Part shown: one piece after another, positions 1-35,894 of the stretch | Numbering within the stretch: the first letter of the stretch is position 1 | Layout of the letters: every line of letters starts with the position of its first letter | Origin: an uncultured Leptospirales bacterium | GTDB lineage: Bacteria > Spirochaetota > UBA4802 > UBA5550 | Direction of reading: 5' to 3' | Assembly (NCBI GenBank): GCA_964585555.1 | Contig: CAZPEK010000001.1 | Span: 1-35,894 of the forward strand | DNA: 35,894 bases | Notes under the pieces: generated by a model | Database searches by the model: none | Seen by the model: the letters and a program-made list of their open reading frames with translations, nothing else | Told to the model about the DNA's origin: nothing | Made by a program: the position numbers and the translations under genes

Positions 1-2349
1 AAATTTGCCGATGAAGAAGCAAAACGCATGGCTGAGAAGGCTGCCGGGGAAAAGGCCTGCAAAAAATTACAAAAAGACCTTGAAGAACAGAAGGTTTTAA
101 TCGCTGAAAATAAAAAGGTACTTGAAGATTTCCTGTTTCTTGATAAAAAAATCGGTGAAGCAAAGGTTCTTTCTGACCGGTCTGTAGAAATCGCTGAGAC
201 AGAGAAGCAGCTGAAAAAGGGACGGGAAGGGGAAGTTCTTTTTCCTGTACTTGATGAACATGTTCGTTTAAAGAAAAAGGTTGATCAGGCCTTCATCTCA
301 ATTGATGAGACAGAGAAGAGCCGTAAAGAATTCGTAAAGAACCTCCAACTTTATGAAAAGGCTTATCTCAAGGTGCCTGCAGCTGAAGAAAAACTTTTAG
401 AAAAACGGGAACTTCTCAGCATACTGAAAAACCTGCTGCCAAAGTCGGAAGAGTTTAAAAAGAAAAATGAAGACCTTTTGGATCAATTGGAATTTGGACA
501 GAAGCTGAAAAGTATTCATGATGATCTGCAAAAGGCAGAGATTTCTCTCGAAAGTAAGATTATTTCTTTAAAGAATTATCTGAAAGATCAGCAAAAAACC
601 GCTGAAAAGATCAAGACGAATCTTCTTGATCTTGCAGGGCTTCGAGAAACCCTGAAGCAGGCCCGTGACCTGGAGGCTCTCCAGGAAAAACTCATCATAT
701 CGAAAAAAGAACTTTCAAGTAATGAAAAACTCCTGGCAGCAAATGGTGAAACCGTCAGTTTTAATGAAAAAAAAGTCGCCAGCCTGAAAAAGAAATATGA
801 CGCCGCGGCTGCAGCGCATCTCGCGTCAGATCTTCGTGAAGGGATCCCCTGCCCTGTTTGCGGATCTTCGTCTCATCCCCGACCGGCTCAGGTTGACGAT
901 GCAGGCTTTCAGGAGAGCGGACAGCTTGAGGCGGCGGAAAATAATTTACGTCTCTCCCTGAATGAAGAGGTCCGTTTAACTGAAGTAATTAAGCAGCTGA
1001 AAACTCAGATAGCATCCTGGGAAAAAGATAAAGCATCTGGTTCAACAAAGGAAACTGCATCAGCTTTATTTGAAAAAATTAAGATTATGGAGAAGGAAAG
1101 TGTCTCCCTTGAGAAAGAGTCCCGGGAGATGCATAAAAAGAGAGAAGAGCTGAACGATCTGGAAAAAAAGATCGCACCGATCAGGGAAGAACTCAAGGAT
1201 CAACAAAAGGGCCTCCTGACTGCACGGGAAGATTACGCGGGGATGAAAAAGGAAGTAGACCTCCTGAAAAAAGAACTGGGAAAACACAGTGATGTGAAAG
1301 GTGAGATAAAAGCCCTTGAGGGGAAAATAAAAGAGGAAGAAAATGCAATTGTGACCGCAAGAAAAAATTTTCAGGATGGAGAAAAAATACTGAAAGAAAT
1401 AAGCGGTCGTCTTGCTGTTCAAAAGGAAGAAGCGGAAAAATCGAAGCAGGCTCTAGAGTCTCGCCATAAAAATCTACTAAAACAGATAGAAAAAACTTCC
1501 TTTCAATCGATAGAAGAACTTGAAGCCCTGCGAAAAAAGAATCTCTCCCTGGAAAATATTGAAAAAAAAATAAATCAATACCGGGAAGCCGTAACAACGA
1601 TTCAGGCTGACATAGCGGCGCTGAAAAATCGTATTAAAGGGAAAAAGCGTCCAGACACGGTAACGATGGAGAAGGCCTATGATACACTTTCAGAAGAGCT
1701 GTCAGTCCAGGAGGAGAAGCGGCGGGTTGCTGATATTGCCCTTCGAGATCTTCAGGAGAAGAGAAAGAATTTTAAGCGTCTGAATAAGGATATCGATGGT
1801 AAATCAAAAAGCGCGGATATGCTGGTTGCACTGGCTGATGATTTAAACGGGAAAAATTCAAAAAATATTAATTTTCAAAACTTCATACTCGGGGCTTACC
1901 TTCGGGAGGTCACCCGCTACGCGACAGAGCGTTTCAAACGGATGAGCAGCGGGCGCTACAGCATTCTAGTCAATGAATCAATAGAGCATAAGGGCCGCCA
2001 GACTGGTCTTGAACTTGATGTCTTTGACGCCTTCAGCGGCAAGCTGCGGAGTGTAAAAACCCTTTCAGGTGGAGAAAAGTTTCTTGCGGCAATCAGTCTT
2101 TCCCTGGGGCTTGCAGATGTAATTCAGGAGCGTTCCGGGGGAATTGAGCTGGATGCGATCTTTATCGACGAGGGCTTCGGTTCCCTTGATGAAGAGTCCC
2201 TTGATCTGGCTCTGACCATTCTTGATGAAATCCGTCACAACCGGCTGGTGGGTATTATATCCCATGTTGCTGAATTGAGAAACAGGATTCCCGGTCAGCT
2301 CCAGGTTATCAAAGGGGCCTCGGGTTCGCAGATTATTTCTGCTTTATGA
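1..2349 (+). CDS. sbcC: SbcC/Rad50-family double-strand-break repair ATPase (SbcCD nuclease subunit C), 5'-truncated by the window edge
   Basis: Frame 1 is open from nt 1 (KFADEEAKR precedes the first Met at 28). Long K/E-rich coiled coil. Central CxxC zinc hook (GIPCPVCGSSSHP). C-terminal ABC signature LSGGEKFLAAISLSLGLA, Walker B/D-loop IFIDEGFGSLD and H-loop GIISHV. Confidence 0.9.
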   Translation, partial: KFADEEAKRMAEKAAGEKACKKLQKDLEEQKVLIAENKKVLEDFLFLDKKIGEAKVLSDRSVEIAETEKQLKKGREGEVLFPVLDEHVRLKKKVDQAFISIDETEKSRKEFVKNLQLYEKAYLKVPAAEEKLLEKRELLSILKNLLPKSEEFKKKNEDLLDQLEFGQKLKSIHDDLQKAEISLESKIISLKNYLKDQQKTAEKIKTNLLDLAGLRETLKQARDLEALQEKLIISKKELSSNEKLLAANGETVSFNEKKVASLKKKYDAAAAAHLASDLREGIPCPVCGSSSHPRPAQVDDAGFQESGQLEAAENNLRLSLNEEVRLTEVIKQLKTQIASWEKDKASGSTKETASALFEKIKIMEKESVSLEKESREMHKKREELNDLEKKIAPIREELKDQQKGLLTAREDYAGMKKEVDLLKKELGKHSDVKGEIKALEGKIKEEENAIVTARKNFQDGEKILKEISGRLAVQKEEAEKSKQALESRHKNLLKQIEKTSFQSIEELEALRKKNLSLENIEKKINQYREAVTTIQADIAALKNRIKGKKRPDTVTMEKAYDTLSEELSVQEEKRRVADIALRDLQEKRKNFKRLNKDIDGKSKSADMLVALADDLNGKNSKNINFQNFILGAYLREVTRYATERFKRMSSGRYSILVNESIEHKGRQTGLELDVFDAFSGKLRSVKTLSGGEKFLAAISLSLGLADVIQERSGGIELDAIFIDEGFGSLDEESLDLALTILDEIRHNRLVGIISHVAELRNRIPGQLQVIKGASGSQIISAL

Positions 2350-2359
2350 TTATCATAAC

Positions 2360-3118
2360 CTAAAGATTAATTTCAAGTACAATGGGACAATGATCGGACC
2401 CCATCACCTCGGGGAGGATATATGATTTCTGCAGATTTTTTTTAAGATCCGGGGATACGCAGAAGTAATCGATACGCCATCCGATGTTCTTCTCCCGGGC
2501 ACCACCCATGTAGCTCCACCAGGTATAATGTCCCCCCTGGGGCTCAAATTCCCTGAAGGTATCTATGAATCCCGCCTTTATGATATTATCAAAGCCTTCA
2601 CGTTCCTCGTCAGTGAAACCGGCATTTTTATGGTTGTTTGCCGGGCGGGCAAGGTCGATTTCCTTATGGGCAACATTCAAGCCTCCACAGAAAATCAGGG
2701 GCTTTTTCTCAGCAAGGGACTGCAGGTATTTGAGAAAGTCTTTGTCCCACTCTCCTGACCGGTAATCGAGGCGCTCCAGGCCCCTCTTGGCATTGGGGAC
2801 GTAGACATTGACCAGGTGGGCGGGACCGAGATCAAGGGTGATTACTCTTCCTTCTTTATCATGCTTTTCGATATTGATGTCATTGATCACTTCAGCTGGT
2901 TCATGTTTGGAAAAAACAGCAGTTCCTGAGTAGCCTTTTCTTTCAGCCCAGTTCCAGTAGCGGTGCGGGTATGCGGGAAGATCGAGTTCAACCTGTTCGG
3001 GCATCGCCTTGGTTTCCTGGAGGCATATGATATCCGGGTCTTCCTTCTCAAGAAATTCAAGAAAGCCTTTTTTGAGAACTGCCCGTATGCCGTTCACATT
3101 CCAGGAAATAATTTTCAT
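2360..3118 (-). CDS. xth: Exodeoxyribonuclease III (AP endonuclease, EEP fold)
   Basis: N-terminus MKIISWNVNGIRA, then CLQETK, YSGTAVFSK, NVYVPN, WRIDYF and C-terminal SDHCP. This is the classic ExoIII/Xth motif order, and the 252-aa length fits. Confidence 0.92.
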   Translation of the reverse strand: MKIISWNVNGIRAVLKKGFLEFLEKEDPDIICLQETKAMPEQVELDLPAYPHRYWNWAERKGYSGTAVFSKHEPAEVINDINIEKHDKEGRVITLDLGPAHLVNVYVPNAKRGLERLDYRSGEWDKDFLKYLQSLAEKKPLIFCGGLNVAHKEIDLARPANNHKNAGFTDEEREGFDNIIKAGFIDTFREFEPQGGHYTWWSYMGGAREKNIGWRIDYFCVSPDLKKNLQKSYILPEVMGSDHCPIVLEINL

Positions 3119-3309
3119 TTGTCACTCTGCAGTATGTGTAAAAAATTTAAAGAGACCATGCGGGGTCGCGCATGTATTTTTTAATCTTATCTGCACCATA
3201 GGCGGGTCGCAAGAAGCGTCAAGATAAAAATCATCTTTGTCAGGGTAAAATTGCTGTTGCAATCCTGCGCCTGAAGGTATGATATGTCTCCTTGAGAAAG
3301 GAAGGCATA

Positions 3310-5265
3310 ATGAAAGAATATTTCGGATCAGAGGGCTGCCTCGCCGAAGCGATCAGCGGGTTTGAGCACCGCAGGGAGCAGGAGCAGATGGCGGACTTCA
3401 TCCTGGAGCGCCTGGTTGAGCAGGAAAACGGTATCGTTGAAGCGGGGACCGGTACAGGGAAGACCCTCGCCTACCTTATCCCCGCGCTGATATATGCCAC
3501 TGAGAGTGAAAAAAAAGTATCTGTTACCACTGAGACAAAGGCCCTGCAGAAGCAGCTTCTTGACAAGGACCTTCCCCTGGTGAAAGATATTTTCAGTCGG
3601 TACCTTGATAAAGATATTTCTTTTGCCCTCTGCCTCGGAAGCGCCAACTACCCATGCCGCCGTCGTTATGAAACGATCCTGAAACGTGGCTCTCTTGAAA
3701 AAGCGGATATTCAAAAGCTTACCAGGCTCGGTAATCTTTTTAAAGAAGAGCGGCCTTTTTCACGCTTTGATCTCCGCATTTCGAATCATCTCTGGGGCCA
3801 GGTCTGCCGTGAGCCCGACGGCTGTAATTCTTTTCGCTGTATGTACGCCTCGGGATGTGCCTACCAGATGGCACGAAGGGAATGGCAGGAGGCAGATCTC
3901 CTGGTGATGAACCATTATCTGTTCTTTACCAATATCTCTTCCGGTAAGGCTTTTCTTCCTGAAACCGATGTGGTGATTTTTGATGAAGCCCACAGTATTG
4001 AAGATATTGCGGCTTCACAGCTTGGTTTTGCCCTTTCTCTTGATATGCTCAGTGAAATTATGGACCGCTTTTTCCGAAAGACACGCCGATCGTCTCTTCT
4101 GATGAATATTAGAAAGGAAGAAGAAAAGCGCCGCGCCCTTGAGCTCTTTGAAAAGATTGTAAAGGAAGGGGGAAGTTATTTTGAAAAAATACGCTCCCTC
4201 TTTCCCCGAAATGATATGCAGCTTCGGCTCCGAAAGGCGGTTCCCTATGGAGAGTCACTGGTTGCCCTTTGTAAAAATTTTTTGAACCTTCTCGCTGAGG
4301 CGGAAGATGACTTTGATGAAGAATATTTAAAACTTGAATTTGATATTGCCCGGGGTCGTCTTTTTGCCTTTTCAGAAAACCTGACACATTTTGTTTTTCA
4401 GAATCTTGATAATCATGTCTACTGGATTGAACGGAGCAGCAGGGATCTTCTTGGTTCTGTGGTTGTCAGGTCGCAGCCGATTCAGATTTCTGACATCATG
4501 AGGCGTGAAGTAATAGAACATTACGATGCGGCGATTTTTGTCTCCGCGACCCTTGCGGTAAAGGGTGACTTCTCGTACATGGCGGGGCGCCTCGGTCTTG
4601 ATCGTCCCGTAACTCTTGCCCTCCCCTCTTCTTTTGATTATTCTTCACAATCAGTTCTTTTTCTGGGGAAAGACATGGTGCAGCCGGGAGAGGATCACTA
4701 TATTCATCAGGCTGCTGAAGCGGCAGCTGAGGTTATTGCCATGACAGGTGGCAACTGCCTGATGCTTTTTACATCATACCGGATGCTTGAAGATGTACGG
4801 GGTGTCCTGGGTGATCTGGTTGAAAACCGGCTTTATTCCCAGGGGGAGCTGACTTCCTCTGAAGCAATGGAATATTATCTCGATGATGACGGGGCGGTGC
4901 TTCTCGGCACCCATAGTTTCTGGCAGGGCATAGACCTGCCGGGAGATCTCCTCCGGGGGGTTATCATGATGCGTCTTCCCTTTTCGGTTCCCGATTCTCC
5001 CCCTGTTCAGGCCCGTGTTGAGATCCTGAAACAGAGGGGCTTGAATCCCTTCATGTCGTACCAGGTGCCCGAGGCAGTCATAAAATTTAAGCAGGGTTTC
5101 GGGCGTCTTATTCGAAGCAGCCGGGATGTGGGAATTGTTGCGGTTCTTGACTCTCGTATTGTCTCCAAACCCTATGGACGCTACTTCCTCGATTCCCTTC
5201 CCCCCGCTTCGGTAACTTTCCGGTTCGATGATGCAAAGGAAAAATACCGGGAAATTATTCGTTGA
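3310..5265 (+). CDS. dinG: DinG/XPD (Rad3)-family ATP-dependent DNA helicase with an Fe-S cluster domain
   Basis: Walker A EAGTGTGKTLAYLIPAL and DEAH box VIFDEAHSIED. Four-Cys insertion between them (CLGSANYPC ... CREPDGC ... CMYASGC). C-terminal helicase motifs (LFTSY, FWQGIDLPG, QGFGRLIRS). I prefer the ATG at 3310, which follows GAAAGGAAGG, over the TTG at 3292. Confidence 0.85.
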   Translation: MKEYFGSEGCLAEAISGFEHRREQEQMADFILERLVEQENGIVEAGTGTGKTLAYLIPALIYATESEKKVSVTTETKALQKQLLDKDLPLVKDIFSRYLDKDISFALCLGSANYPCRRRYETILKRGSLEKADIQKLTRLGNLFKEERPFSRFDLRISNHLWGQVCREPDGCNSFRCMYASGCAYQMARREWQEADLLVMNHYLFFTNISSGKAFLPETDVVIFDEAHSIEDIAASQLGFALSLDMLSEIMDRFFRKTRRSSLLMNIRKEEEKRRALELFEKIVKEGGSYFEKIRSLFPRNDMQLRLRKAVPYGESLVALCKNFLNLLAEAEDDFDEEYLKLEFDIARGRLFAFSENLTHFVFQNLDNHVYWIERSSRDLLGSVVVRSQPIQISDIMRREVIEHYDAAIFVSATLAVKGDFSYMAGRLGLDRPVTLALPSSFDYSSQSVLFLGKDMVQPGEDHYIHQAAEAAAEVIAMTGGNCLMLFTSYRMLEDVRGVLGDLVENRLYSQGELTSSEAMEYYLDDDGAVLLGTHSFWQGIDLPGDLLRGVIMMRLPFSVPDSPPVQARVEILKQRGLNPFMSYQVPEAVIKFKQGFGRLIRSSRDVGIVAVLDSRIVSKPYGRYFLDSLPPASVTFRFDDAKEKYREIIR

Positions 5266-5400
5266 GACTTTTTACCGGATTCCCGGGAATGAGCTGACAA
5301 CCTGTACCCTCTCGTCAGAGAAATTGTTTCTCCAACACATCATAAAAGAGTAACTTTATCAATGATTTCAAATTCTCCATTCCCGGGGACGTAGAAACAG

Positions 5401-5429
5401 TTGACAGGGCTTTTCTATGTTGGAATACT
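5401..5429 (+). promoter_or_regulatory. Sigma70-like promoter candidate upstream of the enoyl-CoA hydratase gene
   Basis: TTGACA (5401-5406), a 17-nt spacer, then AATACT (5424-5429), about 30 nt upstream of the ATG at 5460. Sequence match only. Confidence 0.35.
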
Positions 5430-5459
5430 ATACGCATATCGATAAAGGACAGGTGGACT

Positions 5460-6218
5460 ATGGGATACGAAACTATTACATTTGAAACCCCCGAAGAGGG
5501 AATAGCATTATTAACACTGAACAGGCCGCAGGCCTATAACGCGGTAAGCATGCAGATGATGGAAGAACTGGAAGACTTCTGGCGTGAACGTCTCTATGAT
5601 CTTGATATCAAGGTTGTGGTCATTCGTGGTGCGGGAGATAAGGGTTTTTGCGCTGGCCTGGACCTGAAGGATACGGCGGAACATGTGCCGAAGATGAGTA
5701 CTCCCGAGTTTTATCGTTTCCAGGCTCGTCTGGCACGGATTAATCTTCATATGAGACGGGCGCCCCAGCCGATAATTGCGGCTGTTCATGGTGCAGCCGC
5801 CGGCCAGGGTTTCAGTTTTGCCCTCGCCTCGGATATCAGGGTCGTTTCACCGGATGCCCGTTTCTGCGCGGCCTATATTAACATTGGCCTCGGGGGTGCT
5901 GATATGTCCTGTAGTTACTTCCTGCCCCGAATGATTGGCGCCGGTCGGGCCTATGAGTTCATGTATACGGGAGATTTTATGAGTTCTGATGACGCACTGA
6001 ACCTGGGGCTGGTCAGCAAGATTGTTCCCAAGGAAGATCTCCTTGAGAGTGCCATGGAATATGCCCGTAAAATGATGACTAAAAATCATATGGCACTCCG
6101 CCTGACAAAGGAAGCAATTAATATTAATCTTGATGCCGGTGGACTTGAAGCAGCTATCAATATTGAAGATCGAAACCAGTCGCTTCTTGCCCTGGGAACC
6201 CTGCTTCAGAAGAAGTAA
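5460..6218 (+). CDS. Enoyl-CoA hydratase/isomerase (crotonase) family protein
   Basis: Crotonase pattern: LTLNRPQAYNAV, oxyanion-hole segment VVVIRGAGDKGFCAGLDLK, IAAVHGAAAGQGFSFALASD, CAAYINIGL. About 250 aa, typical of the family. Confidence 0.85.
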   Translation: MGYETITFETPEEGIALLTLNRPQAYNAVSMQMMEELEDFWRERLYDLDIKVVVIRGAGDKGFCAGLDLKDTAEHVPKMSTPEFYRFQARLARINLHMRRAPQPIIAAVHGAAAGQGFSFALASDIRVVSPDARFCAAYINIGLGGADMSCSYFLPRMIGAGRAYEFMYTGDFMSSDDALNLGLVSKIVPKEDLLESAMEYARKMMTKNHMALRLTKEAININLDAGGLEAAINIEDRNQSLLALGTLLQKK

Positions 6219-6225
6219 AATCCGG

Positions 6226-6245
6226 GCCGGCCCGTCAGGGCCGGC
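6226..6245. terminator. GC-rich hairpin between convergent genes (probable bidirectional terminator)
   Basis: GCCGGCCC-GTCA-GGGCCGGC forms an 8-bp all-GC stem with a 4-nt loop, followed by a T-rich stretch (ttgatctgtcttcctttttt). It lies between the crotonase stop (6218) and the RND exporter stop (6342). Confidence 0.6.
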
Positions 6246-6341
6246 TTGATCTGTCTTCCTTTTTTCCTCTTAAATATCCTGACAGTTACCGCAACAGGGC
6301 TGCCATGGGACTGTATAATTCATGGGAGGGAAGTAACTTTC

Positions 6342-8645
6342 CTATTCCGGGGCCTTCAGCGGGTTGAAATACCTGATAATCGCCGGAAGTATCAGCAGAT
6401 CCCCCAACAGGGCCGCAACCATGGAAAAGGCTGTCAACGCTCCGAAGGTCTGGGTTGGCCGTACTGTTCCCATAATCAGCACCAGGAAGCCACAGGAGAG
6501 AACAAGAGATGTAATAATGATTGGCTTGCCTACATCCTGAAAGGCTTTCTGGAGGGCTTCACCGTTTCCCTTCCCGTCGGCGATGTTTCTCCTGTACCAG
6601 GTTATATAGTGGATCGTATCATCCACAGCTATGCCAATTACGACACTGGCAATCATAATGGTTGCTACATCAAGAGGGATATCAAACCAGCCCATGACTC
6701 CCATGGTCATCATGATGGGGAAGATATTTGGTATCATGCTGATAATGGTCAACGGGATATTGCGGCATACAAAGTACATCATTACCAGTATTATACAAAA
6801 GGCGACAAGAAAGGACCTGATCTGGCTGTCTTGCAGATTTTCTCCCATGGTGAGATAGAGGGGGGAGAGACCGGTAAATTTATAGGTAAAATTGTCGCCA
6901 AGGGTTTTCCCCATATATTCCTTTACCATTATTTCATATTTTTCAGCTAACTGGTTTGAACCCCAGTGGGACTGAAAAGATATCCTTGCCTCAAGACGGT
7001 CCGGTGCCACTACCCTGTCGAGAACTTCCGATTCCCCTATTTCGTAATAGTCAAGGATATCCATTCGTCTTTCCGGAATGCGGTACCAGGCCTGTTTTCC
7101 CTGATTAAAAGCCTGGTGGATTTCTTTAAAGTAATCAGCCAGAGAGAATGCTGATGAGAAGTGGTTCATGTCCCGTAGAAGGTCTTTTTGAATTTTGCTG
7201 ATAAGTTCCAGGCTTTCAGGGTGAGTGAAATCGTGGTCTGCGTCTTTAGCCTGTATGAGCATAACAAAGGGTATAGTGCCTCCGAGGTTTTCGTCGATAA
7301 AGATGATGTCTTTTTTTAGTTGAATATGTTCGGGCATGTAATTCGCAAAACTTGTTTCAAACCTGAGGCGAGACATTCCCCATATGGTTAAGGAGGTTAA
7401 CAAGCAAAAAATAATTAAAATGGGACGGTAATTAGTTGTTGTGACCTCTCCAATACGTGAGAGAAATTTATACATTCTTCCGGTAGCTTCAGATAAAACC
7501 GGTCGTGACGAATCCGTGGTCTTTTCTTCTTTTGAAAATCTTTTAGACATGAGCATCAAAAAGGAAGGAAGCATCGTTATGGTGAGAAAAAAGGCAACCA
7601 TTACGCCAATAGATGTAAAGATGCCAACTATTTTCGGGGGTCGAATGGTGGCTGTAATGAAGGAGAAAAAACCGATTCCAGTAGTTACACTGGTGAAGAA
7701 ACAGGGAAGCCATACTGCCTTCAGGGCTGTCAGTACCGCTTCTCCATGACGGTTACCGTTTGTAAGAAAGGTCTCCCGGTAATGGGAAAGTAAATGGATT
7801 GAGTCAGCAACTGAAATAGCCAGAAGGACCGGGGGAATAATAACTGTCGACATGTTCAGTGTTTCTCCGTTTGCCGTAAGAAGACCGATGCCCCACACAA
7901 CAGTTGTAAGAAGACTGATCATGGTTAAAAAGGCCAGAGAAGCCTTTCGTATGAGAAAGGTCAGAATCAGGAAAATGACCACCAGTAGTACAGGAGTAAA
8001 CTTGAGGTTGTCCTGCCGGGTCAGGTCATTCATTTCTACTTCAAGGAAGGGCTGGCCGGCAAAACGAAGCTGAAGAGAATCTCCCGCAATTTTTTCAGCA
8101 ACAGATTTAAGATGAATCAGAACATCCCGTTTTGCATTGTTGCTGGCAGCTGGTTCAAGCTCTATGAGTATTGCTGAGGTTGTGCCGTTTTTCGATATTA
8201 TACTGTTTACCAGCAGAGGATCATTCATTATTTTTTTCTTAATACCTGGAATGCCTTCAGGAGAGATGTTTTTTTTCTGAATTATTTTTTGAAATGAAAT
8301 AGTGTTGTTTGTATCAACAGCCTCTTTTGCTTCCGTGAGGCTGAAGAGACGCTGAACCCCCTGCTCCTTTAACAGGGCAGTTGAAATCGCATCAACGGTA
8401 AGAAGTATCTTTTTTGAAAACAGTTTCTCATGCTTGAAGGCGATAACGGCAAGTTCTTCATTGCCATAGGTTGCCTGGAACTGCTTGTAGAACTGGAGAT
8501 CGGGATCTCTTTTATCAAAGTAGATGTCAATATTATTGAAATATTTCTGGTGAGCGTAATACCATGCCATTGGAAGACTGAGGAGCATAATAATTATCAG
8601 TGTTACGCGGTAGTGGCTAATTATTTTATCAAGTATTCGATTCAT
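6342..8645 (-). CDS. MMPL/RND-superfamily exporter (COG1033-like, 12 TM in two bundles with two large extracytoplasmic loops)
   Basis: One N-terminal TM, a large soluble loop and a 5-TM bundle (…FLILTFLIRKASLAFLTMISL…SVADSIHLL…), then a second loop and second TM bundle (…IAVDDTIHYITWY…). This is the MMPL/SSD-like organisation. I prefer the start at MNRILDKI (8645), preceded by ACAGGGAAC, over the upstream ATG at 8696. Confidence 0.8.
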   Translation of the reverse strand: MNRILDKIISHYRVTLIIIMLLSLPMAWYYAHQKYFNNIDIYFDKRDPDLQFYKQFQATYGNEELAVIAFKHEKLFSKKILLTVDAISTALLKEQGVQRLFSLTEAKEAVDTNNTISFQKIIQKKNISPEGIPGIKKKIMNDPLLVNSIISKNGTTSAILIELEPAASNNAKRDVLIHLKSVAEKIAGDSLQLRFAGQPFLEVEMNDLTRQDNLKFTPVLLVVIFLILTFLIRKASLAFLTMISLLTTVVWGIGLLTANGETLNMSTVIIPPVLLAISVADSIHLLSHYRETFLTNGNRHGEAVLTALKAVWLPCFFTSVTTGIGFFSFITATIRPPKIVGIFTSIGVMVAFFLTITMLPSFLMLMSKRFSKEEKTTDSSRPVLSEATGRMYKFLSRIGEVTTTNYRPILIIFCLLTSLTIWGMSRLRFETSFANYMPEHIQLKKDIIFIDENLGGTIPFVMLIQAKDADHDFTHPESLELISKIQKDLLRDMNHFSSAFSLADYFKEIHQAFNQGKQAWYRIPERRMDILDYYEIGESEVLDRVVAPDRLEARISFQSHWGSNQLAEKYEIMVKEYMGKTLGDNFTYKFTGLSPLYLTMGENLQDSQIRSFLVAFCIILVMMYFVCRNIPLTIISMIPNIFPIMMTMGVMGWFDIPLDVATIMIASVVIGIAVDDTIHYITWYRRNIADGKGNGEALQKAFQDVGKPIIITSLVLSCGFLVLIMGTVRPTQTFGALTAFSMVAALLGDLLILPAIIRYFNPLKAPE

Positions 8646-8941
8646 GTTCCCTGTCCGTATATTTATTGGCCCTGTGCAAAAGACCTGTTTCCCCATGGTT
8701 TATGGGCTGAATTTACTTGTGACGGAATATTATGAGTATGCACTGAAAAGGTCAACACTTATCCTGAATAACGTAAACCTTATTCTGGTCGATATTCTTT
8801 AACAGGAGACTTCATTAATAGTGGAATAACCGGTCTGGAAGGGTATTCTCTATCTACGGTTACATAAAAGATTGTAAAAACCATACTCCTCATGGTAGAT
8901 TCATTGACGGTATGGATATTATTTCCTATTCACTATTAATC

Positions 8942-9055
8942 TAATGAGACATAAAATATTTATTGACATATATTTTAGCATGTATATTCTGTAGTATTGA
9001 TCGGCAGGGGATGAATTATACATTCTCTGCCCGGTACCATAATGAGACATAAAAT
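8942..9055. repeat. 16-nt perfect direct repeat TAATGAGACATAAAAT (8942-8957 and 9040-9055) bracketing a TTGACA promoter-like element
   Basis: Both copies were read directly from the sequence. They are 98 bp apart inside the 470-bp intergenic region upstream of the coiled-coil gene. TTGACA at 8963-8968 lies between them. Confidence 0.6.
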
Positions 9056-9116
9056 CTGGGCCTTGTTCTATGCACAGTATTGGTCCTGGGGATTTTTTAA
9101 AAAGGGAGACATATAG

Positions 9117-11171
9117 ATGATCCTTAATATTGTAACTTTCGTGGTTTGTTTCGCGATGCTGATTCTGTTTCGGCGACTCGATAAGGCAAACCTGCGGATG
9201 ACAAAACTGCGCAGATATTCTAATAAAATGTTCGATGACTTTAGAAAACTGGCAGAAACTGAAAAAAGAAAATTTAATGATGCAACAATTGAAATGGATA
9301 TCCTTATTAAAAAATCTAATGCCCTGACGACAAATTTGAGCGGTGCTTTGCAGGAAATTGAGACACGTCTCGAGGGGCTTAATGTTGAAAAAGGCAATCT
9401 TAAGAAAGTTGAAGAAGATCTGAAAGTCATTTCAGGAGCAGCAAGGGATGTTAATAAACAGATAGAGTTTATTGCAATGGCCCGGGATGATTTCAGCAAC
9501 ACTATCAATAAGGTCAATACGCTTCAGGAGAATATGACTGACCTCCGTTCTGAATCAGGGAGCATTATTTCTTCATTTAATAATCAGGTGAGGGAACGGT
9601 CTCGTGAGCTTCTTGAAGAAATTACTGATATGATCAATCAAAATCATAGCTCCTTTATTGAAAAGGAAAAACAGGTTTATAATCTGAAGGATACCATTGC
9701 CGATCTGGAAAATACTGTTTTTTCTGATATTAAAGCTAAATCAGATGAAATGAAAGAGAGCATGAAAGAGACGATTGTTGAATTTGGAGGACTTCGTGAG
9801 GGTCTTTTTGATAAGATGGATGAGGAAATCGAGCGGGTTCATGAAAAACTGAAAACCGTTGAAGGGAGTGTTGACGAATCAAAGACAAACCTGATAAAAA
9901 CATTTGAACATGAAGTGAGTCGAATTCGAACGGAACTGGACAATCTCAGCCTTCATGCAATTGCCAAGAAGGATGAGATTGTCCAGGCGACCAGAAAGGA
10001 AGCAGAGGAAATCAGAAAAAGGGTTGATGATTTTCAGGACAAGGTTACGGAGCATGAAAACAGACTTATATCTACGGCAGAATCTAAAATAAGCCATCTC
10101 GACTCGGAATATCAGACGATTGATTTGAAATTTACTTCTCTTTCTGAAAAAATAAAGTCTGATTTTTCTACCATGGAAGAACGGCTCAATGACATTAAAG
10201 AGGAAATCTTCAGATACGAGGAGCATAACAGTATTTTTACCCGTACTGATGAACTGGTAGATAATGTAGATACAGCCATTGAACGACTGCAGAAAATTTT
10301 TGATACAACACAGGAAGAGTACCGGGATATTTCAGCTTTCCTTGACCAGATCGATGATTTGAAGGAAGTTAAAAAATCTGTTAATGCAGAAATTATGGCC
10401 TACCATGCCCGCAAGGAAAAGCTTGAAGATATTGAAAGAAATATTCATGGTCTTATGGAAGCGGGAGACCTCGCAATAACCAGGAGCGATCAGCTGCAGG
10501 AAAATCTATCTAAAGTTGATTTTGTCAACAATAGAATGGACGCACTTTCTGAAAGTTATACTGAACTGGAATCACGTATTGAAGAATTGAGAGAATATGA
10601 AGAGTTGATCTCACAGAACCTTGCATCAGCAAATAAATCAGAAGCCATTGTAAAAAATCTTGATGGAAAATTGAAAAATTATCAGAAGATACTGGATCGG
10701 TCGGACAAGCGAATTGATAAGATTTCCCACAACCTTCAGGAGGTTGAAGAGAAAACTATTATCCTCAAAACACGGAAAGCTGAAATTAGTGAGTTGAAGG
10801 AAAAATTTGATGAAGTCGATGGACTCAGCGAGGTAATGGAAAAACGTGTCGAGCAGATCTACGCAATGTTTAAAAAAGTTGAAGACCTTCGGCTGCAGAT
10901 TGATGAAACTGATAACCGTCTTCAGGTTATGTACAGTCGGACAGATGAAAAAATGCGTGAATTTTCAGATTTTATACAGGCAGTGGATGCCGGTAATCCT
11001 ATCTTGAAACAGGTAAATCAGGATATTTCTTTTGATAAAAATATCAATGAGAATGTAATCCGTACGGTGAGGGAGCTTTCAGACAGGGGATGGGGACCCG
11101 ATGAGATTGCAAAAAAAATGCTCATTGATGAAAATTCAATCCGCTTTATAATTAATACTACTTCCCTCTAG
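9117..11171 (+). CDS. Membrane-anchored giant coiled-coil protein with a C-terminal HTH-like tail (resembles the spirochaete 'SpiroCoCo'-type coiled-coil proteins, from memory)
   Basis: AGGGAG RBS 8 nt upstream of the ATG. N-terminal TM helix MILNIVTFVVCFAMLILF, then about 600 aa of E/K/L/D-rich heptad-like sequence. The last ~40 aa, VIRTVRELSDRGWGPDEIAKKMLIDENSIRFIINT, look like a helix-turn-helix. Confidence 0.7.
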   Translation: MILNIVTFVVCFAMLILFRRLDKANLRMTKLRRYSNKMFDDFRKLAETEKRKFNDATIEMDILIKKSNALTTNLSGALQEIETRLEGLNVEKGNLKKVEEDLKVISGAARDVNKQIEFIAMARDDFSNTINKVNTLQENMTDLRSESGSIISSFNNQVRERSRELLEEITDMINQNHSSFIEKEKQVYNLKDTIADLENTVFSDIKAKSDEMKESMKETIVEFGGLREGLFDKMDEEIERVHEKLKTVEGSVDESKTNLIKTFEHEVSRIRTELDNLSLHAIAKKDEIVQATRKEAEEIRKRVDDFQDKVTEHENRLISTAESKISHLDSEYQTIDLKFTSLSEKIKSDFSTMEERLNDIKEEIFRYEEHNSIFTRTDELVDNVDTAIERLQKIFDTTQEEYRDISAFLDQIDDLKEVKKSVNAEIMAYHARKEKLEDIERNIHGLMEAGDLAITRSDQLQENLSKVDFVNNRMDALSESYTELESRIEELREYEELISQNLASANKSEAIVKNLDGKLKNYQKILDRSDKRIDKISHNLQEVEEKTIILKTRKAEISELKEKFDEVDGLSEVMEKRVEQIYAMFKKVEDLRLQIDETDNRLQVMYSRTDEKMREFSDFIQAVDAGNPILKQVNQDISFDKNINENVIRTVRELSDRGWGPDEIAKKMLIDENSIRFIINTTSL

Positions 11172-11193
11172 GGAAGCCATAACAGTTACTAAA

Positions 11194-11227
11194 AAGGGGA
11201 GCTTTTTACGGCTCCCCTTCTTTTTTG
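11194..11227. terminator. Rho-independent terminator, probably bidirectional
   Basis: AAGGGGAGC-tttttac-GCTCCCCTT is followed by CTTTTTTT and preceded by an A-run. It lies between the convergent coiled-coil gene (stop 11171) and lipoprotein gene (stop 11247). Confidence 0.75.
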
Positions 11228-11246
11228 AGATTTATAATAATTAATA

Positions 11247-11780
11247 TTAATGACTTTCTTTCATCTTTTCCCTGACTTCTCTGATTATTTCAGCATCTGA
11301 AAGAGTTTTTCTCAGGATAACCCGGTACTTTATGTCAAAGCGGGTTGGCTCAACAATTTTTTTAGGGAAGGTAAAGTTCCAGCGCTGGATATCTTCGCTG
11401 AGAAGCTTGTCGACCTCAAGAAGATACGTAGACTGTTGAGTACGGATTTTCATGATTCGTCCGGAATCAGGATACAGCCAGAGTGAAAGGAGTCCTTCCC
11501 TGACTTCATTAATTTTATCAAGTTTTTTAACTTCACTGCACATATACTTATCTCCGCCGGTATCGGGGGTCCGTGAAAGAGTAGAAGTATATTTCATCTG
11601 GGATACAATGTAGTTATCTGAAGTGAGGAGAACGCGGAAAACTTCCTTTGCTTTTTTGCTTGGTTTTAAAAAGCTCTGGTTTGTGCTGCTGTTAATATCA
11701 GTAGATTTTTGAGCTGTTCCACAATGCATCAAAGCAACTGCTGCAATGAGTATAAATGTTGAAGAAAAATATCGTTTCAT
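11247..11780 (-). CDS. Putative lipoprotein / secreted protein of unknown function
   Basis: I prefer the start at MKRYFSSTFILIAAVALMHCGTAQ (signal peptide with a Cys in lipobox-like position). It has an AAGGAG RBS 6 nt upstream and sits 1 nt past the upstream gene's stop. No recognisable domain. Confidence 0.6.
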   Translation of the reverse strand: MKRYFSSTFILIAAVALMHCGTAQKSTDINSSTNQSFLKPSKKAKEVFRVLLTSDNYIVSQMKYTSTLSRTPDTGGDKYMCSEVKKLDKINEVREGLLSLWLYPDSGRIMKIRTQQSTYLLEVDKLLSEDIQRWNFTFPKKIVEPTRFDIKYRVILRKTLSDAEIIREVREKMKESH

Positions 11781-11781
11781 T

Positions 11782-12105
11782 TTAGTCTCCTTTCGGTTTT
11801 GCTTCATCCTCTTCAGTTGAGGTTTCTTCGGTTACGGCTTCTTCGAACTGTTCAGGCTTTTCGCCTTTTTGCTGGTCTTCTATGTACTGGTCAAGCCTGT
11901 CGATTCCGTCTTTCAATTCCTTGAATTCATTGATGTTGAGGGTGACGCCCTTTTGGGTAGGTTTGTAGATCAGATCACCACTTCCTCCATCTATTGTCGA
12001 GTACCAGATTCTAATATTGATCAGTTCTCTTCCTTTGAATTCTGAGACTTCTATTCGGATAATTTCACTGTTATTTTTCTGGATATCCTTAATAATTACT
12101 CCCAT
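11782..12105 (-). CDS. PC4/p15 (YdbC-like) ssDNA-binding fold protein with an acidic C-terminal tail
   Basis: AAGGAG RBS. The pattern EIIRIEVSEFKGRELINIRIWY...YKPTQKGVTLNINEFKELKDGI matches the bacterial/phage PC4-like family signature (…ef.G..y.diR.wy…pTkKGisl…) as I recall it. The tail is EEAVTEETSTEEDEAKPKGD. Confidence 0.55.
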   Translation of the reverse strand: MGVIIKDIQKNNSEIIRIEVSEFKGRELINIRIWYSTIDGGSGDLIYKPTQKGVTLNINEFKELKDGIDRLDQYIEDQQKGEKPEQFEEAVTEETSTEEDEAKPKGD

Positions 12106-12122
12106 ATAGAACTCCTTTGTTT

Positions 12123-12695
12123 CTAATATATTTTTGCAAGATGATGAAGAATAATCCTGGCAAAGAGGGCATGTCCCCGTTCGTTCAGGTAACGATCGTC
12201 ATCAAGAATGATGTCTTCAATTGAAATGTCCTGCTCTATCAGGTGACCCGCAATAATTGTATGAACCGGTAACATGGTACACTGCAGATCTGAAGCGACT
12301 TCCCTGATGGCCTGATAGTAGATTTCTACCGCATTCATGTCATACTGATTCGGGAAGATGTGAGAGGTCAACAAAATTATTTCAGGATTGGCCTTTGCCC
12401 GGGACTTTCGGATTACCTGCACGAGGTTTTCCTTAAATTCAGACCGATACACAGGAAAAAAAGCATCATCTATGCCGTAGTTGAAGAGAATAATGTCTGG
12501 ATCATAGGGACTGATATCTTCATCAAAGGTCCACACTGCATCAAAGGAATTTTCGTCTTTCCGGGACCGGTTTATTACTGTAATATTTTTTTCCTTCAGA
12601 CGAGACGAGAGTATATCAGGATAACTGATTCCGACCCTGTAGCCGGATGCGATAGTTCCCCCCCGTATAAGAAGTATTTTTTCTTTTTTTTTCAT
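12123..12695 (-). CDS. SGNH/GDSL-like hydrolase-fold protein with divergent catalytic motifs
   Basis: The SGNH block order is recognisable. Block I is ILLIRGGTIASG (GDS replaced by GGT). Block III is ILFNYGIDDAF (GxND-like). Block V is DDDRYLNERGHALFA (DxxH position reads DDRY). The 190-aa length is typical. Confidence 0.5.
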   Translation of the reverse strand: MKKKEKILLIRGGTIASGYRVGISYPDILSSRLKEKNITVINRSRKDENSFDAVWTFDEDISPYDPDIILFNYGIDDAFFPVYRSEFKENLVQVIRKSRAKANPEIILLTSHIFPNQYDMNAVEIYYQAIREVASDLQCTMLPVHTIIAGHLIEQDISIEDIILDDDRYLNERGHALFARIILHHLAKIY

Positions 12696-12726
12696 TCAGT
12701 GTTCCATATAACATGCAGGGAATGAT

Positions 12727-12754
12727 TCTATAATGGAAATTAGACTTCTGTCAA
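12727..12754 (-). promoter_or_regulatory. Sigma70-like promoter candidate for the SGNH-like / PC4-like / lipoprotein operon
   Basis: On the minus strand: TTGACA (12754-12749), a 16-nt spacer, then TATAGA (12732-12727), about 30 nt upstream of the ATG at 12695. Confidence 0.45.
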
Positions 12755-12782
12755 TAATTTAATAACCGGTTGGTATCCGGTA

Positions 12783-13571
12783 TCAGCATCGTTCAATAAT
12801 AAGTGATTTTACTGATTTAATATAAGCATCAAGACCAAAGGCAAAAATTGTGTTATGATTTGCTTCAGGTATTTTAAGCATTTTCTTGTTACTGTCGGGA
12901 CTGGCGTGAAAAAGGGCCTCTCCGTCACTGAAGGGAATTATATGGTCGAATTCAGCATGGATGATAAGGGTGGGGCCATGGTAGAATTTTATTTTTTCAA
13001 GATTTGCAACCGGGTCTGTGGTTATTCCGTGAACAGCCGGGTTTATTCCCAGGAGCTGTATGAGAGGAAGAAGATGGGCAAAGCCGCTTTCAATAATTAA
13101 AGCGGCTATATCATCAGGGTAGCGGGAGGCAAGCTCGAGGGCAGGGGCACTGCCGAGGCTGCGGCCCATAAGAATGAGTGGAGCCGGGTTGTTTTTTTTT
13201 GCCATGAAGTCCCTGACGAACCGGTAGATATTGTAGCAGTCAGTCATCATGGCAGTCACTGAAGGTTCTCCTGTTGAGCGTCCATATCCTCGATAATCAA
13301 CCGGTAAAAAATTTATTCCTGCATTGGTAAAGAAGGGGGCGAGATCATCATAGTCCGCGGCAATTTCGCCATTGCCATGAAAGAACAGGATGGTTGGGGC
13401 TTTCGTGTCGGCATGATGGTATCGACCTCCTATAGAAGAGCCTTCCCCTGCAGGAATAGTCAATTCTTCAACGCCCGATGAGCTGAAACCGAGTTCCGGC
13501 CGGGGGTGGAAAAGAAACGGCAGGATTTCCGGTTTATCAAGAATTGAGTAATCTGGTAATGTATCAGTCAT
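12783..13571 (-). CDS. Alpha/beta-fold hydrolase (COG1073/BEM46-like serine hydrolase)
   Basis: GGAGAGGAAG RBS. Oxyanion HG motif ILFFHGNGE, nucleophile elbow GRSLGS, later acid (AEFDHIIP) and His (EANHNT) in the canonical order. Confidence 0.8.
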   Translation of the reverse strand: MTDTLPDYSILDKPEILPFLFHPRPELGFSSSGVEELTIPAGEGSSIGGRYHHADTKAPTILFFHGNGEIAADYDDLAPFFTNAGINFLPVDYRGYGRSTGEPSVTAMMTDCYNIYRFVRDFMAKKNNPAPLILMGRSLGSAPALELASRYPDDIAALIIESGFAHLLPLIQLLGINPAVHGITTDPVANLEKIKFYHGPTLIIHAEFDHIIPFSDGEALFHASPDSNKKMLKIPEANHNTIFAFGLDAYIKSVKSLIIERC

Positions 13572-13724
13572 GACTTCCTCTCCCTGATTTTGATTTTTTT
13601 ACAGTATATCATCTCTCTTTTAAATAATCAAACATTTCATATACTGTGTTATGGGAATGTGTAAAAGTTCACCGGTTAGCAGGGGAAAATGCCGATTATT
13701 TATGCCGGTGAATAAATTAATTAT

Positions 13725-13753
13725 TTGAAGTAGTGGAATTTTCAGGGTATACT
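13725..13753 (+). promoter_or_regulatory. Sigma70-like promoter candidate for the response-regulator gene
   Basis: TTGAAG (13725-13730), a 17-nt spacer, then TATACT (13748-13753), 23 nt upstream of the ATG at 13776. An 8-bp inverted repeat TTCACCGG...CCGGTGAA (13667-13711) lies just upstream. Confidence 0.5.
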
Positions 13754-13775
13754 GTCTCTGCGAAGCGGCCGGCAT

Positions 13776-15542
13776 ATGGAGAGCAAAAATAAAAATATTC
13801 TCATTGTAGAGGATTCAGCTGTTGATGCACGACTTCTGTATAAATTTCTAAAGGATCTCGATTTTGAGATTGAAGCCGTGGTCTCCTCAGGTGAAGATGC
13901 TATCAGTACAGCCTTGAAAAACAGGCCGTCACTGATCGTTATGGATATTCTTCTGGAGGGGGATATTGATGGTATTACCGCCTCACGCATAATTCGTAAA
14001 GAATTTGATGTTCCTATAGTATTTTCCTCTTCTCTCTCAGACGCAAAAACTCTTGAAAAACTTGAAATTGCCGATTCATTCGGATATCTGCTTAAGCCCT
14101 TCAGGAAACGAGACCTCTATGTCACCATTGATCTCGCCTTCAGGCGTCACAGGTTTGAAACGAAGCTTGAGGAGAGTGAAAGGCGTTACCACAACCTCTT
14201 CGAAAAATCAAAGGATGCAATTTTTGTGGCAGACCGGGAAGGATATTTCCTTAACGGGAATGAGGCATTGAAAACTCTCTTCGGTATAGAGAATGACGAA
14301 ATGTATACTATGAGCATTGGTGATTTGGCCCTTTCCGATGAAGAGCTGGCAAAGTATAAAAGCGAAATTAGTAAAAATGATCATGTAAAAGATTTTGAAA
14401 TGCAGCTCCGCAGAAAAGATGGGAGAACTCTTTACTGTCATGTTACTACTAATGCGGTACATACAACAACCGGTGGTGCACGGTACGAACAGGGAATCAT
14501 CCGAGATATTACTGAAAAAAAAATGGCAGAGCAGGCTCTTGAACAGCATGTCTTCGGTCTTGAACGGGCCATGTATGAGATAGAGGAGCTTAATGAGCAG
14601 CTCCAGCAGAAGGTTGACGATCTTAATGAAGCATACCGGCAAATCAGTCTTTCAGAGGAGAAGTACCGCCGGCTGGTTGAGGGATCTAATGATATTATTT
14701 TCTCCCTTGATGACCAGTATCGGTTTCTCACCGCAAACAAGGCCCTGGTTCACCAGCTTCAAATTCAGCCAGAAGCGGTGAGGGATAAACATATTCTTGA
14801 ACTTATTCATGCTGATCAGGAAGAACTTGAAGTGAGCCGGTCAGTTGTAACCAGTAAGCTGAATGAGTTGGTGGAGCAGCGGCAGCCTGTTGCCTTTAAG
14901 GCCTATTTTAAATCAAAGTATACAGTTGAGCCGAAGGAGCTTCAGGTTAAACTTGAATATGTCAATATCAAAGGGAAAAATGAAATTCTTGGAAAAGCGT
15001 CAAGGGTTATGGATGATGTTTTAATGAAACATTTTGTCTCTGAACAGCAGAAGTTCAGAATAGATAATTCCCTTGTTACCGCCGATGAAATAACCTATCG
15101 ATTGACCCGTAATGTCGCTAAATACCTTCCCGTCAGGGAGGGCACCCTTCTCAGGGTTGCTCTCAGGGAAATTATAATTAATGCAATTGAACATGGAAAC
15201 CTTAATATCAGTTTTGAAGATAAATCCAGGGCTATTATGGAAAACAGGTATATTCACTTTATAGCGGAAAGGCAGAAAGACCCGGTGTGTCGAAATCGAA
15301 GAGTAACGATTGACTATGAAGTATCTCCCGAAAAAGTTATATATCGTATCTGTGATGAAGGGAAAGGTTTTGATTACCAGTCAATGCTTGAGAAGGATAT
15401 TGAAGAGTTGAATGAAAGTATGACTGCACATGGACGGGGTCTTAAACTCAGCCAGGAGTTTTTTGATACTATCAGCTTTAACGAATTAGGCAATGAAGTC
15501 TTTCTTGTCCGATATTTTGCTGACGGCAGTGAAAAAAAATAA
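13776..15542 (+). CDS. Response-regulator receiver - PAS - coiled coil - PAS - RsbW/SpoIIAB-like HATPase domain protein (no recognisable DHp/H-box)
   Basis: REC: ILIVEDS, phospho-acceptor context LIVMDILLEGDIDG, LLKPF. PAS-like segments: YHNLFEKSKDAIFVADREGYFL...GIIRDITEKK and YRRLVEGSNDIIFSLDDQYRFL. C-terminal ATPase: N-box REIIINAIEHGN, G1 CDEGKGFD, G2 HGRGLKL. Confidence 0.75.
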   Translation: MESKNKNILIVEDSAVDARLLYKFLKDLDFEIEAVVSSGEDAISTALKNRPSLIVMDILLEGDIDGITASRIIRKEFDVPIVFSSSLSDAKTLEKLEIADSFGYLLKPFRKRDLYVTIDLAFRRHRFETKLEESERRYHNLFEKSKDAIFVADREGYFLNGNEALKTLFGIENDEMYTMSIGDLALSDEELAKYKSEISKNDHVKDFEMQLRRKDGRTLYCHVTTNAVHTTTGGARYEQGIIRDITEKKMAEQALEQHVFGLERAMYEIEELNEQLQQKVDDLNEAYRQISLSEEKYRRLVEGSNDIIFSLDDQYRFLTANKALVHQLQIQPEAVRDKHILELIHADQEELEVSRSVVTSKLNELVEQRQPVAFKAYFKSKYTVEPKELQVKLEYVNIKGKNEILGKASRVMDDVLMKHFVSEQQKFRIDNSLVTADEITYRLTRNVAKYLPVREGTLLRVALREIIINAIEHGNLNISFEDKSRAIMENRYIHFIAERQKDPVCRNRRVTIDYEVSPEKVIYRICDEGKGFDYQSMLEKDIEELNESMTAHGRGLKLSQEFFDTISFNELGNEVFLVRYFADGSEKK

Positions 15543-15670
15543 TCATGGAAAAAAGAGACTTGCCATCATGGATGGGGCTCGATATGTGTTCGCCATAAAG
15601 ACTTTTTCGTGACTGCCCTGCTGACCGGGTAATAAATAATACGGTGCATTGAGATAAAGGAGAAGTGGCA

Positions 15671-16705
15671 ATGGGATTGACTTATAAAGAATCAGGTGTT
15701 GATGTAGAGGGAGGCAATAATTTTGTTCGTCGAATTGCCCCCCTGGTAAAAAAAACGTTCTCTGACCGGGTCATAACGGGCAGCGGTGGTTTTGGAGCAC
15801 TTTTTTCCGGTGGTTTCAGCGAGATGAAAGAACCGGTCCTGGTCTCGGGGACCGATGGCGTTGGGACAAAACTTCAGATTGCCCAGGGCATGAACAAACA
15901 TGACACTATCGGTATTGATGCCGTAGCAATGTGTGTAAATGATATTATTGTATCAGGAGCCCGTCCTCTTTTTTTCCTTGATTATATTTCATGCGGTAAA
16001 CTTAAAGAAGACGTCATGGTTAATGTTGTAAAGGGAATTGCCATGGGGTGTGAAGAATCAGCCTGCAGTCTTATCGGCGGAGAAACAGCCGAGCATCCTA
16101 ATGTAATGGGTGATGATGAGTATGATATTGCTGGTTTTGCCGTTGGTGTGGTTGACCGGGAAAATATTATTGATGGTTCCAGTATAGCCCCGGGGGATAA
16201 AATTATTGGACTCCCTTCCACGGGTGTTCATTCGAATGGCTTTTCAATGGTTCGCAAACTCTTTTTTGACATGAAGGGGCATGAACTGGGAGACATGATC
16301 GAAGGTCTTGACAGACCCCTGGGAGAGGTCCTTCTGGCTCCTACCCGGCTTTATGTAAAAAGTCTCATGAGCGCTATTGATGCAGGCTCCGTGATAAAGG
16401 GAGTTGTCCATGTAACGGGCGGCGGGTTTTATGAAAATATCCCGAGGATTCTTCCCGAGGGTACCGGTGTTTCGATAGACCGGAATAGTTTTAATATACT
16501 GCCGATTTTCAAGGTCATTCAGAAAATGGGAGAGGTGGAAGAAAAAGAAATGTTTACCACCTTCAACATGGGCATTGGCATGATGCTTTTCGCCGCTCCC
16601 GAAGAGGAAGAAAAACTTCACAAGGTGCTGAGAGCAGCGGGAGAAGAAAGCGTCACTATCGGGGAAGTTACCTCTGGTGGGAGCGAACGAGTGGTTTTTA
16701 AATAA
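15671..16705 (+). CDS. purM: Phosphoribosylformylglycinamidine cyclo-ligase (AIR synthetase)
   Basis: MGLTYKESGVDVEGGN, GGFGALF, LVSGTDGVGTKL, DAVAMCVNDI and GGETAE are PurM hallmarks. The ATG at 15671 lies 8 nt after GGAG. The upstream GTG at 15665 is too close to the RBS. Confidence 0.92.
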   Translation: MGLTYKESGVDVEGGNNFVRRIAPLVKKTFSDRVITGSGGFGALFSGGFSEMKEPVLVSGTDGVGTKLQIAQGMNKHDTIGIDAVAMCVNDIIVSGARPLFFLDYISCGKLKEDVMVNVVKGIAMGCEESACSLIGGETAEHPNVMGDDEYDIAGFAVGVVDRENIIDGSSIAPGDKIIGLPSTGVHSNGFSMVRKLFFDMKGHELGDMIEGLDRPLGEVLLAPTRLYVKSLMSAIDAGSVIKGVVHVTGGGFYENIPRILPEGTGVSIDRNSFNILPIFKVIQKMGEVEEKEMFTTFNMGIGMMLFAAPEEEEKLHKVLRAAGEESVTIGEVTSGGSERVVFK

Positions 16706-16757
16706 GGCTTTCTCTGTCATGTAACCAGGGAACAATAGTATAAAATTATTCTTCACT

Positions 16758-18335
16758 TTACCGCAGTGAAGCGATCACAGCATCAGCGGCGCGTATGCCA
16801 TCGACTGCTGAACTCACAATGCCGCCGGCATAACCGGCTCCCTCTCCGGCAGGGAAAAGGTTTTTGTGAGAAAGGGAAGAAAAGTCTTTCCCCCGGGTTA
16901 TGCGGAGTGGCGACGAGGTGCGTGTTTCCGCCCCGATGAGTAGTGCCTCGTCTGTGACAAATCCCTTCATTTTATTATTAAGGCGGGGCAGGGCAGCCGC
17001 CAGTTCATCAGCAATGTCAGCGGGTAGATAAGACCTTACATCTGCAGGCTCTACTTTCGGCAAATAGCTGGCAGCGGGGAGACGGGTATCTTTTTTGTTT
17101 TTAAGAAAGGAAGTCAACCGTTGTGCCGGCGCGGCTTTTCCTTCTCCACCTGCGGACCAGGCAGCCGCCTCTATCGTCTGCTGAAGAGCAATACCGCTGA
17201 AGAGATCAGCCTGCAGTGTTTCTTTGTGAATCGAAACAACCAGTGCCGCGTTAGAAAAAGTTCCCCCCCGGTTAGAAAGAGACATCCCGTTTACACAGTG
17301 AAGTGACTGCTCAGAAGATGAGTTAATGACCCTGCCGCCGGGACACATGCAGAAACTGTAGGTTCCCCGCCGGCTTTCAGGGTTGTGCCATGAAAGGGTA
17401 TACTCTGCGGGGGGAAGGATATCCCGGTACCGGGAGGTGCCGTATTGAATCTCACGAATAAGTTCCGCGGGATGTTCAACCCGTACCCCCAGGGCAAAGC
17501 CCTTCTGCTCCATGGTGACTTTTTGGGCTCTCAGCATGCCGTAGGTATCACGGGCTGAATGCCCGGTGGCGAGGATTACCGCGTCGGCGGTGTATTCACG
17601 GCCTGATGCGGTGCGGATGCCTTTAACTTCCTTACCCGAAAGAATTAATTCAGTTACCTTTTCTGAAAAGTGTATTGTTCCGCCCAGGGAGAGAAGTTGT
17701 GTGCGCAGTGATCGGAGGATGTCCACCAGGGCATCAGTACCGATGTGGGGTTTCGCTTCGTATTTCACTGAAGGATGAGCACCGTGTTCCACCAGGCGGT
17801 CATAGAACCAGGTGCTTTCGGGACGCCGGGTTCGGGCCGTCAGCTTGCCGTCGGAGTAGGTGCCGGCGCCCCCTTCGCCAAAGACAACATTACTCTCAGG
17901 ATTCAGGGTGCCGGTTTCTTCAAGGGCTTTGATGTCGCTGATTCGGGCTTCAAGGCTTTTTCCCCGCTCAATGAGGGTTACCTTAAGGCCGGATTCTAAA
18001 AGACGAAGGGCGGCAAAGAGTCCTGCGGGCCCGCTTCCAATAACCAAAATATGACCCTGTCTCAGGGGTTTTGGTACTTCTGGTAATTCAGGTTCCTCAA
18101 AGGCGGAAACATCTTTGCTGGAGAGAAGCTGTTCTGCCTCGTTCCGGGAAAGGGACACCACCACCCGAAGAAGGTAATGAATCCGGTTTTTTTTTCTTCC
18201 GTCGAGGGATTTTTTTAGAATAGTTTCAAGCTTGAGCCCTGGGCAGCTGTACTCTTTCTGCAGTCGGCGTTCGATTCCCTCAAAGCTTAGATCCTGGTCA
18301 GGGAAAATTATAAGGTTATTTATCTGAAATTTCAA
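16758..18335 (-). CDS. FAD-dependent oxidoreductase, COG2509-type (uncharacterised FAD-dependent dehydrogenase)
   Basis: Dinucleotide-binding motif ILVIGSGPAGLFAALRL and LIERG. FGEGGAGTYSDGKL, CMCPGG and C-terminal LFPAGEGAGYAGGI are typical of this family as I recall it. TTG start 2 nt downstream of the AraC gene stop. Confidence 0.7.
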   Translation of the reverse strand: MKFQINNLIIFPDQDLSFEGIERRLQKEYSCPGLKLETILKKSLDGRKKNRIHYLLRVVVSLSRNEAEQLLSSKDVSAFEEPELPEVPKPLRQGHILVIGSGPAGLFAALRLLESGLKVTLIERGKSLEARISDIKALEETGTLNPESNVVFGEGGAGTYSDGKLTARTRRPESTWFYDRLVEHGAHPSVKYEAKPHIGTDALVDILRSLRTQLLSLGGTIHFSEKVTELILSGKEVKGIRTASGREYTADAVILATGHSARDTYGMLRAQKVTMEQKGFALGVRVEHPAELIREIQYGTSRYRDILPPAEYTLSWHNPESRRGTYSFCMCPGGRVINSSSEQSLHCVNGMSLSNRGGTFSNAALVVSIHKETLQADLFSGIALQQTIEAAAWSAGGEGKAAPAQRLTSFLKNKKDTRLPAASYLPKVEPADVRSYLPADIADELAAALPRLNNKMKGFVTDEALLIGAETRTSSPLRITRGKDFSSLSHKNLFPAGEGAGYAGGIVSSAVDGIRAADAVIASLR

Positions 18336-18337
18336 AA

Positions 18338-19423
18338 TCAGTTACCGGTATTGCTGCGGCGGTACTCAGCCGGCGACATGCCGGTCTCTTTTTTAAAGGC
18401 GGTATAGAAGGCGGTATAAGAGTTAAAACCAGTCGCATCGGCTATTGAATGGGTACTCCGGTCTTCTTCATCAAGAAGAAGTTCCTGTGCTTCTTTGATG
18501 CGGTATGAATTGATATATGCATTGTAGTTCTTTCCATAATATTCATTGAGAAACTGTGAAAGCTGGTGGGATGTTATTTCAAGTGCCGCGCTGAGGCGTC
18601 CCAGGGTCAGATCTTCATCGCAGAAAAGTTTTTCTTCAACCATCAGGAACTGCAGCTGATTTGAAAGCTCTTCAATGTCAATTTTTTCAAGACGCGAACG
18701 GGCGTATTCTTTTTTCGTAGAAGGGATTGTCGCGAATTGAAAAAGGAAGGGGTACCGCTGAGCGGCAAGGTAAACCATCATGTGGGAGAGGCTGATAAAG
18801 ACAGCGCTCACCCGGATCAGGGTCATTTTCATGGTGATAACACCGGTAATAGCAAAGGCGGAGAAGATCAGAAGAAGGAGCATCAAAACAGAAATAATTG
18901 TAATCCTGACATGAACCCGATTGTCCCGCCGTGCCGAAGAAAGAAGAGATTTCATGGAAAGGAAGAAATAAACCGTTACCAGGGTTATGCTGAAAACCGG
19001 TACCGTAACCATGAAGAGAGAATATTCCTGGTTCATCATTCGTTTCAGTATTTCAGTTTTTTCAGTCCCACTGAGGACTGCCATGGGGATTGAGATTACC
19101 ATGGCGAGGATGGCCGGTATCCAGTGGTATATATCATTTTTTTCAAATTTTTCTTTTTCTTCCGTGATGGCCAGTATATAGAAATAGATCAATGGTCCCA
19201 TGGCAAACACTGCGGGAATCTGGAAGGGGAATACATGGGGAACCTTAAAGAGGTATTGAGAAGAGGCCAGAAAAAGAAAGGTAATCAGAAAGCCGGTGGT
19301 TAAATTAAATGCCGCGAGGATACGGTTTCTGAATGATCGGGGCTTCAAGAGTTGTCCAAGGCCCATCAGAGTTGTCATTCCTGCGGCAATAAATATAATG
19401 ATATCTGAAAGATGAATATACAA
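18338..19423 (-). CDS. Membrane-embedded AraC-family transcriptional regulator (about 6-7 TM N-terminal domain plus C-terminal HTH_AraC)
   Basis: The N-terminal ~215 aa are hydrophobic helices. The C-terminus LTLGRLSAALEITSHQLSQFLN...YRIKEAQELL...IADATGFNSYTAFYTAFKKETGMSPAEYR is the AraC two-HTH signature. TTG start preceded by AGGGAG. Confidence 0.8.
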   Translation of the reverse strand: MYIHLSDIIIFIAAGMTTLMGLGQLLKPRSFRNRILAAFNLTTGFLITFLFLASSQYLFKVPHVFPFQIPAVFAMGPLIYFYILAITEEKEKFEKNDIYHWIPAILAMVISIPMAVLSGTEKTEILKRMMNQEYSLFMVTVPVFSITLVTVYFFLSMKSLLSSARRDNRVHVRITIISVLMLLLLIFSAFAITGVITMKMTLIRVSAVFISLSHMMVYLAAQRYPFLFQFATIPSTKKEYARSRLEKIDIEELSNQLQFLMVEEKLFCDEDLTLGRLSAALEITSHQLSQFLNEYYGKNYNAYINSYRIKEAQELLLDEEDRSTHSIADATGFNSYTAFYTAFKKETGMSPAEYRRSNTGN

Positions 19424-19740
19424 ATTATACTCCCTGTTTTCGGATAAAACCCACTTGTGTCCATGGTACTATCAGTGGAACTTCGGGGCAATTATTTTTC
19501 TAAAAGCTTTAAAAATGCTGAAGTTCTGGATATGTAACTTTTTCACCCCTCAGAGCGGCTGCGTCAGAAAGGTATTGACAAATATCCCGCTTGGGGAAAC
19601 CTGATATTTGACTCCAACCGGCAGTAATTCAAAAACATTCGAAAATTTAAGTTGAAAAAACAGGCCGTACCCCTTCTTATAATTATATGATAAAAGGGAT
19701 TTGGCCGCAAGAAATATTAAGATAGTAAAGGAGAAACCCA

Positions 19741-20265
19741 ATGGCCCAGGTAGGCATTATTCTCGGCAGTGATTCAGATCTGCCAAAGGTAAAAAACTGT
19801 TTTGAGACCCTTGAAGAATTTGGCATTCCTTTTGAAATAATCGTTAGTTCGGCACACCGCACTCCAGAAGAAACAAAAGAGTGGGTTTCTTCAGCACGGA
19901 GCCGCGGACTGAAGGCAATAATCGCTGTTGCCGGCGGAGCAGCACACCTGCCTGGTGTGGTAGCTTCTCATACGACGCTTCCGGTAATCGGAGTACCCAT
20001 TGAGACAAAAATTTCCGGGGGCCTTGATTCAATTTTATCGATTCTGCAAATGCCCGGCGGTATTTCTGTTGCAACCATGCCAGCGGGCAGCGCAGGGGGC
20101 ATAAACGCGGCCCTTTTCGCGGCTAATATTCTCGGTGTTGAAGACGCGTCAATTGCAGATAAGCTTGCTGAGTATAGAAAGAAGATGGCTGAAAAAATTA
20201 CAGCAAAGAATGCAGATATAGCAGATATGGGATATAAAAAATATATCGCAGGCCTTGAGGGGTAG
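19741..20265 (+). CDS. purE: 5-(carboxyamino)imidazole ribonucleotide mutase (class I PurE signature)
   Basis: VGIILGSDSDLP, SAHRTP and VAGGAAHLPGVVAS. I recall the AAHLPG motif as the class I (N5-CAIR mutase) signature. AAGGAG RBS. Confidence 0.9.
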   Translation: MAQVGIILGSDSDLPKVKNCFETLEEFGIPFEIIVSSAHRTPEETKEWVSSARSRGLKAIIAVAGGAAHLPGVVASHTTLPVIGVPIETKISGGLDSILSILQMPGGISVATMPAGSAGGINAALFAANILGVEDASIADKLAEYRKKMAEKITAKNADIADMGYKKYIAGLEG

Positions 20266-20267
20266 AT

Positions 20268-21833
20268 ATGATTGAACATGGTATTGACATTCCGGAAGAA
20301 CGAATAGTAATTCTCGACTTTGGATCCCAGTATACACAGCTTATCGCCCGGCGAATCCGGGAAATGAACGTCTATGCTGAGATTGTACCTTATTTTTATT
20401 CAATTGAAGAGATTAAAAAAGAGAAACCCGCCGGGATTATCCTCAGCGGCGGCCCGAGTTCTATCGATGAAAAAGGGGCTCCCCGGGTTTCAAATGAAAT
20501 ATTTGAGCTTGGTGTTCCGGTTCTCGGAATATGCTACGGCCTCTACCTGGTGGTACACGCCTTTAATGGCCAGAGCGAAGGCGCAGATTCCCGGGAATAT
20601 GGCCCGGCTAACATAGTCGTGACAGGAAAATCTCCTCTTTTTACCGGCCTGAAAAAAAAGGAAAAGGTCTGGATGAGTCATGGAGATAAGGTGGCCAAAC
20701 CCCCGAAGGGATTTCAGGTTGTTGCCTCATCTGAAAACGCGGAGATCGCAGCAATTGCCAATGACAAGAAAAAGGTCTACGGGGTACAGTTTCATCCCGA
20801 AGTGCATCATACTGATAACGGCAAGAAGCTTCTTAAAAACTTCCTTTTCAAAATATGTAAACTGAAGGCAACCTGGACCATGGAAAATTTCATCGACGCC
20901 TCTGTTGAAGCGATCCGCCAGGAAGTGGGTGACGGCACGGTGCTTCTCGGTCTTTCCGGGGGAGTTGATTCTTCTGTGACCGCGGCGCTGCTTCAGAAAG
21001 CGATCGGCGACCGCCTCTATTGCGTCTTTGTCAACAACGGGGTACTCCGTAAAAATGAAGAGAAGTCGGTTGTTGAGCGTTTTGAAAAGCATATGAAGTT
21101 GAACCTGATCTATGTGGACGCGTCAAAACGGTTTTTGAAAAAGCTGAAACGAGTAAAAGAACCGGAAAAGAAACGACGAATAATCGGAAAAGAATTTATC
21201 AAGGTATTCATGGAAGAAGCAAAGAAAATCGGTCAGTTTGATTTCCTCGCACAGGGCACCCTCTATCCTGATGTCATTGAGTCTGTTTCGACCAAGGGGC
21301 CTTCTGATACGATAAAGTCTCATCATAACCGGGTGCCCGAAGTGCTGCAGCTGATTAAATCAGGCAAGGTAGTGGAACCTCTTAAAGAGCTTTTCAAAGA
21401 TGAGGTCCGGGAGCTGGGGATGCACATGGGCATGGCTCCTGAGCTGGTTCACCGGCAGCCCTTCCCTGGACCGGGGCTTGCTATCCGCATTATCGGCGAG
21501 GTGACGGCTGAGCGGGTTAAGACCCTTCAGGATGCCGATGACATTATCATTGATGAAATCAAGCAGGCCGGTCTCTACAATGACCTGTGGCAGATATTTG
21601 CAGTTTTTCTTCCGGTGCGGTCTGTCGGCGTTATGGGTGATAAACGAACCTATGAGAATGTTATTGCCATCCGGGGAGTCACCTCAGTTGACGCCATGAC
21701 CGCTGACTGGGCCTATCTCCCCGAAGACCTGCTGCGGAAAATCTCTAACCGGATTATCAACGAAGTGAAGGGGATTAACCGGGTTGTCTATGATATCTCC
21801 TCAAAGCCTCCTTCCACTATTGAGTGGGAGTAA
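20268..21833 (+). CDS. guaA: GMP synthase (glutamine-hydrolysing)
   Basis: GATase domain (ILDFGSQYTQLIARRIRE, GICYG, QFHPEVHHT). ATP-PPase PP-loop SGGVDSSV. Dimerisation domain ending PPSTIEWE. Starts 2 nt after the purE stop. Confidence 0.95.
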   Translation: MIEHGIDIPEERIVILDFGSQYTQLIARRIREMNVYAEIVPYFYSIEEIKKEKPAGIILSGGPSSIDEKGAPRVSNEIFELGVPVLGICYGLYLVVHAFNGQSEGADSREYGPANIVVTGKSPLFTGLKKKEKVWMSHGDKVAKPPKGFQVVASSENAEIAAIANDKKKVYGVQFHPEVHHTDNGKKLLKNFLFKICKLKATWTMENFIDASVEAIRQEVGDGTVLLGLSGGVDSSVTAALLQKAIGDRLYCVFVNNGVLRKNEEKSVVERFEKHMKLNLIYVDASKRFLKKLKRVKEPEKKRRIIGKEFIKVFMEEAKKIGQFDFLAQGTLYPDVIESVSTKGPSDTIKSHHNRVPEVLQLIKSGKVVEPLKELFKDEVRELGMHMGMAPELVHRQPFPGPGLAIRIIGEVTAERVKTLQDADDIIIDEIKQAGLYNDLWQIFAVFLPVRSVGVMGDKRTYENVIAIRGVTSVDAMTADWAYLPEDLLRKISNRIINEVKGINRVVYDISSKPPSTIEWE

Positions 21834-21876
21834 GGCCTGCTTGAACATTTAAGCTAAAATATTTTTGCTCATATAA

Positions 21877-21915
21877 AAAGACCCGGGCTGCTGAAGCCCG
21901 GGTCTTTCTGGTTTT
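21877..21915 (+). terminator. Rho-independent terminator after guaA
   Basis: AAAGACCCGGGC-tgctgaa-GCCCGGGTCTTT forms a 12-bp stem, followed by ctggtttt. Confidence 0.8.
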
Positions 21916-22160
21916 AGTATTCATGGGTTTTTGGGGTGGGGAAGTTTATGAAAAATTTCTAATGAATCACCTGTGGTATTTGTATACCTTATGTGTAAAT
22001 CTCGCCTTTGTCCGTTCTGTCATAGAAAAAAACTATTTGGCTGGTCTTTAAACATGTCGAGTATTTTCAATGCAAAATAATTTTTGTTACATTAAGATGC
22101 ATTATGGGGCATGCGCCTCAGGTATGAAGAAGCAGTTTACTAAGTATCTAAGAATCAGTA

Positions 22161-22907
22161 TTAAAGTGTAAGGTTCACCTTACTGACATTATTCTTGAAA
22201 ACTCTTGTGCCGCCGCCTTCACTGACAATGCGTAATATCTCATCAGGATTTTCTATGATTATTCCAGAAAGAATGTCTACTTTATAGTCTTTGAATATCT
22301 CCTCGCACAGGGGAGTAGTCGATCCCACTAATGCTACTGTATTGCAGTTTCGTGATGATTCCAGAATGTTTTCAATTGTCATGTTTATAATTGATGTTGA
22401 TGTTATTATGGCTTTTGTGCATTGTGGCAGGAGGTCCAAGGCCTGCTCTTCGGTGTACAGGTCTTCTGATCGTGCCATGTTTTTTTCAAATATCATTAGT
22501 TTTTTGACATTACCTTTCAGCTTCTTGACGAGAGGACCGAAGTAACCGACCATCCCGACAATATCATCATTTTTTGCTTCAAGCATTTTGAGGGAGTCTC
22601 CCTCAACAGCTCTCTTTTTCAGATTATTTGTTGTGTTGAGAACCGCGTTCGCTGTTGCAACAGCAATAGTCCTTTCAAGCAGGTCCTGTGACATGAGCAT
22701 CTCTATTAAATCTTTTGCCTTTGATCCTGCAAATGAGTCATTTCTGACCATGCATTGATTCGGCAGTTCTGTTCTGAATGTATACGCAACTCCTGCTGAT
22801 TTGTTTTCCAGCATTACGCCCGTATATGTAAGGCCTGCTCGTACGTCAGTTACAGTTAAACATCCTGCCAGTTCAACTGCTCGTTCTTTCATGTTTTCGA
22901 GTATCAT
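22161..22907 (-). CDS. DUF4213/DUF364 domain protein (Rossmann-like; family annotated as 'putative heavy-metal chelation')
   Basis: N-terminal VTDVRAGLTYTGVMLENKSAGVAYTF matches the DUF4213 signature as I recall it. It is followed by a Rossmann-like half (DIVGMVGYFGPL...AIITSTSIINMT...VALVGSTTPL). I prefer the start at MILENMK (22907), which has an AGGAAGGA RBS. The longest ORF extends to 22934. Confidence 0.6.
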   Translation of the reverse strand: MILENMKERAVELAGCLTVTDVRAGLTYTGVMLENKSAGVAYTFRTELPNQCMVRNDSFAGSKAKDLIEMLMSQDLLERTIAVATANAVLNTTNNLKKRAVEGDSLKMLEAKNDDIVGMVGYFGPLVKKLKGNVKKLMIFEKNMARSEDLYTEEQALDLLPQCTKAIITSTSIINMTIENILESSRNCNTVALVGSTTPLCEEIFKDYKVDILSGIIIENPDEILRIVSEGGGTRVFKNNVSKVNLTL

Positions 22908-22951
22908 AGGGTTTCCTTCCTCTTCCCCTGACATTATTTATACAATCTGCA

Positions 22952-24469
22952 TCAGGAAATGCAAAGATTTTTTGATGCAAAATTAGGATCACTGGTTACA
23001 TTGAGCCCAAGTTTTCGAAGTCCCGCCTCATCCCCGGGTGATGGCATATGGGTTAAATGGACTTCACAGCCTTTAATATTTTTTAACCTGTCGACAGCTG
23101 TCTGTGCAGAGGGATTAAATGTGGCACTGATTGAAAGTGCAATAAGTGTCTCGTCAAGGTCAAGGCTGATATTCTTTCCAGAAAGAATCTCTTTTTTAAG
23201 ATATCCAAGAGACTCGGTAATATTTGGAGGAAGAAGATGAATCTCTTCAGGAATTCCAGCAAGAAATTTTACAGCATTGAGAATAAGTGCAGATGATGCG
23301 TGCATTAAGTTGGAATTACTGCCGGTGATTATAGTTCCATCGCTAAGTTCCATGGCAGCACCACAGAAAATGTTATCGTGGCCTTTATTGTTTTCTTTTG
23401 CCTTTATTGCAATTTCGCGAGCTGGCATGACAGGTGGTCTGTCAGTTGGCTTTGCTTCGACTTCTTTCATGAGAAGCTCAGCTCTTTCCATGGTATCTTT
23501 TTCAACAAGCCCCATTGCATATTCGCAGGAGTAACGAAAATATCTACGGATTATTTCCTGATGAGATGCTTCCACCGTTACTGCATCATCAATAATACCA
23601 AAACCTGCACAATTAACGCCCATATCTGTTGGAGATTTGTAGAAAGATTCTTCTCCTGTGATTTTTTCAATAATTCTTTTCAGAAGCGGGAATGCGTCAA
23701 CATCACGGTTGTAATTCACCGTTGATTCGCCATGTGCTTCAAGATGGAAATGGTCAAGAACATTGACATCTTTCATTTCGCAGGTTGCTGATTCATAGGC
23801 AACATTTACAAGATGTTTAAGGGGTAAATTCCAGATAGGAAAAGTTTCAAATTTTGCATAACCTGCCTTTACCCCTTTGAGGTTTTCATGGTAAAGCTGC
23901 GAAAGACAAGTGGCAAGCTTTCCACTTCCGGGACCCGGTCCAGTTACCACAACAACAGGTCGTTCAGTTTCAATATAGTCATTTTCTCCATATCCTTCAG
24001 CGCTTACAATCGTATCAACATCTGTTGGATAACCTTTTGTAAATTTGTGCGTGTAAACTTTTATTCCCCGGCGTTCAAGTTTATTTTTAAATGCCACAGC
24101 AGAAGGTTGCCCTTGAAAACGGGTAATGACAACAGCCCGAACCTTGATTCCCCGGTCATTGAAATCGTCAATCGTTCTCATGGCATCGACATCATAAGAA
24201 ACACCAAAATCGGCACGCATCTTTTTCCTTTCAATATCTCCTGCATAGATACACATAATAATTTCTGCCTGATCCTTCAATTTATGAAGTAGTTTCATTT
24301 TTACATTTGGATCAAATCCCGGCAATAATCGTGATGCATGATAATCAAAAAGAATTTTTCCTCCAAACTCAAGATAGAGTTTATTATTGAACCTTTTTAC
24401 CCTTTCGAGAATTGCCTCTGTTTGTTGTGTGAGATATTTTTCGTTATCGAATCCTGTTTTCCTGGTCAT
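22952..24469 (-). CDS. DUF1846 / UPF0371 family protein (function unknown)
   Basis: [85 protein letters not shown] and [10 protein letters not shown] all match my memory of the conserved UPF0371 blocks. The ~500-aa length fits. Confidence 0.7.
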
Positions 24470-24743
24470 TGAAGTTACCTTTATGTTAGATGTTGAAATA
24501 AACTATACAAGAATGTGTTGAATAATTCTATTCAGAAAATGTGTCAACTAATTGTCGCAAAATAATGAAGCTTTGTGCTGCCGGTGTTTTCTTCAATAAT
24601 TTAACTTTCCAGTGACATGATGCAGATTCTGTAAAGAGCTGCACTGTTTTATGTACTGGCTGGTGATGCTGGAGCTTACAGTATATATCAAGGCTGTCCG
24701 GTGCCATTTTAGAAAATTTCAGGCTCAAAAAAGACCGGACTGG

Positions 24744-25217
24744 TCAGATTTCCAGAAGAATATACTGGTCTATCTGAAAGTGTTTGAGAATCTGTTTAAG
24801 ATATCTTTGCCGAACTGTGATATACACATCAGAACCGCTTTGAAGGATTTCCTGAAGAGAAGGAGAAAGTCCCTCTCCCCTTGTTTCCAGTTTCCCAACT
24901 TCATCGAGAAAGAATGGGGAATTCTCCGCTGTGGCTGCATCATGCATCACCTGGTTGGCAAAATTTAATGCCGATGTGGAAAAGCTGAAGTCACCCACCG
25001 TGCAGGCCTCTATCCAGTCAGGTGGGACCAGATTATGGCGCAGCGCAAGGGTTGTTTTCTCGCCAGAGGAGAGACGCAGGGCTTCATAGCCCTGGAATTC
25101 ACCGTCTTTTATGATTTTAGGCATGACAATTCCCTCGCCTTTTTCCATCTCACCATAAATTTTGCGTATTTCCATGGTTTTTCCCTGACCCCGTTCTCCT
25201 GTTATAACGTGTATCAT
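24744..25217 (-). CDS. Small P-loop NTPase, THEP1 (NTPase_1)- or DUF2478-like
   Basis: Walker A right at the N-terminus (VITGERGQGKT). Walker B FFLDEVGKLE in the position of the THEP1 DEIGKME motif. 157 aa. Confidence 0.55.
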   Translation of the reverse strand: MIHVITGERGQGKTMEIRKIYGEMEKGEGIVMPKIIKDGEFQGYEALRLSSGEKTTLALRHNLVPPDWIEACTVGDFSFSTSALNFANQVMHDAATAENSPFFLDEVGKLETRGEGLSPSLQEILQSGSDVYITVRQRYLKQILKHFQIDQYILLEI

Positions 25218-25307
25218 TCATTTCCCCGTATGATCAGCATCTATTTTTTTTTAAACAGCGAAAACCACCTCACACAAAACTACAACTGTTAAAATTTTTT
25301 CCTTGAT

Positions 25308-25359
25308 TCTACATTAAATATGTAAACATTACTAGTAAGATATATATGTTTAATGTAGA
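25308..25359. promoter_or_regulatory. 11-bp perfect inverted repeat (candidate operator) in the divergent control region
   Basis: TCTACATTAAA (25308-25318) and TTTAATGTAGA (25349-25359) are separated by 30 AT-rich nt. They lie between the NTPase start (25217) and the plus-strand genes (25540 onward). Confidence 0.45.
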
Positions 25360-25539
25360 GGTGAATGCAGTGTCAATCCCATAAAAGCATGCAGAATCCT
25401 CTTTGCCGCAGTCGGATACGGAAGCATCGCTCCGCTGATGGGCTTGAGTCTGCAGATCCATCAGAACCTGCGAATATTTGATTCCCTCATCGAACATCCT
25501 GTAGGAATCTGGTTCGGTAAAGTGGAGGCAGATAAAAAT

Positions 25540-25911
25540 ATGAAGGAGGCAAAGACGGTTGATAAAAAGCACAATATCTACATTCCTGAATTGGAGAAAC
25601 CAACACAGGATATCACCGCAGAATTTGAAAGGAAGGAACTTGACCATTCAGGGGACTACCCCTTTGTTCTTCGGGCTGGACGGCAAATGAGATTTAACGC
25701 AAATACCCTGATGCGGGATCCCGCATGGATGAAGGGGCTTAGCGAGTCTGCGCGAAAAAAACAGGTAGTCATTCCACACGGCTTTGGCCTTGTGCACGAG
25801 GGAAAAACCTGCGGCATAAATGTAAATAAACTGGCGAAGAACACGAACAGGGACTTTCTTGCGGCGACACCGCTTCACCGTTATGCGCCCTGCCGGATAG
25901 AAACAATTTAA
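25540..25911 (+). CDS. Stand-alone, internally shortened molybdopterin-dinucleotide-binding (Molydop_binding / FwdD-like) domain; possible gene remnant
   Basis: DYPFVLRAGRQMRFNANTLMRDPAW resembles the start of the C-terminal domain of Mo/W bis-PGD oxidoreductases (YPF.L.TGR...). VVIPHGFG...GINVNKL...ATPLHRYAPCRIETI resembles its end. The ~45-50-aa barrel core normally between them is replaced by ~10 aa. No N-terminal catalytic domains are upstream. ATG at 25540 follows GGAGG (11-nt spacing). Confidence 0.5.
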   Translation: MKEAKTVDKKHNIYIPELEKPTQDITAEFERKELDHSGDYPFVLRAGRQMRFNANTLMRDPAWMKGLSESARKKQVVIPHGFGLVHEGKTCGINVNKLAKNTNRDFLAATPLHRYAPCRIETI

Positions 25912-25923
25912 AAGAGGAAAAAA

Positions 25924-26613
25924 ATGAAACAAGAAAACAAAACTATTATTAAAAATGAATTTTTCATCGCTGCAGTAGTTGCAGGATCACTCTGGGGATT
26001 GTGGGAGGTCCTTGGAAATGAATTTATCCGGAATAATTTTCTATCGCTACGCGCTGGACTGCTTACGGGAGGCGGATTTCTGATAATGGGACTCGCCCTG
26101 GGCCTGCTGAAAAGGCCGGCATTGCCCCTCGCTATTGCATTTGTTGCGGCTCTTTCAAAGCAGATCATCGTTCCTGTTACAGGATGTTCCCCTCTGTGCA
26201 GTGCGAATTCATGTCTTGCCCTGATGCTTATGGGAGGAATCCTCTCAGGAGCATCTATATTGATGAAACCGCAGGTTCAGGAACCTGGTCGTCTCAAAGC
26301 AGTTGCAGTCGGTTTTACTGTACCGTTCCTTGCGGCATCGGTCTTCTACTTCGGGGGAATGAGACTCGCACCATGCCCCTATCTGTTGACCTATAACACA
26401 GCAGGGGGATTTCTGAATTTCATGATGAACGAGGGACTGGCCTGGTCACTTATTTCAGCCCTGACTTTCCCTGCCGGATTATATGCAGGATACCGTGCCG
26501 CGGCTGCTTACCGGAACTTTGTCACTCTTCGTACGCGTCTTTACTATGGTGTATCCCTTGCAGTGACTGTTTTATCGATAACGATGATCGTTGTTTTTTA
26601 CGGCCTCTCGTAA
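25924..26613 (+). CDS. Polytopic (about 7 TM) membrane protein of unknown function
   Basis: AGAGGA RBS. Seven hydrophobic segments. A Cys cluster CSPLCSANSC lies between TM3 and TM4. No family recognised. Confidence 0.65.
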   Translation: MKQENKTIIKNEFFIAAVVAGSLWGLWEVLGNEFIRNNFLSLRAGLLTGGGFLIMGLALGLLKRPALPLAIAFVAALSKQIIVPVTGCSPLCSANSCLALMLMGGILSGASILMKPQVQEPGRLKAVAVGFTVPFLAASVFYFGGMRLAPCPYLLTYNTAGGFLNFMMNEGLAWSLISALTFPAGLYAGYRAAAAYRNFVTLRTRLYYGVSLAVTVLSITMIVVFYGLS

Positions 26614-26636
26614 TTTACAGGAAGGATGGCATTGAT

Positions 26637-27224
26637 ATGATTGAAACGGCAATACTCGATTGTACCTTTGAGCAGTATCTTGAGATGATACGGTCCTTTC
26701 ATGGCAGTACCGCACCGGGCATGATCGCGGGAGGATTCATGATCGACTGCGCCACTAAAAATCTGCCAGATGGAGAGTTCTTCGATGTTCTATGCGAGAC
26801 CCGGCACTGTCTGGCAGACGCAGTACAACTGCTGACTCCCTGTACTGTGGGGAACGGCTGGCTTAAGATTTCAGAAACAGGACGGTTTTCTCTCACCTTC
26901 TATAACAAGTTCAATGGAGAGGGGGTTCGGATCTATATAGATCCGGTAAAACTTGATAAATATCCTGAAGTCAGATGCTGGTTTCTCCAGGAGAAGGATA
27001 AACCCGATCAGGATCTCAAGGCGATACTTGACGAATTCGTAAAGGCCGGCCACGATCTCTATGGTACGGAAAGAGTCACTCTAAAAGATGAATACATTTC
27101 GAGTAGGAAAAGGAAGAAAACAGAATCCTTTCAATGCCGGCACTGTGGAGAGTCATTCAAATCTGATGAATATGCGGATATCTGTCCGGTCTGTCTGGGA
27201 TCAGGCCCCTATGTGCCCAGATGA
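26637..27224 (+). CDS. FmdE-family protein with C-terminal zinc ribbon
   Basis: FHGSTAPGMIAGGFM sits where I recall the FmdE motif FHGH.CPG. CETRHCLADAVQLLTPCTVGNGWL matches the FmdE core (…C..DA.Q..tGCT.GkGnl). C-terminal CRHCGESF...CPVCLG is a four-Cys ribbon. AGGAAGGA RBS. Confidence 0.7.
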   Translation: MIETAILDCTFEQYLEMIRSFHGSTAPGMIAGGFMIDCATKNLPDGEFFDVLCETRHCLADAVQLLTPCTVGNGWLKISETGRFSLTFYNKFNGEGVRIYIDPVKLDKYPEVRCWFLQEKDKPDQDLKAILDEFVKAGHDLYGTERVTLKDEYISSRKRKKTESFQCRHCGESFKSDEYADICPVCLGSGPYVPR

Positions 27225-27230
27225 CCATAA

Positions 27231-27259
27231 CCGGGGAGGAGTAAAGTTTTCCTCCCCGG
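27231..27259. terminator. Strong GC hairpin between convergent genes (terminator candidate without a clear U-tract)
   Basis: CCGGGGAGGA-gtaaagttt-TCCTCCCCGG forms a 10-bp stem. It lies between the FmdE-like stop (27224) and the Cys-rich protein stop (27285). Confidence 0.45.
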
Positions 27260-27284
27260 CTGTCTGATAGATTATCCTGATTTA

Positions 27285-28640
27285 TTATTTGTTACAGATG
27301 GAAAGGGTTTCTCTCAGCATTCGGATTGCCTCAGGGTCTTTTTTGTTTTGACAATAGGCTGAACCTTCATACTTCATAGCCTTTTCACAGTAGGTTGGGG
27401 CGGCCCCGTTTTTTACGATATAATTGTGGTAGCTTTTTGACCAGCCGAGAAGACTGCGGGGACTGCTTTTTAACTGGTACTCTGAGTTACTACAGTCGAC
27501 CAGGTCACCGGTAAGGGGAATGGCGGGTTTTTTGGCTGCTGCCCCACCGACGGGAATCTTTGAAACAAGCTTACATTTACTGTTTCTGCTGCAATAACCG
27601 GAATAACATTTTTTGTTTTTTGATGAACAGCATTCCGCGTCATCGATTTCCCATTTTTTACTTCCAGTTGAGTGAAACCCTATCCTGAAGTAAGAATAAC
27701 AATCATAGGTATATATATAATCTTTATCGTGATAGCCCTCTGAACGGGGAACAAGGTGTTCTTTTACAGAATGGACAACAAACCATGTGTCAAGTCCGCT
27801 TTTACTGGTGTTCTCCTGGCGGATAAAATCAAATTTTTTAAAACCAGTGATTTTGAAGTTTGAATTTTTTTTCAGATATGCCTGAATAAGTGGTTTCGCG
27901 GTCTTCCAGTCAATAGTAGTGACCTTACTTCGTGTGCCTAGTTTTTTACAGACTTTTTCATAGACACAGGGCTGCTTTTTCCCGCTCACCATGCAGTCGT
28001 TTGAGTTAATTTCCCAGGCTCCATTTTTTTTCCTGATATTTGAAGTCATGTTGCATCGCCACAGGTCTGCAATATTTTTATGCTCCTCTCCGGCAATTAC
28101 TTCTACCTCAGTAACTACATCATACACTGGCATGCAGAAATTATATGTACCTTTCTTTTCTTTAACTGATATTTTGAGTGCCTTTGCTTTATAGGTCTGG
28201 TAGCCAGATTTTTCAGTCAGATTTTTATTAATGAGATTAGTAATGGTATTGTCGTCCAGACCTGGCAGTTTCTTTGTCGGCTTATTAAGAAATTTATGAT
28301 CCCATATTGCTATTTGTGCAAAGGAGAGCTGTCGGCCATTTTTTCGGTACCAGACTTCCCATGTGTATTTGACCTTCAGTCCGCATTCGGTGAAGAGGTT
28401 ATACACCGCAACCTTTCTGGCATGATAGTAGACCCGTACTAAACCTTCCATCCTGGAAAAATTTCTTGGGTTTCCAAGGTATTGAATTTTTAGCAGTTTT
28501 CGATTTTTTGGGAGTTCATAAACTTTTTTAAAATCAGAAATCACCTTACCGGGGGTAATGGCGGCTTCTGCTCTTATGCCTGCAGACAGCATAAACGCTG
28601 TAGTGATAAAACTTATTATTAAAATGTTTGTCCACTTCAT
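27285..28640 (-). CDS. Secreted Cys- and Lys-rich protein of unknown function (451 aa)
   Basis: GGAGAGG RBS 7 nt upstream. Signal peptide MKWTNILIISFITTAFMLSAGIRAEA. More than 20 Cys in the mature part, clustered toward the C-terminus (CCSSKNKKCYSGYCSRNSKC). No family recognised. Confidence 0.7.
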   Translation of the reverse strand: MKWTNILIISFITTAFMLSAGIRAEAAITPGKVISDFKKVYELPKNRKLLKIQYLGNPRNFSRMEGLVRVYYHARKVAVYNLFTECGLKVKYTWEVWYRKNGRQLSFAQIAIWDHKFLNKPTKKLPGLDDNTITNLINKNLTEKSGYQTYKAKALKISVKEKKGTYNFCMPVYDVVTEVEVIAGEEHKNIADLWRCNMTSNIRKKNGAWEINSNDCMVSGKKQPCVYEKVCKKLGTRSKVTTIDWKTAKPLIQAYLKKNSNFKITGFKKFDFIRQENTSKSGLDTWFVVHSVKEHLVPRSEGYHDKDYIYTYDCYSYFRIGFHSTGSKKWEIDDAECCSSKNKKCYSGYCSRNSKCKLVSKIPVGGAAAKKPAIPLTGDLVDCSNSEYQLKSSPRSLLGWSKSYHNYIVKNGAAPTYCEKAMKYEGSAYCQNKKDPEAIRMLRETLSICNK

Positions 28641-28935
28641 TGTTTAACCTCTCCGTGTTTTTGTTTGATATCGGGAACTGTACTGAGCGTAGGGTAGCCT
28701 TCTATTCATAATTTTATAATGGACTTTGAGTACCCCGTATATAGAGTACTCGAAGTGCTGTAATAATCAATAATTTTTTTCTTTCGTTGAGAGTAATAAA
28801 TGTGGTTATATTGGATTTCTAATCCCTTATAGAGCAAAAAAGAGTATTTACTTCTTTTTTTATGAAACAGCCTGTTATCTTATAATATGAAAATTCAACT
28901 CTCCCTGTTTTAACGCTGATTATTTTATGTGCCGA

Positions 28936-28965
28936 TTGACTGATAAAAGGGTTCAGGGATATTAA
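28936..28965 (+). promoter_or_regulatory. Sigma70-like promoter candidate for the MBL-fold gene
   Basis: TTGACT (28936-28941), a 17-18-nt spacer, then ATATTA/TATTAA (28959-28965), about 65 nt upstream of the ATG at 29031. Confidence 0.3.
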
Positions 28966-29030
28966 TAAAAAATAATCCCATCCATTATTTCTTCTTGCTA
29001 TATCTTAAAAATTGTAAAATATTCTTCATT

Positions 29031-30047
29031 ATGAAAGAAGTATATCCTGATATTTATCAAATCACCATAAAAGGTTTTCTCTCCAGGCTCCGACCGGAGG
29101 TCAATGTATTTGTTATTGCCGGTCCTGATGGTCTGGTTTTTGATGCAGGCTTCGGGACCCGTGGTGTTGGTCGTTTTGTTGTTTCAGAGATAAAAAAGAT
29201 CGAAAAGCTTTACCGGGACAGGGGCAGGGAATTCAAGCTGGAAAGAGTCATGACAAGTCACAGTCATGGTGACCACTATCCCGGTATGGTGTACCTGCGG
29301 AAAAAACTGGGTTTGAAAATTATAGTAACGGATAAAATTGCCGAAAGCATCAGTCATCGAAAAAGATACCGCAAAAAATATGAACGTAACCAGCCTGTTG
29401 AATGGTATACCAGTTATAGCTTTATTAGAACAGTTTTCCGAAAAGGTACCATGCTGATTGTTCGTTTTTTGTTTCATATGCTTTTTGGTTTTAAATTTAT
29501 AAAGGACCCTGACATCATTCTTTCTGACACGGGAAGTATTACGATCAATGGTGCATCCTGGCAGATAATTCCCGCGCCTGGTCATGCCATGGATCATATT
29601 CATCTTTATAACAAAGAAGCCGGTTTGATGTTTGTGGGCGACAATGTGCTCAGGGGCGTAACTCCATGGCTTGGGCCGCCTGAATCTGACCTTCGGGATT
29701 ATCTTGGCTCGTTAGAGGCGATACTCAATACAAAGGGTCTCGCAATCCTGTTGTGCGGACATGGAAGCATTGTGACAGAACCGTATAAAAGGGTCACGAG
29801 GCTGAGAAGGTACCGTCTCGACAGGGTGGATGATTTATATGACATTGTCTCTGGAAGCGGCCCCGAAGGCATTACCTTCAACGAAATAGTTAATACTGTG
29901 TATATGAACGAGTCAGGTTTTAAAAAAAATATGGGCAGCGGATGGATCGCCATTACCCTGAAACATCTCGAGCGTGAAGGGAAAATAAAATGGAAATTAT
30001 CGGGAAAAAAAATCAGGCTCTATCACTCAGGTGAGTTCATAACATGA
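29031..30047 (+). CDS. MBL-fold metallo-hydrolase with a C-terminal winged-helix-like extension
   Basis: HxHxDH motif SHSHGDHYPG, followed by PAPGHAMDH, FVGDN and LLCGHG. The tail GITFNEIVNTV...ITLKHLEREGKIKW looks wHTH-like. I prefer the ATG at 29031 (MKEVYPDIYQ) over the TTG at 28995. There is no clear RBS. Confidence 0.75.
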   Translation: MKEVYPDIYQITIKGFLSRLRPEVNVFVIAGPDGLVFDAGFGTRGVGRFVVSEIKKIEKLYRDRGREFKLERVMTSHSHGDHYPGMVYLRKKLGLKIIVTDKIAESISHRKRYRKKYERNQPVEWYTSYSFIRTVFRKGTMLIVRFLFHMLFGFKFIKDPDIILSDTGSITINGASWQIIPAPGHAMDHIHLYNKEAGLMFVGDNVLRGVTPWLGPPESDLRDYLGSLEAILNTKGLAILLCGHGSIVTEPYKRVTRLRRYRLDRVDDLYDIVSGSGPEGITFNEIVNTVYMNESGFKKNMGSGWIAITLKHLEREGKIKWKLSGKKIRLYHSGEFIT

Positions 30048-30088
30048 GTTTATTGTGCTTAATGTAATATTTTTTTGGGTGGGGAAGT

Positions 30089-31156
30089 TTACTTCCCCTT
30101 AATAATATCAACTACCTGACGGACATCCTGAGCGTTGTCTTTATTGATGACAAGAATCTTGTCGCCCGCCTGAACAACAATGACATTTTCAAGCCCCACG
30201 AGAGCGACTTTACTTCCTTCAGAAAAAACAGAACAGCTGCTGCTGTTTACGAAAATTGCATTCTCCGGGGATGGAGAGCGGTTTCCTTTCTGGTCAGCCT
30301 GTAAGATATCATCGGTGGCTTTCCAGCTGCCGAGATCAGCCCATCCAAATTCCGCGGGAATAACAACACGGTTTTCGGCTGTTTCAAGTATTCCCTTATC
30401 TATTGACACTGATTTGACAGTATTAAAAATCGTTTCTTTTATCTTCCATGTATCTTTATCATCTTTAAGAAGCTTTTCAGGTGAAAGATTTTGAAAGGAA
30501 GAAAAGGCCTCTACCATTTCAGGAAGATGCTTTTTAAAGGCATCAATTATAGTACTGACTTTAAAGGCGATGATGCCGCTGTTCCAGAAGTATCTTCCGC
30601 TGGCGAGATAGCTTTCTGCAGTCACCAGGTCTGGTTTTTCAACGAACTGGTCAACCGGAAGTACTGCGCCGCTGCTGCCGTCTTCTGCTTTAATGTAACC
30701 GTACCCTGTTTCCGGGTAGGTTGGTTTTATGCCGATGGTGACGAGATTTTCTTTGCCCGCTTCGGTAACCGCCAGTTTCAGGATGCTGCGAAAGGCCTTT
30801 TCGTCAAGAATATGATGATCTGCGGGAAGAACGATCATTATTCCCTGGGGATCCCGTTTCTCCAGGAAGAGAGCCCCGTAGAGGACCGCTGCCGCAGTGT
30901 TGCGGGGTCGTGGTTCGCACAGGACCGATCCCCTGATGCCGCATCGCTTCAGCTCTTCTGTAGAGAGATCACGGTACCGGTGGGAAGTTACGATAAGGCA
31001 ATCCTCAGGATTGAGGCCTTCGAGGCGCTTGATGGTGCCTTCCAGGAGGGATCCCTGGCCCGAGAGATTATGAAACTGTTTCGGTTTTTCTTCACGGCTT
31101 AAGGGCCAGAGGCGTGTCCCCGCCCCGCCGGCCATAATTACAGGATATAAATTCAT
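30089..31156 (-). CDS. manC: Mannose-1-phosphate guanylyltransferase (nucleotidyltransferase domain only, no C-terminal cupin/PMI domain)
   Basis: YPVIMAGGAGTRLWPLSR, VLPADHHI, TIGIKPTYPETGYGYI, FVEKPD and YFWNSGI. I prefer the ATG at 31156 (MNLYPV, preceded by GAAGG) over the GTG at 31168. Confidence 0.85.
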   Translation of the reverse strand: MNLYPVIMAGGAGTRLWPLSREEKPKQFHNLSGQGSLLEGTIKRLEGLNPEDCLIVTSHRYRDLSTEELKRCGIRGSVLCEPRPRNTAAAVLYGALFLEKRDPQGIMIVLPADHHILDEKAFRSILKLAVTEAGKENLVTIGIKPTYPETGYGYIKAEDGSSGAVLPVDQFVEKPDLVTAESYLASGRYFWNSGIIAFKVSTIIDAFKKHLPEMVEAFSSFQNLSPEKLLKDDKDTWKIKETIFNTVKSVSIDKGILETAENRVVIPAEFGWADLGSWKATDDILQADQKGNRSPSPENAIFVNSSSCSVFSEGSKVALVGLENVIVVQAGDKILVINKDNAQDVRQVVDIIKGK

Positions 31157-31428
31157 GACTGCCTTCACTTCCTTATCAATATACTTTAAATGATCCGGTG
31201 ATCTTTATTGATTATAGCGGAAAATCCGTCAATCAGTTTGCTGAAAAGGGTCGATAGAGGCATAGCAGCTATTAATTTTATTTTACTGATTAATTTCATG
31301 TTTTTATACATTAATATCTTGACAGATATGGGCGCAATATTAGGTATATACCTTCACTTATAACCCCAATTTAAGTGCTTCATCATTTTCGGCCGGTACT
31401 ATCACTAAGGACGAGAGAGGACATATCA

Positions 31429-31875
31429 ATGAATACTGTGCAAAAAACATATTCTATGACAGCATCTGAGATCGACAAGAAATGGCTCATTGTTGATGCT
31501 GAAGGCAAGGTGCTTGGACGCCTGGCAACGGAAATTGCTCTGTTGCTGCGGGGAAAGCATAAGCCGTCATTTACTCCCCATCTTGACATGGGAGATTATG
31601 TTGTTGTAATCAATGCGGAAAAAATAGTTTTAACCGGGAACAAGGCTGAAGACAAAGAATACTTCAAGCATACTGAATATCCCGGCGGTAAGAGATTTAT
31701 CAATATCAAGAAATTTCTCGCTGAAAAGCCTGAGTTCGTAATTGAACATGCGGTAAAGGGCATGCTGCCCAAGAACAAGCTGAACAACAAAATCATGAAA
31801 AACCTGAAGGTTTATGCGGGAAGTGAGCATCCTCATGAAGCACAAAAGCCTGAAACGGTTGAGATTACGAGTTAA
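31429..31875 (+). CDS. rplM: 50S ribosomal protein L13
   Basis: [50 protein letters not shown] and GMLPKN are the L13 signature. Start at the ATG at 31429, preceded by GAGAGAGG. Confidence 0.95.
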
Positions 31876-31892
31876 GGAAAAGGAGAATATAT

Positions 31893-32282
31893 ATGGCTGA
31901 TCGATATTACGCAACAGGACGAAGAAAAACCTCTGTAGCCCGTGTCTGGGTCAAACCAGGTTCCGGTAACATTGTGGTCAACAAACAGCCCATTAATGAA
32001 TATTTCCGACGAGGAACCCTTGAGCTGATAGTCCGTCAACCCCTCGAGTACGTTGGGCAGATTGATAATTTTGATATATACGCCAATGTCTCTGGCGGCG
32101 GCTGGTCAGGACAGGCGGGTGCTATGAAAATGGCTATTGCCCGATGCCTTGTTCAGGTTGATGAAAAGCATAAGCAGCCTCTTCGCAAAGGTGGATTCCT
32201 TACACGGGATGCCCGTGAGGTTGAACGTAAGAAGCCTGGTCAGAAGAAAGCTCGTAAAAAATTCCAGTTTTCAAAACGTTAA
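31893..32282 (+). CDS. rpsI: 30S ribosomal protein S9
   Basis: [25 protein letters not shown] and [27 protein letters not shown] are the S9 signature. AAGGAGAA RBS. Confidence 0.95.
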
Positions 32283-32296
32283 GAGTATATTTATAT

Positions 32297-32344
32297 ATAC
32301 CAAAAAAAAGAGAGTCCCTTTCGGGACTCTCTTTTTTTTGGTAT
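32297..32344. terminator. Perfect 22-nt-arm palindromic Rho-independent terminator after rpsI (T1)
   Basis: ATACC-A8-GAGAGTCCC / tttc / GGGACTCTC-T8-GGTAT. The A- and T-tracts make it bidirectional in form. Confidence 0.85.
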
Positions 32345-32442
32345 AAACCATGACACTAATAGTTGCATCATGGAAATTGTCTTGACACTAATTATTCGTG
32401 TGGTACCTTGAAAAGTTGTTTAAATCGTGTAGGGGCATCATC

Positions 32443-33921
32443 ATGCAAATATTGAACCCGATTCAAAGTACCAATAAAGTTGTTCTTATTATCAACTGGC
32501 TTCTTGATACTTTTCTTATCCTTGGATATATTGGTGAATACTTCAAGGGGGGGCGTTCTCTTGAATTTGTTGTAATTTTTATCACTATTATTGTAGTCCC
32601 CATGATGGCAGCTACATTGATTTACCGCAGAGAGCCAGGTAATACTAATATTAAAATAATTACACTGGTGAGCTATTTTATTCTCTATGTGTTTGTTATG
32701 TTTACTTCTACAAGAACATTGGTGTATGTATATCTTTTTCCAATCTTAGCCATGTATATACTCTATTTTAATTTAAAGTTAATGATATATTCCTGCGGTA
32801 TTATTACATTCATGAATATTATTCGAGTGGCATGGCTTACAGGATATCATGGTTTGACCTCAAAGATTATTACTACTGATTATACCATTCAGATTTCTTC
32901 AGTTATTCTTTACAGCGCATCATTGATTATTGCGACAAAGCTTTCAAATAAATTCAATGATGAAAAACTGGTAAGTATTGAAGAGGAAAAGAACAAACAG
33001 GGGATGATTTTACTCGATGTCTTGAAAATTGCATCAGTCCTCGATGAAAATTCTAAAAGGGTCTACGCTTTTGTGGATGACCTTGTTGAGTCTACAGAGA
33101 AGGTAACAGTGGCAGTCGATAAAATTTCCAGTGGTGCGGATAATACTGCAACAAGTATTCAGGATCAGACAAAGCTGACCTATGAAATTCAAAATATTAT
33201 TGAGGACACTTCCTCTCTTTCAGAAAAGATGGATAAAATATCCGGGGAAACAGCCAGTTCTGTAAAAGAAGGTATTGATATTGTTAATAATCTTGAATCA
33301 AAAACGGCTGCTGTAAATATAAGCAACGATAATGCGTATAACACCATGGTTCTTCTTACTGAAAAGTCGGTTGAAATACAGAATGTTACTGCCCTTATTA
33401 CAGGAATATCAGAACAGACAAATCTTCTTGCTCTTAATGCGGCGATAGAAGCTGCACGGGCCGGGGAAGCCGGAAGAGGATTTGCAGTAGTAGCAGATGA
33501 GATCGGAAAACTGGCTCTTCAGAGTCAGGATTCTGCTAAAGAAATAGAATCAATATTAATGGAGCTTCGTCAAATGGCTGACGAATCTGTGCAGGTTGTT
33601 AGCGGCCTTAAAGAAGTTAATAGCGAACAGAATGCCTTAATAACAGAAACAAGGAAATCATTTGATGCTATTGCGGGTAAAATAGAAGAAGTAAATGAAA
33701 ATGTAAACCTGGTAAACGGGAGGATCAATGATATCCTGTCTTCAAATAACCAGATTGTTGAAAAGATAAACAGCATTTCAGAGGTGAGTCAACAGCCTAA
33801 TGATCTAACCAGAGATGCTATGCAAACGACTCGGAGTAATATCGAAAGGGCCAAGGGAGCGAAAAAGCTGGTTAATGAGCTGATCGAAACATCACAGGGA
33901 ATGAATAAATATATCTCTTGA
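32443..33921 (+). CDS. Methyl-accepting chemotaxis protein with a polytopic (about 6 TM) N-terminal membrane module
   Basis: Highly conserved MCP hairpin tip [37 protein letters not shown]. The N-terminal ~180 aa are consecutive hydrophobic helices with no large periplasmic domain. I prefer the ATG at 32443 over the upstream GTG (32398) that opens the supplied ORF. Confidence 0.88.
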
Positions 33922-33961
33922 AAAAAGATGTTTTCAAAATAATAAAAATATACTTACAAAT

Positions 33962-33999
33962 AAAAAAAAGAGAGTGCCGGAAGGGACTCTCTTTTTTTT
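33962..33999. terminator. Bidirectional Rho-independent terminator (T2), near-identical to T1
   Basis: A8-GAGAGTGCC-ggaa-GGGACTCTC-T8 lies between the convergent MCP gene (stop 33921) and small Cys-rich gene (stop 34024). It differs from T1 only in the central ~6 nt. Confidence 0.85.
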
Positions 34000-34023
34000 G
34001 TCAAAAATATTGAAATACTTGTA

Positions 34024-34302
34024 TTATAGTTTTACGTCACAGTTCTTCCAGCCCCAATGGGAATTTGAAGGAGTACTTGCTGAGCTGCATTTTTTCTTAA
34101 ACCACTGCTTTGCTTTTTCTTTAGTGCTGGAACTGTTGCAATCAGATGCGCATACAACTGCTTTAATGTTTGCGTTTCCGCCACAGACCATATTAAAGTG
34201 GCACTTTGAACCGGCACACACTTCGCTGTCAGTTGAATTGATCAGGAGAAATGCTCCCATAATAAGAATTAGAACTGAAAGAATTATTACTGGTTTTTTC
34301 AT
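34024..34302 (-). CDS. Small secreted Cys-rich protein (92 aa), unknown function
   Basis: Strong RBS GGAGGG 7 nt upstream of the ATG. Signal/anchor MKKPVIILSVLILIMGAFLLINS. The mature ~65 aa has 7 Cys and is K/S-rich, ending HWGWKNCDVKL. The terminator is immediately downstream. Confidence 0.7.
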   Translation of the reverse strand: MKKPVIILSVLILIMGAFLLINSTDSEVCAGSKCHFNMVCGGNANIKAVVCASDCNSSSTKEKAKQWFKKKCSSASTPSNSHWGWKNCDVKL

Positions 34303-34873
34303 GAAAAAGCCCTCCAGAATTTATTTAAAATTATAGTCTTTATATGGTTATTGTTTGGTGTCAATATTTTAACTTAATTTTAAATAGTTTATTATTGAAA
34401 AGAAATTGGATAACAGCTTTATCCGGAATTTATATTTCTTCTTGAGGCATTATTATGGAAATTGCTTTATTACTAATTCCGGCTGAAGGGGTTTTCTTCC
34501 ATTAAAATTTAGTTTTATAAGGCTGGATCCTCGCCTTGATGCTATATGTGAAACCCGGTATTGCTGAGTCAGATTCTCGTATTATCAAAATCATCATTTT
34601 GTCGGGTTTTGCTTCGGCAACCTATGGGTTCGGCGCTGTGGCCATGGCAATAATTTTAAATGGCTTTAACAGGCTGAATTTTTAAAGATTTTCCCCTGAA
34701 GAGGTCACTCAAGATCATTTAATTGTTGATGAGGCTGGAAGTATCAGTTAAAATAAGAGAAAGCTGTTTTTTTTTGAAGTAAATGATACAGTGATACAGA
34801 AAGCAGGATCTGATTTTCTAAAGTAAAACAGATAAAAATGCAATAATTACTAATATACAAGGATGTATTTTCT

Positions 34874-35894
34874 ATGGAATACCTGATTAATCATGTTAAT
34901 ATATATATGCTCCCACCAACATTATCACTTGTTATCGGAATTGTAATCGCTTCTCTTTCCCTGATAAAAGGAAAGTTAAAAAAGGAAAACATTTTATTTG
35001 CTTTAGTGGTAACCTGGATAAATTTTTTGCCTCCAGTTTTCATTCTTCATCACCTGCTCTGGGGACAGGTGGATTTAGTTTTAAAAATTGAAAGAATAGT
35101 TCACTTTTTCTATGTATATCTGCCCTTTATTCTTTTCTTCTATGTTCACAATGTATATATCCGGATCAGGAAAACAGTAATTTTTTCTTTTTTTCTTAGT
35201 ATGTTTTTGTCTTTTACGACATGCACAGATTATTATTTTACAGGTTTGTATACCTATAACTGGGGATATATTGCAAAGGGTGGGCCTGCTTTAGATATTT
35301 TTGGTGCCTATGTGATGTTTTCACTTATATATTCTCTCTTTATGTTTGTAAAGTTATATAAAAATGAGACTGACACCACGATTAAAATAAAAATACGGTA
35401 TATAATATTTTCTATTTTCATGATTGGTGTTCTGACCCTGTGTAATGTGCCGGCAATGAATGGGATTGATTTTTATCCCCTGGGAAATTTAATGTTTATC
35501 CCTTTGATGATTCTTGCCTATGGAGTATTAAAACATCGTATTATGGATGTGAAGAGTATCCTTCATGTGACATTGATATGGGCTGTCACATCATCTCTTA
35601 TAATAATCCCCAATATAATTATATATTTTTTCCTTAAACCTTATTTATCATTAATGACTCATGTGGGATTCTTCACCGTATTATTAATCTGGTTTCTTCT
35701 CAATCATATTTATATTAATAAGAATCAGCCTAAAATTGATCAGCTTTTTAATAAGCATAAATTTAATTTACACACTGTTGAAACAGCCTTCATTGATAAT
35801 ATTTCAATTTTACAAAATCTTAAAGGTACAATAGAAGAATTTCTGGAAGTAATTACAAAAACACTCGGATTTTCCAGAGCGCAGCTAGTTCTTC
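34874..35894 (+). CDS. Polytopic membrane sensor protein, N-terminal part (3'-truncated by the window edge); probably the input module of a signal-transduction protein
   Basis: I translated this by hand. It is an ATG-initiated frame with no stop for 340 codons to the window end, and it is absent from the supplied ORF track. It has about 8-9 hydrophobic helices (…LSLVIGIVIASLSL…, …MFIPLMILAYGVLKHRIMDV…), then a soluble region beginning …LEVITKTLGFSRAQLVL, which may be the start of a GAF-like domain. Confidence 0.7.
   Translation, partial: MEYLINHVNIYMLPPTLSLVIGIVIASLSLIKGKLKKENILFALVVTWINFLPPVFILHHLLWGQVDLVLKIERIVHFFYVYLPFILFFYVHNVYIRIRKTVIFSFFLSMFLSFTTCTDYYFTGLYTYNWGYIAKGGPALDIFGAYVMFSLIYSLFMFVKLYKNETDTTIKIKIRYIIFSIFMIGVLTLCNVPAMNGIDFYPLGNLMFIPLMILAYGVLKHRIMDVKSILHVTLIWAVTSSLIIIPNIIIYFFLKPYLSLMTHVGFFTVLLIWFLLNHIYINKNQPKIDQLFNKHKFNLHTVETAFIDNISILQNLKGTIEEFLEVITKTLGFSRAQLVL

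Follow-up and report, generated by a model that had tools for sequence, protein, structure and literature searches.

The accessory genes of urease and [NiFe]-hydrogenase, which specify HupE/UreJ, UreG/HypB, and UreE/HypA, are encoded beside the client enzyme. To our knowledge, the MobA/MobB, MocA, XdhC, FdhD, and TorD/NarJ systems include no integral membrane component. The locus analyzed here, six genes within a 35,894-nucleotide stretch of DNA (the window) from an uncultured Leptospirales bacterium, recalls the first group in combining a ~200- to 230-aa multi-helix membrane protein (hereafter TM7), a small P-loop NTPase, and a zinc-finger/metal-binding protein, whose genes are clustered with, and by gene context apparently dedicated to, a metalloenzyme. 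However, the two share no sequence or significant fold relation, and the clients are Mo/W rather than Ni enzymes. Residence in molybdoenzyme operons is a trait in common with MobA/MobB, MocA, XdhC, FdhD, and TorD/NarJ-type factors, but Pfam places the window proteins in none of those families, the NTPase being of the NTPase_1/THEP1 type and not MobB. XdhC and MobA/MocA-like genes recur beside the TM7-NTPase pair, and in two loci (L004 and L103) the NTPase lies next to a MobA-like gene, an arrangement reminiscent of the mobA-mobB pair. As in fmd/fwd operons (PMC2954224), the zinc-finger protein FmdE shares an operon with a bis-pterin enzyme of the Mo/W type; unlike those operons, the loci described here lack FmdA/B/C/D subunits, belong to bacteria, and have as client an Fe4S4 bis-MGD enzyme of ~747 aa that consists of one subunit and carries Ala/Gly-Gln at the position of the FDH ligand. 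A 2010 survey located fmd genes beside only 13 of 208 FmdE genes, metal transporters being neighbors of most, and some proteins carry FmdE fused to molybdopterin-binding PF00994 or to PF01980 (PMC2954224).

Five of the six genes are members of a recurring helper-gene set centered on TM7 and the small NTPase. This set recurs beside Mo/W enzymes in many uncultured anaerobes, and we found no description of a TM7-NTPase accessory module in the searchable literature. Our survey compared 85 TM7 loci with 80 control loci. The local HMMs were seeded from the TM7 loci and may therefore undercount the controls. With these models, one or more Mo-cofactor-linked genes were detected in 33/85 TM7 loci versus 1/80 controls (p=1.6e-10), NTPase_1, the commonest partner, in 35 versus none (p=1.2e-12), and FmdE downstream of TM7 in 10 versus none. 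The Mo-linked classes comprised intact bis-MGD enzymes, xanthine-dehydrogenase (XDH)-family subunits, XdhC, MobA/MocA-like, YqeC, NifX-like, FmdE, and DUF364 proteins. An intact bis-MGD enzyme lies directly upstream of TM7 in 10 of the 63 loci having upstream sequence, and L099, L111, and L115 have the canonical arrangement enzyme→TM7→NTPase→FmdE. XDH-family Moco subunits adjoin TM7 in L103 and L120, XdhC is present in seven TM7 loci, YqeC in L144, and a MobA/MocA-like partner in L160 (1.5e-36); Nitro_FeMo-Co is also among the partners. Thus, the partners span two unrelated molybdoenzyme superfamilies plus maturation factors. Among the 46 TM7 loci spanning 5 kb or more, about 17 have neither the NTPase nor a recognized Mo-linked gene. 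The sequence-only reading had given the locus a metal/molybdopterin flavor, argued from family names. That flavor is correct, but the evidence for it is the recurrent Mo-linked neighborhood of TM7, whose family that reading had not been able to place. A gene-neighborhood comparison, as that reading had proposed, shows that TM7 recurs with the NTPase, FmdE, and DUF364 but never with the sixth gene, DUF1846.

TM7 (25924..26613, plus strand; 229 aa) is an integral membrane protein of a family that lacks a Pfam model, and it is the hub of the module. Pfam and NCBIfam searches returned no match. The family is small, with 368 clusters/representatives among 1.84 billion (E≤1e-3) and 17 clusters at 90% identity. 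The predicted seven-helix architecture is upheld by topology analysis, which sets the N-terminus inside and the C-terminus outside, and by an AlphaFold2 model (pLDDT 87.6). Near-universal residues are E28, C92, N95, P150, C151, and W174. In contrast, CSPLCSANSC does not hold up as a conserved cluster: conservation is confined to C92 (85/87) and, to a lesser degree, C97 (70/87), position C88 is usually Val in homologues, and the further conserved cysteine is C151. Topology and conservation together place the conserved cysteine pair facing the periplasm. A fold search gave nothing at E≤1e-3; the best superpositions, which are not significant, were ECF S-components (TM 0.41-0.51, Foldseek E 0.7-2.4). 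TM7 is like these proteins (e.g., PDB 5edl, RibU 5kc0) in size and as a compact helical-bundle membrane protein, and ABC ATPase genes occur near TM7 in five loci, but it has seven helices versus six, no EcfT gene was seen, and its partner is a non-ABC P-loop NTPase. This partner (24744..25217, minus strand; 157 aa) matches Pfam PF03266 (6.2e-13; 49.4 bits versus a cut-off of 23.9), and Walker A (GERGQGKT) and Walker B (FFLDEVG) motifs can be read from its translation. Assignment to DUF2478 was rejected, the score of 21.9 bits falling under the 22.3 cut-off. Divergence of the NTPase and TM7 genes, as in the window, is also found in L133, L135, and L152.

The remaining two helper proteins have assigned families. 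The FmdE-like protein (26637..27224, plus strand; 195 aa) matches PF02663 (2.7e-31) and PDB 3d00 from Syntrophus aciditrophicus (8e-54) and carries a C-terminal treble-clef zinc finger, CRHC...CPVC, of the CxxC...CxxC type. The DUF4213/DUF364 protein (22161..22934, minus strand; 257 aa, or 248 aa from the NCBI start at 22907) is recognized by PF04016 (1.5e-39) and PF13938 (7.9e-19) and matches PDB 3npg (1e-20). Its closest relatives, in L174 (79% aa identity) and L175 (74%), are encoded directly downstream of an NTPase_1 gene, the order in L174 being TM7→NTPase→DUF364→FmdE; DUF364 also follows TM7-NTPase in L145 and L160. DUF364, which joins the set in these four loci, is thus an occasional module member. 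By these comparisons, the module in the window is itself a mosaic, because its DUF364 is 79% identical to that of L174 and TM7, the NTPase, and FmdE only 37-44%. Molybdate and tungstate transporters neighbor DUF364 (PMC2954201), which has also been reported in a modABC operon, this operon being cofit with nifH (bioRxiv 10.1101/2024.03.05.583561). The window protein is a true member of the same DUF4213/DUF364 family as such modABC/tupABC-linked relatives (M. maripaludis MMP_RS02675; MTH924/926), which are associated with Mo/W acquisition, but here, as in L174, L145, and L160, it accompanies TM7-NTPase and not an ABC molybdate transporter. The only characterized DUF364 enzyme, Orf5, cyclizes methyl-SAM in secondary metabolism (PMC12930334). 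A DUF1846 protein, SPD_0310, is reported to bind hemin (PMC9238395), and THEP1 hydrolyzes ATP/GTP in vitro (PMC1079890); the earlier statement that no biochemical role had been shown for any of these families no longer holds.

Pfam confirmed the family calls for DUF4213/DUF364, DUF1846, NTPase_1, and FmdE, and all six ORFs of the sequence-only reading were recovered with the same coordinates. The exception among the calls was the supposed Molydop_binding stub, which is homologous to enzyme C-termini but had no Pfam or NCBIfam match even at E=10 and none in a PDB sequence search. By alignment, this stub (25378..25911, plus strand) is what is left of the enzyme that the module served, a bis-MGD molybdo/tungsto-oxidoreductase that is cytoplasmic and Fe4S4-containing. 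Of its ~747 residues, the C-terminal ~30% (~514-745) is represented and about 510 at the N-terminus are gone; translation could begin at 25438 (giving 157 aa) or at 25540 (123 aa, as called by NCBI). Intact enzymes from sister loci (745-752 aa) have Molybdop_Fe4S4, Molybdopterin, and Molydop_binding domains and no Tat leader. When six of them were used as tblastn queries, matches were confined to 25378/25441-25908 (E 1e-35 to 7e-41, with a 38-39 aa gap), and no N-terminal part was found anywhere in the window. The alignment places a 38-residue in-frame deletion between 25737 and 25738. This deletion is present in both available assemblies; the truncation point is covered by one only (sister contig L001 begins at 25447) and may be a chimeric join. 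The note's alternative, an accessory set surviving from a decayed Mo/W operon, thus holds for five genes, because the stub is a bis-MGD remnant whose counterpart is intact in sister loci and because DUF364 joins the set in other loci. The relic also alters the picture of the ~320-bp AT-rich control region. Only 25218..25377 (29% GC) is truly intergenic; oxidoreductase homology begins at ~25378, and therefore half of the supposed region (25378-25539, 48% GC) is an in-frame pseudogene. The 11-bp perfect inverted repeat is real (a perfect arm that long arose in 3/500 shuffles) and makes up the outer portion of an imperfect palindrome of 52 bp (25308-25359; 21/26 arm positions pair) that ends about 20 bp before the oxidoreductase homology. 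Nothing similar occurs in comparable regions of five other loci, and no Rfam family was detected in the window.

DUF1846/UPF0371 (22952..24469, minus strand; 505 aa) is an unrelated housekeeping gene that lies between the NTPase and DUF364 genes in this lineage. It is a family member (Pfam DUF1846+DUF1846_C, 3e-167; NCBIfam PRK13663, 757 bits; PDB 3bh1 and 7f00, ~1e-160), is 68-77% identical across many phyla, and is essential in C. difficile (PMC12157513). Its GPGPGSGK loop exists, but the spacing, read from the sequence, departs from the Walker A pattern G-x4-G-K-[ST]. The main proposal of the sequence-only reading, that all six genes form one metal- or cofactor-handling module, draws on the short distance from DUF1846 to DUF364, which is 17 or 44 nt according to the start codon chosen; at 17 nt on the same strand, the two are probably cotranscribed here, and hemin, the reported ligand of SPD_0310, is a metal cofactor. 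However, DUF1846 occurs in 0/85 TM7 loci and the other five genes in 0/80 DUF1846 loci (flank up to 8 kb), where no conserved neighbor was found. Nearest neighbors in Pfam scans are heterogeneous (the commonest, MFS_1, in 8/72), relatives at least 90% identical are flanked by SpoIIE, AraC, and sensor-kinase genes, and the NTPase directly abuts DUF364 in L174 and L175. The six-gene module is thus largely refuted and hardly credible. Spacing is as tight as claimed on the plus arm (12 and 23 nt) but not between the NTPase and DUF1846, which are separated by 274 bp (24470..24743; 36.5% GC). This gap probably holds DUF1846's own promoter: a sigma-70-like site, by consensus match only, lies on the minus strand at 24707-24680, and nucleotide similarity to the L171 DUF1846 locus reaches about 24516. 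It is likewise quite unlikely that the stub is a functional small protein, kept alongside TM7 and FmdE as an FwdD-like stand-alone domain or as an adaptor. In favor of a functional stub, the reading frame stays open over 157 codons or more, the ATG at 25540 follows a Shine-Dalgarno-like GGAGG, divergence at the retained positions does not exceed that of the neighboring genes (identity ratios of 0.78 versus 0.75 for TM7 and 0.83 for FmdE), and L001 carries the same deleted form. Nonetheless, the domain model failed, the missing 38 residues belong to the barrel core, 12 of the 76 positions invariant among intact enzymes are absent and 17 more substituted, and AlphaFold2 predicts no fold (pLDDT 33.4 throughout, pTM 0.20). 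Moreover, no other short stand-alone homologue was found, long-contig look-ups being pieces of full-length enzymes, and all three differences from L001 fall in the 5′ part (25501-25527), one of them within GGAGG.

Gene context suggests that the module either supplies cytoplasmic molybdoenzymes with their Mo/W cofactor or matures it. TM7 would bind a component of the cofactor, most likely molybdate or tungstate, possibly a pterin or a sulfur/selenium species, at a site that faces the periplasm and comprises the conserved Cys92/Asn95/Pro150-Cys151. Release or transfer of this component would be coupled to nucleotide hydrolysis by the NTPase, in the manner of the UreG/HypB/MobB-type NTPases of other metal-centre assembly lines, and FmdE and DUF364 would serve the apo-enzyme as carriers or chaperones in the cytosol. 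Molybdate/tungstate oxyanions are not typically bound by cysteine thiols, which counts against the proposed site. XdhC/NifS, FdhD, or YqeB/YqeC are thought to support cofactor sulfuration or selenation, and TM7 and the NTPase could instead handle the S/Se ligand of the Mo center, not Mo/W itself. XdhC and YqeC among the TM7 neighbors and the near-universal cysteine pair favor this option, as does the terminal sulfido/selenido ligand that XDH-family enzymes need (PMC2997495, PMC2276186). We consider it doubtful: no cysteine desulfurase, SelD, or FdhD is among the recurrent TM7 neighbors, periplasmic cysteines are odd for a persulfide relay to a cytoplasmic enzyme, and no Cys/Sec-His motif of the FDH type is present in the bis-MGD clients. 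A Mo link that is only indirect, with TM7 as a substrate/product permease of the neighboring enzymes or a general small-molecule transporter, would accommodate the TonB-dependent receptors directly upstream of TM7 (L004 and L121-L123), the ABC ATPases and MFS gene adjoining it in some loci, the weak fold likeness to vitamin-binding ECF S-components, and the many TM7 loci devoid of Mo-linked genes. This is also unlikely, since the neighboring enzymes belong to unrelated superfamilies with differing substrates and share the cofactor, XdhC, MobA/MocA-like, and YqeC genes recur beside TM7 even without an adjacent enzyme gene, and a substrate permease would not typically be so tightly paired with a soluble P-loop NTPase.

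To conclude, we read the locus, with somewhat better than even confidence, as a mosaic of an accessory module with a putative, context-derived cofactor role, a dead client-enzyme remnant, and the unrelated DUF1846 gene. The helper genes in this genome look intact from their sequences; they may serve Mo/W enzymes encoded elsewhere, or the client may have been lost only recently.

The seven-transmembrane protein encoded at 25924-26613 on the plus strand (hereafter TM7) belongs to a family whose genes recurrently adjoin NTPase_1-type genes and genes for molybdoenzymes or their maturation. We defined a TM7-NTPase Mo-cofactor-linked module as a TM7-family gene that adjoins an NTPase_1 gene and is clustered with a gene for a Mo/W enzyme or for Moco maturation. 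The window shows this arrangement: TM7 and the NTPase gene (24744-25217, minus strand) diverge, an enzyme relic (25378-25911, plus strand) lies between them, and FmdE and DUF364 genes lie in the same cluster. Among 85 TM7 loci, with ORFs labelled by iteratively built local HMMs, an NTPase_1-type gene accompanied TM7 in 35, mostly directly downstream, against none of the 80 DUF1846 loci taken as background (p=1.2e-12), and any Mo-cofactor-linked partner in 33 against one of 80 (p=1.6e-10); both enrichments are to be read with the local HMMs having been seeded from the TM7 set and with 978 kb of background against 519 kb of TM7 sequence. Window-like divergence of TM7 and the NTPase gene occurred in three loci (L133, L135 and L152). 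An intact bis-MGD enzyme lay directly upstream of TM7 in 10 of the 63 loci with enough upstream sequence, an FmdE-like gene was present in 10 and DUF364 in 4 of the 85, and the complete order enzyme→TM7→NTPase→FmdE was found in L099, L111 and L115. The other neighbours of TM7 were clustered and their representatives scanned with Pfam. They included xanthine dehydrogenase (XDH)-family Moco subunits directly adjoining TM7 (L103, L120), MobA/MocA-like nucleotidyltransferases (1.5e-36 in L160), XdhC, YqeC, NifX-like Nitro_FeMo-Co proteins, TonB-dependent receptors and ABC ATPases, together with a PF01980 gene after TM7-NTPase in L121-L123. Open-access papers and bioRxiv yielded no published account of the TM7 family, of an NTPase_1-molybdoenzyme link or of this module.

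Some TM7 neighbourhoods are organized differently. L121 (2628-6884), L122 and L123 carry two tandem TM7-NTPase pairs. Genes for a MobA-like protein and a TonB-dependent receptor stand in front of the pairs, and the TrmO_N/UPF0066 (PF01980) gene stands between them together with one for an ABC ATPase. Insertions between TM7 and FmdE encode a DUF169 protein (L091, 6804-7526) or two FMN_red/flavodoxin-like proteins (L127, 976-2167). Five TM7 loci (L098, L113, L137, L140 and L156) are without recognized Mo genes; beside TM7 they have, instead, genes for a 435-aa P-loop protein ending in a zinc ribbon and for a TrpD-like Glycos_transf_3 protein (for example, L098, 2556-3863; L140, 3488-4732).

The sequence-only reading had grouped six genes at 22161-27224 into one Mo/metal cluster; what it observed was largely upheld, and its interpretation in part. 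All six ORFs were recovered, as were four Pfam families and an inverted repeat, whereas the domain assigned to the enzyme stub, a proposed cysteine cluster and part of a proposed control region did not stand. On the minus strand, the protein encoded at 22161-22934 contains both DUF364 (PF04016, 135.4 bits, cut-off 23) and DUF4213 (PF13938, 68.2 bits, cut-off 23.5) and matches PDB 3npg (E 1e-20). Its neighbor at 22952-24469 is a DUF1846/DUF1846_C protein (PF08903, 556 bits; PF20921, 181 bits; cut-off 27 each) that also exceeds the NCBIfam PRK13663 cut-off (756.6 against 631 bits) and matches PDB 3bh1 (E 1e-161). The NTPase scores 49.4 bits for NTPase_1/THEP1 (PF03266, cut-off 23.9) and has Walker A (GERGQGKT) and Walker B (FFLDEVG) motifs. 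It falls below the NCBIfam equivalog PRK13695 (55 against 156), its match to PDB 1ye8 reaches E=0.085 at best, and DUF2478 (PF10649) covers residues 81-142 only, at 21.9 bits just under the cut-off of 22.3; by these profile scores, it is a divergent NTPase_1 member. On the plus strand, the protein encoded at 26637-27224 is FmdE-like (PF02663, 108.8 bits, cut-off 22.9). The zf-Tbcl_FmdE model stays under its cut-off (15.9 against 23.2), yet a C-terminal CRHC-x13-CPVC motif is present and the finger-bearing structure 3d00 matches at 8e-54 across residues 5-193, pointing to an FmdE domain followed by a predicted treble-clef zinc finger. Further Mo/W genes were absent from ten more ORFs scanned in the window.

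TM7 itself gave no Pfam or NCBIfam match, even at E=10, and eight full-length distant representatives gave nothing above noise in Pfam. The family is small: 5.8 billion sequences yielded 17 clusters at 90% identity, and a set of 1.84 billion contained 368 representatives at E≤1e-3. Its AlphaFold2 model has seven long helices, and the positive-inside rule across the family predicts a cytoplasmic N-terminus and an outside C-terminus. Six residues are near-universal in 87 sequences (E28, C92, N95, P150, C151 and W174); C92 and N95 at the start of helix 4 and P150-C151 in loop 5 would lie on the predicted periplasmic side. The CSPLCSANSC motif singled out earlier is not conserved as a cluster, C88 being mostly Val in the family. 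A Foldseek search of the PDB with the model returned nothing at E≤1e-3. The two best, nonsignificant hits were ECF S-components (5edl, E 0.72, probability 0.89, TM 0.45/0.50; 5kc0, E 2.4, TM 0.41/0.51), a modeled likeness that may serve as a lead only; an EcfT-like gene was not seen among recurrent TM7 neighbors.

Six intact bis-MGD enzymes from sister loci (L091 at 3746-5983, L093, L095, L110, L111 and L158) are 745-752 aa long and combine Molybdop_Fe4S4, Molybdopterin and Molydop_binding domains. Their Fe4S4 motif begins at residue 4-9, and therefore they have no Tat leader. They match FdhF, F420-FDH, acetylene hydratase and Nap at ~1e-36 to 1e-44 at best and FwdB at 1e-8 to 6e-11 at best, and all six have Ala/Gly-Gln (then Glu) at the formate dehydrogenase Cys/Sec-His position. 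On the grounds of these distant matches and this substitution, they constitute an uncharacterized cytoplasmic bis-MGD subfamily. Unlike in the multisubunit fmd/fwd operons, one ~747-aa polypeptide makes up the enzyme here, and FmdA/B/C/D subunits were found neither in the window nor in the sister loci. A TetR regulator gene lies upstream of the enzyme in L091, L093 and L095. One 328-aa protein of the representative library (P0321) joins a Molydop_binding C-terminus (76-151) to a TM7 N-terminus (212-323); this is probably no real fusion but a gene call that reads through the very short spacer between enzyme and TM7.

What the window retains of this enzyme had been described as a shortened Molydop_binding stub at 25540-25911. 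Neither Pfam, including the Molydop_binding model PF01568, nor NCBIfam matches the stub at E=10, and no complete beta-barrel domain is recovered; a phmmer search, nevertheless, returned ~100 proteins (E down to 3e-39), all with PF01568, which longer contigs show to be C-termini of complete molybdopterin oxidoreductases. Homology thus shows the stub to descend from a Molydop_binding domain. In the alignment, the window copy is without 38 residues of the mid-domain core and its similarity extends upstream of the ATG at 25540. Matches of the six intact enzymes by tblastn are confined to 25378/25441-25908, equivalent to residues ~514-745 with a 38-39-residue gap, and residues 1-510 match nowhere in the window. 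A functional bis-MGD (DMSO-reductase-family) operon would need a catalytic subunit that has all three of the Fe4S4, Molybdopterin and Molydop_binding domains, and the window holds none such. The fragment also fails to fold in AlphaFold2 (pLDDT 33.4, no residue >50), whereas the membrane protein reaches 87.6 with an alignment of similar shallowness. Truncation, deletion, failed domain model and failed predicted fold together argue that the relic is a pseudogene; the truncation junction is covered by one assembly only and the deletion by two. A rival reading is a stub that still works as a protein. Accelerated decay was not seen at the residue level, the retained residues being no more diverged than those of neighboring genes, so that the loss must be recent or the fragment still under constraint. 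Comparison with the near-identical sister contig L001 shows three nucleotide differences, all within 25501-25527, in the 5' part of the relic, and none over the next 1.9 kb. The ~200-aa homologues of the stub are named "anaerobic selenocysteine-containing dehydrogenase," which hinted at UGA-split calls. A selenocysteine-split gene was rejected, as the six intact enzymes are single ORFs with Ala or Gly at the FDH Cys/Sec position; the short homologues are fragments from short or frameshifted contigs. The window locus is a decaying copy, and its local significance is modest.

DUF364 belongs to the module. Its closest relative (L174, 79% identical) lies in the order TM7→NTPase→DUF364→FmdE on a single strand, the L175 relative (74%) follows the NTPase gene, and more distant relatives (54%) have unrelated neighbors; therefore, the ancestral arrangement in this DUF364 clade is that of NTPase→DUF364. 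Between the window (22161-27224) and L174 (6700-9432), DUF364 is 79% identical in amino acids and in DNA, whereas TM7, NTPase and FmdE are only 37-44% identical. Such discordant identities point to a mosaic origin of the module in the window and suggest exchange of DUF364 between module lineages. Simple rearrangement was considered and rejected, as no single inversion turns enzyme→TM7→NTPase→(DUF364)→FmdE into the window layout.

DUF1846 gave a different result, its linkage being negative by tblastn, by Pfam on flanking ORFs and by the context of relatives ≥90% identical. The other five cluster genes are absent from the best 80 DUF1846 loci in tblastn searches, the nearest neighbors are heterogeneous, and the close relatives lie beside SpoIIE, AraC and sensor-kinase genes. 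We therefore conclude that DUF1846 is an interloper between NTPase and DUF364. The six-gene module is thus unsupported, and its alternative, the accessory set of a decayed operon, holds for five genes. Identity of 68-77% across many phyla suggests a core function for DUF1846, which is essential in C. difficile (PMC12157513) and reported as hemin-binding in pneumococcus (PMC9238395). A ModABC-like transporter (PBP_like_2, permease and ABC_tran with TOBE; L171, 18348-20877) lies ~7 kb from DUF1846 in a close relative; we judged this a coincidence, since no comparable genes recur across the 80 loci.

Spacing within the cluster is tight on the plus arm (12 and 23 nt) and between DUF1846 and DUF364 (17 nt), as noted before, while the 274-bp gap between NTPase and DUF1846 had escaped that account. 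The proposed control region is composite, since intact-enzyme homology reaches up to 25378: 25218-25377 is intergenic (29% GC) and 25378-25539 belongs to the relic (48% GC). Its 11-bp inverted repeat was confirmed as the outer portion of a 52-bp imperfect palindrome (25308-25359); a perfect arm this long arose in 3 of 500 shuffles. A conserved operator was rejected, as the palindrome had no counterpart in five comparable regions; the palindrome may be an operator, a recombination scar or chance. No Rfam family, the Moco riboswitch (RF01055) included, attained its gathering score in any part of the window, among them the gaps of 274 bp and 322 bp. A strong intrinsic-terminator-like hairpin (21877-21907, plus strand; 13-bp stem, 8 G-C pairs) just past guaA separates the purine genes (purM-like, 15665-16705; purE, 19741-20265; guaA, 20268-21833) from the studied cluster. 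Among the purine genes, on the minus strand, a 525-aa FAD-dependent protein (PF21688, 16758-18335) abuts a 361-aa protein (18338-19423) whose translation looks TM-helix-like over its N-terminal two-thirds and AraC-type-HTH-like at its C-terminus. The FmdE-like gene is directly followed, on the other strand, by a 451-aa ORF (27285-28640) with a signal-peptide-like N-terminus, many cysteines and no Pfam match at E≤1e-4. Farther away, a 684-aa ORF (9117-11171, plus strand) has weak subthreshold matches to coiled-coil-type Pfam models (NPV_P10, Baculo_PEP_C and Exonuc_VII_L).

The TM7-NTPase pair recurs beside two unrelated molybdoenzyme superfamilies and maturation factors (XdhC, MocA and YqeC). 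We therefore infer that the element shared by its neighbors is the Mo/W cofactor rather than a substrate, and that the function of the module should lie at this level. The set brings together a membrane protein that is small and permease-like, a P-loop NTPase, a zinc-finger protein and an enzyme of Rossmann-like type, and in this composition it resembles the sets assembling the nickel centers of urease and hydrogenase. The shared cofactor and this resemblance lead us to propose that the module may supply or mature the Mo/W cofactor. TM7 would bind a cofactor constituent at the predicted periplasmic Cys/Asn/Pro-Cys site, the NTPase would drive hand-over, and FmdE and DUF364 would act as cytosolic carriers. 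TM7 and its NTPase could, for instance, be a novel kind of importer that takes up molybdate, tungstate or a pterin/Moco precursor and has its Cys-Asn-Pro-Cys site facing the periplasm. Published observations lend support: fusions join FmdE to the molybdopterin-binding domain PF00994 and to PF01980, and metal transporters adjoin most FmdE genes (PMC2954224); DUF364 lies near molybdate and tungstate transporters (PMC2954201) and within a modABC operon cofit with nifH (bioRxiv 10.1101/2024.03.05.583561). Two rival explanations are less likely. TM7 could be a substrate permease, against which the recurrence beside unrelated enzyme superfamilies speaks. Alternatively, the pair could deliver sulfur or selenium to the Mo center. 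That TM7 and NTPase_1 form a previously unrecognized, membrane-linked step by which anaerobic bacteria supply the Mo/W cofactor, serving both bis-MGD and xanthine-dehydrogenase-family enzymes, is a tentative proposal, to which we give rather less than even chances.

Maturation of molybdo- and tungstoenzymes is well mapped in E. coli and poorly in uncultured anaerobes, which hold most of the diversity of these enzymes. THEP1 homologues reach humans; to our knowledge, neither THEP1/NTPase_1 nor FmdE has had an established physiological role for decades, FmdE having lacked a function since the 1990s. A membrane-linked Mo/W-cofactor step, if true, would provide the first physiological context for both. 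For annotators, this locus cautions that a short gene call labelled "Molydop_binding" may be what is left of an enzyme and that adjacency alone should not draw DUF1846 into Mo/W modules. The module, an enzyme-linked metal-cofactor accessory set, brings four obscure families (TM7, which has no Pfam model, NTPase_1/THEP1, FmdE and DUF364) under one testable hypothesis and, though the window copy is decaying, makes the roles of FmdE, NTPase_1 and DUF364 approachable by experiment.
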